Notes under the pieces: model-generated | What the model was told of the DNA's origin: nothing | Seen by the model: the letters and a program-made list of their open reading frames with translations, nothing else | Database searches by the model: none | Translations under genes and position numbers: made by a program | NCBI GenBank assembly: GCA_944362765.1 | Contig: CALVTP010000001.1 | Coordinates: forward strand, 5,395-69,394 | Reading direction: 5' to 3' | Source of the DNA: an uncultured Clostridia bacterium | Lineage (GTDB): Bacteria; Bacillota; Clostridia; Christensenellales; DTU072 | DNA: 64,000 nucleotides | In this document: piece after piece, positions 1-64,000 of the stretch | Layout: each line of letters opens with the position of its first letter | Numbering within the stretch: the first letter of the stretch is position 1

Positions 1-344
1 AAGTCATGTTCAACGGAAAATTCGAGCGCGCGTTTTAACGATACTCCGCTTCCGGCAGTTATTCGGTTTCCTCGGATACCGATATCTCTGAATCCTATCG
101 AAGAAATTAATATTCCGTCGAAGCCTTTCTCGTCGATAAGAACATTTGATCCCAAGCCGATCGGCATAAACTTCGTTCCCGTTTCCATGGCTATGCCGAC
201 AAGCTTTTTCAGTGCCGCCACCGATTCCGGATAGGCGACGACGGATATCTTTCCTCCCGCGCGGTAGGTTGTCAATTCCTTTCCCGAGAGGTGTTCTTTA
301 AATGCGATTTTTGCCTCTTGAAGTTCCGTGAAGATGTCAAACAT
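1..344 (-). CDS. murB: UDP-N-acetylenolpyruvoylglucosamine reductase (MurB), N-terminal part; the rest lies outside the window
   Basis: Own translation of the minus strand from ATG at 344-342: MFDIFTELQEAKIAFKEHLSGKELTTYRAGGKISVVAYPESVAALKKLV...IGLGSNVLIDEKGFDGILI. This fits the MurB FAD-binding N-terminus pattern (TT.R.GG ... G.GSN.L..D.G). It is absent from the ORF track because the window edge truncates it. Confidence 0.7.
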   Translation of the reverse strand, partial: MFDIFTELQEAKIAFKEHLSGKELTTYRAGGKISVVAYPESVAALKKLVGIAMETGTKFMPIGLGSNVLIDEKGFDGILISSIGFRDIGIRGNRITAGSGVSLKRALEFSVEHD

Positions 345-350
345 ATTATA

Positions 351-1229
351 TCAATTTTTCCTCCTTTTTACAAGGACTTTTTTGTTCGCGTTAATAACGC
401 TCTGAACCGTTAGGATAATCGAAATTATTATCATGACGGGGTAGAAAATTTTCAGCATGTTTTCTATGCCGACAGGGGATATGAGAAGGGCGGCTGCCAG
501 CGCCGCTGTTTTTCCTTTTGAGGTGTCTGCGGAAGCCGAAATCTGCGCGGTTGCGCTCGTTAATGCCGAGACGAAGACCGATACGGTAACGGGAAGCGAC
601 AGTGGGTTTGGTTCTCCCGCACTTCCGAAGCCGGTTCCGAGCATGAATACACATACTACCGTAAAAAAGCCGACGAAAATTACAATTGCGGTGATTATCA
701 ATTTTTGGGCGCTCATGTTTTTTGTCTTTTTCGCGACGTAAAAGCCGGGAACCAACGCGCTCATCAACGAATAGCCGATAAGCGGAAGGTCTATCGGGGA
801 TGAGCCGAAAAGCGAAGCTCTACCCCTTACCGACAGCGCCGAGGTCAAGGCTGCGGCGACGGAGAAAATAAAAAGGAGACTGCTTTTCCTTTCTTTAAGC
901 GATAGCGCCAATGCCACAGCCCCGGTAACGGCTCCCTGAGGAAAGCCTGCTCCCTCCATACCCGCTTTGTCGGATACTGCAAGCGTCACCGCGAGCGACA
1001 TCAACGAAAAAAATTTTTTGAGGGTTTCGGTAAAAGGATAAGATATTCCGATTGCGGCGGAATTTCCGGAGGAGTTGGTCAATAAAAAGCCCGCCGCGAA
1101 CACAAGGGCGGACATGATTACCGCAGGAAGTGTTTTTCCGCCGAAGAACGCTTCTACTTCGACTCCGGAGACGAACCCCGCTCCGAGAAAGCTTCCTATG
1201 AATATGCCTGCCGTTTTTAATACGTCCAT
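351..1229 (-). CDS. YkvI-like polytopic membrane protein (putative transporter)
   Basis: Very hydrophobic ORF with multiple predicted TM helices. The N-terminal GAGFVSGVEVEAFF resembles the GAGFASG.E...FF motif of YkvI-family proteins. ATG at 1229 is preferred over the upstream TTG at 1244. Confidence 0.5.
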   Translation of the reverse strand: MDVLKTAGIFIGSFLGAGFVSGVEVEAFFGGKTLPAVIMSALVFAAGFLLTNSSGNSAAIGISYPFTETLKKFFSLMSLAVTLAVSDKAGMEGAGFPQGAVTGAVALALSLKERKSSLLFIFSVAAALTSALSVRGRASLFGSSPIDLPLIGYSLMSALVPGFYVAKKTKNMSAQKLIITAIVIFVGFFTVVCVFMLGTGFGSAGEPNPLSLPVTVSVFVSALTSATAQISASADTSKGKTAALAAALLISPVGIENMLKIFYPVMIIISIILTVQSVINANKKVLVKRRKN

Positions 1230-1306
1230 GCCCGTCCCCGACAAAATCTATTCGGGAACGGGCGCGTTTATTCTCCCGTAAATTAAATTCAGAAGCGTGT
1301 TTCGGA

Positions 1307-2116
1307 TTACTTGAATGTCCCGCCGTCGCTGAAATGTTTGGAAACCAGCTTTTCTAAAAGTCCCACGAGAAGGTACATGGCGGTTGCAAGCACCGATAAA
1401 ATGACGGTGGACGCCATGACGAGATCGAGTCTGAAAACCTGTCCGCCGTAAACCAGAAGGTACCCCAGACCTTCGCGCGAGACGAGATATTCGCCCATTA
1501 TTGTGCCGACCCAACTCAGCCCCACATTGATTTTCAATATGCCGAGCAGGTTCGGGATATTTTGCGGAAAGACCAGTTTTAAAAAGATCATTCCCTTTTT
1601 TGCGCCCATAGAGCGGAGAAGATCTATCTTTTCGGAGTCTACGGAGGAAAAGCCTTGCAACGCCGAAATAATAGTGATGACTAAGGAAATCATCAAAGCC
1701 ATCACGATGACGGCAGCCTTCCCCGCGCCCACCCAGATGATGATAAGGGGACCCAGAGCGATTTTCGGCAGCGAGTTTAAAACGACTATATACGGTTCCG
1801 CGACCCGCCTTAAAAAGTCGTTCCACCACAGCGCTACCGCGATGACTGTGCCGAGTACGGTAGAGAGAGTGAAGCTCAAAACGGTCTCCCACAGTGATGC
1901 AAAAGAGTGTGTGAACAGCTCTCCGGAGGAGTACAGCGAAGCGATACTTTTTGCTACTCTCGACGGACTGGAGATGATAAAAGGATCCGCCCATTCGAGA
2001 TAAGCCGCAAGCTCCCAAATCCCTAAAAGGAATATTAGGGTTCCGAATTGTGCTATTCGGATAACTATTTTGCGGGTTTTGAGTTTTTTAAGGTATAGTC
2101 TGTGTTCTTCACTCAT
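1307..2116 (-). CDS. ABC transporter permease, NitT/TauT (nitrate/sulfonate/bicarbonate-type) family
   Basis: 269 aa, multi-TM, BPD-transporter-like loop (LRSMGAKKGMIFLKLVFP). Overlaps the upstream ATPase gene by 8 nt, indicating an operon. Confidence 0.8.
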   Translation of the reverse strand: MSEEHRLYLKKLKTRKIVIRIAQFGTLIFLLGIWELAAYLEWADPFIISSPSRVAKSIASLYSSGELFTHSFASLWETVLSFTLSTVLGTVIAVALWWNDFLRRVAEPYIVVLNSLPKIALGPLIIIWVGAGKAAVIVMALMISLVITIISALQGFSSVDSEKIDLLRSMGAKKGMIFLKLVFPQNIPNLLGILKINVGLSWVGTIMGEYLVSREGLGYLLVYGGQVFRLDLVMASTVILSVLATAMYLLVGLLEKLVSKHFSDGGTFK

Positions 2117-2855
2117 CGCTGCTCTCCATATCGGAAAAGATGGTTTTGAAGTACTCCGTGAATCCTGCCAATTCCCGTCGTACGGTAGGCGGCGCGCTTT
2201 TGTCGAGCTCTATTCTGTATATGGCTTTGACGGTAGCGGGGCGCCTGGTGAGGAGGACTACGCGGTCGGCTATGGAGATTGCTTCGGAGATATCGTGCGT
2301 GACCATTACGCAGCTTTTTTTCTCCGAGGACAATATCCTGAAGACGTCGTCCGACACGTACAGCCGCGTTTGAAAGTCCAGCGCCGAAAAGGGCTCATCC
2401 AACAGCGTAAGTCGCGGACGCGAAAGAAGAGTGCGTATCAAAGCCGCCCGCTGCCGCATGCCGCCGGAGAGTGCGGAAGGGTGCTTTTTTTTAAACTCCC
2501 CGAGCCCGTATTTATCCAAAAGCTCCTCCGCGTAACGCTCAGCCTCCCGCTTGTCCTGCTTTTCGATTTCCTGTGAAATCGTTACGTTTTTCAGGATATT
2601 ACGCCACTCAAATAGCTGATCGCGCTGCGGCATATACGCAATTTTTACATTTTCCGGGAGGAGGACTTTTCCGCGTGAGGGCTTTATAAGCCCCGCCATT
2701 ATTTTCAGAAGCGTCGTCTTCCCCGAGCCCGACGGACCGACAATTGCGGTAAATCCTCCCTCCTCTATGGTAAGGTCGACCCCCTTTATCGCTTCCGTTT
2801 CGCCGTCGGCGGAGTGGTAGATATAGGAGATGTCGATTAGTTCCATCAACTTCAT
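2109..2855 (-). CDS. ABC transporter ATP-binding protein (SsuB/TauB-like)
   Basis: Walker A GPSGSGKTT, ABC signature LSGGMRQR, Walker B LLDEPFSALD. 4-nt overlap with the binding-protein gene. Confidence 0.9.
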   Translation of the reverse strand: MKLMELIDISYIYHSADGETEAIKGVDLTIEEGGFTAIVGPSGSGKTTLLKIMAGLIKPSRGKVLLPENVKIAYMPQRDQLFEWRNILKNVTISQEIEKQDKREAERYAEELLDKYGLGEFKKKHPSALSGGMRQRAALIRTLLSRPRLTLLDEPFSALDFQTRLYVSDDVFRILSSEKKSCVMVTHDISEAISIADRVVLLTRRPATVKAIYRIELDKSAPPTVRRELAGFTEYFKTIFSDMESSDE

Positions 2856-3856
2856 TTTTCTTCCAGCAGTTCGATGGCTATCGAGTTGTCGATAATGTCT
2901 TCGAAGGGTACATCGCCCTCCAAAGTGCCCGCGAAACGAAGAATTTCCAAAAACTTCAGGTAGTCCTCCTCTTCCATTACCGGAGTGGTCTTGTAAGCGT
3001 CGATGGCTTTATAGGCGTCGATGGCTTTGGCGTTTAATTCGTCCGGGGTGTCGGGGAAGGAACTTCTTATGGATTTTGCTATCGTCATAGAGTCGTTTGA
3101 GGTTACGAATTCTATACCTTTTATAATTGCCCTCATAAACTTAATAACGGTGTTTCGGTTATCCGAAATATAGCTTTTGGTAGCCATAAAACAGGTATAC
3201 GGTACTTCACCTGCGGCAGCTCCGACGGAGGAGAGAATATAACCTTTACCTGCCTCGGCATAGGTCGAAGCAACGGGTTCGAACATTGTGCACATATCTC
3301 CCGTTCCCGATTCGAACGCCGCCGTGATCAGGTCGAATTGAATGTCGTAGTTGATATGAACATCCCTTCCCTCCACCAAGCCGTTCAGGTATAGTGCGTA
3401 CTCCAACGTCATTGCGGGCATGCCGCCCGGTCTTCCGCCGATTATCTCGGCGCCCCTGATTTTATCCCAGCTGAAATTTTCGATGGGCTCTCTGCCTATC
3501 AGAAAAGAGCCGTCCTTGTTGGTAAGCTGACCGAAGACGATGGGGTGGTCGTTGCTGCCGCCCGCGAGCACATAGATGGCTGCTTCCGGACCCATCAAAC
3601 CGATGTCGGCTTGTCCGCTCATAACCGCCGTCATCGATTTATCGGCACCGCCCCCGTTTGTCAGCTCTACTTTAAGCCCTTCCTCTTCGAAATAGCCTTC
3701 GTTCATCGCGACATAAAGCGGGGCATAAAAGACCGAATGTGTTACTTCGTTTAATCGGACAGTCGTCATTTTGTCGTCGTCGGTACACGCCCCCAACCCG
3801 ACGACGCCGAATACAGTCAAGACGACAATCAACAATATAGCTGCAAATTTTTTCAT
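2852..3856 (-). CDS. ABC transporter substrate-binding lipoprotein, NMT1/THI5-like (SsuA/ThiY type)
   Basis: Signal peptide plus lipobox (VVGLGAC). Periplasmic-binding-protein-like composition. First gene of the three-gene ABC operon. Confidence 0.75.
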   Translation of the reverse strand: MKKFAAILLIVVLTVFGVVGLGACTDDDKMTTVRLNEVTHSVFYAPLYVAMNEGYFEEEGLKVELTNGGGADKSMTAVMSGQADIGLMGPEAAIYVLAGGSNDHPIVFGQLTNKDGSFLIGREPIENFSWDKIRGAEIIGGRPGGMPAMTLEYALYLNGLVEGRDVHINYDIQFDLITAAFESGTGDMCTMFEPVASTYAEAGKGYILSSVGAAAGEVPYTCFMATKSYISDNRNTVIKFMRAIIKGIEFVTSNDSMTIAKSIRSSFPDTPDELNAKAIDAYKAIDAYKTTPVMEEEDYLKFLEILRFAGTLEGDVPFEDIIDNSIAIELLEEK

Positions 3857-4174
3857 CTAATGACCTCCGAAATGAATTCACTACATACTATGACCGCCTT
3901 TCGGAAGTGAGTGACTGAAAAAAGTGCCGCTTACTCGCAAGAAGGTTTGATGTATCCGGACGAAACAAAAGAACAATGGGAAATAATGAATCAGCGTCGC
4001 AGGATCTTATTCTGAAGTGCATGACGCCATAAATTGTTCCCGGGGCGGCGGAAAGGGAAAGGCATAAAAGGAAATGCGCGGCGGTATCGCGACGCATGGC
4101 GGTATAGAAGCGGCACCCGAATCCCCGGAGAATTACCGAAATATTTTTAAAATATGATTTTCAGGTGAAGATTA

Positions 4175-4203
4175 TTGAATTTTCAAAGAGTGTGTGGTAT
4201 ATT
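4175..4203 (+). promoter_or_regulatory. sigma-70-type promoter (TTGAAT-N17-TGgTATATT) abutting the start codon at 4211
   Basis: TTGAAT at 4175-4180, 17-nt spacer, TG-extended TATATT at 4198-4203. The ORF-track TTG start at 4175 coincides with the -35 box. Confidence 0.5.
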
Positions 4204-4210
4204 TTCATGT

Positions 4211-5479
4211 ATGAACGGTACAGTGAAAAAATCCTCCGTTTATATTGCGCTTTTCGTGCTGATTACATTTTTTGCATTCGCCTCGGCTGTCGGAGCGAAC
4301 ACTTTCATATTCGAAAAAACCGTTGTTGAGGCTTCCGAAACAGAAACTTCGGTAGCCGAAAGCGCTAACTTTTCCGAAAACGCCTTCAAAAATAATCGAG
4401 CGACCGACGCACCGCGATTCGGCAATATTACTTATGACGTCGACTTTTCCGAAGGCATTATGCTGAGGCTTAATATCGAGGTGTTCAGCGATTTGACCAA
4501 GCTCACCACCGTTTCGGGGGAACACGTCGAACCGGGTAACGTAACCGAAGAAGAAAGCTTTATTTTGACGGACGGTTCGCTTAAACCGTCTACCGAGGGG
4601 GGCTCGGCGGGAGTTTACTCGCTGGAAGTTTGCTACTTTGATGCGATAACCGTCGTTGCAAGGAACACGGCAGGGGTCGAAAGTGAATATTCGATTGATT
4701 TGAAGGGGTTCGACAGGCAGGGAATAATCGAATACTATAATAAATTTGTCGCCGTCCGCTTGGAGCGCTATTCCGTCGAAAAGGGGATAGAATTAAATGC
4801 TGCTTTCGAAGCGCTGGAAATCGAATTCGAATCGGGCGGAGTTAATGAAAATCTGACCGCGGCAAAGCGCGCCGTCGACTCCGCGTTGAGCCCGAGCATT
4901 TCCGTTTCCGTAAAAAATCTTTCGTATTCCGACAATATTCCGACGGGGATTTCGATTTCGCCGCTTCCCTTTGACGGGTGCGATCTTATCGTAGGCGCGG
5001 GAGCCGCTCTCAATGTCGACGACGTGAATGCGGACGCCGAGACGGTTCTCGAGAGAAAGAGGGTCGCTCAGGGACTCAGCGGGTACAGAAACGCAGTCGT
5101 AGCGGCATTTTCGTTGAAATTGATGACGGGAGATGTCGAAAACAACCTCACGTCGACGGCGGAAATAGGCTTAAATCTTCCGATTTTTGCGGGGATTGCC
5201 AGGATTTACCGCTTTGAAGGCGGCACGATGGTACCTTTAAGAGCGGAAATCGAAGGCAACAGGATGATTTTTTACACCGACGCTTTGGGCGAATTCTACC
5301 TTGTTTCGGAGCGCGAATCTTCCTCACCCCAAGCGGATGGCGTCACGATAGGGGGGACATTCATACCCTCATCGACGTTGTGGATAGCGGGCGGCATTGT
5401 TGCGGGCGTAGCGGTTCTCGCCGGCGGAATTGCGCTGACTGTGCTTATTGTCCGCAACAAAAAAAGCCGCCGTTATTGA
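4211..5479 (+). CDS. hypothetical surface protein with N-terminal signal/anchor and C-terminal TM anchor
   Basis: N-terminus MNGTVKKSSVYIALFVLITFFAFASAVGA looks like a signal peptide. The C-terminus WIAGGIVAGVAVLAGGIALTVLIVRNKKSRRY looks like a TM helix plus positive tail. No recognisable catalytic motifs. Confidence 0.6.
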   Translation: MNGTVKKSSVYIALFVLITFFAFASAVGANTFIFEKTVVEASETETSVAESANFSENAFKNNRATDAPRFGNITYDVDFSEGIMLRLNIEVFSDLTKLTTVSGEHVEPGNVTEEESFILTDGSLKPSTEGGSAGVYSLEVCYFDAITVVARNTAGVESEYSIDLKGFDRQGIIEYYNKFVAVRLERYSVEKGIELNAAFEALEIEFESGGVNENLTAAKRAVDSALSPSISVSVKNLSYSDNIPTGISISPLPFDGCDLIVGAGAALNVDDVNADAETVLERKRVAQGLSGYRNAVVAAFSLKLMTGDVENNLTSTAEIGLNLPIFAGIARIYRFEGGTMVPLRAEIEGNRMIFYTDALGEFYLVSERESSSPQADGVTIGGTFIPSSTLWIAGGIVAGVAVLAGGIALTVLIVRNKKSRRY

Positions 5480-5546
5480 TTTTTCTCAAACTTTTCCCGT
5501 CGGTCGACAGGTTTTTTCCAAAGCCGACGCATTTTGCCGCGTTTGG

Positions 5547-5575
5547 TTGCCTTTAAGATTTTAAAGTGATATAAT
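5547..5575 (+). promoter_or_regulatory. sigma-70-type promoter (TTGCCT-N17-TGaTATAAT) abutting the start codon at 5583
   Basis: TTGCCT at 5547-5552, 17-nt spacer, extended -10 TGaTATAAT ending at 5575. The ATG follows 7 nt later with no Shine-Dalgarno. Confidence 0.55.
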
Positions 5576-5582
5576 CGCCCCG

Positions 5583-6707
5583 ATGAAAGCCGTTCTGAAA
5601 GGGGTCGGACTCTTTTTAAAGCAGGAAATCGTGTTGGCAGCGGCAGTCGTGCTTGCCGTTGTTTCGATGTGCTTTGTACCGCCCGACCCGGGATACGCCG
5701 AGTATACAGATTGGGATACGATATGCCTTTTGTTTACGTTGATGGCGGCGATGAAGGGCTTTCAAAGGGCGGGGCTGTTTTCGTTTTTGGCAGGTAAACT
5801 TTTAAAAAAAGCCAATACTTCGTTGAAAATACAGGCGGTATTGGTGTTTTTGCCGTTTGTATTAAGTATGTTTATAACCAACGACGTAGCTTTGATAACG
5901 TTCGTTCCGTTCGCATTGACGGTTTTAAAAAAAGCCGGGCTGGAAAAGTTTATCGTACCCGTCGTGGTTTTGCAGACCATAGCCGCTAACCTCGGAAGCA
6001 TGCTGACGCCGATGGGCAATCCGCAAAATCTTTACATATTCAATGTTTCCGGCATCGGCTTCGGCGAATTGATCCTGACGATGCTGCCGTACGGAGTCTT
6101 GGCGGCGGTAATGTTGACGGGATCGCTGTTTTTGACCCGGTCGGAAGCAGTGACGGAGGTCGCCGCGGTTGAAAAGCCCGGGAACGCTTTCAGATTGGGC
6201 TGGCCTGCCGTTGCGTTCGTATTGGCGGTGTTGTCGCTGTTTAATCTGATACCTTCACCGATACTTGCCGGCTGTATGTTGCTGTTTTTGCTGATAGCGG
6301 ACAGGGATTCATTAAAAAAAGTCGATTATTCGTTGCTGATAACCTTCATAGCCTTATTTATTTTCATAGGCAATGTCGGCAGAATTCCCGAATTCAGGAG
6401 CTTTTTATCGGAAATTTTAGAAGGCAAAGTCATGATAATGGGCGTCGCCCTCAGCCAGATAATCAGCAACGTACCCGCGGCACTATTGCTTTCCGGGTTC
6501 ACTTCCGAGTGGCACGAGATACTTATCGGAGTCAATTTGGGCGGGCTCGGTACCCTTATCGCCTCTATGGCAAGCCTCATCTCATACAAAGCCGTCGCCA
6601 AGGACTATCCCGCCGCTAAATTCAAATACATCTTGCGTTTTACGCTATTCAACGCCGCATTTTTGGGAGTATTGATAGGCTTGTATTATCTTCTCGCCGC
6701 ACTCTGA
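5583..6707 (+). CDS. ArsB/NhaD-superfamily permease (citrate-transporter-like anion permease)
   Basis: 374 aa, about 10 TM helices. Motifs such as NDVALITFVP and GSMLTPMGNPQNL are typical of the CitMHS/ArsB-NhaD permease fold. Confidence 0.6.
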   Translation: MKAVLKGVGLFLKQEIVLAAAVVLAVVSMCFVPPDPGYAEYTDWDTICLLFTLMAAMKGFQRAGLFSFLAGKLLKKANTSLKIQAVLVFLPFVLSMFITNDVALITFVPFALTVLKKAGLEKFIVPVVVLQTIAANLGSMLTPMGNPQNLYIFNVSGIGFGELILTMLPYGVLAAVMLTGSLFLTRSEAVTEVAAVEKPGNAFRLGWPAVAFVLAVLSLFNLIPSPILAGCMLLFLLIADRDSLKKVDYSLLITFIALFIFIGNVGRIPEFRSFLSEILEGKVMIMGVALSQIISNVPAALLLSGFTSEWHEILIGVNLGGLGTLIASMASLISYKAVAKDYPAAKFKYILRFTLFNAAFLGVLIGLYYLLAAL

Positions 6708-6871
6708 CGATGATTGATAATGATAGGCAGAAATTGTCCGTGATACGAAAAACCTGACCCGATAACAGGTAATACATAATATACAAGCTAAAAGTGCAAT
6801 AGATAAATAAAACAGTATAAGATAATATCAATATATTTAATACTATTTAAACCGCTTGTCCGAAACAAAGT

Positions 6872-7186
6872 TTATTTTTTGTTATCCAGCAAATTCAGTA
6901 GGGATTCTTGATACACTTCGTCGTGTTCGTCGAAAAGCGCCAAAAGACGTTTTTGTTTATCGTTCAATCTTATGGAAGAGTCTGAACCGGAGTAAAAATC
7001 TTCTTTTCCGATCAGATAATCAACCGAAACATCAAAGAAATCAGCCAAAGCAATCAATTGTTCCAGCGACGGTTGCGTTCTGGCGTTCTCCCAGTTATTG
7101 TACGTCCCCTGACTGACATTGAATATTTTGGCAATCTCTCTCTGAGAAAGTTTCTTTTCGCTTCTAAGTTCAAATAGCCTGATCAT
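6872..7186 (-). CDS. XRE-family helix-turn-helix transcriptional regulator
   Basis: N-terminal HTH_3 pattern: LRSEKKLSQREIAKIFNVSQGTYNNWENARTQPSLEQLIALADFFDVSVDYLIG. Sits in an AT-rich islet. Confidence 0.85.
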   Translation of the reverse strand: MIRLFELRSEKKLSQREIAKIFNVSQGTYNNWENARTQPSLEQLIALADFFDVSVDYLIGKEDFYSGSDSSIRLNDKQKRLLALFDEHDEVYQESLLNLLDNKK

Positions 7187-7232
7187 GGTGGTCTCTCTGA
7201 TAAATATAGTATCAATTTTTTTAATAAAAGTA

Positions 7233-7261
7233 TTGACATATCAGAAAAATTGTTCTAATAT
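7233..7261 (+). promoter_or_regulatory. candidate promoter P1 (TTGACA-N17-TAATAT) pointing toward the LRR gene
   Basis: Perfect -35 TTGACA at 7233-7238, 17-nt spacer, TAATAT at 7256-7261. Confidence 0.45.
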
Positions 7262-7269
7262 AACTATAA

Positions 7270-7290
7270 TTGATTAGAAAACTTAATCAA
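7270..7290. promoter_or_regulatory. operator-like inverted repeat TTGATTA-N7-TAATCAA
   Basis: Perfect 7-bp arms at 7270-7276 and 7284-7290, just downstream of P1 in the XRE/LRR intergenic region. Candidate site for the adjacent XRE regulator. Confidence 0.3.
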
Positions 7291-7353
7291 AAAAATTAGC
7301 CGTATAAACCGTACCGAAGATGTTGTGTTAAAATTAAAAAACGCGATTGCCGC

Positions 7354-7382
7354 TTGACAACCCATCGGGTTGCGATTAGAAT
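7354..7382 (+). promoter_or_regulatory. candidate promoter P2 (TTGACA-N17-TAGAAT)
   Basis: TTGACA at 7354-7359, 17-nt spacer containing a CAACCC/GGGTTG hairpin, TAGAAT at 7377-7382. About 135 nt upstream of the LRR gene. Confidence 0.45.
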
Positions 7383-7516
7383 AAAAATAATAAGAATAAC
7401 CACAGTTAATATACAACTAATCTATGATATAGCGGAGGGGGAAAAGTTCCATTATCTTTTCCTAAAACAAAAATTCGCCGATAGCGGAATATTGGTTTAA
7501 AAACATATATTAAGAG

Positions 7517-9160
7517 GTGAAAGCTATGAAAAAGAAGTCATTTCTTGTCATCGCCGTTTTGTGCTTGGCGTTGCTGTTTACGGCAACCATTGTCGCGTGT
7601 ACGGGCGACGGCGACACCGACGAAACTCCGGGCAACACCGACGTGACGCCCGGCGGCGACGATGTGACGCCCGGCGGCGATGACGTGACACCCGGCGGCG
7701 ATGACGTGACTCCCGGCGGCGATGACGTAACACCGGGCGGCGATGACACGGGAATAACACCCGAAGGCGAATTTACGTTTACCGATCTTGGAAACGATCA
7801 ATGGAGTGTAGCCAAATATAACGGTAACCGCGCGCACGTCGTTATTCCATCTACATATAAGGGCGGCGCCGTTGTTGCCATAGGCGACGAAGCTTTCGGC
7901 GGCGATACACCTATGAACTTAAAGCTAAAATCGGTGGTAATACCCGATTCTGTGACGACTATAGGTGAATATGCTTTCTGTTACTGTATGGGCTTGACTT
8001 CTGTAGAAATTCCCGATTCAGTTACAACGATAGGGGAAGGTGCTTTTGGTGGCTGTATAGGGTTGACTTCGATCACTATCGGGGAATACGTGACGGCAAT
8101 AGGTGAATATGCTTTTGTAGCTTGCTATAAATTAGTAGAGATTTATAACAAAAGTAACTTAAATCTGACGGCCGGAAGCGAGGAGTATGGCTGGGTCGGA
8201 TTGTATGCAAAAAATATTTATACCGAAGAAAACGAATCCAAACTTTCCCATACCGACGACGGATATATATTCTACTACAACGGAAGCGACGGATATTTGA
8301 TGAGCTATTGCGGTGACGAAACCGAATTGACTTTACCCGACAGTTTTACGGCATATGACGGCACAACGGTAAGTCCATACGGAATATATCAATATGCTTT
8401 TTCAATATATGTTTTTCCAAATTATGATCTGACATCTGTCGATATTCCTGATTCCGTGACGGAGATAGGAAATTCTGCCTTCGCGTATTGCACCAGCCTT
8501 ACCTCGGTAACAATCGGTGATTCGGTAACGACAATCGGGGGTTATGCCTTCTCTGGTTGCACCGGGCTGGCATCGGTGGTAATTCCCGATTCTGTAACGG
8601 CGATCGGTAATTATGCCTTCGATGGTTGCACTGGGCTGGCATCGGTGGTAATTCCCGATTCTGTAACGGCGATCGGAGATTCTGCCTTCGCGTATTGCAC
8701 CAGCCTTACCTCGGTAACAATCGGTGATTCGGTAACGACAATCGAGTGTTATGCCTTCTCGGGTTGCGACAACTTACAACAAATCAATTGGGATGCAGTG
8801 GCTGTAAACGATTTTGATTATTACGACGATGTTTTTTATAATTCCGGCACGGCAAACGGCATGACCGTTACTTTTGGTGACAGAGTACAGCGCATACCCT
8901 CTCATGCCTTCGATAATTGCGCCAGTCTAACCTCGGTGACGATCGGTGATTCGGTAACGACGATCGGGGATTCTGCTTTCGCTTATTGCGATAGCCTGAC
9001 TTCGGTGACGTTCAAGGATGCAAATGGTTGGCAGGTTTCGCTAAATGAATCGTTCGATGAATATACTCCGCTGCCCGCCGAGAGTTTAGCCGATCCCGCT
9101 ATGGTGGCGCAATATCTGAAAGATTATTCTGATTACCGGTACTATATTCGAAAGGTTTAA
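7517..9160 (+). CDS. BspA-like leucine-rich-repeat surface lipoprotein
   Basis: SD AAGAGGTGA. Signal peptide plus lipobox (TATIVAC). A (DVTPGGD)x5 linker is followed by more than ten ~23-aa repeats of the form IPDSVT.IG..AF..C..LTSV, the LRR_5/BspA type. Confidence 0.85.
   Translation: MKAMKKKSFLVIAVLCLALLFTATIVACTGDGDTDETPGNTDVTPGGDDVTPGGDDVTPGGDDVTPGGDDVTPGGDDTGITPEGEFTFTDLGNDQWSVAKYNGNRAHVVIPSTYKGGAVVAIGDEAFGGDTPMNLKLKSVVIPDSVTTIGEYAFCYCMGLTSVEIPDSVTTIGEGAFGGCIGLTSITIGEYVTAIGEYAFVACYKLVEIYNKSNLNLTAGSEEYGWVGLYAKNIYTEENESKLSHTDDGYIFYYNGSDGYLMSYCGDETELTLPDSFTAYDGTTVSPYGIYQYAFSIYVFPNYDLTSVDIPDSVTEIGNSAFAYCTSLTSVTIGDSVTTIGGYAFSGCTGLASVVIPDSVTAIGNYAFDGCTGLASVVIPDSVTAIGDSAFAYCTSLTSVTIGDSVTTIECYAFSGCDNLQQINWDAVAVNDFDYYDDVFYNSGTANGMTVTFGDRVQRIPSHAFDNCASLTSVTIGDSVTTIGDSAFAYCDSLTSVTFKDANGWQVSLNESFDEYTPLPAESLADPAMVAQYLKDYSDYRYYIRKV
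7640..7744 (+). repeat. 5 x 21-bp in-frame tandem repeat encoding DVTPGGD
   Basis: Units start at 7640, 7661, 7682, 7703 and 7724. The copies differ only at synonymous third positions. Confidence 0.9.
8472..8744 (+). repeat. near-identical internal LRR-unit duplications
   Basis: The 66-bp block 8472-8537 is repeated identically at 8679-8744 (offset 207 = 3 LRR units). The 53-bp block 8555-8607 is repeated at 8624-8676 with one mismatch (offset 69 = 1 unit). Confidence 0.85.
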
Positions 9161-9186
9161 TGCGGCGGAACATCGGCGAATTTACG

Positions 9187-9211
9187 GCGCGGAGAGGTTT
9201 TCCTCTCCGCG
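9187..9211 (+). terminator. stem-loop downstream of the LRR gene (possible terminator)
   Basis: GCGCGGAGAGG-tttt-CCTCTCCGCG, a perfect ~10-bp GC-rich stem. The trailing T-run is weak (tcttcgc). Confidence 0.5.
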
Positions 9212-9326
9212 TCTTCGCATTACATTATGAGGGCATTCGAGGCTTTTGTCTCTCTCGTCAGTTTTGCGTAAAAGGAAAACCCGGCGGCGAAGGCAGCAGA
9301 AAAATAAACCGAAACGAAGATAATGT

Positions 9327-9355
9327 TTGAAAGGGGATGTTTGATGTGGTATAAT
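9327..9355 (+). promoter_or_regulatory. sigma-70-type promoter (TTGAAA-N17-TGgTATAAT)
   Basis: TTGAAA at 9327-9332, 17-nt spacer, TG-extended TATAAT at 9350-9355. Predicts a ~110-nt leader before the flavoprotein gene. Confidence 0.6.
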
Positions 9356-9474
9356 CTTTTCGGAGAGCGCTCGGGTAGAAAGGAGAGCGCTCAAATATAA
9401 AGCGCTTCCCGACGGAAACCTGTGCGGATAAAACCGCCCCGATCAAAAGAGCGCGATTGAAAACGGAGAGACTT

Positions 9475-10809
9475 ATGCCCGAAATTTACGAATTGGCGGT
9501 AATCGGCGGCGGACCTGCCGGATACAGAGCCGTTGAAAAGGCGAAAAACCACTTTAAAACGGCGATTTTTGAGGAAAAATTCGTCGGGGGCGTTTGCCTT
9601 AACGAAGGCTGCGTGCCGACGAAGACGCTTCTTCATATAGCGCGCGATATCGCTTCGGCGCAGGCGCTCGCGGGTTACGGTTATGCGATTTCGGGAGAGC
9701 CCGACACAAAAAAAATCAACCGCAGGAAAGAAAAAGTCATAAAAATTCTGCGCGCGGGAGTTGCCGAAAGTCTGAAGGGAGCCGACTTTTTCAACGAAAG
9801 AGCCGTCGTCAAGAGAATGTCCTGCGGCAGGTTTGTCGTGGAAACCGGGGAAAGACAAATAGAAGCCGAGCGGCTGCTGATAGCGACGGGTTCGTCGGCG
9901 GTGCTGCCACCTGTCGAGGGGCTTTCCGAAGCCGTACGGGCGGGCGTCGCGGTGACCGCTGCCGGGGCGCTGGAGCTCGACATCGTACCGCGTCGTTTTG
10001 TCGTCATCGGCGGCGGCGTCATAGGTACGGAGATGGCTTCGATCTACTCCGCTTTCGGCTCGTCCGTAAGCGTCGTCGAGGGGGCGGAGCGGCTGATCCC
10101 CGCGATGGATCGGGAGCTCGGCGACTATCTCGGTAAAGCTTTTGCAAAGCGCAAAATCGAAGTCTTCACCTCGGCGTCAGCCGAAAAAATCGTGCCGTCG
10201 GAAGATGGTTACAAGTTGATTATTTCTGTTTCCGGGGAGAGGAAGGAGCTTCCTTTCGACAGGCTTCTGATAGCTGCCGGAAGGCGCGCGAACACTTCGG
10301 GGATAGGGCTCGAATCCATAGGAGTAAAAATCGAACGCGGTATAGTTACCGACGAATATATGCGTACTTCGGTTCCCAAAGTCTGGGCTTCGGGAGACGT
10401 AAACGGGAAAATGATGCTTGCACATAAAGCTTATCGAGAGGCGGACGCAGCTGTTTCGGACATGCTGGGGAAGCCTTATAAGGTGCGTTACGACACCGTT
10501 CCGGAGGCGGTCTACACCATCCCGGAGGTCGCCGAGGCAGGCATGCAGGAAGCGGATAAGCCGGGGGCAAAAGTCAGAAAAATCCCCGCTTCGTATTCGG
10601 CAAGATACGTTGCGGAAAGCGACTCCCGTGACGGCTTTGTAAAGCTGGTGACGGTGGACGGAGTGCTGAGGGGAGTGCAGCTGGCGGTGCCGTATGCCAC
10701 CGAGATAGTTGCGACGGCTACGGCGCTGATAGAAAAGGGTGCAACGGAAGCGGAACTTTTGAAATTGTGCTTCCCGCATCCCAGCGTTTCGGAGCTTTTA
10801 CTTAATTAG
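9475..10809 (+). CDS. dihydrolipoyl dehydrogenase-like pyridine nucleotide-disulfide oxidoreductase (class I flavoprotein)
   Basis: FAD motif GGGPAGY, redox-active CLNEGCVPTK, second Rossmann VIGGGVIGTE, C-terminal HPSVSE dimerisation motif. ATG at 9475 (SD GGAGAG) is preferred to TTG at 9457. No E1/E2 partner genes are nearby. Confidence 0.8.
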   Translation: MPEIYELAVIGGGPAGYRAVEKAKNHFKTAIFEEKFVGGVCLNEGCVPTKTLLHIARDIASAQALAGYGYAISGEPDTKKINRRKEKVIKILRAGVAESLKGADFFNERAVVKRMSCGRFVVETGERQIEAERLLIATGSSAVLPPVEGLSEAVRAGVAVTAAGALELDIVPRRFVVIGGGVIGTEMASIYSAFGSSVSVVEGAERLIPAMDRELGDYLGKAFAKRKIEVFTSASAEKIVPSEDGYKLIISVSGERKELPFDRLLIAAGRRANTSGIGLESIGVKIERGIVTDEYMRTSVPKVWASGDVNGKMMLAHKAYREADAAVSDMLGKPYKVRYDTVPEAVYTIPEVAEAGMQEADKPGAKVRKIPASYSARYVAESDSRDGFVKLVTVDGVLRGVQLAVPYATEIVATATALIEKGATEAELLKLCFPHPSVSELLLN

Positions 10810-10909
10810 CTCCTCCCTGCCGCTTTGCCGCATTCAATCGGTTCGGCAGGAGCCGAACTTACTATTAATCGGGATAATAAATATACTTAAATAAGGAGGA
10901 TTCGGGAGT

Positions 10910-11773
10910 ATGACGCGCGGGAAAGAGAAGAAAAACGGTAAAATCTCTTCCGATCGGCAAGTAGCGGTTTCGGGGGAAGTGTATGAAAGTGCGGGAGACG
11001 TCGTACAAACCGGCGGAGCCGAAACGGATAAAACCGCCGGCGGCACGAAAGCGGTGCGGTTTCAAAGCTTTTCCGAAAGAGTGGCACTGACTGTCGCAAT
11101 GCTGGTGCTTGCGGTATATGTCGTGGTGATGGGCGGAGCGGCTTTTTCGCGCTTCAGAAACGGCGAAAATATCTATTTTGACTACAAAGTTGCACGTTTT
11201 GCCGAAGAAAACGAGGATGAGGAAAAGGGTGGCGTCGTATTTGTGGGCGACTCCATCACCGACTTTCTCGATCTTGATAAATTCTATCCCGGGCTTGATG
11301 CCGTCAACAGGGGGATCTCCGGCGACCTCACTATCGGGCTCAAACGCCGCATGGATGTTTCGATTTTCGACCTCGAACCCCGCCTTGTCGTATTGCTTAT
11401 AGGAGTCAATGACCTGGGAAGGCGTACCGCTCCCGAGAAAGTGGCTGCAAACCTTATCGATATCATCTCCGAAATCCGGGAAAGGCTTCCCGGGACGAAA
11501 CTTATCGTGCAATCCGTCTACCCCGTCAGCGAAAGATGGGGCAAAGCCTACTTTAAAAGGGTGGCGCCGGGGGTGATAAAGGTCAACGAAGTCATTTCGG
11601 AGGCCTCGGCGGAGTACGGATACACCTATGTAAACGTCTATGACGAGCTGGTCGACGGGCGCGGCAGACTCCGCGACGAGCTGAATAACGACGGACTGCA
11701 CCCGAACGATAAGGGTTATGAGGTCGTATCCGAAGTCCTTCGTCCGATAATCGACGAGGTTCTGGCTGGGTAG
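10910..11773 (+). CDS. SGNH/GDSL-family hydrolase with N-terminal membrane anchor
   Basis: Block I VFVGDSITD, block III GVNDL, block V NDGLHPN. A TM segment (VALTVAMLVLAVYVVVMGGAAF) lies near the N-terminus. SD AAGGAGG. Confidence 0.8.
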   Translation: MTRGKEKKNGKISSDRQVAVSGEVYESAGDVVQTGGAETDKTAGGTKAVRFQSFSERVALTVAMLVLAVYVVVMGGAAFSRFRNGENIYFDYKVARFAEENEDEEKGGVVFVGDSITDFLDLDKFYPGLDAVNRGISGDLTIGLKRRMDVSIFDLEPRLVVLLIGVNDLGRRTAPEKVAANLIDIISEIRERLPGTKLIVQSVYPVSERWGKAYFKRVAPGVIKVNEVISEASAEYGYTYVNVYDELVDGRGRLRDELNNDGLHPNDKGYEVVSEVLRPIIDEVLAG

Positions 11774-12080
11774 ATGTCCCGCGCGGTTTTCGCCCCCGCT
11801 TTTTATATGAGGCTATTTCGGAAGCTTCGGCGGTAAAGGTATATCGCGAGCTTTAACAGAATGGCTGCCCTCTCGCCGCACGGCGAGGCGTGCGGCGCGA
11901 AATTTAAATTCAGGAAAATATTTAATATTTTTATCGTTGAAAGGCGTCTTCCGACGTCTTTTTCCTTTTATTAAATTTATAAGACAAGAATTTTAATATC
12001 GTATAGTTGTCGGCTTGATTATAAGTTTTGTTTTTCGCGCGAGAGTGGCGGCGCCGAACCTGAGAAGATTTAAGGCAAAA

Positions 12081-12134
12081 TGAATACGACATGCAATTAT
12101 TCAAAAAAATCGAATAAATTAATAAAAATATTCA
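12081..12134. promoter_or_regulatory. pair of AT-rich palindromes reminiscent of ARG boxes (possible ArgR operator)
   Basis: TGAATA-N11-TATTCA at 12081-12103 and cGAATA-N12-TATTCA at 12111-12134, centres ~30 bp apart, just upstream of the argG promoter. The half-sites match TGAAT/ATTCA of ARG boxes, but the spacing is not canonical. Confidence 0.3.
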
Positions 12135-12154
12135 AAATTGTCCCCTTCAAATCG

Positions 12155-12183
12155 TTGCTTTATGCAGAGCGAAGGTTTATAAT
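12155..12183 (+). promoter_or_regulatory. sigma-70-type promoter of the arg operon (TTGCTT-N17-TATAAT)
   Basis: TTGCTT at 12155-12160, 17-nt spacer, TATAAT at 12178-12183, ~28 nt upstream of the argG ATG. Confidence 0.55.
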
Positions 12184-12211
12184 TGTGCTATAAAATGCGG
12201 AGGCATCAAGC

Positions 12212-13435
12212 ATGGATAAAAAGATCAAAAAGATAGTACTTGCATATTCGGGCGGGCTGGACACGTCAATAATCATTCCTTGGCTGAAGGAAAACTACGA
12301 CAACCCCGAAATAATCGCCGTCAGCGGTGATGTGGGACAGGGCACCGAGCTTGACGGGCTGGAAGAAAAAGCCATAAAGACGGGTGCGTCGAAATTGTAT
12401 GTGCTGGACCTCAAAGAACAATTCGTCACCGACTATGTATTCCCGACGCTGAAAGCGGGCGCGAAATACGAAGACTACCTTCTCGGCACGGCGTTTGCGC
12501 GTCCGATAATTGCCAAAGGTATTGTCGATATAGCTATAAAAGAGGGCGCCGACGCCATCTGCCACGGCTGCACCGGGAAGGGCAACGACCAGGTAAGGTT
12601 CGAATTGACGATAAAAGCGTTCGCTCCCGATATGAAGATAATCGCCCCGTGGCGTATCTGGGACATAAAGAGCAGGGAAGAGGAAATAGCCTACGCCGAG
12701 GCACACAACGTGCCCCTCAAAATCAACCGCGAGACCAACTACTCCAAGGATAAGAATCTTTGGCACCTCTCGCACGAAGGACTGGATCTCGAGGATCCCG
12801 CCAATGAACCGCAATACGAAAAGAAAGGCTTTCTAGAAATGGGCGTCAGCCCCGTCGAAGCTCCCGACAAACCCACCTATGTGACAATAGACTTTGAAAA
12901 GGGTATCCCGGTAGCGGTTGACGGCGAAAAGCTGGATCCCGTAGCGTTGGTCTATAAATTGAACGAGCTCGGCGGCAAAAACGGCATAGGGCTTCTGGAT
13001 ATCGTCGAAAACAGGTTGGTCGGCATGAAGTCGAGGGGCGTCTACGAGACCCCCGGCGGAGCCATTCTCTACCGCGCCCACGAGATTTTGGAGACAATAA
13101 CTCTTGACAGGGACACCGCCCATTACAAAGCCATTGTGGCTCAGCAATTTGCCGAGCAGGTCTACTTCGGAAAGTGGTTCACACCGCTCAGAGAAGCGCT
13201 GTCGGCATTCGTCGACAAGACGCAGGAAAACGTCACCGGCACCGTCAGGTTGAAGCTTTACAAAGGAAACATCATCAACGCGGGCGTCGAATCTCCCTAC
13301 TCGCTGTACAACCCCGAGTTTGCTACGTTCGACGAGGACGAAGTGTACGACCAGAAAGATTCCGCGGGCTTTATAAACCTGTTCGGTCTTCCTCTGACAG
13401 TGCGTGCGTTGATGGAGAAGTCACTGAAAAAATGA
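12212..13435 (+). CDS. argG: argininosuccinate synthase
   Basis: N-terminal [11 protein letters not shown]-loop, [29 protein letters not shown]. Length 407 aa. Confidence 0.95.
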
Positions 13436-13474
13436 TTTATTCGGTAGCTTAAACTACTAAAATATAGGAGTAAT

Positions 13475-14845
13475 ATGAGTGATCTATGGTCGGCAAGGTT
13501 CAGCGCCGAAGCCGATGAGAAGCTGAAAAAATTCAACTCGTCGATAGCTGTCGACGGGTTGATGTATAAAGAGGATATAGCAGGTTCGGTAGCTCACGCT
13601 ACAATGCTTGCACGTCAAGGCATCATTTCAGCGAGTGACGCCGCGCTTATTACAGAAGGGCTCAACGGTATTCTTTCAGACATTCAGTCGGGTGCGTTGA
13701 AAATCGATCCCGAGGCGGAAGACATCCATATGTTTATAGAAGGCGAGCTCACTAATAGGATTGGGGAGGCGGGAAAACGTCTTCATACCGCGCGCTCCCG
13801 TAACGACCAGGTGGCGACCGATTTTAAGCTGTACCTGAAAAATCTTTCGGGCGAGGTAAAAAGCTGCTTGCTTACTTTTATCGGGACGCTTTACGAATTG
13901 GCAAAGACCCACACCGACTATATTCTTCCCGGGTACACCCATCTTCAACGGGCGCAGCCGATAACGCTCGCGCATCATCTCCTTGCTTATTGCGAGATGT
14001 TCATGCGCGACTATTCGAGGTTTTCCGATGCCGTAAAGCGCATGGACTACTGCCCGTTGGGGTCGGCGGCGCTTGCCGGGACGACTTATGACATCGACAG
14101 GACGCTTACGGCAAAACTTTTAGGCTTTTCGGCTCCCGTATCGAACTCGCTTGACGGCGTTTCCGACCGCGACTATGCATCGGAACTGACATTTGCGGCT
14201 GCCCTCGGCATGACCCATCTGACACGGCTTGCCGAAGAGGTCATTTTATGGTGTTCGTGGGAGTTTCGGTTCATGGAGCTGAATGACTCCTTCGCGACGG
14301 GTTCGTCTATCATGCCGCAAAAGAAGAATCCCGATGTTGCCGAGCTTGTGAGAGGAAAATCGGGAAGAGTTTACGGGGCATTAATTTCTCTTCTGACGAT
14401 ATTGAAAGGGCTTCCGCTTGCGTACAACAAAGATCTCCAGGAAGACAAGGAAGCGGCGTTTGACGCACTCAAAACCTTCCTTAATTGTTTGGAGATTTTT
14501 GCTCCGATGCTCGCTTCCTCCGTTTTCAACCGCGAAAATATGTTGAATGCCGCCAAAAAGGGGTATATTAACGCCACGGACATGGCGGACTACCTCACCA
14601 AAAAGGGGATGCCCTTCCGCTCCGCATACAAGGTTGTTGGAGAATTGGTTTCCGAGGCGAATAAGGCGGGAAAGGGACTGGAGGAGTTTGAATTGGAGGA
14701 GTTAAGGAAGCACTCGGAGCTCTTCGAAGAGGACGTTTATGAGGCGATAGACCTTAAAACCTGCCTTTCAAAGCGGGTCTCCTATGGCGGTCCGGCAGAT
14801 ATCGAAAGGCAACTAAAACGCGTCGAGGAGTTTTTAAGTGACTGA
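13475..14845 (+). CDS. argH: argininosuccinate lyase
   Basis: Fumarate-lyase family signature GSSIMPQKKNPD, TARSRNDQV, PGYTHLQRAQP. 456 aa. Confidence 0.95.
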   Translation: MSDLWSARFSAEADEKLKKFNSSIAVDGLMYKEDIAGSVAHATMLARQGIISASDAALITEGLNGILSDIQSGALKIDPEAEDIHMFIEGELTNRIGEAGKRLHTARSRNDQVATDFKLYLKNLSGEVKSCLLTFIGTLYELAKTHTDYILPGYTHLQRAQPITLAHHLLAYCEMFMRDYSRFSDAVKRMDYCPLGSAALAGTTYDIDRTLTAKLLGFSAPVSNSLDGVSDRDYASELTFAAALGMTHLTRLAEEVILWCSWEFRFMELNDSFATGSSIMPQKKNPDVAELVRGKSGRVYGALISLLTILKGLPLAYNKDLQEDKEAAFDALKTFLNCLEIFAPMLASSVFNRENMLNAAKKGYINATDMADYLTKKGMPFRSAYKVVGELVSEANKAGKGLEEFELEELRKHSELFEEDVYEAIDLKTCLSKRVSYGGPADIERQLKRVEEFLSD

Positions 14846-15749
14846 AATATTTATAGACGGCTGGCAGGGGACGACGGGACTGAAAATCATTTCCCGCCTG
14901 AAAGAGCGCGACGACCTTAAAGTCGTAGTTTTGGAAGGCGAAGAGAGAAAATCGCTTTCTTCGCGCGTTCGGGCTATCGAAAAAGCCGACATAACGGTGC
15001 TGTGCCTTCCCGACGCCGCCGCAAAAGAAATTGTCGCCTGCGTCCCCGAATATGTAAGGATAATAGACGCTTCGACGGCGCACAGAACCGACCCGGAGTG
15101 GGCGTACGGAATGCCGGAACTCGGATCGGAATACAGGGAGCGCATCGCTTCCTCGAACCGCGTCGCCAACCCGGGCTGCCATGCTTCCGGGGTAATAGCG
15201 ATTTTATATCCGTTGATAAAAACCGGAGTTTTGGCTCCCGAAAGCCTTTTATCGGTTACCTCAATCACCGGTTACTCGGGCGGCGGTAAGAGCATGATCG
15301 CCGATTACGAAGAAAAGGGGTATCGTTATCCGAGAGCGTATGCGCCGCTGCAGACGCACAAGCATCTGCCGGAAATAAGCTTTGTAACGGGGCTTAAAAC
15401 GCCTCCCGTTTTTCTTCCGATAGTCGAACCGTTCTACTCCGGAATGGCGGTGACAATTCCCCTTCACGGGGCACAGCTGAAAGGCGCAGCCTCTCCCGAA
15501 GAGCTGAAAGCCTTATACCGAAATTTCTATACCGAAGGAGTGATCGGTGTGGGAGAAGGTTTCGTCGGGGGCTTCCTCGACGCCGGCTTAAAGCACGGAA
15601 AGGATGACATGCTGATTTCCGTCGACGGCGGTGAAAGGATGACGGTAACCGCCGTTTTCGACAACCTCGGCAAGGGGGCGTCGGGCGCCTGTATACAAAA
15701 TATGAACATCATGCTCGGTACAGACGAGAAAAAAGGATTAAAATTATGA
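14838..15749 (+). CDS. argC: N-acetyl-gamma-glutamyl-phosphate reductase (short, type-2-like form)
   Basis: GTG start overlapping the argH stop by 8 nt. Active-site region ANPGCHASG, with a semialdehyde-dehydrogenase-like N-terminus (IDGWQGTTG). Sits between argH and argJ. Confidence 0.85.
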   Translation: MTEIFIDGWQGTTGLKIISRLKERDDLKVVVLEGEERKSLSSRVRAIEKADITVLCLPDAAAKEIVACVPEYVRIIDASTAHRTDPEWAYGMPELGSEYRERIASSNRVANPGCHASGVIAILYPLIKTGVLAPESLLSVTSITGYSGGGKSMIADYEEKGYRYPRAYAPLQTHKHLPEISFVTGLKTPPVFLPIVEPFYSGMAVTIPLHGAQLKGAASPEELKALYRNFYTEGVIGVGEGFVGGFLDAGLKHGKDDMLISVDGGERMTVTAVFDNLGKGASGACIQNMNIMLGTDEKKGLKL

Positions 15750-16969
15750 CAGAATTCATAGAAGGCGGAGTTACCGCCGCAAAAGGCTTCCTGGCGGGCG
15801 GCATTCACGCAGGTATCAGAAAAAACCGTTCCAAGCGCGATTTGGCGATGATTTTCTGCAAAAAAAGAGCCGCAGCTGCTGCCGTTTATACGACGAATCT
15901 CGTCAAAGGCGCTCCCCTCGAAGTCACCCGTCGCCACATCTCGGACGGGTATGCGCGCTGCATACTTTGTAACTCGGGAAATGCCAACACCTGCAATGAA
16001 AACGGCATAGAAATCGCCGAAAAAAGCTCGGAGCTAGTCGGAATCGCACTGAATATCGAGCCTTCGGACGTCATTGTAGCCTCGACGGGAGTTATCGGTC
16101 AGCCGCTGTCGACGGCGCCGTTTGAAAGAGGAATACCGCTTCTGAAAGAGGCGCTTTCGGAAGGGAAAGAGGGTTCCGCCCAAGCCGCGGAAGCGATAAT
16201 GACGACGGATACGGTCATAAAGGAAGTCGCCGTAAAAAGCGTTATAGCCGAAAAAGAAGTAGTCGTCGGAGGTATTGCCAAAGGTTCCGGCATGATAAAT
16301 CCCAATATGGCGACGATGCTTGTTTTCGTGACCACCGACGCCGCCATCACCCCCGAAATGCTGCAAAAAGCCGTTTCGGAAGACGTCAGGGACTCCTTCA
16401 ATATGGTGACGGTGGACGGCGACACGTCGACAAACGACATGTTCGTCGTGATGGCTTCCGGCGAGGCGGGTAACGACATGATTTCAGCCGAGGGCGAGGC
16501 TTTCGAGGCGTTTAAAAGGGCGCTCTCCGCGGTCACCAAAAAGCTTTGCAAGATGCTGGCAGGCGACGGAGAAGGGGCGACTAAGGCTCTTATATCACGA
16601 GTTTCGGGAGCCCGAACCAAAGAAATTGCAAGGATTGCGGCGAAAGCCGTCATAGGCAGCGCGCTGGTAAAGGCGGCGTTTTTCGGCGCCGACGCCAATT
16701 GGGGGCGGGTGCTTTGTGCGCTGGGGTATTCCGGAGCCGGGATAGACCCCGATAAGATAGACGTGTCGTTTTCTTCTCGGGCAGGAAGTATCGATGTCTG
16801 CAAAAACGGACGAGGCGTCACCTTTTCGGAGGAGCTTGCAAAGACAATTCTTTCCGAAAAAGAAATCACTACCGAAATAAATTTGAACGACGGGACGGAG
16901 AGCGCCGAGGCGTGGGGGTGCGACCTCACTTACGATTACGTCAAAATCAACGGCGACTACCGCACCTGA
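15746..16969 (+). CDS. argJ: bifunctional glutamate N-acetyltransferase / amino-acid acetyltransferase (ornithine acetyltransferase)
   Basis: ArgJ family: autoproteolytic site PNMATMLVFVTTDA, plus TTDT and GADANWGR motifs. ATGA overlap with argC. Confidence 0.93.
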   Translation: MTEFIEGGVTAAKGFLAGGIHAGIRKNRSKRDLAMIFCKKRAAAAAVYTTNLVKGAPLEVTRRHISDGYARCILCNSGNANTCNENGIEIAEKSSELVGIALNIEPSDVIVASTGVIGQPLSTAPFERGIPLLKEALSEGKEGSAQAAEAIMTTDTVIKEVAVKSVIAEKEVVVGGIAKGSGMINPNMATMLVFVTTDAAITPEMLQKAVSEDVRDSFNMVTVDGDTSTNDMFVVMASGEAGNDMISAEGEAFEAFKRALSAVTKKLCKMLAGDGEGATKALISRVSGARTKEIARIAAKAVIGSALVKAAFFGADANWGRVLCALGYSGAGIDPDKIDVSFSSRAGSIDVCKNGRGVTFSEELAKTILSEKEITTEINLNDGTESAEAWGCDLTYDYVKINGDYRT

Positions 16970-16981
16970 AACGGAGGAAAT

Positions 16982-17833
16982 ATGAAGATATCAAATCAAA
17001 GCAAAGCCGAAATTTTGCTGGAAGCGCTGCCGTACATCAAAAAATACGCCGGAGAAACGGTGGTTATCAAATACGGCGGCAGCGCCATGACCGACGAAAA
17101 CCTTAAAAAGATGGTGGTAAAAGACATCGTTTTGTTGAGGCAGATAGGCGTCAATTGCGTAGTCGTGCACGGCGGCGGACCGGAAATTTCGGCGACGCTA
17201 GGTAAAATCGGCGTCGAAACGCGCTTCGTGAACGGGCTTCGCGTGACCGACGAAGAGAGTATCGGCGTAGTGCAGATGGTGCTTGCCGGTAAAATCAACA
17301 AGGATCTCGTAGCGTTGTTCGGTTCGATGGATTCGAAAGCGTTGGGGCTTTGCGGGATAGACGGAAAACTTCTGGAGGCAGAGCCGCTCGATCCCTCTTT
17401 GGGATACGTCGGAGCCGTTAAAGCAGTCGATCCGAAGCCGATCCTGGACGCCTTGGAAAGAGGATATATCCCCGTCGTGGCGCCTCTCGGGATAGGGGCG
17501 GACGGCAAGGTCTACAACATAAACGCGGATACCGCCGCCGCAAGGATAGCGGGCGCTCTCCGCGCGAAGTCCTTCATCAACATGACCGACGAAAAGGGCA
17601 TTCTGAGGGACAAAGACGAGCCCTCCAGCCTCATCCGTGAGGTCTCCGCCTCGGAAGCCGGCGAACTCATTTCCGAAGGAATAGTCTCCGGCGGAATGAC
17701 TCCGAAGGTGCGCTGTTGCATAGAAGCCATCCGCCGCGGCGTAGAAAAGGTGTTCATCATCGACGGCAGAGAGCCGCATTCGCTTATCATAGAAGTGCTC
17801 TCCGACGAAGGCATAGGCACGATGTTTTATTGA
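16982..17833 (+). CDS. argB: acetylglutamate kinase
   Basis: Amino-acid-kinase fold: VIKYGGSAM, VVVHGGGP, NINADTAA. Confidence 0.93.
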   Translation: MKISNQSKAEILLEALPYIKKYAGETVVIKYGGSAMTDENLKKMVVKDIVLLRQIGVNCVVVHGGGPEISATLGKIGVETRFVNGLRVTDEESIGVVQMVLAGKINKDLVALFGSMDSKALGLCGIDGKLLEAEPLDPSLGYVGAVKAVDPKPILDALERGYIPVVAPLGIGADGKVYNINADTAAARIAGALRAKSFINMTDEKGILRDKDEPSSLIREVSASEAGELISEGIVSGGMTPKVRCCIEAIRRGVEKVFIIDGREPHSLIIEVLSDEGIGTMFY

Positions 17834-17841
17834 GGTGTAAA

Positions 17842-18756
<915 letters not shown>

Positions 18757-18849
18757 CGGCATTTTCGGATAAAACTACTTTGCGATCGGCGTCGAAAAGG
18801 CGGTAATCGGCTGCGATTGCCGGCTGCGGGGCGGATCACGGGAGAAAGT

Positions 18850-19908
18850 ATGGATAAATATTTGGTTTTGGAAAACGGGAACGTTTACAAAGGAAAGGCG
18901 TTCGGACATACGGGAGACTCCGTCGGCGAGTTGGTGTTCACGACTGCCGTCGTCGGCTATACCGAAACGCTCACCGACCCGACCTACGCGGGTGAGATAG
19001 TCATGCAGACTTTCCCCGAGATAGGAAACTACGGAGTAATGTACGAGGACATGGAATCGGACGCAATAACCGCGGCGGGTTACGTCGTCTCCGGTTATTG
19101 CGATAAGCCTTCCAATTTCAGAACGGACACCGATATCGACTCCTTCCTGAAAGAACACGGAACGCCGGGACTTTACGGTATAGACACCCGCGCCGTTACG
19201 GCGGTAATCCGCAACGCCGGGGTGATGAATGCGGCGATAGTCTCCGATCCCGCCGGCGTCGATTTTGACAAGCTTCGCGGTTATAAAATCAATTGCGTCG
19301 CGGCGGGCACAAAAGAGGAGGTCGTTTACGAACCTGAAAAGGCGCTTTTTACGGTAGTATTATTTGATTACGGCGTGAAAAAGAGCATTGTTGCAAACCT
19401 GTTGAAACACGGCTGCCGCGTCATAAAAGTGCCTCGGAGCACCTCCGTACAGCGCGTCAGGGAACTTTCCCCGGACGGGATAGTGCTTTCAAACGGACCC
19501 GGAAATCCCGCCGAATACAAAAAAGAGATAAAAACGGTTTCCGCGCTTATCGGGTATAAGCCGATCTTCGGTATCGGGCTCGGGCATCAGCTGGCGGCAT
19601 TGGCGACGGGCGCGAAGGTAAGGAAGTTGAAGTACGGGCACCGCGGCGGCAACCGACCCGTCAGGGAAACGGCTACCGGGCGCACATTCGTTGTCGCCGA
19701 AAACCACGGCTATACCGTGGATATAAACTCTTTGAAAGCGGGTGTGCCGAGTTATCTGGACGCCAACGACGGCAGCCCCGAGGGGATAAATTATCCCGAA
19801 GCGGGCATGATGACGACGGCGTTTTACCCTGAAGCCGTCGCAGTACCGAAGGATATGAAAAAACCCTTCGACGAATTCGACAAATTGATGAAAGGAGGTA
19901 AACGCTGA
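18850..19908 (+). CDS. carA: carbamoyl-phosphate synthase small (glutaminase) subunit
   Basis: N-terminus LVLENGNVYKGKAFG, and the class-I GATase region GICLGHQ appears here as GIGLGHQ. ATG at 18850 is preceded by GGGAGAAAG. Confidence 0.9.
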   Translation: MDKYLVLENGNVYKGKAFGHTGDSVGELVFTTAVVGYTETLTDPTYAGEIVMQTFPEIGNYGVMYEDMESDAITAAGYVVSGYCDKPSNFRTDTDIDSFLKEHGTPGLYGIDTRAVTAVIRNAGVMNAAIVSDPAGVDFDKLRGYKINCVAAGTKEEVVYEPEKALFTVVLFDYGVKKSIVANLLKHGCRVIKVPRSTSVQRVRELSPDGIVLSNGPGNPAEYKKEIKTVSALIGYKPIFGIGLGHQLAALATGAKVRKLKYGHRGGNRPVRETATGRTFVVAENHGYTVDINSLKAGVPSYLDANDGSPEGINYPEAGMMTTAFYPEAVAVPKDMKKPFDEFDKLMKGGKR

Positions 19909-22900
19909 TGCCTCGCGACCCTAAAATCAAGAAAGTATTGGTTATCGGTTCGGGACCTATTGTCATAGGGCAGGCGGCGGAGTTCGACTATGCGGGAACG
20001 CAGGCTTGCCGCGTTCTGAAGGCGGAAGGGATAAAAGTGGTACTGGTCAACTCCAACCCCGCGACGATAATGACCGACTCGGCGCTTGCGGACGCCATCT
20101 ACACCGAGCCGCTGACGCTGGAAACGGTCAAGCGTATCATTATAAAAGAAAAGCCCGATTCGGTTCTCGGGACTTTGGGCGGACAGACCGGTCTCACGCT
20201 GTCGATGCAGCTTGAAAAAGAGGAGTTTCTGAAGGCGCATAAGGTGCGCCTCATCGGTACCGACGCAAACTCCATATGTCTTGCCGAAGACAGAGAGCTC
20301 TTCAAAGAGACGATGGAGTCCATCAATATGCCCTGTATCCCGTCGGACATCGCTTCGACGGTGGAGGAGGCGCTTCTTGCGGCGGAAAAGACAGGCTACC
20401 CCGTCATAGTGCGTCCGGCGTTTACGCTTGGCGGTAACGGCGGCGGCGTCGCCTACTCCGCGGAGCAGTTAAAGGAGGTAGCTGCGGGAGGGCTGGAAGC
20501 GTCGCCGATATCGCAGATCCTCGTCGAAAAGTATATTTACGGCTGGAAGGAGATAGAGTTCGAAGCCATCCGCGATGCGGCAGGCAATACAATAGCCGTC
20601 TGCAGCATGGAAAACGTCGACCCCGTCGGCGTACACACCGGCGACTCGATAGTCGTGGCGCCTGCGCTGACGCTTTCCGACAAAGAGTACGAAATGCTTC
20701 GCGCCGCTTCCATAGATATCGTCACCAGGCTGAATATTATAGGCGGGTGTAACTGCCAATACGCGTTGGATCCCGAATCGATGCGCTTTGCCGTCATCGA
20801 GGTCAACCCCAGGCTGTCGCGTTCGTCGGCGCTTGCGAGTAAAGCTACCGGATATCCGATAGCGAAAGTGGCGACGAGGTTGGCGCTCGGGTACACCCTG
20901 GACGAAATAAAAAACGAAGTCACCGGGAAGACATCGGCGTGCTTCGAACCTTCCGTCGATTACATCGTCTGCAAGTTCCCGAAGTGGCCCTTCGACAAAT
21001 TCGTCTACGCCGACAGAACGCTCGGCACGCAGATGAAAGCTACCGGCGAAGTGATGAGCATAGCGCCTTCCTTCGAAGCGGCGGTCATGAAGGCGGTGCG
21101 CGGTGCCGAAATAGGAGTCGACACTCTGAACATGCCCTCCATTCAGGGAATGGACGTCGAAAAATTGATGGCGGCGTCGGACGACAGAAGGCTTTTTGCC
21201 GTCTTTAAAGCGTTAAAAGAAGGGATGCCGCCGGAGCGCATATACGACATCACGAAGATAGACAAATTCTTCTTATATAAGCTTAAAAACCTTGCCGACT
21301 ACGAAAAGAGCATAGAAGGGCGTACGCTTAGCAAAGAGGAGTATCTCGAAGGAAAACGCTATGGCTACACCGACAAGGCGTTGGAGCGCATTTCCGGCAA
21401 TAAGGTTCCCGAACATCGCAATGCGGTATACAAAATGGTAGATACGTGCGCAGCGGAGTTCGACGCCGAGACCCCTTACTTCTATTCTTCCTACGGCGAC
21501 GAGGACGAGGCGCCGAGGCACATCGATCCCGAAAAGAAGAGGGTTCTGGTGCTGGGATCGGGACCGATAAGGATAGGTCAGGGCATAGAGTTCGACTACT
21601 CGAGCGTCCATTGCGCGTGGGCTATAAAGCGGCTGGGGTACGAGGTGAGCATAATAAACAACAACCCCGAGACGGTGTCCACCGACTTCGACGTTGCGGA
21701 CAGGCTCTATTTCGAGCCGCTGACTCCGGAGGATGTCGACAACGTCATTGCCGTCGAAAAGCCCATAGGAGTCGTCGTCGCTTTTGGCGGTCAGACGGCG
21801 ATAAAGCTGACAAAGCACCTCGACGAAAAGGGAGTAAAAGTGCTCGGAACTTCCGCCGACGGCATCGACAAAGCCGAGGACAGGGAGCGCTTCGACAAGC
21901 TTTTGGAAGAAGTGGGCTTCAAGCGTCCGAAGGGCTACGGCGTCACCAACATGTCCGACGCCGTACAGGTGGCGGAGAGTCTCGGGTATCCCGTGCTGGT
22001 CAGACCTTCTTACGTAATCGGCGGACAGAATATGACGATAGCCTATAACGACGCCGACGTCGAGGAGTATATGGGCTTGATCTTGCAGTCGGGAGTCGAT
22101 TCGCCGGTACTTATCGACAAATATCTGATGGGGACGGAGCTCGAAGTCGACGTAATTTCCGACGGCGAAGACGTCCTGATGCCCGGCATCATGCAGCACA
22201 TCGAGCGCGCCGGCATACACTCCGGAGACTCGATAGCCGTCTATCCTCCTTATAATATAGGCGACGTCATGCGCGAAAAGATAGTCGACTGTTCGACGAG
22301 GCTGGCGCTCCTTCTCGGAACAAGGGGTTTGGTCAACATCCAGTACGTCATCTACGAAAACGAACTTTATGTCATCGAAGTCAATCCCAGGGCGTCGAGG
22401 ACTATACCGTATCTAAGTAAAGTCACCGGTATTCCGATGGTCGATATCGCCACTCACATCATGCTCGGCGGCAAACTGAAGGATCTTGGTTACGAAACGG
22501 GGCTTCAGAAGACTGTGCCGTACGTCACCTGCAAAGTACCGGTATTTTCATTCGAAAAGATCAGGAACGTCAACTCCGTTCTGGGTCCCGAGATGAAATC
22601 GACAGGCGAAGTGCTGGGAGTCGGGAAAACGCTTGTCGAGGCGCTTTTCAAAGGACTGACCGCGGCAGGGTTTAAAATTGACATCAACAAGGAAAACCGC
22701 GGCGTTTATATTTCGGTGAGGGACGTCGACAAGTACGACGCATTGAAGCTTGCGAAGAAGTTTCTTGATCTCGGTATCACCATCTACGCCGAAGGCGCCG
22801 CCGCCGAAGTGGTGCACGAATTGGGCTCCGACTGCGTAGAAGTCACCGGCGAAGAAATCTATCCGCTCCTGGAAGAAGGGAAGATAGATTACATCGTCTC

Positions 22901-23921
22901 CACCGTTTCCAACGCGAGAACCGCCGTCGATAAGTATATAAAACTCCGGACGCGCGCCATTCAGATGGGAGTGGCATGCATGACCTCTCTCGACACCGCA
23001 AATGCGCTCGCCGACATTCTGGCTTCCCGTTTCACCGAAAGCAATACCGAGCTTGTCGACCTCAACAAAATGCGCAAAAAGCGGTTGAAAATCGCCTTCT
23101 CGAAGATGCAGTCGCTCGGAAACGACGGTGTCTATATCGAAAACTTCGACAATTCCGTCAACTGCCCGGAAAGTCTGGCGATACTGTTTGCCGACCGCAA
23201 TTTCGGCATCGGCGCCAACGGTCTTGCGGTCATCGGAAAATCGGACGTCGCCGACGCCAGAATGGATATCTATAATAAAGACGGTTCCGACGGCAAGACT
23301 TCGGGAACGACGCTGGTCTGTACGGGAAAATTCCTCTACGACCGCGGATTGGTCAAAAAGACCGATATCACCATAGAAACGCAGTCCGGGATAAGGGAAC
23401 TAACACTCTATCTTTCAGACGGCTTGGTGTCCGGCGTCACCTGCGACATGGGCGTCCCCGCACTGAAACCCGAGGACATCCCGTCAAGCCTCGAGGGCGA
23501 TTCCGTCATCGGAAGAGAGGTGGAGCTGCGCGGCAAAACCTACAAAGTCACCGCGCTTTCGCTCGGCAATCCTCACCTTGTCATCTTTGTCGACAGAGTC
23601 GACGACGTCGATATTCTGAAAGAGGGTCCGCTGTTTGAGTATGCCCCGTTCTTCGGCGAGAGGACGAATGTCGAATTTGTGCGGGTAGTCAACTCTTCGA
23701 CCCTCAAAATGCGCGTCTGGGAGAGGGGTAACGGCGAAACGCCGGCTTCGGGTTCGGGCGCCTGCGCGGCGGTAGTGGCGGCGACGCTGAACGGCTTTAT
23801 CCCGCGCGGCAGCGACATTACCGTAAAGACCCGCGGCGGCGACGTCACCGTGCATTACGATAAGACGGTGTCGCTGACTTCCTCGGCGCACCTCGTTTTC
23901 GAAGGCACCATCAGAATCTGA
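19908..23921 (+). CDS. carB: carbamoyl-phosphate synthase large subunit fused in frame to a C-terminal DapF-like (diaminopimelate-epimerase-fold) domain
   Basis: Residues 1 to ~1059 form a complete CarB: KVLVIGSGPIVIGQAAEFDY, the second-half copy RVLVLGSGPIRIGQGIEFDY, and an MGS-like tail. From nt 23085 come FSKMQSLGNDG ... NKDGSDGKTSGTT ... SLGNPHLV ... ERGNGETPASGSGACAA, the DapF pattern with both catalytic Cys positions occupied by Ser. The start overlaps the carA stop (TGATG). Confidence 0.9.
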   Translation: MPRDPKIKKVLVIGSGPIVIGQAAEFDYAGTQACRVLKAEGIKVVLVNSNPATIMTDSALADAIYTEPLTLETVKRIIIKEKPDSVLGTLGGQTGLTLSMQLEKEEFLKAHKVRLIGTDANSICLAEDRELFKETMESINMPCIPSDIASTVEEALLAAEKTGYPVIVRPAFTLGGNGGGVAYSAEQLKEVAAGGLEASPISQILVEKYIYGWKEIEFEAIRDAAGNTIAVCSMENVDPVGVHTGDSIVVAPALTLSDKEYEMLRAASIDIVTRLNIIGGCNCQYALDPESMRFAVIEVNPRLSRSSALASKATGYPIAKVATRLALGYTLDEIKNEVTGKTSACFEPSVDYIVCKFPKWPFDKFVYADRTLGTQMKATGEVMSIAPSFEAAVMKAVRGAEIGVDTLNMPSIQGMDVEKLMAASDDRRLFAVFKALKEGMPPERIYDITKIDKFFLYKLKNLADYEKSIEGRTLSKEEYLEGKRYGYTDKALERISGNKVPEHRNAVYKMVDTCAAEFDAETPYFYSSYGDEDEAPRHIDPEKKRVLVLGSGPIRIGQGIEFDYSSVHCAWAIKRLGYEVSIINNNPETVSTDFDVADRLYFEPLTPEDVDNVIAVEKPIGVVVAFGGQTAIKLTKHLDEKGVKVLGTSADGIDKAEDRERFDKLLEEVGFKRPKGYGVTNMSDAVQVAESLGYPVLVRPSYVIGGQNMTIAYNDADVEEYMGLILQSGVDSPVLIDKYLMGTELEVDVISDGEDVLMPGIMQHIERAGIHSGDSIAVYPPYNIGDVMREKIVDCSTRLALLLGTRGLVNIQYVIYENELYVIEVNPRASRTIPYLSKVTGIPMVDIATHIMLGGKLKDLGYETGLQKTVPYVTCKVPVFSFEKIRNVNSVLGPEMKSTGEVLGVGKTLVEALFKGLTAAGFKIDINKENRGVYISVRDVDKYDALKLAKKFLDLGITIYAEGAAAEVVHELGSDCVEVTGEEIYPLLEEGKIDYIVSTVSNARTAVDKYIKLRTRAIQMGVACMTSLDTANALADILASRFTESNTELVDLNKMRKKRLKIAFSKMQSLGNDGVYIENFDNSVNCPESLAILFADRNFGIGANGLAVIGKSDVADARMDIYNKDGSDGKTSGTTLVCTGKFLYDRGLVKKTDITIETQSGIRELTLYLSDGLVSGVTCDMGVPALKPEDIPSSLEGDSVIGREVELRGKTYKVTALSLGNPHLVIFVDRVDDVDILKEGPLFEYAPFFGERTNVEFVRVVNSSTLKMRVWERGNGETPASGSGACAAVVAATLNGFIPRGSDITVKTRGGDVTVHYDKTVSLTSSAHLVFEGTIRI

Positions 23922-23973
23922 CAGAAAAGTGCCGGAGTGCCTTTCCCGCCGGACGGCGGCAGGCCTTATATCA

Positions 23974-23997
23974 AGCCCGTCCCCGGACGGGCTTTTC
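23974..23997 (+). terminator. rho-independent terminator after carB
   Basis: AGCCCGTCC-cc-GGACGGGCT followed by TTTT. Confidence 0.8.
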
Positions 23998-24045
23998 CTA
24001 TGGCAAATTATTTGGTTTTCCGGGCGAAATTATAGCCCGAAAGAC

Positions 24046-24075
24046 TTGCCTGTATTCCATCTTTTATGGTATGAT
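24046..24075 (+). promoter_or_regulatory. candidate promoter (TTGCCT-N18-TGgTATGAT)
   Basis: TTGCCT at 24046-24051 and TG-extended TATGAT at 24070-24075, upstream of the decarboxylase operon. Confidence 0.45.
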
Positions 24076-24122
24076 ACACTCACGGGAGTTTGGGTCAGCT
24101 CCCAATAGTATCAGGAGGCAAT

Positions 24123-25511
24123 ATGAATAAAGTTCAATTCACCGAAACAGTCTTGCGCGACGCCAATCAATCTTTGATTGCCACACGCCTGCCGTTTTCA
24201 AAGTTCGAAAAGATTTTGCCGGTCATGGACAAAGCCGGCTATTATTCCGTCGAGTGCTGGGGCGGAGCGACCTTCGATTCCTGCCTGAGGTTCCTGGATG
24301 AGGATCCGTGGGAGAGGCTCCATAAAATCAAGGCGGCTATGCCGAACACCAAGCTCCAGATGCTCCTCAGAGGTCAGAACCTTTTAGGTTACAAGCATTA
24401 CCCCGACGACGTCGTCAAAAAATTCGTAGAATACTCCGTCAAGGGCGGTATCGACATCCTGAGAATTTTCGACGCGCTGAACGATCTCAGAAACCTCGAA
24501 GTTGCGGTTGACGCCGCGGTAGCTAACGGCGCGCACGCTTCGATAGCCATTTCATACACCACTTCCCCCGTACATACCCTCAAAAAGTTTGCCGAAATGT
24601 CCAAGGACATGGAAAAAATGGGCGCAGGTTCCATCTGTATAAAGGACATGGCGGGCGTCATGAGCCCGAAGGAATCCTACGACCTCGTCTCGGCGATAAA
24701 GGACGCCGTATCGGTGCCGGTAGTGCTGCACACCCATTGCACGACGGGATTGGCGTTCATGACGGTATTGAAAGCGGTGGAAGCGGGCTGTGACGTCATC
24801 GACACGGCGACTTCCTGCTTCTCGGGCGGCACTTCGCAGCCGGCGACGGAAACCCTCGTCTATGCGTTGAAACAGCTCGGCTACGAGGTCGACATCGACG
24901 AAAAAGTCATGAACGAGGTCAATTCCTTCTTCAAACCCATCCGCGACGAGTACCTTGCCTCGGGCTTACTCGATCCCAAAGTCATGGCGACCGATACGCA
25001 GGCGCTGAATTATAAGATCCCCGGCGGCATGCTTTCCAACCTTATTTCGCAGCTGAAAATGCAAAACGCCATCGACAGGCTCGATGAAGTGCTCGTCGAA
25101 ACCCCCAAAGTGCGCGAAGACCTGGGCTACCCGCCGCTGGTCACTCCGATGAGCCAGATGGTGGGCGTTCAGGCAGTCAACAACGTGCTCCAGGGCGAAA
25201 GATATAAATTGATAGGTAAAGAAGTCAAAGCGTATTGCCACGGCGAATACGGCAGGGCGCCCGGAAAGATCAATGAGGAGCTTATGAAGAAGGCTCTTGG
25301 TGACGAAAAACCCGTCACCTGCCGCTTTGCGGACACGCTGGAGCCCGAGTTCGAAGCAACAAAGGAAAAATTGAAGGGCGTGGCTCGCTCCGAAGAGGAC
25401 GTTTTAAGCTACATCGCCTTCCCGCAAATCGCCGAAAAGTTCTTCGCGGCAAGAAAAGCCAAAGAGGAAAAACAAGTCAAGTACACGATAGAAGCCGTAG
25501 AGGAGGAATAG
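24123..25511 (+). CDS. oadA: oxaloacetate decarboxylase alpha subunit / pyruvate-carboxylase-type carboxyltransferase (no biotinyl domain)
   Basis: SD AGGAGG, ATG at 24123. N-terminus FTETVLRDANQSL, HTHCTTG metal site, PYC_OADA-type C-terminal region. The protein ends without an (A/E)MKM biotin-attachment domain. Confidence 0.85.
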   Translation: MNKVQFTETVLRDANQSLIATRLPFSKFEKILPVMDKAGYYSVECWGGATFDSCLRFLDEDPWERLHKIKAAMPNTKLQMLLRGQNLLGYKHYPDDVVKKFVEYSVKGGIDILRIFDALNDLRNLEVAVDAAVANGAHASIAISYTTSPVHTLKKFAEMSKDMEKMGAGSICIKDMAGVMSPKESYDLVSAIKDAVSVPVVLHTHCTTGLAFMTVLKAVEAGCDVIDTATSCFSGGTSQPATETLVYALKQLGYEVDIDEKVMNEVNSFFKPIRDEYLASGLLDPKVMATDTQALNYKIPGGMLSNLISQLKMQNAIDRLDEVLVETPKVREDLGYPPLVTPMSQMVGVQAVNNVLQGERYKLIGKEVKAYCHGEYGRAPGKINEELMKKALGDEKPVTCRFADTLEPEFEATKEKLKGVARSEEDVLSYIAFPQIAEKFFAARKAKEEKQVKYTIEAVEEE

Positions 25512-25514
25512 TCA

Positions 25515-25904
25515 ATGTTACTTGCTAACGAAAACATAGGAATCCTGGATAGCCTGTTGTTGTCCGCCGTTTCTATGGGCATCATCATGGCGATCCTTTT
25601 CCTGATAATGATGATGATATACCTGATGAGCTGGGCGTACAGGCAGTTCAAGAAAAAGCAGGCGGAGAAGGCGGGTAAACCCATCGTAGCCGAAGCGCCC
25701 GCTGAAGGCGGAGAAAACGGAGCGCCTCGTGAAGCGACTGCTCCCGGTTCCTGCGGAGAATTGAAATTGGTAAAAACGTCCGAAGCCGACGCCGCAATGA
25801 TAATGGCGATCGTCGCAGACAACCTCGGAGAGGAGCTTAACACGCTTCGCTTCAAGGAGATAAAACTCGTCGAAAATCCGGAAAAAACCGAAGGCGATAA
25901 ATAA
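25515..25904 (+). CDS. oadG: OadG-like sodium-pump decarboxylase gamma subunit
   Basis: Single N-terminal TM helix (LLLSAVSMGIIMAILFLIMMMIY) followed by a charged linker. Lies between the alpha and biotin-carrier genes. Confidence 0.6.
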   Translation: MLLANENIGILDSLLLSAVSMGIIMAILFLIMMMIYLMSWAYRQFKKKQAEKAGKPIVAEAPAEGGENGAPREATAPGSCGELKLVKTSEADAAMIMAIVADNLGEELNTLRFKEIKLVENPEKTEGDK

Positions 25905-25930
25905 CGAAATATTAATTAAGGAGTTCCGAA

Positions 25931-26332
25931 ATGAAATATAAGGTTACCCTAAACGGAAAAATATATGAAGTTGAAGTGGAAAAAGGCGAAGCCGTTTTGC
26001 TGAAAGAATACGCTGCCGCGGCTCCCGCTCCGGCTCCTGCCGCCGCGGCACCCGCAGCACCCGCAGCACCCGTCTCACCCGCTCCCGCGGCACCTGCCGC
26101 AAGTGCCAACCTCGGCGCAGGCAGAGTGGTAGGCGCTCCCCTTCCCGGCACCGTTTTGCAGGTCAAGGGAAGTGAGGGTCAGAAGGTCAAGGCGGGCGAG
26201 ACTATAATCATAATCGAGGCGATGAAGATGGAAAACGAAGTCGTCGCTCCCGTAGACGGCACCATCACTTCGATAGTCGCCCAGAAGGGCGCCGCCGTTC
26301 AGGCAAACGATCCGCTGTTTACGATAGCCTGA
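25931..26332 (+). CDS. free-standing biotin carboxyl carrier protein (biotinyl domain with Ala/Pro linker)
   Basis: C-terminal biotinyl domain with the EAMKMENE attachment motif, preceded by the AAAAPAPAPAAAAPAAPAAPVSPAPAAPAA linker. Confidence 0.88.
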   Translation: MKYKVTLNGKIYEVEVEKGEAVLLKEYAAAAPAPAPAAAAPAAPAAPVSPAPAAPAASANLGAGRVVGAPLPGTVLQVKGSEGQKVKAGETIIIIEAMKMENEVVAPVDGTITSIVAQKGAAVQANDPLFTIA

Positions 26333-26369
26333 TCGCTTTCCCGATTTGTTCATTAACTAAGGACGTTTT

Positions 26370-27551
26370 ATGGATATAGGTCAATTGTTTGTCGATTTGG
26401 CGAAGGATTCGGGCTTCGCCGGATTGTTTACGGGCGCAGGCTGGCAAAATCTGGTGATGATAATCATCGCGCTGGTGCTGTTGTTCTTAGGAATAGTAAA
26501 AAAGTTCGAGCCCCTTCTTTTGGTGGGTATCGCTTTCGGAATGCTTTTAAGTAACCTTCCTTTCGGCGAGGTCTTCCACCCCGAGATGTGGAATACGGAG
26601 GGCGACGTAGACTATGCCACCGTACTGCAAAAGGGGGGACTTATCGATATTTTGTACATAGGCGTCAAGACAGGCGTCTATCCCTGCCTCATTTTCGTAG
26701 GCGTCGGCGCAATGACCGACTTCGGACCGATGATAGCCAATCCGAAGTCTTTGCTGCTCGGCGCGGCGGCGCAATTGGGCGTGTTTACGGCGTTCTTCCT
26801 CGCTGTCTGCATAGGATTTGATGGACGCGAAGCCGCTTCCATCGGTATCATCGGCGGAGCCGACGGACCCACAGCCATCTGGCTTACGAAGTCGCTTGCA
26901 CCCCATCTTCTGAGTGCGATAGCCATTGCGGCGTATTCGTATATGGCGCTGATACCTTTGATTCAGCCGCCGCTGATGCGCCTCATCGTACCTAAAAAAG
27001 AACGCGCAATCAAAATGGGACAGCTGAGGGAAGTCTCCAAGACCGAAAAGATCATTTTCCCCATCATGGTGACGGTATTTACGGTGATGCTGCTTCCTTC
27101 CGTTGCGGGACTGCTGGGCTGCCTGATGTTCGGAAACCTTCTGAAAGAGACGGGGGTCACCGAGCGCCTTTCCGACACCGCCCAGAATGCGTTGATGAAC
27201 ATCGTCACGCTCTTCCTCGGCATTTCCGTCGGAGCCACCGCGGTGGGCGCAACCTTCCTCAAAAAGGAGACCATCTATATCATTCTCCTCGGACTGTTCG
27301 CTTTTGCGTTCTCGACGATCGGCGGCTTGCTGTTCGGAAGGTTGATGTGCAAACTGACGAAGGGCAAGATCAACCCGTTGATCGGCGCGGCAGGCGTTTC
27401 CGCGGTTCCGATGGCGGCGAGAGTGGCGCATACGGAAGGGCTGAAAGCCAATCCCGAATCCTATCTGCTGATGCACGCCATGGGTCCGAATGTCGCGGGC
27501 GTTATCGGTTCCGCCGTCGCCGCGGGCATTCTGATGAGCGTCTTCGGCTAA
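26370..27551 (+). CDS. oadB: Na+-translocating decarboxylase beta subunit
   Basis: 393 aa polytopic membrane protein. Motifs IGIIGGADGPT and IGAAGVSAVPMAARV are characteristic of OadB/GcdB/MmdB. Confidence 0.88.
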   Translation: MDIGQLFVDLAKDSGFAGLFTGAGWQNLVMIIIALVLLFLGIVKKFEPLLLVGIAFGMLLSNLPFGEVFHPEMWNTEGDVDYATVLQKGGLIDILYIGVKTGVYPCLIFVGVGAMTDFGPMIANPKSLLLGAAAQLGVFTAFFLAVCIGFDGREAASIGIIGGADGPTAIWLTKSLAPHLLSAIAIAAYSYMALIPLIQPPLMRLIVPKKERAIKMGQLREVSKTEKIIFPIMVTVFTVMLLPSVAGLLGCLMFGNLLKETGVTERLSDTAQNALMNIVTLFLGISVGATAVGATFLKKETIYIILLGLFAFAFSTIGGLLFGRLMCKLTKGKINPLIGAAGVSAVPMAARVAHTEGLKANPESYLLMHAMGPNVAGVIGSAVAAGILMSVFG

Positions 27552-27595
27552 GACACAAAAATTATCGCCGCTCGAAGCGGCGGATACAAAAATCA

Positions 27596-27618
27596 AAGCC
27601 CGCCCGGTGCGGGCTTTT
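27596..27618. terminator. bidirectional rho-independent terminator between convergent oadB and tsaD
   Basis: AGCCCGC-ccggt-GCGGGCT, flanked by an A-run upstream and TTTT downstream. Confidence 0.85.
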
Positions 27619-27651
27619 CTCTTATGTTTTTAGGTGAATCGCTTTAAGAAT

Positions 27652-28704
27652 TTAAAGAGAGGGGTCTGCGTCAAGCGACAGCGGGGCAGGAGCTGCTCCG
27701 AGACGTATCATCTCGTATGCGGCGACGCCTATCATTGCCGCATTGTCGGTACAAAGCGATTTCGGCGGCAGCAGCACATCGAATCCCTCTACGGCGCCTC
27801 TGAGCGAGAGCGCTTCCCGAAGGGCGCCGTTGGCTCCCACTCCGCCCGCAAGCGCCACCGTTTTTATCCCGGTGCGTCTTACGGCTTCGGCTGTGTGATC
27901 TACCAACACTCCCACGGCTTCGGTCTGGAAGGAGCAGGCGACATCGGCAACGGAGAACTCTTCGCCGCGCTGTTTCATGCCGTGTACGGTGTTGATAAGC
28001 GCCGTTTTCAGTCCAGAAAACGAAAAATCCAGCCGTTTGTCGCCTTTGAAAGCGCGCGGGAGCTTGTAAACGGGCTTGCCGCATTTTGCCGCACGCTCTA
28101 TTTCCGGCCCGCCCGGGTAGGGAAGCCCGAGTACGCGGGCAGCCTTGTCGAAAGCTTCGCCGACGGCATCGTCCAGCGTCGAACCGAGCACTTCCATGTC
28201 GTCGAAAGTGCGGACTGCCAATATATAGGTGTGCCCGCCGCTTGCGAGAAGGGCGATGAAGGGAGGCTGAAGCCGCGGGGAGGAGATGAAGTTCGCCGCC
28301 ACGTGTCCCTTTATGTGGTTTACCGCAATAAGCGGAAGCGACGCGCCGTAGGCGAGCGCCTTGGCGTACGAGACTCCGACCAGCAGCGCTCCCAGAAGTC
28401 CCGCTCCGTATGTCACCGCCACCGCGGAAATGTCTTTCAAACCGACGGAAGCGGCGTCGAGCGCTTCCTTGGTCAGCGAGTCTATTTGCAAAGCGTGGTT
28501 TCTTGAAGCGATCTCCGGCACCACGCCGCCGAACCTTCTGTGGATCTCAATTTGAGAACTTACGATATTGGATACTATTTCACGCCCTTTGGTTACCGAA
28601 ACAGCAGTTTCATCGCAGCTCGATTCGAAGGCGAGAATGTAGTAGTCGTCTCTTTGCCTTAAAGCGTCCAGCTTTTCTTTACTTATATCGAGGTAGCTTT
28701 TCAT
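27652..28704 (-). CDS. tsaD: tRNA N6-adenosine threonylcarbamoyltransferase
   Basis: Kae1/Gcp family: ILAFESSCDETAVSV, HIKGHV, GGVGAN (the canonical GGVAAN region). Confidence 0.92.
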   Translation of the reverse strand: MKSYLDISKEKLDALRQRDDYYILAFESSCDETAVSVTKGREIVSNIVSSQIEIHRRFGGVVPEIASRNHALQIDSLTKEALDAASVGLKDISAVAVTYGAGLLGALLVGVSYAKALAYGASLPLIAVNHIKGHVAANFISSPRLQPPFIALLASGGHTYILAVRTFDDMEVLGSTLDDAVGEAFDKAARVLGLPYPGGPEIERAAKCGKPVYKLPRAFKGDKRLDFSFSGLKTALINTVHGMKQRGEEFSVADVACSFQTEAVGVLVDHTAEAVRRTGIKTVALAGGVGANGALREALSLRGAVEGFDVLLPPKSLCTDNAAMIGVAAYEMIRLGAAPAPLSLDADPSL

Positions 28705-29441
28705 CGTGCGATAGTGAGTACCGTAACGCGCTTTGCGCCGGCGGATTTAAGTACTTTGGCGCATTCGGAAGCGGTGGCGCCGGAGGTGAGTATGTCGTCA
28801 ATCAACAGCACCGTTTTTCCGGCGATTTCCGTGTCGGGGACGACTTCGAAGTTACCTTCGACGGCTTTGAATCTGTCGGAAAAACCGAGTTTGGTCTGAT
28901 CGACTTTATGCGTTTTACGGTTCAGAAGTTTGGAGTAGGGGATCCCGAGTCCCTCCGACACGCCTTCGGCAAGCAGCGAAGTGTGGTCGAAGCCCCGCTT
29001 TCTCACGGTGGTTTTGGTGGCGGGGACGGCAGTCACAACGTCGAAATCGAGGGAAAGTCCCTTCATGTAATCGCTCATGTATCCTGTGAGGTAGCCGACG
29101 AGGTAGAGATTGCCGCCGATTTTCAAATCGAGGATGAGTTTCCTTATAAGTCCGCGGTAATTGAACGGGGCGTAGGCGCGGTCGTATTCGGGCGTGAACG
29201 CCGAACAGCGCCTGCAAAGTCTGCCGACATAGATGGGTGTTCCGCAGATGGCGCAGCACTTTCCCGTTTTAAATGGGAGGTTTCCCTCGCATTCGGGGCA
29301 GAGCGATTGCTCGCGGCAGCGCTCCGGCAGCTCCTTCCCGCAGCCCAGGCAGACGTACCCTTCCGGAAACATCGCCGTCTTAAAGGAATCCGCAAAACGT
29401 TTTAATGCAGCAATAATTTTAGCTTTTCGTTCGTTTTCCAT
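28701..29441 (-). CDS. comFC: ComF-family phosphoribosyltransferase-domain protein
   Basis: N-terminal Cys pairs (CLGCG...CPEC, CAICG...CRRC) and a C-terminal PRTase motif VLLIDDILTSGAT. 4-nt overlap with tsaD and 40-nt overlap with recD2. Confidence 0.85.
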   Translation of the reverse strand: MENERKAKIIAALKRFADSFKTAMFPEGYVCLGCGKELPERCREQSLCPECEGNLPFKTGKCCAICGTPIYVGRLCRRCSAFTPEYDRAYAPFNYRGLIRKLILDLKIGGNLYLVGYLTGYMSDYMKGLSLDFDVVTAVPATKTTVRKRGFDHTSLLAEGVSEGLGIPYSKLLNRKTHKVDQTKLGFSDRFKAVEGNFEVVPDTEIAGKTVLLIDDILTSGATASECAKVLKSAGAKRVTVLTIAR

Positions 29442-31603
29442 AAAAATTCCTTTAAAAGAGTATAGCGTACGCGAACGCTTTTGTTGGCTATCATACGGCG
29501 GACGGTCTCCTCGGCGCCCACCAAAACGACGGCGCGTTTGGCTCTCGTGACGGCGGTATAAAGGAGGTTTCTGTTGAGAAGCATCCCTCCGCCCGGCGTC
29601 AACGCGATGACGACGACAGGGAACTCCGAGCCCTGGCTTTTATGAACGCTGACGGCATATGCAAGCATAAGAGCGTCGCGCTCTCCCGGTTTATATTTTG
29701 CCACTCTCCCGTCGTCAAATGCCACTGTCAGTGTGCCTCGCACGACACTCAGGATATACCCGAGGTCGCCGTTGAAAACGCCGCGACCCTTTTCGCCGTC
29801 CTTTTCCCATTCCAGCTCGTAGTCGTTGACAATCTGCATGACCTTGTCGCCGACGCGGAAATTCTCGGAGCCTTCGACTCGCGTTCCGAAGGGATTCAAC
29901 GCCTGTTGGAGCGCTTCGTTCAGCGCGATGACGCCCGCAGGGGTGCGCTTTAAAGGCGCCAGCACCTGGATATCCCCCGAGGAGATGCGGAAGTACTCCG
30001 GGAGACGCTTGGTGACGAGAGCGACGACGTCGCGGGCTATATCGTCGGCGGTGTGTTTGACGTCGAAGAAGAAATCTGAAGAGTCGTTTTTTATTATCGG
30101 CAGTTTGCCAACGTTAATCCTGTGGGCGTTGACTACTATTAACGAGCCTGCGTCCTGGCGGTGGATTTCGGAAAGGATATGCACCGGCACCAGTCCGCTT
30201 TCTATGAGATCCGCCAGAATATTCCCCGGCGAAACGCTGGGGAGCTGATCCTTGTCGCCGACCAAGATCAGTTTACAAAAGTTCGGAAGCGCCTTCAGAA
30301 GCGCCGAAAACACATAGACGTCAGCCATAGAAATTTCGTCGACTATGACGACGTCGGCTTTCAGCGGGTGCGATTCGTTGAATTTATAGGTCGGGCGTCC
30401 GTCGGACATGTCCTGACCGAGCATGCGGTGAATGGTCTTCGCCTCTTCCGAGGTGGCTTCGGTAAGTCTCTTTGCTGCCCGCCCCGTCGGAGCCGACAGC
30501 AAAACGGAGAGGTTCCGCGCCCGCGTGAGTTCCAGAATGCATTTTATTATCGTAGTTTTGCCTGTTCCGGGACCGCCCGTTATCACCGACACCCCCGAAT
30601 TCAGAGCTTTCTGAACGGCTTCACGCTGCGTAGCATCCAGATAGATGTTGTTTTCGGCTTCGAAGACGTCGATTTCACCTGAAAAATCGGTTTTGTCGAC
30701 GTCGGCTTCGGAAAGAAGCGACATTATTTTCCGTGCGATGCTCCTTTCCGAATAGTAGTATACGTTCAAAGCATAGAATTGCTGCTTTTTCTCGCCTTCG
30801 CCCACCGTTTCCGCCGCTATTTCGCCGTGAAGCACGGCGCGTTTCAGCGTTTCCGAAACAAGTTCCGGGTCGAGTTTCAATAGCTCCGAAGCTCTTTCCG
30901 TCAGCGGTTCTATCGGAAGAGCGGTGTGTCCCGAACGGTTACCCGCCTCGGAAAGCGCCTCCTTGAGCCCCGCCGTTATCCTGAATTCGGAATCTCTTCC
31001 GAAGCCCAATTCCTCGGCGATCCTGTCGGCTTTATAAAAGCCCACGCCGTCAATTTCCGAAGTCAGCCGATAGGGGTTTTCGGTTATCAGCTGTTCGGTT
31101 TCGTCGCCGTATTTATTGTAGATTTTGGTGGCAAGTCCAAGCGATATTCCGTGCCCTTGCAAAAAGAGCATCGCTTTTTTCATCCCTGCGTTCATGCGGT
31201 AGGATGCGGCTATCTGTTTTGCCTTGAACTTACCGATACCGGGTACCAATTCCAGCTTTTCGGGAGCCTTTTCTATGATTTCAAGCGTTGCCGCTCCGAA
31301 GCGTGAGACGATACTCCGGGCGAGGGAGGGACCTATTCCGTCGAAGAGCCCTCCGCCTAAGAACATTATCATTCCTTCGGCGTTGACGGGCGCGGAGAAG
31401 TCGACGGACTCGGCTGAAAACTGTTCGCCGTATTTGGAATTGTTGACGAATTTTCCGGTGATCTGAAGGTATTCGCCCTCGCTTATCTCGGGCATGGAGC
31501 CTACGACTATGACGCTTCTTTCGGGGGTGGCGAAGTCCATCACGGTATATCCCGTGTCCTCGGAGCGGAAAATGACGGCTTGCACGATGCCCGAAATAGT
31601 CAT
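29402..31603 (-). CDS. recD2: ATP-dependent RecD2-like SF1B DNA helicase
   Basis: 733 aa. Walker A GGPGTGKTT, motif II VIVDEISMAD, a HhH-like N-terminal region, C-terminal AVSVHKSQGSEF. Matches the YrrC/RecD2 architecture. Confidence 0.9.
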   Translation of the reverse strand: MTISGIVQAVIFRSEDTGYTVMDFATPERSVIVVGSMPEISEGEYLQITGKFVNNSKYGEQFSAESVDFSAPVNAEGMIMFLGGGLFDGIGPSLARSIVSRFGAATLEIIEKAPEKLELVPGIGKFKAKQIAASYRMNAGMKKAMLFLQGHGISLGLATKIYNKYGDETEQLITENPYRLTSEIDGVGFYKADRIAEELGFGRDSEFRITAGLKEALSEAGNRSGHTALPIEPLTERASELLKLDPELVSETLKRAVLHGEIAAETVGEGEKKQQFYALNVYYYSERSIARKIMSLLSEADVDKTDFSGEIDVFEAENNIYLDATQREAVQKALNSGVSVITGGPGTGKTTIIKCILELTRARNLSVLLSAPTGRAAKRLTEATSEEAKTIHRMLGQDMSDGRPTYKFNESHPLKADVVIVDEISMADVYVFSALLKALPNFCKLILVGDKDQLPSVSPGNILADLIESGLVPVHILSEIHRQDAGSLIVVNAHRINVGKLPIIKNDSSDFFFDVKHTADDIARDVVALVTKRLPEYFRISSGDIQVLAPLKRTPAGVIALNEALQQALNPFGTRVEGSENFRVGDKVMQIVNDYELEWEKDGEKGRGVFNGDLGYILSVVRGTLTVAFDDGRVAKYKPGERDALMLAYAVSVHKSQGSEFPVVVIALTPGGGMLLNRNLLYTAVTRAKRAVVLVGAEETVRRMIANKSVRVRYTLLKEFLWKTNEKLKLLLH

Positions 31604-31664
31604 ACCATTATTTTAACGGTTCTGCTTCCGAAAAGCAAGTAAACGCGGCTTTTTTCGCAACCGC

Positions 31665-31693
31665 TTGTAAACGGCGCGTGGGTGTGGTATACT
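31665..31693 (+). promoter_or_regulatory. sigma-70-type promoter (TTGTAA-N17-TGgTATACT) abutting the ATG at 31703
   Basis: TTGTAA at 31665-31670, 17-nt spacer, extended -10 TATACT at 31688-31693. The ORF-track GTG start (31682) lies inside the spacer/-10 region. Confidence 0.5.
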
Positions 31694-31702
31694 TATAAAG
31701 CT

Positions 31703-33241
31703 ATGCAAAGACAGGACTACCCGCGTCCCGAGTTCGTCCGCCCGAGGATAATGTCTTTGGACGGAGAGTGGGAGCGGATAAACGAACCGCTGACGCCGGA
31801 GCAAAGCCTCACTGCCCCGTTCGGGGGGAGCTTCGCCGCGCCGTATTTACCGGGAAGTCTTCCCGCAGAGGCAAGGTCGCCGGAAATGTGGCTGAGGCGG
31901 CGTTTCGAGCTGCTGCCTTTCGACGTGTCCGGCTCCGTAATTTTAAATTTCAACGGCATTTCGGGTGCTTACTCCGCATATCTGAACGGCGTCCCGCTGT
32001 TTTCCGGGGCGGGTCCGCACCCCAATCACGTCGAAGTCACTCCTTTTGTAAGGGCGGGGGAGAACGTTTTGACGGTCTATTCCGCCTCCCGTCCCTTTTC
32101 CGAGGGTCTTACGGGCTCCGTCTGGCTGGAATTTGCCGCCAAAAGCTTTTTTTCCTTTCTCCGTCCGACGGCGGTCTACCGCGACAAAGCCGTTTATTTA
32201 AGAGGCATGATCAGGGGAAGCACCGAAGGCTTGCGGGTCGTCGTCGAGGTGGCGTTCGACGGCAGAGCTATTTTGAAGAAAATTTACCGCGCCGAGCCCG
32301 ACTTTACCCTTCACGTGCCGCTGGGGCGTCTCCCCGATATGTGGAGCGAAGGACGGGGAAAAATTTACGACATCCGCGTCACGCTGCTTTTCCCCGACGG
32401 CGCCGTCGCGGACAGAGTTTATACCTACACCGCTTTCAAGGAGTTTTCCGTTCTGAAAGGAGAGACATATATAAACGGAAGGAAGTGCTTTTTCAAGTGC
32501 CTCTCCGACCCGATGTACTATCCCGCCACGATAAAGAAAAAGCGCTCGGAAATCTTTTCGGAAGGCGTTGCGAAAGCCGAAGCGCTGGGATTCAATACGA
32601 TATTTTTCAGGGAGTATCCTTCTCCGACGGAACTGTATATTCTCGATAAATTCGGCATGCACGCCATCGTCTCTCTTCCGCATATCGTTACGGAGGATCA
32701 ATCCTACCGATCTTTGATAATGAGAGACTTCGGGCATCCGTGTATTGCGATATGGAATCCCGAACCCGATAATTACGATGCGGATACGGCAAGGAGAATT
32801 TATTCCGGAATAAAGGCAGCCGATCCTTTGCACCCGGTTATGTTCGCGAAATTTAAGGAACTTTATTGCGCCGACATATATACTTTCACCGCGCCCGCCG
32901 AGGAGATTCCGCTGTACCTTTCGATGCGTTTCAACGGCGGAAAATTTTCCGAAAAAGAGGAACTCAGATTCATTAGGTCGCACCCCGGGCTGATGAAAGC
33001 GGAGGAGCTCGGTGCGCTTCCCGCCTTCTTTTATCCCGCGGAGGGAGTGGCGTCAGGGAATAAGGGGAGAGCGTTCGGGAAGGGACTTCGTCCGAAGGCG
33101 GATCCGCCGGAAATGACGACGGGGTTACAGGGATATCTCTCCGAGCCGCTGTACGACAGTCCCGGCGGAGAGGGATTATTGACTTTTTCGAGGGAATTCA
33201 AAAACCCTGTCGCGATAAGTAAGCCGGGGCGTCCGCATTAG
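31703..33241 (+). CDS. glycoside hydrolase family 2-like protein (function uncertain)
   Basis: The N-terminus DYPRPEFVRPRIMSLDGEWE is typical of GH2 sugar-binding-domain openings, followed by a TIM-barrel-like region (GFNTIFFREYPSP). Catalytic residues were not verified. Confidence 0.5.
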   Translation: MQRQDYPRPEFVRPRIMSLDGEWERINEPLTPEQSLTAPFGGSFAAPYLPGSLPAEARSPEMWLRRRFELLPFDVSGSVILNFNGISGAYSAYLNGVPLFSGAGPHPNHVEVTPFVRAGENVLTVYSASRPFSEGLTGSVWLEFAAKSFFSFLRPTAVYRDKAVYLRGMIRGSTEGLRVVVEVAFDGRAILKKIYRAEPDFTLHVPLGRLPDMWSEGRGKIYDIRVTLLFPDGAVADRVYTYTAFKEFSVLKGETYINGRKCFFKCLSDPMYYPATIKKKRSEIFSEGVAKAEALGFNTIFFREYPSPTELYILDKFGMHAIVSLPHIVTEDQSYRSLIMRDFGHPCIAIWNPEPDNYDADTARRIYSGIKAADPLHPVMFAKFKELYCADIYTFTAPAEEIPLYLSMRFNGGKFSEKEELRFIRSHPGLMKAEELGALPAFFYPAEGVASGNKGRAFGKGLRPKADPPEMTTGLQGYLSEPLYDSPGGEGLLTFSREFKNPVAISKPGRPH

Positions 33242-33282
33242 TCTTAAAAGGCGTCCGACGCCGAAAAGAGGGCGTTAGCGGG

Positions 33283-33774
33283 TCAGCACCCCGAAAGCAA
33301 TTTTTTCAATTTTCTGACGGCGCGGGAGTATTTTTGACGGACGGCGTCGTAGCTCATATCCATGATTTCGGCTATTTCCTGGTGCCGGTAGCCGTCGACA
33401 AAGCTCAGTTCCAGAATTTTGTAGGAGTCGTCGTCTATCTGTTCCAGACTGCGGCAAAGGCAGTCGATTCCGTATGTGGATAGGATCCTGCCCAGTTCCG
33501 AAACGCTGTCGGGTACCCGTCTTACTCCTTTTTCGGCGGCAATTTTTTCTGCCTCGGAATAAATCCAGGCGCTGGGACGCGCGACGTAGCCCACGGGTTC
33601 TATCACAAACAGCCGCATGAAAAATTCGTTTGCGGCGTCCTCGGCTACCGAAAAATCATAAAATTCGCATAGTTCGGAAACTATTCTCGGGAAAAAATAG
33701 TTATATATGCTGTCCACCGAAGAAGGATCGGTTTTATAAGCGTCCAGCAGCCTGTTGAATTCCTTAGCGGTCAA
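33283..33774 (-). CDS. sigma-70-family (ECF-like) RNA polymerase sigma factor
   Basis: Region 4 HTH ILELSFVDGYRHQEIAEIMDMSYDAVRQKYSRAVRKLKK, with a region-2-like N-terminal half. TTG start is preceded by AAGGAGG. No adjacent anti-sigma gene. Confidence 0.75.
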   Translation of the reverse strand: MTAKEFNRLLDAYKTDPSSVDSIYNYFFPRIVSELCEFYDFSVAEDAANEFFMRLFVIEPVGYVARPSAWIYSEAEKIAAEKGVRRVPDSVSELGRILSTYGIDCLCRSLEQIDDDSYKILELSFVDGYRHQEIAEIMDMSYDAVRQKYSRAVRKLKKLLSGC

Positions 33775-34001
33775 CCGTAGTCCTCCTTTTGCGGTTTAAT
33801 AGGAATATTATAATACAGGATTTGACTTTTGGGGAGTATGCTAGCAAAAAAATTACTCATGGTCAGAAATTGACCGTTCCCGCGTCCCGGATGAGACCTG
33901 TTTTACGAAGCGGTTCCGGCGCCGCCATGCGTCGCAGAGCGCAGCGGATAAACTGCTGCGGCAGTGACGGAGAGGAAGCGCCGAAATTTGATATATTTCG
34001 A

Positions 34002-34036
34002 TTTTTAACGACATTTTAAACTTTTTAACGACATTT
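34002..34036. repeat. direct repeat TTTTTAACGACATTT x2 (20-bp period) in the 600-bp sigma/MFS intergenic region
   Basis: Identical 15-mers at 34002-34016 and 34022-34036. Confidence 0.8.
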
Positions 34037-34372
34037 CCGAGGCTTCCCAAGAAGTATTGCTTCTTTTCGGAAAAAGAGAGCGGTTGTCGCCCGGGGAGCG
34101 GGAAAGTCCCGCCTCGGGACGAGGCAGGAAAGGATTTTTTTACGATAAATTTTCCGAACCTGCAATTCATGTAACAACAGACGAAAAGTTACCCTGAACG
34201 CTGCTTTCGGCGCGCCGAAAGTAAAATTATCGTTCGCTTTTCCTCCGTTTTCCGCCGTCCGGAAACGGCGAAAAGACGATTCTGCAATTTCGCTCTTGAA
34301 TGTCTGCGATATATATTATATAATAATTATAACCTTATTCGGAAGGCGCACTTTTTCTAAGGAGAGATTTGG

Positions 34373-36043
34373 ATGAAATTAAATTATTGGAAAACGTTGA
34401 AAGTCGGTCTGGCGTTCGCCATTATCATGGTATTCTGGACTGCTTACGATTACGTGGTGCCGCTGCTGTTGGAGCACGCATACGGTCTTCCCAACTGGCT
34501 GCGCGGGCTGGTGATGGGGCTCGATAACCTCTTATCGCTCTTCCTTTTGCCGATTTTCGGCAGGATCTCCGACAAAACGCGCACGAAGTGGGGGAAGCGT
34601 ACGCCGTTTATCGTAGGCGGCACGATCTTAAGTGTTGTTTTGATGATATTCGTCCCGATTTCGGCGAATAAATCGCTTAAAGCAGGTGAGGAACTGCGCG
34701 AACAGATCACTGCCACCTGGGCGGAAGGTTACAGCTACACCGACGAAAAAGGAAACGTTTACGACAGTGAGGCGCTCTATACGATGATTTATGAAAAGGG
34801 CGCCACGGATTCCGACTATTGCGACCGTGAATTCCTGAAAGCGGAGACGGGCTCCGACAGCCTTGAAACTTATTTAAGCATCGCTCTTAACCCGGAACTT
34901 AACGAAGACGGCGCGCCCGGCGAGAAGTACGAACGCATCGTCGAAACGGGTATCAATACTTACGCTTCCGACCAGGTCTATCAGAAAGTCACCCTCAAAA
35001 ATCTCGACTCGCTGATAATTTACATGGTGATATTGTTCTTTGTGTTGGTGGCAATGGCGACTTTCCGTTCGCCCGCGGTAGCTTTGATGCCCGACGTCAC
35101 GCCGAAGCCGTTGCGTTCGCAGGCTAACGCAATGATAAACCTGGCGGGCGGTGCCGGCGGCGCGATAGCGTTTTTGATCTATACCATAACCTTGATGATA
35201 AATCCGACAGGCTATATAGCTATATTCGTGGCGGTGGCTTGTTCGATGATCATACTGTTGGGACTGTTCCTGTGGCTGGTCAAAGAACCTAAATTGGTCA
35301 GGGAATGCGAAGAGCTTTGCGCCGAATACGGTATAAGTAACGACGACGATGACGTTCCCGAAAAGGAAAACGGCGAAACCGTTAAATTGAGCGAAGAGGA
35401 AGCGGCGCGGCACAAGCGTTCCCGTTTCATTTCCTTCCTTCTCATTCTCGGCAGCATATTTATGTGGTTTATGGGCTACAACGCCGTGTCTTCGAACCTT
35501 TCGATCTACCTTACAAAGATATTGGGACTGTCGTCCGGATTCGGCGGTATAGTTTCGGGTATCTCTATGGGAATTTCGGCGATAGCGTTTATCCCGGTCG
35601 GTATCCTTGCCGTCAAGATAGGCAGAAGAAAGTCGATAATGATAGGTTTCGGGCTGGCGACGCTGGCGTTTATCCTGATATTCTTCTTTGCCGTTCAAAG
35701 GACGACGGCGGCGTGGGTATTGTACACGCTGTTCTATCTGATCTCCGGCTTCGGTCTGATAATCGCAAACGTCAACACATTCCCGATGGTAGTCGAATTG
35801 GCGGATTCGGGCAATACCGGAAAGTATACGGGGTTCTATTACGCCGCCACGATGTCCGCGCAGGCTATCACGCCCTTTATCGCGGGGCTGGTCATGGACT
35901 CTTTCGGCAGCAAATACTTGTTCCTGTATTCGACGATCTGCGTGGCGCTGGCGATAGTCCTGATGGTATTCGTAAAGCACGGCGATTCAAAGGCGCCGCC
36001 GCCGAAGTCGAAACTCGAAATGCTGGGAGCGGCAGACGATTGA
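34373..36043 (+). CDS. MFS transporter, GPH/SLC45-like sugar:cation symporter
   Basis: 12-TM layout with a large hydrophilic insertion after TM3 and a central loop. Motif GRISDKTRTKWGKRTPF is typical of the GPH/SLC45 group. SD AAGGAGAG. Confidence 0.75.
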   Translation: MKLNYWKTLKVGLAFAIIMVFWTAYDYVVPLLLEHAYGLPNWLRGLVMGLDNLLSLFLLPIFGRISDKTRTKWGKRTPFIVGGTILSVVLMIFVPISANKSLKAGEELREQITATWAEGYSYTDEKGNVYDSEALYTMIYEKGATDSDYCDREFLKAETGSDSLETYLSIALNPELNEDGAPGEKYERIVETGINTYASDQVYQKVTLKNLDSLIIYMVILFFVLVAMATFRSPAVALMPDVTPKPLRSQANAMINLAGGAGGAIAFLIYTITLMINPTGYIAIFVAVACSMIILLGLFLWLVKEPKLVRECEELCAEYGISNDDDDVPEKENGETVKLSEEEAARHKRSRFISFLLILGSIFMWFMGYNAVSSNLSIYLTKILGLSSGFGGIVSGISMGISAIAFIPVGILAVKIGRRKSIMIGFGLATLAFILIFFFAVQRTTAAWVLYTLFYLISGFGLIIANVNTFPMVVELADSGNTGKYTGFYYAATMSAQAITPFIAGLVMDSFGSKYLFLYSTICVALAIVLMVFVKHGDSKAPPPKSKLEMLGAADD

Positions 36044-36136
36044 TTGCCGCTGCCGTCGATGCCTTAGACACGGGCTTTCCGCTTCGGAGCATTCCGGAGC
36101 ACGCAAGATAAACAAATTGTCATTTAGGAGGATGAT

Positions 36137-37144
36137 ATGTCAAAAAGATTGAGAGGTACAATTGTAGCTTTGGTGGTTATTGTTGCGCTGGTCGCATTCA
36201 TAGTCAGCTTTTTAAGTATATTCCGAAACAGGATTCCCGAGCGTGAGGCGCCGGGACTTCCGTTGTATTTCGGCGAGCAGCGGCTGGATATTGACATGCC
36301 CGAGGAAGACGCCGAAGAGCAGGATCTTGTAGAATTCGTTGCCGAACTTTACGAAACAGCCTGCGAAAACTACAAACAGGCAGACAAAGCCGCTTTCGAG
36401 GTCATCTACACCACCTACATGAAAATAGGCGGCGACTTAATGAGTCTGCCGGTGCCGGGCACCAGGTATTGTCTGAAAGAAGGCGCCAAACGCTATTATA
36501 TGGATTTTGCCATTCCCGATCAGAGCAATCCCTTGATAGGAACGCTGCTGAACGCATTCGCCCCCGAAAGCTCCTGGTACGGAGAGGCGCAATATACCGA
36601 TGAAACGATGGACTATACCGTTTCGCGGAAGATCTATTCCGGCAGCGGTGAGAGCGCCAACGGCGTGGCGCCCAAATATGCGGAGGACGGCACCATAGTC
36701 GCCGACTGGTCAAACGTCACCACCAAAGAGCTCGCGAAGCCCGTCTACGCCGCCTATCAGGAAGGGGATTTCCATCACACCGACCATGAAGTTTCCGTCG
36801 ACACGATAATCCCGGGGACGGTTTCCGTCGAATACAACAGCGAAGGAAGGTACTACATCTGCAACTTCGAACTCGATCCCGAAAAAGTTCCCGAAGCGCT
36901 TCTTGAAAGTCTTCGCAACAGCTCCGGACAGCCCTCCGCCCGCTATACCAAGCTGGTGCAGTCGATGACTATCTGGGATTCGGGGTATTTCAGAACCTAT
37001 CATGCGCTGGATGACTGGACTACCGACGTGGCGATGAGTTCCACTCTCGATTTCCAGACGACGTACTACTTCGATACCGAAGGCGACGCCGAGAAATTCG
37101 ACATCAACAATTATCAATATATGGCTGAAATGTGCCATAAATAG
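36137..37144 (+). CDS. hypothetical membrane-anchored extracytoplasmic protein
   Basis: SD AGGAGG. A single N-terminal TM helix (IVALVVIVALVAFIVSFLSIF). No recognisable motifs. Sandwiched between the MFS and GH3 genes. Confidence 0.6.
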   Translation: MSKRLRGTIVALVVIVALVAFIVSFLSIFRNRIPEREAPGLPLYFGEQRLDIDMPEEDAEEQDLVEFVAELYETACENYKQADKAAFEVIYTTYMKIGGDLMSLPVPGTRYCLKEGAKRYYMDFAIPDQSNPLIGTLLNAFAPESSWYGEAQYTDETMDYTVSRKIYSGSGESANGVAPKYAEDGTIVADWSNVTTKELAKPVYAAYQEGDFHHTDHEVSVDTIIPGTVSVEYNSEGRYYICNFELDPEKVPEALLESLRNSSGQPSARYTKLVQSMTIWDSGYFRTYHALDDWTTDVAMSSTLDFQTTYYFDTEGDAEKFDINNYQYMAEMCHK

Positions 37145-37182
37145 GTTCCAAACGCAAATAAATACGTATACGAGAGGACAAT

Positions 37183-39615
37183 ATGGACATCAAAAAAGTT
37201 TTGTCTGAGATGACTATAGAAGAAAAAGCGGGGTTGTGCTCGGGTAAGGACTTTTGGCGGTTCAAGAGCGTCGAAAGGCTGGGAGTGCCCGAAGTAATGG
37301 TTTCGGACGGTCCGCACGGACTCAGAAAACAAGCCGAAGGCGGCGACCACCTCGGTATCAACGACAGCATAGAAGCCACCTGTTTTCCGACCTCTGCGGG
37401 GCTTGCGGCGTCCTTCGACAGGGAGATAGCAGCCGAGCAGGGCGACGCATTGGGCGCCGAAGCCGCAGCCGAAAATCTCGCGGTGCTCCTGGGACCTGCA
37501 ATAAACATAAAACGCAGTCCCTTGTGCGGCAGAAACTTTGAATATATGTCCGAAGACCCGTATCTGACGGGCGAACTTGCCGCGGCGTATATCAACGCCG
37601 TACAGGCGCACGGAGTCGGCGTCAGCGTCAAGCACTTCGCTGCCAACAATCAGGAAGACAGGCGCATGACGATCTCCGCCGAAGTCGACGAGAGGACAAT
37701 GAGGGAAATCTATCTTCCCGCCTTCGAAACCGCCGTCAAAAAGAGCAATCCTTGGACGATAATGTGTTCCTACAACAGGATAAACGGCGTTTATTCGTCG
37801 GAAAATCCTTGGCTGTTGAATAAGGTTCTGCGCGACGAATGGGGGTTTGAAGGGCTGGTGGTGACCGATTGGGGCGCCATTAACGACAGAGTTTTGGGAC
37901 TGAAGTCGGGACTCGACGTCGAAATGCCTTCCAGCGGCGGTAAAAACGACAGGCTGATCGTCGAAGCGGTGAAAAACGGACAGCTCGACGAAGCTGTTCT
38001 CGATACCGCCTGCGAAAGGGTATTGAAGCTCATTGAAAAGGCGACGGAAAGGGAGCCCGGCGGCGTGTACGACCGCGACGCCGACCACATAAAAGCCGTA
38101 AAGATAGCGGCGGACTGCATGGTGCTGTTGAAAAACAATGGTATCCTGCCGCTTGAAAAAGGGAAAAAGTACGCTTTCATCGGCGAATTTGCCAAAAATC
38201 CGCGCCATCAGGGCGGCGGCAGTTCGCACATCAACACCAAGCGTGTGGTAGGTGCCTTCGACGCCGTAAAGGACGTTCAGAAGAGTTATGCGCCCGGTTA
38301 CCGCGAGCGCGACGAAGAAGACGAGGCGCTTATCCTGGAGGCGGTCAGGATAGCAAAGGACGCCGATGTGGCGATAGTCTTTGCGGGTCTCACCGACGCC
38401 ACCGAATCGGAAGGTTTCGACAGAAGGAACCTCGAGCTTCCCAAGAACCACAACGCGCTTATCGAGGCTGTGGCTTCGGCAAATCCGAATACCGTTGTCG
38501 TGCTGCATAACGGCGCGCCGGTCAAGATGCCTTGGCTTGGAAAGGTGGCGGCGGTTTTGGAGGCCTATCTTGGCGGCGAAGCTTCGGGAGAGGCGGCGGC
38601 GAAGCTGCTGTTCGGCGAGGTCAATCCTTCCGGGAAGCTCCCGGAGACTTTCCCGATGGAACTAAGTGACGTTCCTTCCTCCGAAAACTTCCCCGGCGGA
38701 GTCAAGTCCGTCCATTATAAAGAGGGACTCTATGTAGGCTACCGCTACTTCGACAAGACCTCGGTACCGGTGCTGTTCCCGTTCGGCTATGGGCTGTCTT
38801 ATACGACGTTTGGGTACTCGAACTTGAAGATAGAGAATCCCGAATGCGATATTTTGAAGGAAGATCTCATTGTCTCCTTCGACGTCGAGAACACCGGAAA
38901 ACGTTTCGGAAAAGAGGCTGTACAGCTCTATGTAAAGGATGTTCAGTCGACCGCATACCGCCCCGAGAAGGAATTGAAAGGGTTTGAAAAAGTGGCTTTG
39001 GAGCCGGGCGAAAAGAAGCGTGTCACAATGGCTTTGGACAAACGCGCCTTTGCGTTCTGGAACGAAAATACCAAGGCGTTCGAGGTGGAGAGCGGCGAGT
39101 TCGAAATCCTTGTCGGCGCCTCTTCCAAAGACATCCGCCTTTCCGAAAAGATTGCTTTGAACGGCGACGCCACGGATATCCCCGACGACAAGGCGCGCCT
39201 TCCGCACTATTATGCGGCGGAGCCCGATAAAGTCACCGACGAGGAGTTCAGAGAGCTTCTCGGCAGGGAGCCGATGGAGGAAAACAATCCCGAGGGAGCC
39301 AAACTCGACAAGAGCGCTACTTTCGAGGACGCCAAAAACCGCGGCAGCGGACTGGGACGTTTCGTAGCGTGGCTGCTGCCGAAGGTGGTGCCCGGGACGG
39401 GGCTCGGCGGCAACGAAGTAATGGTCAATATCATCATGCAGACGCCCGTGCACGCCATGATTAACATGTCCGGCGGACTGTTGACGGAGGATATGGGCGA
39501 AGGGCTGGTAATGCTGTTTAATTCGGAACACCGCCTGAAGGCGTTCGGAAAGATCCTGAAAGGAATCCTCGGCATGGGTAAGCGCGCAAAACTTGCGAAG
39601 GAGAATAAACTTTAA
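37183..39615 (+). CDS. glycoside hydrolase family 3 beta-glucosidase (BglX-like) with C-terminal Fn3-like domain
   Basis: MTIEEKAGLCSG, VSDGPHGLRK, a nucleophile region VVTDWGA (the GH3 SDW pattern), and a later FGYGLSYT motif. Confidence 0.9.
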   Translation: MDIKKVLSEMTIEEKAGLCSGKDFWRFKSVERLGVPEVMVSDGPHGLRKQAEGGDHLGINDSIEATCFPTSAGLAASFDREIAAEQGDALGAEAAAENLAVLLGPAINIKRSPLCGRNFEYMSEDPYLTGELAAAYINAVQAHGVGVSVKHFAANNQEDRRMTISAEVDERTMREIYLPAFETAVKKSNPWTIMCSYNRINGVYSSENPWLLNKVLRDEWGFEGLVVTDWGAINDRVLGLKSGLDVEMPSSGGKNDRLIVEAVKNGQLDEAVLDTACERVLKLIEKATEREPGGVYDRDADHIKAVKIAADCMVLLKNNGILPLEKGKKYAFIGEFAKNPRHQGGGSSHINTKRVVGAFDAVKDVQKSYAPGYRERDEEDEALILEAVRIAKDADVAIVFAGLTDATESEGFDRRNLELPKNHNALIEAVASANPNTVVVLHNGAPVKMPWLGKVAAVLEAYLGGEASGEAAAKLLFGEVNPSGKLPETFPMELSDVPSSENFPGGVKSVHYKEGLYVGYRYFDKTSVPVLFPFGYGLSYTTFGYSNLKIENPECDILKEDLIVSFDVENTGKRFGKEAVQLYVKDVQSTAYRPEKELKGFEKVALEPGEKKRVTMALDKRAFAFWNENTKAFEVESGEFEILVGASSKDIRLSEKIALNGDATDIPDDKARLPHYYAAEPDKVTDEEFRELLGREPMEENNPEGAKLDKSATFEDAKNRGSGLGRFVAWLLPKVVPGTGLGGNEVMVNIIMQTPVHAMINMSGGLLTEDMGEGLVMLFNSEHRLKAFGKILKGILGMGKRAKLAKENKL

Positions 39616-39667
39616 ATCTCCGATATAAATCGGACATAGAACAGTCCGACATTAATAAGCCACGAAA

Positions 39668-39692
39668 AGTCCGCACTCGGTGCGGGCTTTTT
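39668..39692 (+). terminator. rho-independent terminator after the GH3 gene
   Basis: AGTCCGCAC-tcg-GTGCGGGCT (9 bp, one G-U) followed by TTTTT. Confidence 0.85.
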
Positions 39693-39812
39693 GCGTCTTT
39701 TTGCTTTTTTCGGAACCGGGAAGAAAAATTAGCGAAAAAAACTTCCCTCCCGAAAAAAATTATATCAACCGGGGGCGCGCCTTCATATATTGTCGTATTG
39801 ACAGGGGGCAAT

Positions 39813-41831
39813 GTGAAAAACTATTTCGGAACGGACGGCATAAGAGGTAAGGCGGAGAGCTTTACGCCTTCGTTTATCGGCGCTGTCGTGGCGGCGATAG
39901 CCGAGTACTACAATAAGCCCGATATCGTCATCGGGCGCGACCCGAGGCTTAGCGGAAGTGAGATAACGGCACTTTTTAAAGGCGCTGCCGGTGCGGCGGG
40001 AATGAGCGTTACGGACGCCGGCATGGTGCCCACTCCGGCGCTCGCCTTTCTGACCGAAAAGCGTGGAGCGGGGCTCGGGGTGATGGTGTCGGCTTCTCAT
40101 AATCCACCCGAGTACAACGGTTTGAAATTGTTTTCCGGGAGGGGGGCGAAGATAACGACCGCCGAAGAAGAAGCGCTGTCGGCGTTGATAGAGAAAGAAC
40201 TCGAAACCCCGGGTATAAGCGGCGAGTTTGTCAAAACAGAGGCAAACGAGTACAGCCTGATAGAGGAATACATAGCGGGCGTCGGCGAACAATTCAGCGC
40301 CGACTTCAGGGGAATGAAAGTAGTTCTGGACGGCGGCTCGGGAGCTGCGGGCGGCGCCGCGGCAAAGCTTTTTTCCGCGTTCGGCGCCGAGGTCGAACTT
40401 TTAAATGACGCGAACGGCGCCGAAATAAACGTCGGCACCGGGGCGGCGCACCCGGAATACCTGTTGAAAGCGGCGGGAGAGGCGGACATCGCCTTTGCCT
40501 ACGACGGCGACGGCGACAGAGTTATGTGCGTAAGGCACGCGCGGATACTCTCCGGAGACGAGATGCTGTATATCGTATTAAAAAATATGATACGTTCGGG
40601 AGGGTTGGAGCCGCCGGTCGCGGTGGGCACGATAATGACGAATTACGGCGCGGAGGAGTCGCTGAAGGGGCTGGGAATCTCCCTTCTGAGGACGCCGGTC
40701 GGGGACAAATTCGTCTCCGAAGCAATGGAAAAAACGGGCGCGAAAGCGGGCGGAGAAAGGTCGGGACATCTGATTTTCAAGGACTACCTGAACACCGGGG
40801 ACGGCATATTGACGTCGCTTCTCGTGGCAAAGGCTTTTTCGGAATACGGCGACGAAGCGCGGGAAGGTTACTTCGAATTTCCGGCAGCGGAGGGCGTTTT
40901 GCCTGCCACCGAAGAGGGGAAAAAACTGATGAGAGTTTCGCCGGAAATCGACGCATTTATCGCCGCGGAGAGCGCTTCCCGGGGCGTTGAAATCATTGCG
41001 CGCCCGTCCGGGACGGAACCGGTCATAAGGGTCAAGGCGGAGGCTCGCGACACGGAAACCGCGGTGCTGACACTTAACAGGACGATGGCTTATATAGAAA
41101 GCTTCATAAAATCAAAAATCAAGAATAAGGCTTCTGAAATCGATTTAACGGATACCCAAAACCAAGGAATAAAGCAAGAGACTTTGGAGCGCATCCGTCT
41201 TACGGGAGGAGTGGTGATCGCCCCCGAACTATGCTTTATCTCCCCCGAAGTCGTCGTGAAAAAAGGAGCCGTCATACACCCGTTCACGGTGCTTTCGGGC
41301 GCTGCCGTTTTGGAGGAAGGCGCCGAAGTAAAAAGCTTTTCCTGTATCCGCGACTCCGTTGTCGGAGAGGGGAGTGTCGTAAGCCATACCGTGGCTGTGG
41401 GGGCGAAAATAGGAAAGCATTCGTCGGTCGGTCCCTTCGCGTTTTTGCGCCCGGGAGCAGTCATCGGCGACGGGGTCAGGGTAGGAGATTTTGTCGAAAT
41501 CAAAAACGCCGTTTTAGGAGACGGCGTCAAGGCGGCGCACCTTAGCTACATAGGCGACGCCGTCGTCGGGGACGGTACCAACGTCGGGTGCGGCACGGTT
41601 TTTGCAAATTATGACGGGGCGAAAAAACACAGAACCGAAGTCGGGAAGGGGGCGTTTATCGGCTGCAATGCCAATCTGATAGCGCCGCTGAAAATCGGCG
41701 ACGGCGCTTTTATCGCGGGCGGGAGCACCGTGACGGAGGACGTGGGAGCGGGCGAAATCTGCTTCGGAAGGTCCCGTCAGGTCAATAAGCCGGGAAAGTC
41801 CCGCGGGGAGCCCCGGGATACGGAAAAGTAG
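39813..41831 (+). CDS. phosphoglucosamine mutase fused to a GlmU-type left-handed-beta-helix acetyltransferase domain
   Basis: The GlmM half has YFGTDGIRG, the phosphoserine loop SASHNP, metal loop DGDGDR, GERSGH and RPSGTEP. An AT-rich linker spans 41091-41180. The C-terminal ~215 aa carry the GlmU acetyltransferase pattern HLSYIGDAVVGDGTNVGCGTVFANYDGAKKHRTEVGKGAFIGCNANLIAP. GTG at 39813 (RBS AGGGGG) is preferred to TTG at 39798. Confidence 0.85.
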   Translation: MKNYFGTDGIRGKAESFTPSFIGAVVAAIAEYYNKPDIVIGRDPRLSGSEITALFKGAAGAAGMSVTDAGMVPTPALAFLTEKRGAGLGVMVSASHNPPEYNGLKLFSGRGAKITTAEEEALSALIEKELETPGISGEFVKTEANEYSLIEEYIAGVGEQFSADFRGMKVVLDGGSGAAGGAAAKLFSAFGAEVELLNDANGAEINVGTGAAHPEYLLKAAGEADIAFAYDGDGDRVMCVRHARILSGDEMLYIVLKNMIRSGGLEPPVAVGTIMTNYGAEESLKGLGISLLRTPVGDKFVSEAMEKTGAKAGGERSGHLIFKDYLNTGDGILTSLLVAKAFSEYGDEAREGYFEFPAAEGVLPATEEGKKLMRVSPEIDAFIAAESASRGVEIIARPSGTEPVIRVKAEARDTETAVLTLNRTMAYIESFIKSKIKNKASEIDLTDTQNQGIKQETLERIRLTGGVVIAPELCFISPEVVVKKGAVIHPFTVLSGAAVLEEGAEVKSFSCIRDSVVGEGSVVSHTVAVGAKIGKHSSVGPFAFLRPGAVIGDGVRVGDFVEIKNAVLGDGVKAAHLSYIGDAVVGDGTNVGCGTVFANYDGAKKHRTEVGKGAFIGCNANLIAPLKIGDGAFIAGGSTVTEDVGAGEICFGRSRQVNKPGKSRGEPRDTEK

Positions 41832-41897
41832 TCTTTCGAATCTTCCTTGGGCGGCCGAACGGAGCCGCGGAAGGTAAAAGTATAGCAAAATTCAGCG

Positions 41898-41921
41898 GGA
41901 GCCCTTGCGGGCTTCTTTTTT
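41898..41921 (+). terminator. rho-independent terminator after the glmM-fusion gene
   Basis: GGAGCCC-ttgc-GGGCTTC followed by TTTTTT. Confidence 0.6.
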
Positions 41922-41992
41922 ATTATATATAATTAAGTCATGTATGGCGCGTTGCGCGGGAGCGCACGCGTATGTGTTAAGGAGATATCGAT

Positions 41993-44900
41993 ATGGCGCG
42001 TTACAGAATCCCCGGAAAAAATTACTCCAGACGGAGCATATTCGGCATAACGGCGATAGTAGTTGTCGTTGCCGCATTGGTGGCGGCGGGCGTCGCGGTG
42101 GCGGTGCTTCCGTCTGTCGTCGACGGGCATGAGGGTTCGGAATTTGTCACGGACGGCGGGTATACGCGCCCCGTTGTCACGGCGATAGTTTTGGAAAACG
42201 ACGGCAGGATTTCGGTAAACGCCAATCTCGAAAACGTATTTGCGACCGTTCAATATTCCGACGGGAGCGTCGAGCAGGTGGCTTTGTCCGAAATGCTGAT
42301 AGAAGGACTCGATCTGACTCAGTCGAATACTTCGTCGGACGTCGTTCTGGACTTCGGCGGATTCAAACAGAGCGTCGTTTTCGAGGTCATACCGACGACG
42401 CTGACGGTTACATACATAGCGGGCGAGGGCGGTTCGGTAGAGGGCGACCTCATCCAGGAAGTAATTGCGGGCGAAGACGCGACGACGGTGAGAGCCGTTC
42501 CCGACGCCGGGTATGAGTTTGTGCGTTGGACGGACGGTTATCCCGAACCGGAAAGGCGCGACAGGGCGATAAGCAAGACGACTACGTTGCAGGCGGTATT
42601 CAGAAAACAGACATTCACGGTGGTATTCTTCTATCCCGACGGCACTACGGCGAGGGAGGAGACGGTGCAGTACAACATGTCTCCGACGGATATCCCCGAT
42701 CCCGACGAAGGCGAAATGCGTCTGTACGGATATCGCTTTGCCGGCTGGGACACCGATTACAGTCATATAACCCAAGACACCGAAATTCACCCGATAATGG
42801 TCAAGCATGCCATAGACCTGAACTTCACGGCGACGTCGGACGGCGACGGCGCTTTGGGAGGCATACAAGACATTATGCCCTACTATCCGATAGGGCAGCA
42901 GACGGTATTGAGGCTGACCCCGAACACCGAAAGGGTATTCCTCGGCTGGGAGATTACCGACAAGGACGGTTCAGTCGTCGAATTCCCCGCCGACAACATA
43001 ACGGGAGAAGGGTACAGTCGGTCGGTTTCGCTGTTCGACTCAATCTCGGTGACGTTTACCGCCGGGCAGACGGGCACGGAAGGAAGAAACGAATATACTT
43101 TGTCGTTCACCATTCCCGAAGGGGCGGTAACGGGCACTTTCGACCTCAATATCCACGCCGAGTTTGCTTATAGTAAGAGCATAGTCACCTTCGTAAGCCA
43201 AGGGGCTTCCGGCAACTTATATAGTGCCGAACTTAATTACGGCACCCCCGTCGGAACGCTTTTTGCGGAGGCGGAAAGCAGGCTTCCCGAGAGATCCGGT
43301 TACGAGTTTGCGGGCTGGTATTACGAACTGAATGAGTCCGGGGCGCCCGATGTATTGGACGGCGACGAGTTCATCGCAATGGACGCGACGCTGACGGCGC
43401 TTTGGGAAAGCCTCAGTTACGATGTGAAATTCATATTGGACGGCATCGATAACGCAGAGGATTTTGAGGGACTTGACGGATATTTCAACGAAGACGGTAA
43501 TAGAGGAATAAGGCTCAGAGTAAAGTACTCCGATACCCTCGAAAGTGCCGTTTCCGGCACGATTGACGGCGTCGAATACGGCGTATATCCCGCCGTCGCT
43601 CCGGAAAAGGAAAATTATATTTTCAACGGCTGGTATGTCGTCGACGCCAACGGCGCCATGACGGAGACCGCCGCTGCGAAAGATTACATAGTAAGCGGCG
43701 ACACGACGCTAAGGGCGAAATTTTTGCCGCGCACGGTGAATGTTAAAATCGTTGCGGACGGCGGAGTCGTCGAAGGCGCGGACAACGTTTCCGTCTTCGG
43801 TTCGGTAATGGTGCCTGTGACGGAAGACTTCTCCTTCCGCACAAAGCCGAATGTCGGGTATTCGCTTGGCGACATCCTGTGGAACGGTGAAACGTACATC
43901 GAAGCTCCCGTCGTCGGAGAGGACGGTTACTTTGACGGCTCCATAGCGGCAAGCGATTTGCAGAAGGTCAATACCGAAGCAACTCTGACGATAATTTTCA
44001 TTCCCGAGAACAATCGTATCACCATAGAAGCGTCGGGCGGCGGCGGAACATTTACTTACAATCTGACGGGAGCCGCGGGCGGAGAAACTTTCGATGTGGC
44101 GGCGGGAAATTCCGCCTACTTCGAAGTGCCCGACGGAAGCTCCGTTACGATAGCCATCCGTCCCTCCAATATCCAGCAAAGGATAAGTTCGGTGTCGGTC
44201 GATTCCGCTCCCGAGATGACGGTGCCGCAGTCGGAATACAACCTGATTCTGGAAGCGGTCGACGCCGACAAGAACATAGTGGTCGAATTCGAAAACGTCT
44301 ATTACTCGATAGACTATCCGACCGAAGAAGAGTGGGAAGGCTATTCGATAAACTCCTACGACGTGACGGCGGGCATGACCCACCTGCAAGGCAGCAACGT
44401 CAAATTCACCGTAACGGCGGAGGAAGGCAAATATATTTCGGAGGTTCGCGTAAACGGCACGTTTATGGACGTTTACAACCTTGAAAACGGCTTGACGGCA
44501 TATTGCACCATAGACGAATTCTACGTCAACGGCGCGCTTTACGAAAATAATGCTCCCGTCACCGGAGTCAACGATTACCGTATAACCGCCATAACCTTCA
44601 ACGTAGCCGGCATCATGCAGAACACGGTGATATCGGTGGCGGCGGAGGATATGTATTATAACGTGTCGTTTTCGGTAGTCGACGAAAGCGGCAATTCCGT
44701 AGACGCGACGCTTTCCCCGGGAGGATCATTCACGGAGGAATACGGCAGCACGGCTTCCGTCGACGCTACGGTGCAGAACATCTATTATATTTATTCCGTT
44801 TACGACAGCGCGCGGGGAGAGACGGAATTGTTGTCGCAGCAGCTGTCTGCTTATCAATATACGACCGAGCCGCTGACGGGAGATACGGAGATAGTCTTCA

Positions 44901-47900
44901 CGGTGCGACCGGCGCTCAGGACGATAACCTTCAGCTTCCCCGCCGGGATAATAGGCATAGAATATAACTCCGCCATTTTGGATATCGGCGCCGAAGAGAC
45001 GACATACACCGTAAGTGACATCGTCAACGGCGGCAATGCCACTTTCAGACTGTATGTGAAATCGGTCGGGTATCAGCTCGACAGCGTCTCTTCCGTCAGC
45101 GATTCCGGAACGATTAACGAAGACGTCGGCTTCAGGGTGACCTCTCATACCATGACCTTCAACTCCGTCGAAAGCGACTACGAGGTCAATGTCAGGGCGT
45201 CCGAAATAAACTACGACGTTGAAATTTTCGCCGTCAACAAAAAAAATGTAACCATAAGTATTGCCGGCGGCAGTCCCGTATCCGGAGACGGCACGGGGAC
45301 AATGCTGGAGCTGACATACGATGCCTACATGAACGGCAGTGCCGAAATAAGCATAATGCTTACCGGTAAGACCGCTCTTTCTGCCGGCGACATCATCGTC
45401 ATGAACGCAACGGGCGGCGATTACGGATACATATATGCCGAAGACGACCCTGAGGAGGGCGGATATTATAAACTGGAGGGCGATGTCTCCAATCCGACTC
45501 TGACCGTGTACAGGATAGCTTCCGATGTCACCATTTATCTGAATATCCACGACAAAGAAGCAAGCTCGATAACCTTCGGCGCTTCGGGCGCAGGCAGTTT
45601 GACCGCCGAAAAAGGCGGAGTATCAATCACGTCCGGCGACCCCGTCTCGGCAGGGGATGAGATAATATTTAAGGCAAAGCTTCAAGGGACAAGTCTTTTA
45701 GGCTTTATGATCGACGGAAGCTGGGTCTCGGCAGACAGCAGCGAAATCGAGTATGCCGACGGCGTATACGAATACATTTATGTTGTGAAGGAAGGCGTGT
45801 CGCCGCAGGTCTTTGCTTTCTTCGGTGAACTTCGCTATCCGGTCATCATTGACACGCAGATATCGGGCGGCACGGTAAGGACGGAGCCCGAATCGGTTTC
45901 CGGCGGAGAGACGCTGAGAATCAAATTCATTCCGGACGAAGGGTACAAGCTGAAGAGCTACAGCCTGACATATAACGCGACAGGCGATACGTATGAAGAC
46001 TGGGCAGGATTGCCCGGCGAGGGCGCTTCCCTGACGGCAGAGTACACCATCAATGAGAATTACAACGGCAGCGTGACGGTAAGAGCCGTGTTCGAACCGA
46101 TAACCTTCTCGGTCGAGTGGGACTACGACGCCCAAAACGGTTCGGCTATTGTTCCGGACGCCGCCACAGAATACGAAGAAATGGAATACGGTTCCGTGTT
46201 ACGGCTTGAAATAAAGGCGAACTCCGGACAATACATTTCGTCGATAACGGTGAACGGGCTGGAGTACGGCGCCGAGAATCTCTCTAACGCAAGCTACGAC
46301 GAAGATCTCCGGAAATACACCTCCGGTACCCTTGAAATCACCGTGCGGACAGATATTTACGTCGTTATCAGTTACAGCCCCGGCGTGTACACGCTGTCGA
46401 TACGCGATAACCCCGGCGGCGTCACTTATGCTTCCTGCGGGAACGGCGCGTACGGCGATGTCGACTCTCTGAGCTTCACCGCCAAGGATGTAATCAAATT
46501 GAAGCTGGAAGCCGAAGAGGGCTATCACATCGAGTCCATAAGAATTCACGGAGAAATTTATGACGAATGGCTCGATTCGGTCGAAGGGATAGAAGATGAA
46601 GTACGGCAGCTGGTGCTGACATTGACCGAAGGCGACGAGCTGCGCGGCGAAGGACTCGGCAATATAGACATCGAAGTTACCTATCGGATAAATGTCTATG
46701 ACGTCGTTCTGAGCGCCTCCAACTCGAGCCCCAACTTTGCCGATTTCGACAGAGTGCCTGCCGACTTCGGTACCGTGACGATATTCGGTGAGGCAGCGGC
46801 GGATTCCTTTGCGGTGGAGCACGGAGCCAATATTCTTGTCGTGGTTTCGCCCGTGCGTTCCAAGCGTTATATCGTCAGCTCCATGACCGTCAACGGCGTT
46901 TACGTGGATATCGGCACGGGTGACGGAGGCATACAAAGCACCGGCGGCAACTATCTGATAAACGTCACCGACGACATCGAAGTCGAAGTAGTGTTCACGC
47001 GCGAAACTTACGGCACCAGTCTTACGGATTATTTCAACAATCCCGCCGGCATCGAGCAGACTACCGGCGTCAACGCCTGGGCGGGCGAATTCTCGTTGGC
47101 GTTTACGCATCCGAACGACTCCTCCCGCGAAGTCATAGCGTCCGCGGAAAACACCTATGAGTACGGTTTAAGGTATGTGCTTACCGCCAATCCGGGAACG
47201 GGATATAATGTCGAAAGCCTCATGATAAACGGAGAGGAGTCCAAGGATTCTCTCGGTTCCGCTTACGTCGTCAGAAGGATTCTCGGCTCCTCCCTCGAGG
47301 TACAGGTGACCTTCGCCATCAGTTTCTACCGCGTAGAGTACACATTCAGCTCCGCAGAGGCTTTTGACAGCTCCGGAGCGCTTATAAGTTACGGTTCCGG
47401 AGCGCTGAACGTCACAAGGCGGGACGAAAGCACGCTGAATCTGTTCGATGCGGAAAGCGATACGACCTACCAACTCGTCAACGGCGGACTCGTAAGGGAT
47501 ATAACCGTAGACGGGAGTACGCTGGTCGCGTGGGTAAGCTACGGCTCCGAATTGACATTTATCGCCACTCCGTCGTTTGCCGATCGCGGCGGAAGGGTTT
47601 CCGATATCGATTTCCGTTCCGCAAATTCTTCCGTCGGCGTCGACCCCGTCGAGGACGGACAGCCGATGGCCCTGACCCGCAGGATAGCCGCCGATTCCAC
47701 GCTTTCGGTGGAATTCGACATAACCGTATACGAGTTTAAAGTTACCTCCGGGGTGGGCGGCAGCGTCGTATTAACGGGCAACATGGACGGAGATATGATA
47801 GATTGGCACCAAGCCGTGTCGATAGCTCTCACCCTTTCTGAAGGTTACGAGCTTCCCTCGGACTCCGTAGCAGTCTATATCGACGGCGTCCTCGACGAAA

Positions 47901-50900
47901 CCAGATCCGCGCAAGCGCGGAGCGCTTTGTCTGAGGGCAGCTGGCAGGTTTCCTCCGTGGAAGGCGATTACGACATTCATATCACTCCCGCAAGAAAACA
48001 TGTGAAAGCTTCGTTCGGCGGGAACTACAAAGTTTCGCACGGTTCGGCGGTTGCCGACTCGAGGCTGACGATCGCAAGGAGCGGCAGGGTGTTCGGAACG
48101 ACTCTGAACGGCACTCTGACCGAGTACGGCGAAGGCGGCAGCATGATGGCGACGTTGGTGGATACGGTAGACGGCGAGTATGTCGGGATTTTGTATAACG
48201 ACTCCGTCACCGTCTCTCTGACCCCCATAGAAGGCTATACGGTACATTCCGCCAGGGTCACGATAACCTCGCTTGAAAACGGCGCGACATTGACCGAATA
48301 CACGCTTGACGATTTCAACGGTATACCCGGTACGGAAGGGAAGAGCCTTACCGTGAATGCCGCGAAAGGCAACATTACAATCGATGTAAGTTATGAAAAG
48401 AAGAGTTACGAGCTGGATATTGTCGTTGCCGGCGGTATCGATTACGGAAGCTTTGTTACGGGTGAACTGACTCCCGAAAGCGGTGCCGGGGTTTCATCGA
48501 TAGCCGACGGAGGACAGGCGGAGCACTACGACAGCCTCAGAATTGTCTTCCGGGCGGATTACGGCTACTACATCTCCTCATTCATGCTCTGCAACAGGAG
48601 AATGGAGATAGGTTCGGGAGCTTCCTCCGATTACATCGTTTCTGCCGAGAAGAACGACTCCAACGAATACGTCTATACCGCTTCCTTTGAAGTCAACGCT
48701 TCCATATTAAACAATTCTTCCGTGATATCGGTAAGCGTGACGTTTGCGCCGCAGCAATTCGTTCTCGAAACGGGTTATACCGGGAATGCGGCGTCGTGGC
48801 TCACTCCGAGCCCCGAAAACGGTTCGTTAAGCTATAACCCCGCCGTCGGCAGCGCCTTCGGATACACACTGGCAGAGGGCTATGAAATAACCGCCGTGAC
48901 GATATATTCCACCTCTGCATGGAGCGCCGATACGGCGAATCCGATCGGGATACTTGACCGGATAGACGCGCTGACGTCGACCGCTAAACCCGGTATCAAC
49001 GAATACCTGAGCCGCACTCCCGCAGGTTCCCCCGCCGGAGAATTGACGATGCGGATAGATATCGGGAAGGAGCTCACTCCTCAGGACACCTCCTCTTCCG
49101 TGCGTTCGATAGTCGACGCGATGGATATTCACTCCGGGGCGGTCACCGTTTATATCGTGTTCAGCGTGGATACGAGTAAGTATGACGTCGATTTCGACGG
49201 TGCTTACGCGGCGAGAGCGGGGGACGGCGACATGATGTTTGGTAATGGCGCTACCGGAAATATCACCGAAAACAGAGTCACTTATATAAGATATGATTGG
49301 AGTTTCAGCTCCCAGGGCGGAACGTCGACGATCCTTACCGGTCATTCCCACGGCACGACGGCAACTTTGACGATAGAGATCCCCTCGCGGAGCGACAGAC
49401 GGTTCGTCTTCGAAGGCATTCAGGAATATGTCGGCGGCAGCTGGGTGTATCTCGAGGACGGCGACGATATCACGATAGAACGGCAGGAAGGCGTAGCCAC
49501 CGTCTCCTATACGATGAAGTCCACCAGAACATTCCGCATAATCTTCTATGAGATGATCGATGTCAATCTGAAGATGACTCCGCTGTATAAATATGTAGGC
49601 GGCAGCTTTGCGTCAGAAAACGTCGGCAGTCTGAATTATTCCGTCTTTGCTTCCGTTTCCGCATCGGCAACCTATTCGGCACCCGCCGGTTTCGACAACA
49701 TCGTGCCGAACGTCGCGGGACTCAGCGAGAGGTTGACGGGAACCTCTGCCGACGCGGCGACAACGGTCTTCTCGGTAAGGTTCGGAGGGGTGCTGATACC
49801 CTCGGCGGTCGATACTTTGGCGACTTCTTCGTCGAGCAGAGCGAATATTTCCTTCTATACCGAACCCGGTCTCGACAACATAGTCCCCGAAAACGGCATT
49901 TCCGTAACGGAGTCTCGGACGCTCTACGGAGCCGACACGGAAATGAACCTTTTGCTGAGCGTTTCCTTCCGCACACAAGGCGAAGATATAGGCACGAGGG
50001 GCGGAACCATCAGCGGCGCTTCCATAAGCGACGGCTCGATCGTCTTCAATCCCGGCGATGAATTGAGCTTTACGTTACAGCCGAATGCGGGCTACCGCGT
50101 CGGCGCCGTCGGATTCCTTCCCGATACCGGTACTCCCGGCGCGGGCGGAAGAAGACAGTTTGCTTCCGAGTACGTCATGATGGAAGTGCCCGCGGATAAC
50201 GGTGGAGAGCTTTCGGACGACGCCTTCCCGTTTACGCTTATTCCCGGCATCGGAGGCAACTACACGCTTCGATTCAACGACTCCGGCGAAGGCATGGTAA
50301 TACGCATACTCTTTATAAAGCAGATAACGTTAACGCGCTCGATATCGCTGTTGGACGGGTATGAATCCCCCGTGTTCTTCAATCAGTTCAAGTGGGAGGA
50401 AAACGCGCTTTGGGAAAGCACGGATAACGACGATTCGGCTTCCGTAATCATCGATTACGGTACCCAAATAAGCCTTCAAGTGCAGGAAAACTTTGCCGCC
50501 GTCACTTCTTCCGACGTGCGTTACCGCTTTGTCGGATACCTGATAAACGGCGTCATGCAGGATCTCACGTTGTCCAGAGCCTACCCCGGTTCCACCCAAA
50601 GGAACTTCACTATTTCCGATGACGCAATGAACGGCGCCACGGTGGCGGGCGGAAGCGGAGTTTTCACCGTCGAGGTAGTGGCGCTGTACCAGCCGGTATA
50701 CACCATTGTCATAGACAACGTGTTTTTCGATACCGACGGTCGCTGCGTCAATCCGGGCTCCGTTACGATGCGGACATATCTATATGATCATTCGCGCGTA
50801 CAATACGTGCAGAACACCTTAGCTCTTGCGGCGGCGACGGGAGACAGCGGAGCGAACGCCACGGACGGCAAGTTGTATTTCAGAGTGCTTGGCGGCATCA

Positions 50901-53900
50901 ACGGAAATTCCGGCAACGCATACAACACCTGGAACGAGAATACGATAACCCTTAATTGGGGACGGGAAGGCTACTCGGAAGGATTTGTTCTGAGAGGCTG
51001 GGAAGTGTACGCTTATGACGGCTCGGGGTGGAGCTGGAAACAGATCGGGAGCGGCAATAACTTCTCGTTCGAAATAAACGCCCTCTTTGAGGAGTCTTAT
51101 TTAAGGTATGTCAACACCAATAACGAGGTAGACAATAACTATACAAACATTTCCGGAGGGCTTAAAAACCATACCGACGAGGGAAGCGGCTATGTTTACG
51201 GTATTCCCGAAGGGAGTGCCTACGACGACTATTGTATAATGATTCGTCCCGTTTTCGAAAAGCAGAACACCATTTACACCATACCCGAAGTGGCGTCTAT
51301 TTATGCGGGAACTTATATCCCTTACGAAAGCGATCAGATGAATCCTCCCGTAAGACCTTCCATAAACGGTAATACGGACAGTTTGCAGAAGAACTTCTCG
51401 CAGGGCACTACGGCGGTGCTGAGACCGAACGTGTCGAACGAGTACGTTTTCGAAGACTGGTGGGTAGATATAATAGGGGAAGACGGAAGCGTTGAGCGCC
51501 ATCGGTTGGAAGCAGGAAGCAATATAACGCTATCCGGCGTCGCCAACCGCAACGGAGAGCCGGCGGAGTTCACTTATAGCCTGACCACGAGCGACGATAC
51601 GGACAAAAACGCGCTCTCCATCGTCATGAACGACCACTACAAAGTCTATGCACGTTACACCGCGCAGCACAAAATGACGATAAGCGCCACGAACATCACC
51701 GCAACCTCCTTCAATGCCGCTTTGCCGAAGCTTAATATCTCTTATAAGCGGACGCCGACGTCCGAAGCGGAAGTTTTGGTAGACGAGGGATTCCCGACGG
51801 ACGCCTTGGAAAAATACGGCTTTACCTTCGTGGGCGGTGTTTTCAGCGGCATGGTCGCGGTCGGAGGAAGGCTCACTGCTTCGTTATCCGTAGCCGGTTA
51901 CAGTTCCGAGCCCGGCGAAATCGACTTCTTCAACCCGCGCTACGACAGGTTCAGCGACGTACACATACAGGTTTCCGGCAAGGATATTTTCGGAACGGGA
52001 CAGACCGGCGACGACGCCGACCAAACGTCCTTGCGCACTCTGGAACAGATTCAGGCATATCTTTCCGGTAATGCCGTGGGCGATGGCGCGGCGATAAGCT
52101 ACCAAGCCTATACCGAACTTCTCGAAACATTCAGTCTGGAGATCGTCTCCAACAGTTCCAAGACAATTACCTTTGATTTCATAAGCTACGGCGAAATCAA
52201 CATCGAAGACGTTTTCACTACGGGGGTCGAGGGCTCCACGGCGGGCGTCAAGCTTCCCGCGGCTTTGGCAGAGGCGCTGGGTTATGACGGAGATATCTGG
52301 GTCTATGACGGCGACGTGAGAGGAGTGGTAAGCGACGCGGACGGGATTGTGGACGGCAATATCCGTATTGCCAACGTGCCGATAATAAGCGGTTCGGGCT
52401 ATGATAACATCTCCGGTGACGCGAAAGAAATGGACTTCTGGCTGAGAATCAGGCACGGTGACGGTACGATAATCACTCTTGACAACAGCGATATCGGCAG
52501 ATTGGGCATAAGCTTTTCCGAAGCTTCCGCATACAAGAAGATTTCCCGCGTTTCGCTGTACGGCACTCCCAGTTCGGGTCTTACGTCCTTCCCGTTCGGT
52601 AATAAGGATGCCGCCGGCGATCATCTCGGAGGAGGCGACGGCACACTCGGCGCGCCCTTCCTGATTTATACGGCGGAGCATCTCAACAGCATAGACAGGA
52701 TATATAAAGGTAATGACGGCGTCATGAGCGGTATTTATTTCCGGCTGGAAGACGATATCGATTTGTCCGGATCGGCTTTCGGAGGCCGTCTCACTGCGGA
52801 CGTAGCGACCGTACAAGGAACCAAACTCAGCATGGGCTTCACCGGCACGCTTGACGGCGACGGACATTCGATAACCAATATAAGCATTAACATTTCCGGA
52901 CAAAACGATTACGTCGGATTGTTCAGCAAGATAGGAAACGGCGGAAGCGTCTCGGATCTCCGACTTTCCGGCTCGGTCATCGCCGAACAAGGGAACTATG
53001 TCGGGATGCTTGCAGGCTATGTCATGGGCGGCAGAATCAGGGACGTCACGATCTTTAATCCCGATGTCTCATCCGGGCAGAACCAAGTCTACGGCAATAA
53101 GTACGTGGGCGGATTGGTAGGCTATATTACGGGCACGAGCGGAGAACAGGAAGCAACGATATCCTTCGGCGCAGATACCGAAACCGTCGTTCTGGAAAGT
53201 ATCGTGGTTTATGCCTATACCGGCGGCACATATGATTCGTCGTCCAAGAATTATACCGGCGGTGTCGGCGGTATCGCGGGCGCTATGGGAGCCTATTCCA
53301 GGATTACGGGGGATTATACCTACACCGGCGAGATACCCGAAGATGAAGCGGCGGCGGGTGAGTTGAATCTGGACTTGGATCTGCTCAGCGCAAATGCCAT
53401 ATTAAGAAGTGTCGTCGTGGTCGGTCAATATGCCTCCGGTATCTTGGTCGGAAGTGTTGAAGACCGCACAAATACCGCCTCAACGGAAGAAGGCTCCGAG
53501 TACAAATTTGCCGTCTCAGGCTTCAAGGTCGAATATGCTACCGGAGACGATCAGACGCAGTCCGGTAAGGCGGCGCTCGGCGGAGCGATAGGCTTTATCG
53601 GGTACAAGGTCGTCGTAGGGCTTTTGGATGTCAACATTGTGGGAACGCACGCTGTTTCGGGCGACAGACCCGATAATACCGTCCAAACATTCACAGAGGA
53701 TCTTGCGCGCTCATTGGGCGTAGGCGGCTTGGCGGGTAATAATATCGGCACGATCAGATATTCCAAAGTGACGGGAGGCGGTTTACTGGACGTCAAAGCC
53801 GGCGCGGTAGGCGGTGTAGCGGGCGTCAATTTCGGTACCATTGAAAATGTCAGCATGCAAATCCGCTTGAAGGTCAACAGGCGTGCCCCGACAGGCGAGC

Positions 53901-54805
53901 GCGGATTGACTGCCGCGTTGGGAGGCATAGCGGGCGTCAACTGGACAAATGCGTCGATAATTGACTGTGAAGTCGCGATGCCGCTCGGTACCTTCGGAGA
54001 CGAGGAGGCGCTGGAGGCAGACGACGCCACTCTGGAAATGATTACCGGCAGCGATATCTACGACCCGGTAGCAAACGGCGGCATGGGTGGCGGCTTGTAC
54101 AGTCAAATCAATTATGAAGACGCGACAAATATCTATGTCGGTCTCGCGACCGGATATAACGGCGGGAGCGCTTACGTCAGAGGCGGCAATTATGTAGGTA
54201 AGATTTTGGTCAATCGCCGTAACAACGATGTCTCCACCGGGCAAAGCTACGTCGGCGGCGCGGTAGGGTACAGCGATTCCACCGTGGCGTCCACCGGTAT
54301 TACGACAAATGTTCATATTTGCTTCTTCCAATACCTCTATGTCGATTCCGATGTGGATGAAAACGTAAAAAACAGAGAGCAAATCCTGAATGTCGGCGGC
54401 ATATACGGTAAATCTTCCGGCGCCGAGGTTTCGGGTACTTACGACGGAGCTCGGATCTATGCCGCATACCTGGGCGGCGGCGATGCATTGTCGCAGGGGG
54501 ATCTTGACCAATCTTCCTGGACGCCGAGTAATGCTTACATGACCGGTACAAATGTAGGCGCGGCGAGAATAAATGTGACTGCAGGAGAATTGACGAAGGA
54601 ATGCCTGATGCCTGCCGACCCTTCCGGATCGATATTGAAAACCTGGTATTATAATGAATCCAACGAATGTCCCAAGTGGGTGCATGATGATGTGCTAAGA
54701 ATTAAGATTAACTGGGCTGCTACTGACTGGTTGCCCCCTGATTTGGAGTTTGGGTGGGGATATATGTACGCCGGCAACGGAAGATACGTAAATATTTATT
54801 CTTAA
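41993..54805 (+). CDS. giant (4270-aa) N-terminally membrane-anchored surface protein with InlB-B/Listeria-Bacteroides-type repeats, serial beta-sandwich modules and a Gly-rich GLUG-like C-terminal region
   Basis: SD AAGGAGA. TM anchor IFGITAIVVVVAALVAAGVAVAVL. Repeats of the Y.F.GW type (AGYEFVRWTDG, YGYRFAGWDTD, SGYEFAGWYYE, ENYIFNGWYVV). Dozens of ~90-100-aa modules with GG(S/T)V ... EGY.(I/L).S..VNG. From about nt 52650: PFLIYTAEHLNSI ... DIDLSG ... FTGTLDGDGHSITN ... YVGGLVGY / GGIAG / GGLAGNN repeats. No LPXTG, SLH or choline-binding tail was recognised. Confidence 0.85.
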   Translation: MARYRIPGKNYSRRSIFGITAIVVVVAALVAAGVAVAVLPSVVDGHEGSEFVTDGGYTRPVVTAIVLENDGRISVNANLENVFATVQYSDGSVEQVALSEMLIEGLDLTQSNTSSDVVLDFGGFKQSVVFEVIPTTLTVTYIAGEGGSVEGDLIQEVIAGEDATTVRAVPDAGYEFVRWTDGYPEPERRDRAISKTTTLQAVFRKQTFTVVFFYPDGTTAREETVQYNMSPTDIPDPDEGEMRLYGYRFAGWDTDYSHITQDTEIHPIMVKHAIDLNFTATSDGDGALGGIQDIMPYYPIGQQTVLRLTPNTERVFLGWEITDKDGSVVEFPADNITGEGYSRSVSLFDSISVTFTAGQTGTEGRNEYTLSFTIPEGAVTGTFDLNIHAEFAYSKSIVTFVSQGASGNLYSAELNYGTPVGTLFAEAESRLPERSGYEFAGWYYELNESGAPDVLDGDEFIAMDATLTALWESLSYDVKFILDGIDNAEDFEGLDGYFNEDGNRGIRLRVKYSDTLESAVSGTIDGVEYGVYPAVAPEKENYIFNGWYVVDANGAMTETAAAKDYIVSGDTTLRAKFLPRTVNVKIVADGGVVEGADNVSVFGSVMVPVTEDFSFRTKPNVGYSLGDILWNGETYIEAPVVGEDGYFDGSIAASDLQKVNTEATLTIIFIPENNRITIEASGGGGTFTYNLTGAAGGETFDVAAGNSAYFEVPDGSSVTIAIRPSNIQQRISSVSVDSAPEMTVPQSEYNLILEAVDADKNIVVEFENVYYSIDYPTEEEWEGYSINSYDVTAGMTHLQGSNVKFTVTAEEGKYISEVRVNGTFMDVYNLENGLTAYCTIDEFYVNGALYENNAPVTGVNDYRITAITFNVAGIMQNTVISVAAEDMYYNVSFSVVDESGNSVDATLSPGGSFTEEYGSTASVDATVQNIYYIYSVYDSARGETELLSQQLSAYQYTTEPLTGDTEIVFTVRPALRTITFSFPAGIIGIEYNSAILDIGAEETTYTVSDIVNGGNATFRLYVKSVGYQLDSVSSVSDSGTINEDVGFRVTSHTMTFNSVESDYEVNVRASEINYDVEIFAVNKKNVTISIAGGSPVSGDGTGTMLELTYDAYMNGSAEISIMLTGKTALSAGDIIVMNATGGDYGYIYAEDDPEEGGYYKLEGDVSNPTLTVYRIASDVTIYLNIHDKEASSITFGASGAGSLTAEKGGVSITSGDPVSAGDEIIFKAKLQGTSLLGFMIDGSWVSADSSEIEYADGVYEYIYVVKEGVSPQVFAFFGELRYPVIIDTQISGGTVRTEPESVSGGETLRIKFIPDEGYKLKSYSLTYNATGDTYEDWAGLPGEGASLTAEYTINENYNGSVTVRAVFEPITFSVEWDYDAQNGSAIVPDAATEYEEMEYGSVLRLEIKANSGQYISSITVNGLEYGAENLSNASYDEDLRKYTSGTLEITVRTDIYVVISYSPGVYTLSIRDNPGGVTYASCGNGAYGDVDSLSFTAKDVIKLKLEAEEGYHIESIRIHGEIYDEWLDSVEGIEDEVRQLVLTLTEGDELRGEGLGNIDIEVTYRINVYDVVLSASNSSPNFADFDRVPADFGTVTIFGEAAADSFAVEHGANILVVVSPVRSKRYIVSSMTVNGVYVDIGTGDGGIQSTGGNYLINVTDDIEVEVVFTRETYGTSLTDYFNNPAGIEQTTGVNAWAGEFSLAFTHPNDSSREVIASAENTYEYGLRYVLTANPGTGYNVESLMINGEESKDSLGSAYVVRRILGSSLEVQVTFAISFYRVEYTFSSAEAFDSSGALISYGSGALNVTRRDESTLNLFDAESDTTYQLVNGGLVRDITVDGSTLVAWVSYGSELTFIATPSFADRGGRVSDIDFRSANSSVGVDPVEDGQPMALTRRIAADSTLSVEFDITVYEFKVTSGVGGSVVLTGNMDGDMIDWHQAVSIALTLSEGYELPSDSVAVYIDGVLDETRSAQARSALSEGSWQVSSVEGDYDIHITPARKHVKASFGGNYKVSHGSAVADSRLTIARSGRVFGTTLNGTLTEYGEGGSMMATLVDTVDGEYVGILYNDSVTVSLTPIEGYTVHSARVTITSLENGATLTEYTLDDFNGIPGTEGKSLTVNAAKGNITIDVSYEKKSYELDIVVAGGIDYGSFVTGELTPESGAGVSSIADGGQAEHYDSLRIVFRADYGYYISSFMLCNRRMEIGSGASSDYIVSAEKNDSNEYVYTASFEVNASILNNSSVISVSVTFAPQQFVLETGYTGNAASWLTPSPENGSLSYNPAVGSAFGYTLAEGYEITAVTIYSTSAWSADTANPIGILDRIDALTSTAKPGINEYLSRTPAGSPAGELTMRIDIGKELTPQDTSSSVRSIVDAMDIHSGAVTVYIVFSVDTSKYDVDFDGAYAARAGDGDMMFGNGATGNITENRVTYIRYDWSFSSQGGTSTILTGHSHGTTATLTIEIPSRSDRRFVFEGIQEYVGGSWVYLEDGDDITIERQEGVATVSYTMKSTRTFRIIFYEMIDVNLKMTPLYKYVGGSFASENVGSLNYSVFASVSASATYSAPAGFDNIVPNVAGLSERLTGTSADAATTVFSVRFGGVLIPSAVDTLATSSSSRANISFYTEPGLDNIVPENGISVTESRTLYGADTEMNLLLSVSFRTQGEDIGTRGGTISGASISDGSIVFNPGDELSFTLQPNAGYRVGAVGFLPDTGTPGAGGRRQFASEYVMMEVPADNGGELSDDAFPFTLIPGIGGNYTLRFNDSGEGMVIRILFIKQITLTRSISLLDGYESPVFFNQFKWEENALWESTDNDDSASVIIDYGTQISLQVQENFAAVTSSDVRYRFVGYLINGVMQDLTLSRAYPGSTQRNFTISDDAMNGATVAGGSGVFTVEVVALYQPVYTIVIDNVFFDTDGRCVNPGSVTMRTYLYDHSRVQYVQNTLALAAATGDSGANATDGKLYFRVLGGINGNSGNAYNTWNENTITLNWGREGYSEGFVLRGWEVYAYDGSGWSWKQIGSGNNFSFEINALFEESYLRYVNTNNEVDNNYTNISGGLKNHTDEGSGYVYGIPEGSAYDDYCIMIRPVFEKQNTIYTIPEVASIYAGTYIPYESDQMNPPVRPSINGNTDSLQKNFSQGTTAVLRPNVSNEYVFEDWWVDIIGEDGSVERHRLEAGSNITLSGVANRNGEPAEFTYSLTTSDDTDKNALSIVMNDHYKVYARYTAQHKMTISATNITATSFNAALPKLNISYKRTPTSEAEVLVDEGFPTDALEKYGFTFVGGVFSGMVAVGGRLTASLSVAGYSSEPGEIDFFNPRYDRFSDVHIQVSGKDIFGTGQTGDDADQTSLRTLEQIQAYLSGNAVGDGAAISYQAYTELLETFSLEIVSNSSKTITFDFISYGEINIEDVFTTGVEGSTAGVKLPAALAEALGYDGDIWVYDGDVRGVVSDADGIVDGNIRIANVPIISGSGYDNISGDAKEMDFWLRIRHGDGTIITLDNSDIGRLGISFSEASAYKKISRVSLYGTPSSGLTSFPFGNKDAAGDHLGGGDGTLGAPFLIYTAEHLNSIDRIYKGNDGVMSGIYFRLEDDIDLSGSAFGGRLTADVATVQGTKLSMGFTGTLDGDGHSITNISINISGQNDYVGLFSKIGNGGSVSDLRLSGSVIAEQGNYVGMLAGYVMGGRIRDVTIFNPDVSSGQNQVYGNKYVGGLVGYITGTSGEQEATISFGADTETVVLESIVVYAYTGGTYDSSSKNYTGGVGGIAGAMGAYSRITGDYTYTGEIPEDEAAAGELNLDLDLLSANAILRSVVVVGQYASGILVGSVEDRTNTASTEEGSEYKFAVSGFKVEYATGDDQTQSGKAALGGAIGFIGYKVVVGLLDVNIVGTHAVSGDRPDNTVQTFTEDLARSLGVGGLAGNNIGTIRYSKVTGGGLLDVKAGAVGGVAGVNFGTIENVSMQIRLKVNRRAPTGERGLTAALGGIAGVNWTNASIIDCEVAMPLGTFGDEEALEADDATLEMITGSDIYDPVANGGMGGGLYSQINYEDATNIYVGLATGYNGGSAYVRGGNYVGKILVNRRNNDVSTGQSYVGGAVGYSDSTVASTGITTNVHICFFQYLYVDSDVDENVKNREQILNVGGIYGKSSGAEVSGTYDGARIYAAYLGGGDALSQGDLDQSSWTPSNAYMTGTNVGAARINVTAGELTKECLMPADPSGSILKTWYYNESNECPKWVHDDVLRIKINWAATDWLPPDLEFGWGYMYAGNGRYVNIYS

Positions 54806-54842
54806 CGGAGAACTTCCGTAATGCGACGGCCTGACGACGGTA

Positions 54843-54868
54843 AAAAGCCCGCAAGATGCGGGCTTTTT
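54843..54868 (+). terminator. rho-independent terminator after the giant gene
   Basis: AGCCCGCA-aga-TGCGGGCT followed by TTTTT. Confidence 0.88.
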
Positions 54869-55035
54869 CATTGATAAAACCGTAAAAAGCAGTGCCGAGG
54901 GCAGGCGGAAGGCGCGCGTTACAAGCGTTAGGATATTCTTCGGGCGATACTCGGTACATTAGGCGGGCGGAGCCGAAAAAATGCCGGTGCGGGCGGAGAG
55001 TTTACCTGCGAAGCGCCCTCCGAAAGCGCCGCTTT

Positions 55036-55515
55036 TTACCGGGACAGCGCTCCCAAAAAGGCGGTGAAGCGCGTTTCCAACGCAAGCGGCAAACTTACGT
55101 CTCTGCCGCTTGCCGCGAGAGTATCCAGTGCAATAAACAACTCGATTTCGAGATTCAGAAGCCTTTCGACGCCGCCGCGCCCGGAAGGAAGCTTGTCTGT
55201 AGGGATATTCCGCCCTTCCGGAGAGCGCAATTCGTCGACAACCGCTCTTTTGAGACTTTTCAGATAGCGGATTATAGGGGCGGGAGAGTTCATCCGCTCC
55301 AAAATCCCCAGCTGCTCTTCGGCAAGGTATCGTGCGTCGGAGTATTCCGGACAGGCAGTGCCGCGAAGTTTTTCGTTGTACGCACGCGCCAGCTTTTCGA
55401 TGTGTTGTTCGTCCATAGTATAGTCTATTATCGGCGTCTTTTCGAAAGACCATCTCTTGAAGTTTTCGATAAAAAGACATCTTTCGACGTATACCTCCAA
55501 AATCCACGGCGCCAT
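55036..55515 (-). CDS. hypothetical protein (start uncertain)
   Basis: Balanced, helix-rich composition (…MDEQHIEKLARAYNEKLRG…APIIRYLKSLKRAVVDELR…), unlike the overlapping Arg-rich shadow ORFs. No motif recognised. An internal Met at codon 34 is an alternative start. Confidence 0.5.
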   Translation of the reverse strand: MAPWILEVYVERCLFIENFKRWSFEKTPIIDYTMDEQHIEKLARAYNEKLRGTACPEYSDARYLAEEQLGILERMNSPAPIIRYLKSLKRAVVDELRSPEGRNIPTDKLPSGRGGVERLLNLEIELFIALDTLAASGRDVSLPLALETRFTAFLGALSR

Positions 55516-55533
55516 AGCGGTTAGAATAGCGGT

Positions 55534-56490
55534 ATGGAACTGTTTTTTTCCGATTGCGCCGCTTCGCGCGCGGCGGAATATTTTTTGGAGACTTTCCCGG
55601 GACGGACTGCCGTTCTATACTCTTCGGAGAGCACGCGGAACCTGTTTTTAAGAGCAGGCGTAAGATTGTCGGAAGCTCCCGAAGAACAGGCGCAGGCAGT
55701 AGCGGTTGGCGCAGACTGCGCCGATAATTATCGACGCGCAAGGCTGACGGGAACTGAATACATATTGTCCGGCGGCGTCGATTTCACGGAGATGATTTCA
55801 GATTTTTCAATCATAGGCTTCCAAAAAATTGAAAAAGGTTACCCGAAAGCTGTTTTTATAGATATTGCCGACAGTGAGCGCTTCAGACAGCAGGAGGAAA
55901 TTTTTTCAACCTACGCCTATCTTGACATTCTGGACAAGGGACTCGTCGACGGTTTCAAAAAGGAGGTCAAAGAATCGGTCACCCAAGCCTTAGAGGAATT
56001 GAAAGAGGGTTCACCTCAGGAACGATTGAAATTTTTTGCGGAGGCGCTGACTGCGTCGGGCGGGCGATCGGAGTTTTTCGGCATGAGAAGGGCGCTTTCC
56101 TCGGTCACCGGAAGGAGTTTTGCCTTGGTGGCGCTTTTCACGGCGATTCGATTTACAAATTTCGATTTTGGTAGTATATTATTAGGTAGAAGCGATGCCG
56201 AAGCGCGGCTTCGGGGAGAGATTTGTTCGCGGGCTGCGGCGCCGAGGCGGACGCCGAATCTTTACCTTATGCGCAAATACCTTCCTTCCGAAAACGAATT
56301 TCGGGAGTGGTCGTGGGCGATATTTCAGTCCGAAGAGTGTGACCCGCGGGAGGAACTTACGCTTTATCAGGCGGCTGCGGCGCTCACCGCGGGGGAGGGC
56401 TTTTTCCCATCCGTCTGGGACGCGGGATTTATCGACGGCATGCTTCGCGGAGAGGATTATCTCACCGGAGAAAATTCGTTAAAATCATAA
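55534..56490 (+). CDS. hypothetical cytoplasmic protein
   Basis: 318 aa with protein-like composition and no TM or signal sequence. Diverges from the previous gene with only 18 bp between the start codons. No confident family assignment. Confidence 0.55.
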   Translation: MELFFSDCAASRAAEYFLETFPGRTAVLYSSESTRNLFLRAGVRLSEAPEEQAQAVAVGADCADNYRRARLTGTEYILSGGVDFTEMISDFSIIGFQKIEKGYPKAVFIDIADSERFRQQEEIFSTYAYLDILDKGLVDGFKKEVKESVTQALEELKEGSPQERLKFFAEALTASGGRSEFFGMRRALSSVTGRSFALVALFTAIRFTNFDFGSILLGRSDAEARLRGEICSRAAAPRRTPNLYLMRKYLPSENEFREWSWAIFQSEECDPREELTLYQAAAALTAGEGFFPSVWDAGFIDGMLRGEDYLTGENSLKS

Positions 56491-56579
56491 AAACGGCTGA
56501 CCATCGGTGACCGGCTCCGTTCGGCGGTCTTCCCGACGGACGACAAGCCCGGCGGCAAATGCCCGCAAAAGAGGAAAGT

Positions 56580-57356
56580 ATGAAATTGAAAATCGACGCC
56601 GATTTGTTTTTATTCGATCTGGACGGCACCGTTTACCTCGGTGACACGCCCATCGAAGGCGCCATGGAAACGCTCAATAAACTCAGCGCGATGGGGAAGA
56701 AGGTCTGTTTTCTGACCAACAACTCCTCCAAAGACAAGCGCGAATATGTCAGGAAACTAAGTTCGATGGGTTATCCCGTCGACCTGTGGCAGATAATAAC
56801 TTCGACGATGGCGGCAGTACAGTTTCTGCACACCCGACGCCCCGGAAAATCCGTCTATCCGATAGGCACCCCCACTTTCATAAAGACCCTCGAAGAGGAA
56901 GCCATCCCCGTTTCCGAGGACGCCGACATAGTGCTTTTGGCGTTCGATACCACGTTAACCTACGACAAATTATGGCGCGCAAACGTGTTGTTGGAAGAGG
57001 GGAAGGAGTTTATCGCCACTCATCCCGACACTGTTTGTCCTTCCGACAAAGGCGACATGCCCGACGTCGGTTCGCTGATGGCGCTTCTGGAATGCTCCTC
57101 GGGGAGGGCGCCTTCAGTCATCTGCGGCAAACCGCATTCCCCGATGGCGGAAATCATCGCCCATCTTTTCGATATCCCGAAGGAGAGAATAGTCATGGTA
57201 GGCGACAGGCTGTATACCGACATCCTTTTCGGCATAAATAACGGCTATCAATCGCTTCTTGTGCTCTCCGGCGAGACGACGAAGGAAATGCTTCAGGCAT
57301 CAGGCGTCAAACCCACTTTCGTCTTCGACTCCATCAGGGACATAATAGAGGATTAG
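56580..57356 (+). CDS. HAD-IIA family hydrolase (NagD-like sugar-phosphatase type)
   Basis: Motif I FLFDLDGTVY, motif II LTNNSS, motif III GKP, motif IV MVGDRLYTDI. ATG at 56580 is preceded by AAGAGGAAAG. Confidence 0.88.
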   Translation: MKLKIDADLFLFDLDGTVYLGDTPIEGAMETLNKLSAMGKKVCFLTNNSSKDKREYVRKLSSMGYPVDLWQIITSTMAAVQFLHTRRPGKSVYPIGTPTFIKTLEEEAIPVSEDADIVLLAFDTTLTYDKLWRANVLLEEGKEFIATHPDTVCPSDKGDMPDVGSLMALLECSSGRAPSVICGKPHSPMAEIIAHLFDIPKERIVMVGDRLYTDILFGINNGYQSLLVLSGETTKEMLQASGVKPTFVFDSIRDIIED

Positions 57357-57394
57357 TTTTTTCCGTTCCGAAGACTTTAAACGGCGGAAAAAGG

Positions 57395-57423
57395 TTGCAA
57401 AAGCTTATTTAATATTATATAAT
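57395..57423 (+). promoter_or_regulatory. sigma-70-type promoter (TTGCAA-N17-TATAAT)
   Basis: TTGCAA at 57395-57400, 17-nt spacer, TATAAT at 57418-57423, ~50 nt upstream of the lipoprotein gene. Confidence 0.6.
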
Positions 57424-57476
57424 AAATCTCGCGGGCGTAAGGCTCGTTTCGAAATCTACCGTATACGGAGAAATCA

Positions 57477-58907
57477 ATGAAAAAAAAGATACTTATTACG
57501 GTTGCGATAATGCTTTTGGCGGCGCTGATGACGACGCTTGCGGCGTGCAACACTAGCTACAAACAGGACGCTCTTCCCGACTCTCCCGACGCTTCGGCGA
57601 AAGTGAGTTCCAACGGCGGACTGGCTGTAAAGGTGGGAAATTACATCTATTTCATCAACGGACTTGCCGGACAGGACGGCGATAACGAATTCGACGACGT
57701 CGTAAAAGGCGCCATAATGCGCGTCCCCCTCGATAAAGAAGGCGTGCCGCAACGTGACAAAGTACAGACTGTCGTCCCGAAAAACGTCTATAACTCCGAG
57801 GAAAGTTCCGCTCTCGTCGTAAAGAAAGGCTATATTTATTTCACTACGCCGAACGACGAAAACAACTCCGACGGCGAGCCCAAGACATCGGAAATGATCC
57901 TGATGCGCGCGACGCTGGACGGCTCCAAAATAGAGACCGTCGCCGAGTTCGACGACTACTCTTTAACTTATCGTGTGTCCGATAATTACATCGTCTATCA
58001 CAGGGGGACGGAGTTAAGGCTCATCGATCTGAACGATAAGAAGTTCAAAGACACGCTTATCGAAAGCGGAGTCGGCACCGTCATTTTCCCCGATTACGCC
58101 GATAATGAAAACGCCTTGGCAGACGTCGTTTTTTACACCAAAACTCCCGCCGATCCCTATGCCGATCATAATGAGGTCTGGGCTTACCGTGCGGGCGGCG
58201 CTCCCGTCGAAGCCATCAACGGGCTTAACGATTTCAACAAGGCGTCTCTTCCGCACCCCGGCGGTTACAGTCTGAGCCTTATCGGCGCGGATTTTGTTGG
58301 CGACAGCTCCATCCGCCTGCACTACACAAAGACGGATTCGGGTGCCAATAAGCGCTCTACGGGAGTCTATTCCTATACTTTCGGTGAGGACTTCACTTTC
58401 TCGGAGAGTGCGGAGATCCGCTACACCAAAGGCGTTACCTACACGGCAATCGACTTTGTTTCGGATGAACGTATCCTTGCTGTAGACTCCGATTCCATCG
58501 ACATGATCTACAAGGACGGTGACGAATGGAAGCATATCCCGGTCGTTGAAAAAGCCGCCACCGTCATGGATTTCACCGTATCCGATAAAGAGTACACCTT
58601 GACATATCTCGAGTCCGATGTCATCAAGGTTCTGGAATTCGTCTTCGACCCCTCCGCCGACGAAGTCATTACACTTCAGGATGTGACTACCAAGTTCAAC
58701 TCCGAATATAATTCCGACTGGCTGGGGCTCGACCTTATTGACGGAGTCGTTTACTATTTCAATTCCGACGTTCTGGATAACATCTACTATCTTAATCTTA
58801 ATAAAGTCGATTCGCGCGACGTAAGAACGCAGATACCTCAGAGGCTCGGCGTTTTCTCCGCCCAAGATATAATTTCCATGCTTGAATCCGGCGAGGAAGA
58901 GGAGTAA
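57477..58907 (+). CDS. lipoprotein, probable beta-propeller (DUF5050-like) domain protein
   Basis: Signal peptide plus lipobox (TTLAAC). Recurrent blade-like strings: GNYIYFINGL, KGYIYFTTPND, DNYIVYHRG, GVVYYFNSD. Confidence 0.65.
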   Translation: MKKKILITVAIMLLAALMTTLAACNTSYKQDALPDSPDASAKVSSNGGLAVKVGNYIYFINGLAGQDGDNEFDDVVKGAIMRVPLDKEGVPQRDKVQTVVPKNVYNSEESSALVVKKGYIYFTTPNDENNSDGEPKTSEMILMRATLDGSKIETVAEFDDYSLTYRVSDNYIVYHRGTELRLIDLNDKKFKDTLIESGVGTVIFPDYADNENALADVVFYTKTPADPYADHNEVWAYRAGGAPVEAINGLNDFNKASLPHPGGYSLSLIGADFVGDSSIRLHYTKTDSGANKRSTGVYSYTFGEDFTFSESAEIRYTKGVTYTAIDFVSDERILAVDSDSIDMIYKDGDEWKHIPVVEKAATVMDFTVSDKEYTLTYLESDVIKVLEFVFDPSADEVITLQDVTTKFNSEYNSDWLGLDLIDGVVYYFNSDVLDNIYYLNLNKVDSRDVRTQIPQRLGVFSAQDIISMLESGEEEE

Positions 58908-58972
58908 TTTTCCTTTGCCTGATATTAAATAATATATGCGATATAATTCGCTCACACAAAACCTTTTGAAGA

Positions 58973-58999
58973 AAGTTCGCACTGGTGGCGAACTTTTTT
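58973..58999 (+). terminator. rho-independent terminator after the lipoprotein gene
   Basis: AAGTTCGC-actggtg-GCGAACTT followed by TTTTTT. Confidence 0.8.
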
Positions 59000-59129
59000 A
59001 TAATTTTCTTCCCGCAAAGTTAGAGTATGAGGGCTTTAATATCTCGCAAAGAAAAAACCTTATGGAAAAGCTTGTACACACGTACGAGCTTTTTCAATAA
59101 GGAAGGGAAAGAGACGGGAAGAAAATTAT
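59000..59129 (-). mobile_element. MITE-like element copy U1 (~130 bp, intact TIRs, inverted relative to U2/U3)
   Basis: Termini ATAATTTTCTTCCCGC ... GACGGGAAGAAAATTAT. Internal long hairpin at 59058-59102. Aligns along its full length to the reverse complement of U3. Confidence 0.7.
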
Positions 59130-59349
59130 ATAGCCGCGGCTAGGGGCATATTTCACGGCGCTTTCGGACGAAAGAAACAAGTTTCCTCCCTTCGGGAGTT
59201 GTCTCGGAGCGTATGTCTATACAGCCCTTCGACAATTTCGCCCGAAACCGCAACCGGTAGAGGCTTTATCGCCTCCGCCGGTTGCTTCGCCGCAAACTAA
59301 CGCAAACAAGACTCCTACTTGTTCAAACGCCTTATATTCCTTTTGCTTG

Positions 59350-59393
59350 CCCCAATCCGCTGCGTATCTCACGGTTTACGCAGTAGTCTACAT
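59350..59393. repeat. left arm of a 44-nt long-range inverted repeat
   Basis: CCCCAATCCGCTGCGTATCTCACGGTTTACGCAGTAGTCTACAT. 39 of 44 positions match the reverse complement of 59741-59784. Confidence 0.85.
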
Positions 59394-59575
59394 TGTTACG
59401 CTTTACTTAATAGTGTGAGTTGTTTTTTATTGACCCCGCAAAATTGATGTACAATTTTTTAATCACCCGCAAAATCTATCTTTCTAAGACGATATCTCTT
59501 CCTTCTCTTCGGTATTATAAGAGTTGGCTCCAAAACGGACAGTCGCTTCGCTCCTGTCCTGCTACGTGGCTACGA

Positions 59576-59700
59576 AATAATTTTCTTCCCGCAATCAATA
59601 GCTCCTTATGAAAAAAGCTCGTACGGGGTACGAACTTTTCCATAAGGTTTTGTTTTCTCGAACAATTAAAGTTTTCTTACTTTAATTTAGCGGGAATGGC
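59576..59700 (+). mobile_element. MITE-like element copy U2 (right terminus degenerate)
   Basis: Left TIR AATAATTTTCTTCCCGCAA at 59576-59594. Hairpin at 59604-59647. The right end TTAGCGGGAAtggc has lost the outer TIR bases. Confidence 0.65.
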
Positions 59701-59740
59701 TACAACCGACACCCCCTCACTATAAAATACAGTCGTCGAG

Positions 59741-59784
59741 ATGTAGACTATCGTGTAAACTGTGAGATACGGAGCGGATTGGGG
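59741..59784. repeat. right arm of the 44-nt long-range inverted repeat
   Basis: ATGTAGACTATCGTGTAAACTGTGAGATACGGAGCGGATTGGGG. Weaker homology continues ~30 nt further toward the inside of the segment on both arms. Confidence 0.85.
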
Positions 59785-59928
59785 CGATATTGGGGGTGAT
59801 TTTTCGCGAAGCACCGGAAGGAGTGTACAAAGATGTACATGACTGGAGGTGCCCATAGGGTGTAACCCTTAAAATCCTATACACTTCGCGGAAAGGCGCC
59901 CCCAAGAGCGCCCCAAGACGCGGGTTGA

Positions 59929-60061
59929 AATAATTTTCTTCCCGCAATCAGGTCTTACCTTATGAAAAAAGCCTGTACGTGCGTACAAGCTTTTCCACAA
60001 GGTTTTGTTCAAGCGAGCAATAAAAGTACTCTTACTTTAATCTTGCGGGAAGAAAATTATT
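59929..60061 (+). mobile_element. MITE-like element copy U3 (133 bp, perfect 19-bp TIRs)
   Basis: AATAATTTTCTTCCCGCAA at 59929-59947 and its exact reverse complement TTGCGGGAAGAAAATTATT at 60043-60061. Hairpin at 59958-60002. The right end touches the stop codon of the SIS gene. Confidence 0.75.
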
Positions 60062-61091
60062 TCGTAATAGTGATTTTGGTACGATTCCTTGGTGCGTCGG
60101 GATTGATGCCCAGCGCCTCAGCCATAAACGCCACATACAACTCCACAGCCAGAGAATAAATAAACGGTGCGTTCATGCCGCGGCAGGTAGGCATATCGAG
60201 GCACTTAGAGGACATTCTTTTGACTTCGCTGATATCGGTAAAAGATATGATATTGGCTCCCAAAAGCCCGAGTCTGGTAGCCATACTTATAAATTCGTTG
60301 GTGAATTCGGAATCGGGAGCCAGGAGAAGGACGGGGGTGCCTTCCTCGACTACGGAGATAGGTCCGTGCATAAATTCCGAGGTAGAGAAGGAGCGGCTGA
60401 GCTTATAGCACGACTCCATCATTTTCAAAGAGAGTTCGCTGGCGGCGCATTGCGGAAGTCCGCGGGTGAGGATAAGAAAGTTGTTTATGTTCTGTGTCGA
60501 TTCGGCAAACGCCTTGATGGTATCTTTGTATTCGTCTATAAAGTCCCTGAGGAGGGGCGGAAGTTCCGCGGGGTTCATTCTTGCGGGGATGGGGGAGAGG
60601 GCGTTCGAAAGAAGGAACATTGCCACCAGCTCCGCGAGGAATGTTTTGGTTGCGCCGACGCTTTGTTCCTCTCCTGCGGCGAGGTCGATATGGAAGTCGG
60701 CTATTTTTGCGAGCGGCGATTCGGCGTTATTGGTGACGGCGACGGTGAGGGCGCCGGTTTCCTTTGCGGCTTCCAGCACCATGTGCGTATCGGTGGACAT
60801 GCCGCTTTGAGAAATAGCCAAGACCATATTTTTGGAGAGGTTGACTTTGGCTTTGTAGACGGTGGTGATGGAGGGAGTGAATTTGGAGACCATAACTTCG
60901 CCGATGGCTTCGACGATATATTTAAAATAAGTGGCGGCGTTGTCCGAGGTGCCGCGTGCGACTGTAGTTATGTTGGTGATACCGCGCGCTTTGAATGCTT
61001 TGGCAATGTCTTTGATGACCTGTTTGTTCTGAGCCATGACGTTTCTTACGACGTCGGGGGCAGCCAGGAACTCATTCAACATTACGGACAT
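60057..61091 (-). CDS. SIS-domain sugar-phosphate isomerase/deglycase (GlmS isomerase-half / FrlB / AgaS-like)
   Basis: Two SIS repeats (VARGTSDNAATY ... LAISQSGMSTD). C-terminus PRNRTKITITK parallels the GlmS-type ending PRNLAKSVTVE. ATG at 61091 has SD AGGAGAG; the ORF-track TTG at 61112 is less likely. Confidence 0.8.
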   Translation of the reverse strand: MSVMLNEFLAAPDVVRNVMAQNKQVIKDIAKAFKARGITNITTVARGTSDNAATYFKYIVEAIGEVMVSKFTPSITTVYKAKVNLSKNMVLAISQSGMSTDTHMVLEAAKETGALTVAVTNNAESPLAKIADFHIDLAAGEEQSVGATKTFLAELVAMFLLSNALSPIPARMNPAELPPLLRDFIDEYKDTIKAFAESTQNINNFLILTRGLPQCAASELSLKMMESCYKLSRSFSTSEFMHGPISVVEEGTPVLLLAPDSEFTNEFISMATRLGLLGANIISFTDISEVKRMSSKCLDMPTCRGMNAPFIYSLAVELYVAFMAEALGINPDAPRNRTKITITK

Positions 61092-61225
61092 ATTATGCTC
61101 TCCTAACGACACTTTTGTAATATGATGTAATTATTATATGCTATCACGGTATAAAAGTAAAACGAATTAAGTTGAAAATATTGATTAATTTCTCCCGACT
61201 CTTGCGGCAGCGGCATGGCGGTGCA

Positions 61226-61239
61226 GCCGTTTAAACGGC
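61226..61239. promoter_or_regulatory. perfect 14-bp palindrome GCCGTTTAAACGGC (operator candidate)
   Basis: Lies in the divergent SIS / ABC-F intergenic region, ~50 bp upstream of the ABC-F -35 box. Confidence 0.25.
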
Positions 61240-61290
61240 AAAAAAGCGTTTGAAAATCGGTCGATTTCAGATAAATCGCTTGCGTAATTG

Positions 61291-61319
61291 TTGCCACACG
61301 GGGAGATTTCGGCTATAAT
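61291..61319 (+). promoter_or_regulatory. sigma-70-type promoter (TTGCCA-N17-TATAAT)
   Basis: TTGCCA at 61291-61296, 17-nt spacer, TATAAT at 61314-61319. It lies inside the ORF-track N-terminal extension of the ABC-F gene. Confidence 0.55.
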
Positions 61320-61335
61320 GAATTGGGTTTTAAGT

Positions 61336-63021
61336 ATGATGAAAGGCAGCAAATTAAACCTTCAATTCGGGACGAAAGTCATTTACGAGGACGCTTCGTT
61401 CATATTGGAGAGTAACGACAAAGTCGGTGTAGTCGGCGTAAACGGCGCGGGAAAGACGACGCTGTTCAAGATAATTCTTGGCGAAATCGAGCCCGATTCC
61501 GGCTCCGTTTATACCTCAAAGCGCCGCATAGGCTATCTTCCGCAGGAAATAATCGCCGAGGAGAGCGATTCTACGGTGTGGGAGTACATTTTCGACGGCA
61601 GACCGATAAACAAAATCCATTCAGAGCTCGAAGAAATTTATAAACGGCTGGAATCGGAAGAGGACGATCCGACGGAGGATCTGAGGCGGATGCAGCAGTT
61701 GAGGGATGAGCTCGAATATTACGACGAATATAACGCCGAAGACAAACTTCTGGAACTTGTCGAGGAGATGAATATCCCGGCGGAACTGCTGAACCGTAAG
61801 ATGAACGAGTTGTCGGGCGGGCAAAAGTCGAAGATGGCGTTTGCGAGGACGCTCTTTCAAAAGTCGGAAATCCTGCTCCTGGACGAGCCGACGAACCACC
61901 TGGACGCCGAGATGAAGGAGTTCGTCACCAAGTACCTCAGCCGCTACAAAGGCATGGTTCTGATAATCAGCCACGACGTCGATTTTTTGAACGCCATCGT
62001 CGGGAAAATCCTTTTTGTCGACGCCGTTACGAAGAAATTGAAGGTCTATCCCGGAAACTACGACGAATTTTTAAAGCGCTCCGCCGAGGAAAAGCGGGTA
62101 AGGGAGTTGGAGACAAGACAGAAACTGAAAGAAATAGAGGAACTGGAAGCCTTCGTCAAACGCGCCCGCGAAGCCTCAGCCACCAACCACGCCCTTAAAA
62201 GAATGGGCTTGGAGCGCGCGGCAAGACTCGAAAAAAAGAAAAAGGAATTGAACGCGCCGGAGGTGTCTTTCAGACGCGTCAAGATGAATATCGCTCCAAA
62301 GCGCGAAGGCGCAAAGTGTCCTTTGGAGGTCGAAAACCTTAATTTCGGTTACCCGAATCAGCCATTACTATACAACGGGCTTTCCTTTAAGCTGCAAGGC
62401 GGGGAGCGTTTTCTGGTGGTCGGATTAAACGGCGTAGGGAAGTCTACGCTCCTTAAATTATTGACAGGGCTGCTCCTTCCGGCGTCCGGGAGAATCCGTT
62501 ATAATCCGCGGACGGACGTAGCGTATTACGCGCAGGAGCTGGAAGATGTGGAGCTCGATAAAACGGTATTTGAAAACGTCGTCACCCCCGAGTACACCGA
62601 TTGGCAACTGAGGGGAATATTAAGTAATTTCCTTTTTTACGAAGGGGATATCAACAAGCGGGCGGCGGTGCTGTCGCCCGGGGAGAAGGCGCGAATCGCC
62701 CTTTGCAAGGTGCTTTTGAAGAAGGCGAATTTGCTGCTCCTGGACGAGCCGACGAACCACCTCGACCCCGAAACGCAGGCGATAATAGGGGGGAACTTCA
62801 ATCTATTTCCGGGGACGATAATGGTGGTAAGCCATAATCCGTCGTTTGTGGAGCAGATAGGGATAGAAAGGATGCTGATACTGCCCTCCGGTCGGATAGA
62901 GCCGTACTCGCGGGAGCTCCTCGAATACTACTACGAGCTGAACACCCCGGAGGAGGAGAAGGAAGCCCGCCGCAAAAGCGCCGACACAGCCGAAAAATCC
63001 ACCCGAAAAGGTGCGCGTTGA
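61336..63021 (+). CDS. ABC-F family ATPase (two fused ABC domains, no TM domain)
   Basis: Walker A GVNGAGKTT and GLNGVGKST, signatures LSGGQKSK and LSPGEKAR, Walker B LLLDEPTNHLD twice. A charged inter-domain linker (EEKRVRELETRQKLKEIEELEAF). Start moved to the first ATG downstream of the promoter. Confidence 0.88.
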   Translation: MMKGSKLNLQFGTKVIYEDASFILESNDKVGVVGVNGAGKTTLFKIILGEIEPDSGSVYTSKRRIGYLPQEIIAEESDSTVWEYIFDGRPINKIHSELEEIYKRLESEEDDPTEDLRRMQQLRDELEYYDEYNAEDKLLELVEEMNIPAELLNRKMNELSGGQKSKMAFARTLFQKSEILLLDEPTNHLDAEMKEFVTKYLSRYKGMVLIISHDVDFLNAIVGKILFVDAVTKKLKVYPGNYDEFLKRSAEEKRVRELETRQKLKEIEELEAFVKRAREASATNHALKRMGLERAARLEKKKKELNAPEVSFRRVKMNIAPKREGAKCPLEVENLNFGYPNQPLLYNGLSFKLQGGERFLVVGLNGVGKSTLLKLLTGLLLPASGRIRYNPRTDVAYYAQELEDVELDKTVFENVVTPEYTDWQLRGILSNFLFYEGDINKRAAVLSPGEKARIALCKVLLKKANLLLLDEPTNHLDPETQAIIGGNFNLFPGTIMVVSHNPSFVEQIGIERMLILPSGRIEPYSRELLEYYYELNTPEEEKEARRKSADTAEKSTRKGAR

Positions 63022-63060
63022 AAGCGGGAAAAGCCGTGTTCACAAAAGCCTTCCGCTGAA

Positions 63061-63088
63061 AACTCCCCCGAAAGCCGGGGGAGTTTTG
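63061..63088. terminator. bidirectional rho-independent terminator between ABC-F and the metallophosphoesterase gene
   Basis: AACTCCCCCG-aaagc-CGGGGGAGTT (10-bp stem), flanked by AAAA upstream and TTTT downstream. Confidence 0.85.
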
Positions 63089-63159
63089 AATAAAATCCGA
63101 TTGTAAATCTTTGTTTCCGGTTATTTTTTAAATCAGTCAGGACGATTTTGCCGAAAGTG

Positions 63160-64000
63160 TTATTCGTAATAGTTTTCGGGATAGCCTTCGTCGAGTCTTT
63201 CGGGCTCTATTTCCAGGTCGCCTTCGGGGGTGACGTTGATGACGGTGGCTCCGCGCTGGGAGACGTCGCCATTGATTCCGATATAGGCAAGGTAGTCTAT
63301 ACTCATGCCGTATGTCAGGCGGATACCCTTATAGGTAAGGCTTATCCAGTTGTAATGGTCGTGCCCGCAAAACACCCATTTGGTGCTTCCGAGCGCCTGC
63401 ATCGTTTCGAACATTTCGTCTTCGAAGTCGGAGGTGCAGGGCTTTTCACCCGCCTCGCCGTAGTGGAAGGTGACGTTTTCGGTGTCACGGAAGGAATTTT
63501 TCCAATATTCGTAGATGGCGTCGCGGTATTCACCGAAGGGTATGTGTATGAATAAAGTGCTGGGGACGACGGCGTTGATTTCTTCTTCGGAGTAGTCGGC
63601 GGCGCCGGAGGCGTTCAATTGACGTTTGATTCCGGCATTTTCGGCGTTAATTTTCGCTACCGATTCGGCATACCATTCTATCTGATTTTCGTGGAGTCCG
63701 TCGTAGTTACCGAGGATATTTATAAGTTGGTCGCCGACGTAGTCGTGGGTGTCCATGAGGTAGAGCGTCTGGCGGATGAGCCCGCTTTCTTCTTCGCGGA
63801 TGTTGATGTAGTAGTTGACGTCGTCTACGCCCTCGGCGCGGTCGACGAGGCAGTAGGGCTGTTCGGCATAAAATTCGTACATCTGGTCGCGGTTGTAGAA
63901 GCTATACGGTTCGGTATCGTGGTTTCCGAGGCATATCGCGTAGTAGACGCCGAGTTTTTCCATCAGGGTCGTCAACAATTCGGCTTCGCGGATGTTGTTG
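63160..64000 (-). CDS. calcineurin-like metallophosphoesterase, C-terminal part; the 5' end lies beyond the window
   Basis: Motifs GNHD (CLGNHDTEP) and GHDH (FCGHDHYN). The reading frame stays open upstream of the ORF-track TTG at 63978 (…NNIREAELLTTLMEK…), so the gene continues past 64000. Confidence 0.8.
   Translation of the reverse strand, partial: NNIREAELLTTLMEKLGVYYAICLGNHDTEPYSFYNRDQMYEFYAEQPYCLVDRAEGVDDVNYYINIREEESGLIRQTLYLMDTHDYVGDQLINILGNYDGLHENQIEWYAESVAKINAENAGIKRQLNASGAADYSEEEINAVVPSTLFIHIPFGEYRDAIYEYWKNSFRDTENVTFHYGEAGEKPCTSDFEDEMFETMQALGSTKWVFCGHDHYNWISLTYKGIRLTYGMSIDYLAYIGINGDVSQRGATVINVTPEGDLEIEPERLDEGYPENYYE

What the first reader, a model, noticed from the sequence alone, without database searches (positions are those of the whole stretch)
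39813..41831. GlmM mutase fused to only the acetyltransferase half of GlmU
Seen in sequence: one 672-677-codon ORF combines two enzymes.
- It contains a complete phosphoglucosamine mutase: SASHNP phosphoserine loop, DGDGDR, GERSGH and RPSGTEP.
- Its C-terminal ~215 aa match the left-handed beta-helix acetyltransferase domain of GlmU: HLSYIGDA.VG...N.GCGT...NYDG..KH.T..G..AFIG.N..L.AP.
- There is no N-terminal uridylyltransferase (nucleotidyl-transferase) domain.
- The junction (41091-41180) is conspicuously AT-rich and Lys/Asn/Ile-rich (IKSKIKNKASEIDLTDTQNQGIKQ) compared with the GC-rich flanks. This looks like a former intergenic spacer turned into a linker.

Established knowledge: bacterial GlmU normally couples acetyl transfer and uridylyl transfer in one protein, and GlmM is separate.

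Inference: this fusion would channel GlcN-6-P to GlcN-1-P to GlcNAc-1-P and leave uridylylation to another enzyme. The gene sits directly upstream of the giant surface-protein gene.
Basis: partly seen in the sequence, partly recalled or inferred. Interest (0 to 1): 0.66.

Follow-up and report, generated by a model that had tools for sequence, protein, structure and literature searches.

The report
GlmM fused to GlmU acetyltransferase half
One intact gene joins two consecutive enzymes of bacterial cell-wall sugar (UDP-GlcNAc) synthesis and has dropped the third activity normally attached to the second; this is a real, conserved but so far undescribed rearrangement in a group of uncultured gut Clostridia, and the same two enzymes have also been fused in the opposite order.

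Summary
Window 39813-41831 (+) is one uninterrupted 672-codon gene. It encodes a complete phosphoglucosamine mutase (GlmM, aa 1-435), a disordered Lys/Asn/Ile-rich linker of about 19 aa, and the helical-arm remnant plus left-handed beta-helix acetyltransferase domain of GlmU (aa 455-672). No uridylyltransferase domain is present in the gene, the 64-kb window, or within 10 kb of any homologue.

It is not an artefact. About 40 protein clusters (27-99% identity) from uncultured Clostridia MAGs share this architecture, with every catalytic residue of both enzymes invariant. Eleven further clusters carry the reverse order (LbH then GlmM). Unfused neighbours also exist (LbH-only/glmM/glmS operon), as do GlmUs with a degenerate N-domain.

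The likely function is housekeeping conversion of GlcN-6-P to GlcNAc-1-P, with uridylylation left to an unidentified separate enzyme (a NagU/UAP1-like or N-only GlmU candidate).

The "former intergenic spacer" idea is not supported. All homologues have an AT-rich hydrophilic linker whatever their genome GC.

No paper found describes the fusion, and databases call it "hypothetical protein".

Verdict: a new variant of a known kind, of moderate interest.

The parts
39663..39697 (+). Terminator-like hairpin plus T-run that closes the upstream GH3 gene (37183-39615). It implies that the fusion gene has its own transcription start.
   Evidence: 14-bp stem, 7 GC pairs, T-run; GH3 domains
39803..39815 (+). 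Ribosome-binding site AGGGGG (39803-39808) and the likely GTG start codon (39813-39815).
   Evidence: sequence. The family consensus N-terminus is MxxFGTDGIRG. The TTG at 39798 would add 5 aa that homologues lack.
39813..41831 (+). The whole fusion gene: 672 codons plus a TAG stop.
39813..41117 (+). GlmM module (aa 1-435), a complete four-domain phosphoglucosamine mutase. Its active-site loops are: phosphoserine loop SASHNP (40089-40106; Ser95), metal loop DGDGDR (40503-40520), sugar loop GERSGH (40752-40769) and phosphate loop RPSGTEP (41001-41021).
   Evidence: PGM_PMM I-IV; TIGR01455, 326 bits, profile 1-434/442; 3pdk at 2e-71 and 7ojr at 2.3e-71, full length; Foldseek TM 0.84-0.87 to GlmM structures; loops invariant in 39 sequences; coordinates
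41118..41174 (+). Inter-domain linker (aa 436-454, KIKNKASEIDLTDTQNQGIK). It is AT-rich (GC 0.35; core 0.24), hydrophilic and predicted disordered.
   Evidence: pLDDT below 50 for aa 438-450; GC; equivalent AT-rich linkers in the homologues, 14-18 aa in the main clade
41175..41204 (+). Remnant of the GlmU alpha-helical arm (aa 455-464, QETLERIRLT). In GlmU this arm sits on top of the LbH trimer.
   Evidence: helix 455-464; GlmU profile match starts at position 234; aligns to GlmU residues from about 240-250; role of the arm, review PMC10087520
41205..41828 (+). GlmU-type left-handed beta-helix GlcN-1-P N-acetyltransferase domain plus C-terminal tail (aa 465-672). Key residues, with E. coli equivalents in brackets: R546 (R333), E562 (E349), K564 (K351), H576 (H363; codon 41538-41540), Y579 (Y366), N590 (N377), N599 (N386), K605 (K392), C618 (S405) and R653 (R440).
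   Evidence: 9dqf GlmU 6.8e-56; residue-level alignment to 3fww; invariance; the same residues occur in full GlmUs, and Cys at the S405 position is common there
41897..41926 (+). Terminator-like hairpin GGGAGCCCTTGCGGGCTTCT plus T-run, between the fusion gene and the giant gene.
41993..54805 (+). Giant 4270-aa membrane-anchored surface-protein gene. It is a conserved downstream neighbour within this clade only, and is probably not functionally coupled to the fusion.
   Evidence: giant genes of 3663-4207 aa follow the fusion in relatives; colinear homology over more than 3300 aa; 8 of 8 loci

Best explanation
The gene encodes a bifunctional enzyme of the housekeeping hexosamine pathway.

Proposed mechanism:
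- The N-terminal GlmM module isomerises GlcN-6-P to GlcN-1-P, by the phosphoserine/Mg2+ ping-pong mechanism of alpha-D-phosphohexomutases.
- The C-terminal GlmU-type LbH module acetylates GlcN-1-P with acetyl-CoA to give GlcNAc-1-P.
- The two modules are folded independently and are tethered by a flexible linker of about 19 aa.
- The advantage is 1:1 co-expression and proximity. This lets the essentially irreversible acetyl transfer pull the mutase equilibrium. No sealed channel is implied.
- GlmM dimerises through domain 1 and the LbH domain must trimerise to be active. The protein is therefore predicted to form a higher-order assembly, for example a hexamer.
- UDP-GlcNAc formation is left to a separate, unidentified GlcNAc-1-P uridylyltransferase. 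Candidates are a NagU/UAP1-like enzyme, an N-domain-only GlmU, or another sugar-1-P nucleotidyltransferase.

What is shown: architecture, intact active sites, conservation, absence of the uridylyltransferase domain, independent fusions and unfused intermediates.

What is inferred: enzyme activities, oligomeric state, kinetic benefit and the identity of the partner.
For: - Both halves match their families over the full length. GlmM: 326 bits; 2e-71 to B. anthracis and B. subtilis GlmM; TM 0.84-0.87. GlmU C-domain: 235-241 bits, profile 234-446; 6.8e-56; the next family reaches only 2e-16.
- All signature and catalytic residues of both enzymes are invariant across 39 same-order fusions at 32-69% identity. 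They are also invariant across reversed-order fusions, low-GC fusions and unfused forms. This indicates purifying selection on both activities.
- Fusions in both orders fall in separate clades.
- An LbH-only gene overlaps glmM by 8 nt and is followed by glmS in L064. A fusion is followed after 3 nt by glmS in L009. Both tie the module to the GlmS-GlmM-GlmU pathway.
- The AF2 model shows two confident domains and a disordered tether.
- No second GlmM, LbH-GlmU or GlmU N-domain occurs in the window.
- E. coli GlmM plus only the GlmU acetyltransferase domain suffices in vivo when a separate GlcNAc-1-P uridyltransferase exists (PMC4358021).
- C-terminal-only GlmUs paired with NagU are reported in other bacteria, and NagU occurs sporadically in Clostridia (bioRxiv 10.64898/2026.06.23.733835).
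- GlmM is a dimer, and the LbH trimer is required for activity (PMC10087520).
Against: - No uridylyltransferase was found. Only 64 kb of this genome and 10-kb flanks of relatives could be searched, so the pathway's last step is unaccounted for.
- I could not test whether the same genomes also carry a canonical glmM or glmU, so the housekeeping role is inferred.
- GlmM and GlmU profile scores are below the NCBIfam equivalog cut-offs (326 vs 447.55; 235 vs 366.85). For GlmU this is expected because half the protein is absent.
- AF2 gives no inter-domain interface, so true channelling is unsupported.
- The trees are rough neighbour-joining trees without support values.
- No biochemical data exist.
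Confidence: 0.8

Rival explanations
1. The fusion is a specialised paralogue rather than the housekeeping enzyme. On this reading it supplies GlcNAc-1-P (or a related N-acyl hexosamine-1-P) for a dedicated surface glycan, for instance one decorating or anchoring the giant surface protein encoded immediately downstream. Canonical glmM and glmU would exist elsewhere in the genome.
For: - The fusion gene is followed by the giant gene in 8 of 8 main-clade loci, even where the upstream genes differ.
- Profile scores are below the equivalog cut-offs.
- The rest of the genome is unseen.
Against: - Terminator-like hairpins bracket the fusion gene, including one between it and the giant gene.
- Other fusion clades lack the giant gene. 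They sit next to glmS (L009) or next to unrelated genes (L007).
- The GlmU substrate-binding residues are unchanged.
- The nearest relatives of the GlmM half are ordinary stand-alone GlmMs labelled Christensenellales.
- The conserved adjacency can be explained as inherited gene order within one family.
Confidence: 0.1
2. The LbH half has been recruited for something other than GlcN-1-P acetylation. It might act as a different acyltransferase, or serve as a trimerisation or regulatory scaffold for GlmM. In that case the protein is functionally just a modified GlmM.
For: - Hexapeptide acyltransferases are functionally diverse.
- JGI annotates one member simply as 'phosphoglucosamine mutase'.
- The E. 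coli S405 position is Cys here, and R331 is Phe.
Against: - All residues that bind GlcN-1-P, and the catalytic His, are invariant.
- Cys at the S405 position is also found in ordinary full-length GlmUs and in the PDB GlmU 9dqf.
- The best non-GlmU LbH family scores far lower (2e-16 against 7e-56).
Confidence: 0.07
3. The fusion is an assembly or sequencing artefact, or a pseudogene: two adjacent genes (glmM and a truncated glmU) wrongly joined through a low-complexity AT-rich spacer.
For: The junction is compositionally distinct (GC 0.31 against 0.58).
Against: - The same uninterrupted architecture occurs in about 40 clusters at 90% identity, from many independent assemblies. One cluster alone has 274 member sequences.
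- The linker is partly conserved as protein among the closest relatives: FIKSKIKNKASEIDL, YLKTKIKVKASESTI and FITKKMEITASEKCN.
- Catalytic residues of both halves are under selection.
Confidence: 0.01

Closest known systems
Canonical bacterial GlmM plus bifunctional GlmU (E. coli, B. subtilis; PDB 3pdk, 7ojr, 1hv9, 2oi5)
   Same: - The same two chemistries and the same folds.
- All catalytic and substrate-binding residues of GlmM and of the GlmU acetyltransferase site are present.
- The helical-arm remnant and the C-terminal tail of GlmU are retained.
   Different: - GlmM and the acetyltransferase are on one polypeptide.
- The GlmU N-terminal uridylyltransferase domain (about 230 aa) is absent.
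- The predicted oligomer must reconcile a dimerising module with a trimerising module.
C-terminal-only (acetyltransferase-only) GlmU variants working with the UAP1-like uridyltransferase NagU (Fong et al., bioRxiv 10.64898/2026.06.23.733835)
   Same: - The acetyltransferase half of GlmU is uncoupled from the uridylyltransferase half, which implies a separate uridylyltransferase.
- The phenomenon is reported sporadically in Clostridia.
- I also see LbH-only genes (L015, L064, L029, L040, L042).
   Different: - Here the LbH half is covalently fused to GlmM, in either order. The preprint does not mention this ('fusion' and 'fused' give 0 hits).
- The presence of NagU in this lineage is untested.
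Monofunctional GlcNAc-1-P uridyltransferase GlmU_Cc of Capnocytophaga canimorsus and the GlmM + GlmU-del78 rescue experiment (Renzi et al. 2015, PMC4358021)
   Same: It shows experimentally that GlmM plus the GlmU acetyltransferase domain forms a sufficient functional unit when uridylylation is supplied by a separate enzyme. This is exactly the division of labour implied here.
   Different: - There the two proteins were separate E. coli proteins supplied artificially.
- C. canimorsus naturally lacks both activities, whereas this lineage has both on one chain.
Archaeal bifunctional sugar-1-P nucleotidylyltransferase/acetyltransferase (ST0452 type; PDB 2ggo, 5z09)
   Same: It has an LbH acetyltransferase domain acting on amino-sugar-1-phosphates. 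It is a weak hit (2e-16).
   Different: - It has the GlmU-like order, with a nucleotidyltransferase N-domain, and no mutase.
- It is much more distant than bacterial GlmU.

Membership tests
GlmM (phosphoglucosamine mutase, alpha-D-phosphohexomutase superfamily) | Four-domain architecture (PGM_PMM I-IV) covering the full length | tested here: met
   all four Pfam domains; TIGR01455 profile 1-434/442; TM 0.84-0.87 to GlmM crystal structures
GlmM (phosphoglucosamine mutase, alpha-D-phosphohexomutase superfamily) | The four active-site loops: phosphoserine (S/T-x-S-H-N-P), metal-binding (DxDxDR), sugar-binding (GExSGH) and phosphate-binding (RxSGTEP) | tested here: met
   SASHNP, DGDGDR, GERSGH and RPSGTEP located; invariant in 39 homologues; aligned to 3pdk and 7ojr; loop definitions from PMC10087520
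GlmM (phosphoglucosamine mutase, alpha-D-phosphohexomutase superfamily) | Closer to GlmM than to PMM/PGM or other phosphohexomutases, and reaching the equivalog score | tested here: inconclusive
   GlmM is clearly the best match: 326 bits against 121 or less for PMM/PGM models, and 244 against 135 or less in the PDB. However, 326 bits is below the TIGR01455 cut-off of 447.55.
GlmM (phosphoglucosamine mutase, alpha-D-phosphohexomutase superfamily) | GlcN-6-P to GlcN-1-P mutase activity; dimer through domain 1 | not testable with these tools
   Needs an enzyme assay and SEC-MALS or cryo-EM.
GlmU acetyltransferase domain (GlcN-1-P N-acetyltransferase, LbH) | Left-handed beta-helix of hexapeptide repeats preceded by the helical arm, matching the GlmU C-terminal half | tested here: met
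   Hexapep; GlmU models 235-241 bits, profile 234-446/452; GlmU PDB chains 7e-56 to 1e-40; helix 455-464, then beta-strand ladder
GlmU acetyltransferase domain (GlcN-1-P N-acetyltransferase, LbH) | GlcN-1-P and acetyl-CoA site residues (E. coli R333, E349, K351, H363, Y366, N377, N386, K392, S405, R440). The residue roles come from my knowledge of Olsen et al. 2007 and were not retrieved here. | tested here: met
   alignment to 3fww, whose numbering is colinear with E. coli; R546, E562, K564, H576, Y579, N590, N599 and K605 invariant; R653 at 90% or more. S405 is Cys618, a variant also present in full-length GlmUs and in 9dqf.
GlmU acetyltransferase domain (GlcN-1-P N-acetyltransferase, LbH) | Trimerisation, required for activity | not testable with these tools
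   Only a monomer model could be made. The requirement is stated in PMC10087520.
Bifunctional GlmU sensu stricto | N-terminal GlcNAc-1-P uridylyltransferase (nucleotidyltransferase) domain on the same polypeptide | tested here: not met
   No NTP_transferase hit in Pfam. GlmU profiles match only from position 234 onward. An HMM built from 20 GlmU N-domains finds nothing in the six-frame window at E of 1 or less.
Split-GlmU / NagU-dependent UDP-GlcNAc pathway (Fong et al. 2026) | Acetyltransferase-only GlmU derivative in the genome | tested here: met
Split-GlmU / NagU-dependent UDP-GlcNAc pathway (Fong et al. 2026) | A NagU (UAP1-like, UDPGP family) or N-only GlmU gene in the same genome | not testable with these tools
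   Only 64 kb of the genome is available. No hit was found in the window or in 10-kb flanks of relatives. A from-memory UAP1 probe also found nothing, which is a weak negative.

The most novel reading that the evidence does not exclude
These Clostridia run a re-wired UDP-GlcNAc pathway. GlcN-1-P never leaves a GlmM-acetyltransferase 'metabolon': the covalent fusion of a dimer-forming module to a trimer-forming module builds a defined higher-order assembly (hexameric cage or larger) that channels the intermediate. The last step is done by a non-GlmU uridylyltransferase. Convergent fusions in both domain orders would then reflect strong selection for sequestering GlcN-1-P, and would predict a so far unrecognised GlmM-GlmU physical interaction in ordinary bacteria (Rosetta-stone logic).
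Probability: 0.25. Interest if true: 0.6.

Novelty: new variant of a known kind. Interest (0 to 1): 0.45.

Why it matters
GlmM and GlmU are essential, bacteria-specific antibiotic targets, and GlmU has long been treated as a universal bifunctional enzyme.

This family adds a third layout to the recently recognised diversity of that pathway:
- the acetyltransferase half is detached from uridylyl transfer;
- it is welded instead to the preceding enzyme;
- this has happened at least twice, in opposite orientations, and unfused intermediates are still extant.

What it offers:
- a natural test case for whether coupling the mutase to acetyl transfer has a kinetic benefit;
- a Rosetta-stone hint for GlmM-GlmU association elsewhere;
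- a pointer to an unidentified GlcNAc-1-P uridylyltransferase in a widespread group of uncultured gut Clostridia;
- a ready-made single-gene GlcN-6-P to GlcNAc-1-P catalyst for metabolic engineering, where glmM and glmU are routinely co-expressed.

It does not overturn any principle. Fusion of consecutive pathway enzymes is a common evolutionary theme.

Tried and rejected
Search for the missing uridylyltransferase:
- Pfam scans of 30 window ORFs found no NTP_transferase or UDPGP protein and no second PGM_PMM protein. A fourth scan of the remaining ORFs failed on bad coordinates. The six-frame searches cover those regions for GlmU-N, GlmM and LbH.
- An HMM built from 20 GlmU N-domains found nothing in the window, or within 10 kb of any fusion or LbH-only locus apart from one weak NTP-transferase-like ORF about 4 kb upstream of the LbH-only gene in L029. 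Its only other hits were frameshifted full GlmUs in L025 and L048.
This is a weak negative only.
- The conserved Pfam-less 311-346-aa gene upstream of the fusion in relatives is a membrane-anchored protein. It is not an enzyme candidate and is absent from the window.
- I could not enumerate the other genes of the MAGs that carry the fusion, so glmU, nagU or a second glmM elsewhere remains untested.

Other checks:
- 'Spacer capture' origin of the linker: rejected as unsupported.
- Co-transcription with the giant gene: disfavoured by a terminator-like hairpin.
- Riboswitch or ribozyme control: there are no Rfam hits in the whole window.
- Length-based inference of architectures from the exhaustive C-domain search was abandoned, because many representatives are metagenomic fragments.
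- Literature searches for a described GlmM-GlmU fusion returned only engineered co-expression constructs. A search for 'GlmU His363' returned nothing, so residue roles rest on my own knowledge.
- No GlmM-GlmU interaction is reported in the M. tuberculosis GlmM paper checked.
Full report
**1. Observation**

The window holds one uninterrupted ORF, 39798..41831 on the + strand. The probable start is GTG 39813, which gives 672 aa. AGGGGG lies 4 nt upstream, and the family consensus N-terminus is MxxFGTDGIRG.

Domain searches agree on the two halves:
- Pfam finds PGM_PMM domains I-IV followed by hexapeptide repeats.
- The NCBIfam glmM equivalog model is matched over profile positions 1-434 of 442 (326 bits).
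- GlmU models are matched only from profile position ~234 to the end (235-241 bits). The nucleotidyltransferase half is therefore missing.
- The junction 41091-41180 has GC 0.31 against 0.58 on either side.

**2. Is it real?**

Yes. A protein search returned a 99%-identical 672-aa protein from independent assemblies. It also returned about 40 further 90%-identity clusters with the same GlmM-then-LbH architecture, down to about 30% identity. All come from uncultured Clostridia/Christensenellales-type MAGs and metagenomes. One such cluster alone has 274 member sequences, on contigs up to 150 kb.

The nearest species-representative genomes are Candidatus Stercoripulliclostridium merdigallinarum (68%) and an uncultured Clostridia MAG (67%). 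NCBI places that genus in Eubacteriales incertae sedis.

The linker is partly conserved as protein among these closest relatives. An assembly join or a pseudogene is therefore excluded.

**3. Are both halves functional enzymes?**

GlmM half:
- It aligns end to end with the B. anthracis and B. subtilis GlmM structures (about 2e-71).
- The AF2 model built on the family alignment superposes on GlmM crystal structures with TM 0.84-0.87.
- The four active-site loops defined for GlmM (PMC10087520) are invariant in 39 homologues: Ser95-His-Asn, D231/D233/D235/R236, E315/S317/H319 and R397/S399/T401/E402.

LbH half:
- It matches GlmU structures at 7e-56 to 1e-40. The next family (archaeal ST0452-type) reaches only 2e-16.
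- I used the residue-level alignment to Y. pestis GlmU 3fww, which is 456 aa and colinear with E. coli numbering.
- By that alignment, the GlcN-1-P/acetyl-CoA site residues map to R546, E562, K564, H576, Y579, N590, N599, K605 and R653. Their E. coli equivalents are R333, E349, K351, H363, Y366, N377, N386, K392 and R440.
- All of these are invariant or at least 90% conserved. The residue roles come from my own knowledge of the E. coli GlmU structures.
- E. coli S405 is Cys618 here. Cys at that position also occurs in PDB GlmU 9dqf and in most full-length Firmicute GlmUs I retrieved.

This is a bona fide GlmU-type acetyltransferase domain that retains about 10 residues of the GlmU helical arm (helix 455-464).

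**4. The linker**

AF2 predicts aa 438-450 as disordered (pLDDT below 50) and gives no fixed inter-domain interface (pTM 0.64).

The AT-rich dip is not peculiar to this genome:
- I compared eight loci (window included) whose gene GC ranges from 0.21 to 0.57.
- In seven of them, linker GC is 0.11-0.38 and always below the flanks. The exception is the most AT-rich homologue, L012 (linker 0.20, gene 0.21).
- The sequence is always K/N/I/E/T/D-rich, and the length is 14-18 aa in the main clade.

The dip thus follows from the amino-acid composition of a hydrophilic flexible tether. Because the fusion predates divergence to about 40% identity, any original spacer sequence would be unrecognisable. 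'Former intergenic spacer' is possible in principle but has no specific support.

**5. Wider evolutionary picture (new relative to the finding)**

- (a) Eleven clusters (P0040-P0050) carry the reverse order, LbH then GlmM, with the LbH tail running straight into the FGTDGIRG start of GlmM.
- (b) A deep, low-GC group (P0097, L012) has the GlmM-then-LbH order but branches separately, next to an unfused relative.
- (c) Unfused states exist. In L064, an LbH-only gene overlaps glmM by 8 nt and glmS follows. In L015, glmM, rnhA and an LbH-only gene lie together. In L009, a fusion is followed after 3 nt by glmS.
- (d) L032, L039 and L024 have GlmU-type LbH domains preceded by 135-200 aa with no detectable nucleotidyltransferase fold.
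- (e) In a rough NJ tree, all these 'N-domain-less' LbH domains group apart from ordinary GlmUs, and L032 is sister to the main fusion clade.

Catalytic residues of both enzymes are retained in every form.

The simplest history has three steps. First, the uridylyltransferase domain decays or is lost. Second, an acetyltransferase-only gene comes to lie next to glmM. Third, fusion occurs at least twice. The trees have no support values, so the number of events is tentative.

**6. Context in the window**

The gene is bracketed by terminator-like hairpins at 39663-39697 and 41897-41926. It has no Rfam-detectable leader element, so it looks monocistronic.

The giant 4270-aa gene follows it in all 8 main-clade loci with downstream sequence, and the giants are colinear over more than 3300 aa. 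Other fusion clades lack the giant gene. I read the adjacency as inherited gene order rather than functional coupling, but I keep the alternative as a rival.

**7. The missing step**

No GlmU N-domain, UDPGP-like protein or second GlmM/LbH was found in the window or within 10 kb of any fusion. A conserved upstream unknown gene turned out to be a membrane-anchored protein.

The literature makes the division of labour plausible:
- E. coli GlmM plus only the GlmU acetyltransferase domain rescues C. canimorsus, which has a monofunctional GlcNAc-1-P uridyltransferase (PMC4358021).
- A June-2026 preprint shows that S. aureus relies on a UAP1-like NagU. It also reports that many NagU-bearing bacteria, including sporadic Clostridia, have only C-terminal, only N-terminal or split GlmU.
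- That preprint does not mention GlmM fusions.
- My other searches found only engineered glmM-glmU co-expression.
- Public databases label the proteins 'hypothetical protein' or 'phosphoglucosamine mutase'.

**8. Mechanism proposed**

The GlmM module converts GlcN-6-P to GlcN-1-P. The tethered LbH trimer acetylates GlcN-1-P to GlcNAc-1-P. A separate enzyme then makes UDP-GlcNAc.

The benefit is stoichiometric co-expression and proximity, which pull the mutase equilibrium. This is inference, as there is no structural evidence for a channel.

GlmM dimerises through domain 1, and LbH trimerisation is essential for activity. A higher-order assembly is therefore predicted but untested.

**9. Verdict**

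This is a real, conserved, uncharacterised domain rearrangement of known enzymes: a new variant of a known kind.
- Interest is 0.45. It is timely and evolutionarily neat (convergent fusions with extant intermediates), and it points to an unknown uridylyltransferase. It is mechanistically unsurprising.
- Confidence in the bifunctional GlmM/GlcN-1-P acetyltransferase assignment is about 0.8.

Noticed in passing
window 19908-23921 (+): A 1337-aa ORF at the end of an argG-argH-argC-argJ-argB-argF-carA-carB cluster (12212-23921). It combines a full carbamoyl-phosphate synthase large chain with a C-terminal DAP_epimerase (DapF) domain at about aa 1216-1317. This is another unusual enzyme fusion in the same window.
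   Followed up: no
window 41993-54805 (+); L001, L003, L005, L010, L011, L090, L091: The giant 4270-aa membrane-anchored protein (Flg_new/Flg_new_2-type repeats in homologues) is colinear over more than 3300 aa with giants of 3663-4207 aa. These giants always follow the fusion gene in the main clade (8 of 8 loci), although the upstream genes differ.
   Followed up: partly
P0040-P0050; L007 10001-12016, L008 2880-4895: Eleven protein clusters have the reverse domain order (GlmU-LbH then GlmM, 616-672 aa). Both active sites are intact, and there is no giant gene nearby. This is an independent fusion of the same two enzymes.
   Followed up: yes
L064 9629-13363; L009 5275-8864; L015 3856-6625: Unfused or operonic states. 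L064 has an LbH-only gene overlapping glmM by 8 nt, followed by glmS. In L009 a fusion is followed after 3 nt by glmS. L015 (Lachnospiraceae MAG) has glmM, rnhA and an LbH-only gene.
   Followed up: partly
L032 9530-10537; L039 3263-4312; L024 3440-4693: Clostridia and Oscillospiraceae MAG proteins of 335-417 aa have an intact GlmU-type LbH domain. Their N-terminal 135-200 aa have no detectable nucleotidyltransferase fold, so the uridylyltransferase domain is apparently degenerate. L032 is sister to the main fusion clade in the LbH tree.
   Followed up: partly
L029 9992-10663; L040 9920-10663; L042 3650-4309; L059 2842-3471: Stand-alone LbH-only GlmU C-domain genes (209-247 aa) occur in Acidobacteriota and Defluviitaleaceae MAGs. 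L059 runs into the contig end. L029 has a weak NTP-transferase-like ORF about 4 kb upstream.
   Followed up: no
L001, L003, L090, L091 (about 1-9900): A conserved block lies upstream of the fusion in several relatives: nagB (except in L091, whose fetched stretch begins at the ABC genes), ABC transporter pair, Big_2 protein of 890-929 aa, beta-helix protein of 858-876 aa, membrane-anchored protein of 311-346 aa, and PNP_UDP_1. The window lacks this block and has MFS, a 335-aa membrane protein and GH3 instead.
   Followed up: partly
window 1-64000: No Rfam family reaches its gathering score anywhere in the 64 kb, so there is no tRNA, rRNA or riboswitch. Other genes noted are a BspA-type LRR protein (7517-9160), oxaloacetate decarboxylase alpha and beta subunits (24090-27551), a RecD2-type helicase (29402-31603, minus strand) and a NagD-like HAD hydrolase (56559-57356).
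   Followed up: no

Follow-up and report, generated by a model that had tools for sequence, protein, structure and literature searches.

The 64,000-nucleotide stretch of DNA that we analysed (the window), from an uncultured Clostridia bacterium, contains an intergenic gap of 1149 bp between the 3' ends of two convergent genes, one encoding a 476-aa protein and the other a SIS-domain protein. The question raised by this locus is what occupies the gap. The initial annotation had described three related copies of a ~130-bp element with terminal inverted repeats and two internal hairpins, the first copy inverted relative to the others; all three were recovered within 1-3 nt of the places claimed, and the repeat search agrees on their orientations. 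These units, U1 to U3, belong to a repeat family of ~125-131 bp, hitherto undescribed, from an uncultured Clostridia lineage, and they form the repeated part of ordered unit-cargo-unit arrays rather than free-standing insertions in one spacer. The count of three is incomplete for the region, which also holds a possible fourth unit (U0), arm remnants at 59437-59480 and three cargo segments. The layout is as follows.

57477-58907, plus strand: upstream gene, 476 aa, with a weak DUF5050 match; TAA stop at 58905-58907
58905-58999, plus strand: U0, either a degenerate unit or the terminator native to the 476-aa gene (terminator scan and sequence)
59000-59129, plus strand: U1, a complete unit oriented with the 476-aa gene (repeat search, fold and profile)
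59130-59436, minus strand: cargo X, non-coding, folding better as minus-strand RNA (fold and strain comparison)
59437-59480, plus strand: a pair of degenerate repeats resembling arms (CCCCGCAAAATTGATG... and CACCCGCAAAATC), which align with the internal-unit junction
59481-59576, minus strand: Z, the start (in the SIS sense) of a third cargo type (strain comparison)
59577-59697, minus strand: U2, an internal unit in the SIS-gene sense (repeat search, fold and strain alignment)
59698-59929, plus strand: cargo Y' (type A, 232 nt), folding better as plus-strand RNA (fold and strain comparison)
59930-60060, minus strand: U3, the gene-proximal complete unit in the SIS-gene sense (repeat search, fold and empty-site comparison)
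60057-61112, minus strand: SIS-domain gene (domain match and relatives' orthologues), whose true start probably gives a 344-aa product

With up to three mismatches allowed, the 18-mer ATAATTTTCTTCCCGCAA has five matches in the window, all in this region, where shuffled sequences lead one to expect 0.07. The units are AT-rich (36% GC against 52%), have arms of 15-21 nt and contain no conserved ORF; all six single-strand folds of the three units gave z values from -4.9 to -9.3. In U1, the arms at 59000-59014 and 59115-59129 form a perfect 16-nt inverted repeat around a short hairpin (~59019-59040) and a long hairpin with its T-run (59058-59102), and the plus strand has a minimum free energy of -50.4 kcal/mol (z -9.0). 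The termini of U3 are indeed perfect, as had been claimed, with arms at 59930-59947 and 60043-60060 lying in a 21-nt inverted repeat (59927-59947 and 60043-60063); its minus-strand fold has an energy of -55.6 kcal/mol (z -9.3), and the SIS stop codon TAA (60059-60057, minus strand) sits within its near arm. U2 has a complete far arm (59577-59594), which together with the adjoining TACGAA (59571-59576) repeats the final bases of the SIS gene in inverted form, so that a 24-nt perfect inverted repeat connects this side of U2 with 60043-60066. The near arm of U2 is cut to GCGGGAAT (59690-59697) and joined to GGCTACAAC (59698-59706). This right end had been read as decayed; it is instead a conserved junction (59690-59706), present at every internal unit in every strain.

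The remaining pieces are less regular. Directly 3' of the TAA of the 476-aa gene, U0 begins with a degenerate arm (TTTTCC...), reading TAA followed by TTTTCCTTTGCC, and continues into a hairpin (58969-58999) and T6, with no far arm. Its hairpin is 76% identical to that of U2 over 42 nt and is kept in all strains compared; its match to the unit profile indicates weak homology and is not significant (nhmmer E=0.43), so we grade it as a possible unit. The arm-like repeats at 59437-59480 are what is left of the internal unit after X. Z is truncated at the meeting point of two opposing arrays, and its sequence recurs after the first unit in strain L048 and inside the rplQ-locus array of L060.

Each unit has the same order of parts. 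A pyrimidine-rich arm (core TTTTCTTCCCG) comes first and a small variable hairpin second; a GCTCGC box and a linker rich in A then lead to a long hairpin with A and U runs at its flanks, U6, and the inverted arm. The arm pair of the family is TTTTCTTCCCG...CGGGAAGAAAA; the arms read (TAA)TTTTCTTCCCGC and pair perfectly, and their 11-15-nt core is identical between two diverged unit types. The long hairpin, present at all three places reported (59058-59102, 59604-59647 and 59958-60002), has an 8-bp core with an A/U extension followed by U5-U6 in the gene sense, and the short hairpins change sequence while keeping their stems, also as described. Over 12 units, 93.4% of the cells are paired, versus 44-57% when the partners are slid, and seven pairs have changed on both sides. 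A single G·T position with strand polarity had been pointed out in the three copies of the window. It is there, and among 30 distinct units, which comprise 10 hairpin variants, we counted 33 G·U pairs and no A·C pairs in the gene sense, the wobbles falling at six positions. This polarity indicates that the hairpin is an RNA-level structure, as for an RNA terminator, and upholds the earlier suggestion that the fold matters as RNA on a named strand.

The consensus fold energy of the unit is likewise -22.8 in the gene sense versus -11.9 on the other strand, and we predict from the sequence that each unit is a strand-asymmetric intrinsic-terminator module. A simple consensus terminator scan called U0 and none of the unit hairpins, an omission explained by pairing of their U-run with the A-run. 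Attenuator leaders on the gene-sense strand are the sole Rfam near-hits to recur, all of them sub-threshold. Two further features were rejected: a 25-aa peptide within the unit on the opposite strand (MKK...LFHKV...) is missing from Stercoripulliclostridium-type units and has no ribosome-binding site, and ATAAGG after the U-run, considered as a lineage-wide terminator motif, is confined to the units and the SIS terminator of a sister species.

The cargo between units is 230-420 bp long and non-coding, with four types at the locus between the SIS and 476-aa genes; its ORFs are spurious, none being conserved between copies. All cargo types have a closing helix with compensatory and wobble changes (59133-59148 with 59348-59360 in X; 59774-59786 with 59909-59924 in Y'), and X also contains a hypervariable perfect hairpin (59252-59284). 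In 15 of 15 copies this helix has its greater stability on the strand opposite to that of the flanking gene. The cargo shows a modest strand preference (-51.7 versus -43.2 kcal/mol, three sequences), and for type C cargo the other strand gives the better fold. At the cargo end, a conserved signature of TCTACA, 16 or 17 nt and TATAGT points at the next unit, with (near-)invariant hexamers and a variable spacer length. On the minus strand of Y' it reads TCTACA (59747-59742), a 17-nt spacer and TATAGT (59724-59719), pointing into U2; on the plus strand of X it reads TCTACA (59387-59392), a 16-nt spacer and AATAGT (59409-59414). The signature is weakest where the downstream unit has decayed, and we infer that it is a candidate sigma-70-type promoter. 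For opposite-strand cargo RNA, the candidate promoter is weak and has no good -35 element. X may be related to tandem 223-bp modules after a tRNA-Thr gene in L040, with which it has a 16-nt identical stretch, although the overall alignment scores barely better than shuffles (z about 3-4). A hammerhead ribozyme hinted at by CTGATGAG in L040 had no Rfam support and was rejected.

These observations bear on whether the units might be palindromes at the DNA level only, forming cruciforms or hairpins, as in an inverton or a replication or repair hotspot, with no RNA role. Perfect inverted repeats of 16-30 bp about 100 bp apart are what such a reading calls for, arm-to-arm copying has to occur in DNA, and flipping the strand-asymmetric unit core would alter termination. 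However, the hallmark of an inverton, both orientations of a segment in a population, is absent at the assembly level: more than 25 assemblies, with about 30 distinct units between them, show no flipped core. The G·U polarity is an RNA signature that also breaks a DNA palindrome, and the conserved candidate promoter points at the units. We consider this explanation very improbable.

The initial annotation had reasoned that an element unique to this locus would speak against mobility; the family instead occupies six or more gene ends (U0 counted) in at least three genomes, related species have empty sites, and strains vary. Four of the occupied gene ends lie on separate contigs of one MAG. The occupied ends, with the loci in which they were seen, are:

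SIS gene: the window, L022/23 and L047-56
rplQ gene: L003 and L057-66
GGGtGRT gene: L004 and L009
class IV aminotransferase gene: L010
MFS_2 transporter gene: L012
476-aa gene (possible unit): U0 in the window

The arrays start right after a TAA that is the stop codon or lies 0-1 nt beyond it, always in the gene sense, and the six independent gene junctions share one orientation and all fall within 4 nt of the stop codon. In other words, the first unit is the 3' UTR and predicted terminator of the gene. Empty orthologous sites read ACGAAATAA followed by CGTC at SIS (L024-31), AAATAA followed by TCCAC or GCGG at GGGtGRT (L033-46), and GTGTAA followed by CGGTC at rplQ (L067-74). The native stop codon is the same in occupied and empty sites, with unit sequence beginning straight after it, and species without the unit retain the native SIS end ACG AAA TAA; the SIS comparison reads the left boundary only, the DNA past the unit being unrelated in the sister species.

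The other end of the unit carries a different mark, in that the far arm includes an inverted copy of the last 4-16 nt of the local gene. This copy is up to 10 nt long at SIS; at rplQ it is 11-12 nt if perfect and about 15-16 nt with one mismatch or indel allowed (L064, L003), and it tracks a GTG/GTA difference between species. The base before TAA also varies with the gene, being G at rplQ (GTG TAA) and A elsewhere. Given the inverted copy, the terminal ATAA/TA is neither an intrinsic end nor a target duplication. The TA target duplication of IS630/Tc1 type that had been considered compatible with these elements is not supported, with no direct duplication at the SIS, GGGtGRT or rplQ empty sites. 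The TA brackets are not flanking target DNA, since they belong to a block, A-TAA...TTA-T, which either stays constant or changes together with the adjacent gene.

We considered whether the family could nevertheless be a classical MITE, a non-autonomous derivative of a DDE transposon of IS630/Tc1-like type with TA duplication or of another family. An unlinked transposase would bind the invariant arms, selection on surviving insertions would account for the hairpin and the gene-sense orientation, and two units would bound each composite element, with the cargo as its passenger DNA. The units are short (<300 bp), AT-rich, non-coding elements with terminal inverted repeats, found at several loci with presence/absence differences among relatives, including empty orthologous sites, all of which is typical of MITEs. 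The arm core, invariant across two very different unit types, points to protein recognition; the whole unit-cargo-unit insert of L048 is bounded by complete outward arms, and L060 contains an arms-only mini-unit of 67 nt (4990-5056). Set against this, direct target duplications are absent at the three loci with an empty-site comparison, the flanks of the arm core being the inverted gene-end copy. The single orientation of six junctions, so close to the stop codon, does not readily follow from neutral TA/TAA targeting plus selection, and the outer 9 nt of one arm are always missing in internal units. These features make a simple transposon origin unlikely in our judgement.

Searches for mobility genes and for known families also bear on this explanation. 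As the initial annotation had stated, no transposase is present in the window among the large ORFs scanned; the 4270-aa ORF (41993-54805), left out of that scan, has only Flg_new-type domains in precomputed matches. Nor does a transposase adjoin any unit in about 70 fetched loci. The units have no tRNA, phage or plasmid match, BLAST against plasmids and against phages returned nothing, and two scans of viral contigs, with the X motif and with the paired arms, were equally empty. The paired-arm pattern gave five matches in JGI metagenomes, all attributable to chance, and 13 in a genome collection, eight of which we rejected as chance matches with neither palindrome extension nor internal similarity. 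Rfam, suggested earlier as a possible source of an explanation, has no family at gathering score in the window, L003, L004, L010 or L022. Relaxed thresholds yielded chance-level matches only (E<=10 in the window region, E<=5 in L047 and L048), and the miRNA, snoRNA and leader matches in the window and five related loci are generic hairpin matches.

The comparison of strains draws on metagenome assemblies of one bacterial lineage (chicken-gut Clostridia), namely gut metagenome assemblies labelled BRZ_, ONAT22-1 and ERZ16268... and a MAG of Ca. Stercoripulliclostridium merdigallinarum. Contigs carrying the rplQ locus were assigned to the window's species or a sister species only by sample co-occurrence and by X-segment scores (280 bits against the X profile, versus 309 for the window's own copy); the block shared by the rplQ locus and the window is 83% identical overall. 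The gap between the SIS and 476-aa genes measures 701, 745, 1149, 1192 or 1214 bp among strains. That between rplQ and coaX is 512, 747 or 1247 bp long in strains whose operon is 99.4-99.8% identical. Whole modules distinguish one strain from another, and two loci have modules in common. Breakpoints of these changes fall inside units or arms, with one deletion or insertion end point lying exactly within two direct arm copies, and the units are mosaics of shared segments. Internal units show the hybrid junction GGTTGTAGCC/ATTCCCGC in every case. Many contigs end inside these arrays.

Arrays of this kind invite comparison with integrons, which consist of variable cargo in one orientation separated by palindromic attC sites of 57-141 bp that are conserved in structure more than in sequence. 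If the units were folded recombination sites analogous to attC, an unlinked recombinase would move modules of cargo plus unit at a core such as TTCCCGC, with entry next to the gene. The likeness extends to arrays in one orientation, conserved palindromic sites, variable cargo, the hybrid junction and whole-module strain differences. In contrast to integrons, however, the units have no attC core motifs (RYYYAAC / GTTRRRY) and, their arms being perfect, no extrahelical bases. Neither the window nor the flanks of the arrays contain an integrase or attI, and the integrases of L035-39 belong to tRNA-linked islands in a species without units. The cargo is without genes, and the arrays follow the stops of several unrelated housekeeping genes. 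A fixed crossover accounts less well than general homologous recombination for mosaic units whose break points vary. We hold site-specific recombination to be improbable.

The explanation that we favour, with about even confidence, is that these are recombining arrays of terminator and small-RNA modules, more than a simple miniature transposon. As judged from the sequence, the cargo-end promoter would transcribe into each internal unit to give a terminated RNA of ~105 nt. The cargo body would be a variable, structured domain closed by a helix, with its better fold on the opposite strand, and its opposite-strand RNA, if transcribed, would end at the hairpin of the previous unit, which would then serve as a two-way terminator. 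Strains show the arrays growing, shrinking and shuffling; we suggest that this happens by recombination between repeated units or arms, and that the arms are probably kept identical by templated arm-to-arm copying, either quasi-palindrome template switching or one-ended gene conversion. Such copying would also explain how the far arm comes to hold the final codons of the adjacent gene in inverted form. A new gene end might be reached through transposase action on the arms, or else through recombination or template switching.

Quasi-palindrome template-switch mutagenesis, a known error of bacterial replication, makes imperfect inverted repeats longer and more perfect by copying an arm and its flank, and in this respect resembles the gene-end copies in the far arm. 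It is, however, a mutational process that usually affects short hairpins, whereas here copying would have been repeated across a spacer of about 100 nt. The invariance of the arm core in the absence of covariation counts against the preferred explanation; it would be expected of a protein-binding site, for instance a transposase end, and it is not obviously explained by RNA function and arm-to-arm copying alone.

A bolder version, which we regard as doubtful, is that these stop-codon-anchored arrays of non-coding RNA genes represent a new kind of module, spread by templated copy-in and not by cut-and-paste. A shared promoter region would direct the ~105-nt pyrimidine-motif RNA one way and a helix-closed hypervariable RNA of 200-400 nt the other way, with two-way terminators between. 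Copy-in by hairpin or template switching would leave the far arm with an inverted version of the codons that end the gene. The near arm, 12 nt after the stop, lies within the stretch that a terminating ribosome is expected to cover, so the module could couple translation termination of the host gene to transcript termination or read-through.

Known repeat families match parts of the array architecture observed here. SPRITE, described in 2011, is a small AT-rich interspersed repeat with a long stem followed by a U-rich tract; it is enriched near gene 3' ends and between convergent genes, has been proposed to be a co-opted terminator, and has termini of AAAA/TTTT only, with no target duplication that could be established (PMC3049150). 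Taken by description, SPRITE is like the units in size class, AT-richness, terminator-like fold and convergent 3'-end position, but it occurs in a different phylogenetic group and was not reported with a stop-codon start, a far-arm copy of the gene end or promoter-bearing cargo arrays, all of which the units have. Correia elements of Neisseria, RUP, ERIC and bcr1 are non-coding repeats of 100-200 bp with terminal inverted repeats and stable RNA folds; Correia-type MITEs can give neighbouring genes promoters, terminators or RNase III sites, and their presence is strain-variable (PMC10969869, PMC3184786). Direct duplications, of TA or other sequence, accompany Correia elements and RUP, which lie in both orientations at varied distances from genes (PMC10969869, PMC3184786). 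The units differ from them in the lack of a direct duplication, the fixed orientation, the stop-codon start and the ordered arrays with cargo. REP/BIME and REPIN-RAYT repeats, finally, are GC-rich imperfect palindromes of 20-40 nt with a GTAG or CGTC head and a RAYT transposase gene; the units, in contrast, are AT-rich, about 130 nt long and without either head.

If this description is correct, a repeat family now occupies the precise 3' boundary of core genes in a gut Clostridia lineage, among them rplQ, a phosphosugar isomerase gene and transporter genes, where it supplies host-gene terminators and builds fast-changing arrays of candidate small-RNA genes behind them. The arrays break short-read assemblies, and they could serve as strain markers, differing as they do where the flanking DNA is >98% identical. 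They also raise the questions of how a DNA element is placed so precisely after a stop codon and how coding sequence of a neighbouring gene enters inverted repeats, as well as the prospect that a 3'-end RNA structure tied to translation termination may act as a read-through control.

Sequence comparison bears out the initial annotation in recognizing three related units in the gap between two convergent genes, and in reading the first of them, U1, as inverted.

Features of the locus (window coordinates).
57477-58907, plus strand: gene for a 476-aa protein with a weak DUF5050 match
58908-60056: intergenic gap of 1149 bp between the 3' ends of the two genes
59000-59129: unit U1, inverted relative to U2 and U3
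from 59577: unit U2
59930-60060: unit U3
60057-61112, minus strand: gene for a SIS-domain protein (SIS)

The units have the terminus ATAATTTTCTTCCCG(CAA) in common, with internal identities of 77-81%. The 18-mer terminus has five matches at three or fewer mismatches, all in this region, against 0.07 expected. All units fold far beyond shuffled sequences (z -4.9 to -9.3), and the better-folding strand of each is the sense strand of the nearer flanking gene. The region holds no tRNA, and the Rfam check that had been proposed gave no match at gathering score and no meaningful one at E<=10; the plasmid and phage collections contain no similar DNA. The reported lack of a transposase holds for the large window ORFs scanned, among which neither transposase nor integrase was found and which encode housekeeping functions (among them arginine synthesis, carbamoyl-phosphate synthase, oxaloacetate decarboxylase, RecD2, transporters); a 4270-aa ORF lay outside that scan.

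That single ORF (41993-54805), just upstream of the studied locus, has precomputed matches to Flg_new-type repeat domains and is a candidate giant surface protein. Elsewhere in the window, the 1337-aa ORF for the carbamoyl-phosphate synthase large subunit (19908-23921) has a C-terminal diaminopimelate epimerase domain (residues ~1216-1317), either an unusual fusion or a missed stop or frameshift, and a 677-aa protein (39798-41831) joins phosphoglucomutase/phosphomannomutase to a hexapeptide-repeat transferase domain, resembling a GlmM-GlmU arrangement.

The units are a multi-locus repeat family, and the genome search suggested earlier does find copies at several gene ends in other assemblies. 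One scan of the species-representative genome collection with the paired arm cores as query gave five true relatives, the other eight matches being due to chance; four of the five come from the Ca. Stercoripulliclostridium merdigallinarum MAG, each from a different contig, and one from "uncultured Clostridia BRZ_GG bin9", and all adjoin contig ends. About 50 further loci were added from ENA, Logan and NCBI assemblies through exact-protein look-ups of flanking genes, and the JGI metagenome and viral collections held no copy. One match judged to be chance, on an unrelated metagenome contig (L021:3303-3425), is a 30-nt perfect inverted repeat that contains the family's TTTTCTTCCCGCAA core and surrounds a 70-nt GC-rich spacer; its 11-nt palindrome extension is unusual among chance matches.

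The family is anchored to stop codons in fixed orientation. In every case the unit starts on the stop codon or at most 4 nt from it, with the long hairpin and U-run in the sense of the anchoring gene.

Junctions of gene end and unit (slash).
SIS gene end (window, L022/23, L047-56): ACG AAA TAA/TTTTC
rplQ, last gene of the alpha operon (L003, L057-66): GTG TAA/TTTTC or GTA TAA/TTTTC
GGGtGRT protein gene end (L004, L009): AAA TAA/TTTTC
class IV aminotransferase gene end (L010): TAA A TAA/TTTTC
MFS_2 transporter gene end (L012): TAA TAA/TTTTC
476-aa gene end, degenerate copy U0 (window): GAG TAA/TTTTCC

At unoccupied orthologous sites in related species the native gene end is exactly unchanged, and family-specific DNA therefore starts at TTTTCTTCCCG, directly after TAA. 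The empty SIS site (orthologues 92% and 88% identical) reads ...ACGAAATAA/CGTCGCC... and continues into its own terminator; the empty GGGtGRT site reads AAATAA/TCCAC... or AAATAA/GCGG...; and the empty rplQ site reads GTGTAA/CGGTCATACC..., its 157-bp gap going on with a plain terminator and the coaX promoter. Comparison with these empty sites revealed no direct-orientation duplication.

These results bear on the main rival explanation, a MITE of transposase-driven origin, which the initial annotation had raised as a possibility in the form of an IS630/Tc1-mariner-type element duplicating TA. What stands of that idea is the multi-locus inverted-arm repeat. The TA duplication that defines it was looked for at the empty sites and not found, and fixed position and orientation are not predicted by neutral insertion plus selection. 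However, two unit types that have otherwise diverged share one and the same arm core, and for this reason a MITE origin stays the main rival.

Two further observations concern these insertion sites. Downstream of an 88% identical SIS orthologue without arms, the 3' flank (L032:2789-2900) weakly matches the unit interior (nhmmer E=8e-5) across a terminator and then CATAAGG, and may be a decayed ancient unit or a native terminator that gave rise to the unit hairpin. The corresponding positions on the chromosomes of sister species, after SIS and after GGGtGRT, carry a tRNA gene and then strain-variable defence-type cargo: DNA methylase with AIPR, or GmrSD, after SIS (L024-L031, about 6036-11035), and, after GGGtGRT, a 293-aa tyrosine integrase with STALD/TIR_2 genes or different cargo behind it, depending on the strain (L035-L039, about 6003-11002). 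Both positions are general hotspots of variation.

The inverted repeat runs past its 11-nt core into the coding sequence, such that the far arm, at the end away from the gene, carries an inverted copy of the gene end whose extension differs by locus.

Gene ends and their far arms.
rplQ: gene end GAATTAGTGTAA, far arm TTACACTAATTC, perfect over 11-12 nt
rplQ in S. merdigallinarum: gene end TTGGAATTAGTATAA, far arm TTATACTAATTCC
SIS: gene end TACGAAATAA, far arm TTATTTCGTA in U2 and in L022

The smallest extension in true units is 4 nt (TTAT), compared with 0-2 nt in chance matches. At rplQ both arms have G as the base preceding TAA; at the other loci it is A. Because this base varies with the gene, the "ATAA" terminus and the "TA" brackets are copies of the stop-codon region; they are neither a target duplication nor an intrinsic end, and nothing is directly duplicated. 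Quasi-palindrome template switching or one-ended gene conversion between arms is expected to give an inverted, variable-length, templated copy. We suggest that the far-arm copies arose by one of these routes, and that template switching may homogenise the arms. Strains whose rplQ operons are 99.4-99.8% identical differ in the unit found there, some having the window type and others the Stercoripulliclostridium type; the far arm of the latter matches GTA TAA at a resident gene ending in GTG TAA, which points to import from a donor lineage.

In a related species (L040:5098-5560), tRNA-Thr comes after GGGtGRT, and two 223-bp modules in tandem come after the tRNA gene. The first part of each module is a terminator formed by a perfect 25-bp palindrome, the arm of which takes in the tRNA 3' end (ATTAGCTCCA); next comes a structured segment sharing a 16-nt identical stretch (TGCGTTAGTTTGCGGC) with cargo X of the window. 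This looks like a second example of a gene end copied into a terminator palindrome with structured RNA, in tandem.

The view that stems are kept despite sequence change is upheld: in a set of 12 units, pairing in the three-helix structure reaches 93.4%, compared with 44-57% with partners slid, and seven pairs changed on both sides, while 8 of the 16 arm-helix pairs are invariant in sequence. The 8-bp hairpin core has ten variants among 30 distinct units, nine of them with one or two G·U pairs, over six positions. The strand-specific G·U pairing first noted in the long hairpin extends to these 30 units: read in gene sense, they contain 33 G·U pairs and no A·C pair. The consensus fold is the stronger in this direction, at -22.8 kcal/mol compared with -11.9 for the opposite strand. 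The hairpin thus has gene-sense RNA polarity. It is flanked by an A-run and U5-6; the other strand forms an extended stem (CCUUAUG.../...CAUAAGG) followed by UUUUGUUUU, through which it could act as a two-way terminator. A simple terminator scan did not call the unit hairpins, and the sole recurrent Rfam near-matches were amino-acid operon attenuators on the gene-sense strand.

Units alternate with non-coding cargo segments that have conserved ends and variable interiors, and the window holds two opposing arrays.

Array order in the window.
plus strand: 476-aa gene, U0 (degenerate unit or native terminator), U1, cargo X (59130-59436), arm remnants
minus strand: SIS, U3, cargo Y' (59929-59698), U2, cargo Z (59576-59481)

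Ten strains with an identical SIS protein, a close variant of the window's, were typed together with the window and L022 by their first cargo.

First-cargo types.
A, 232 nt: window, L053-56
B, 282-304 nt: L022, L047, L049
C, 409-422 nt: L048, L051
D, 247 nt: L050, L052

The arrays are ordered, and even near-identical strains have different versions of them, with break points located in the units. The whole gap between SIS and the 476-aa gene is 701, 745, 1149, 1192 or 1214 bp by strain, and L048 and L050 lack the block Z+X+U1, the break falling exactly between two direct copies of CGGGAAGAAAATTA. All internal units lack the outer 9 nt of the near, gene-side arm and share the start junction GGTTGTAGCC/ATTCCCGC; the supposedly decayed right end of U2 is this fixed junction. 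Units are mosaics of a few alternative segments, a pattern that, as read from sequence, indicates frequent recombination or conversion, and the arrays may change by general recombination. The same families follow rplQ in arrays of 512, 747 and 1247 bp, which include the window's Z and inverted X block plus a 67-nt arms-only mini-unit. This mini-unit (L060:4990-5056), in the position of U1, has both arms complete with ~37 nt between them and no long hairpin, and shows that arms can be retained when the terminator is absent. Many short-read assemblies made independently break within arrays (L014, L016, L015, L051-L056, L061-L066); in two of them, L014 and L016, the contig ends at window 59287, precisely where X has its hypervariable hairpin. 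As a consequence, MAGs systematically lack this locus or contain it in truncated form.

In gene sense, the last ~60 nt of each cargo carry TC(T/A)ACA, a 16/17-nt spacer variable in sequence, and TATAGT, with the next unit starting about 25 nt beyond. Across 12 distinct copies the hexamers show little or no variation, and they are weakest where the downstream unit has decayed, a promoter-like pattern of conservation; the predicted transcript from this putative promoter to the unit U-run is about 105 nt. A long-range helix (GCGGAUUGGGGC with GCCCC.AGACGC) closes off the remainder of the cargo; it is present in all cargo types and in the Stercoripulliclostridium copy, with compensatory (A-U to G-C) and wobble changes. 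All 15 copies of this helix have their more stable form on the strand opposite the flanking gene, and in 13 of the 15 the whole cargo also folds better there; the hairpin inside it is wholly different in sequence between copies, and the cargo contains no conserved ORF. We suggest that the first unit serves as the terminator of the host gene, that internal units would be small RNA genes and that the cargo may encode a structured RNA on the opposite strand. The promoter of that RNA is the weakest link, its candidate having a shared TATA block and a poor -35.

Among known systems, an integron-like cassette system and an inverton both fail their defining tests. The closest described element is SPRITE of S. 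pneumoniae, likened here by description: a terminator-like repeat enriched at the 3' ends of convergent genes, for which no duplication is detectable (PMC3049150). Correia, RUP and ERIC provide precedents in which an inverted-repeat element supplies promoters, terminators or RNase sites (PMC10969869). In a limited literature search, we found no description of a start exactly on the stop codon, of a gene-specific palindrome extension, or of units alternating with cargo that is closed by a helix and bears a promoter. The finding is genuine, and there is more to it than first annotated. We regard the family as a variant of terminator-like or MITE-like repeats, with a substantial chance of novelty in its array of non-coding RNA modules and in how that array spreads.
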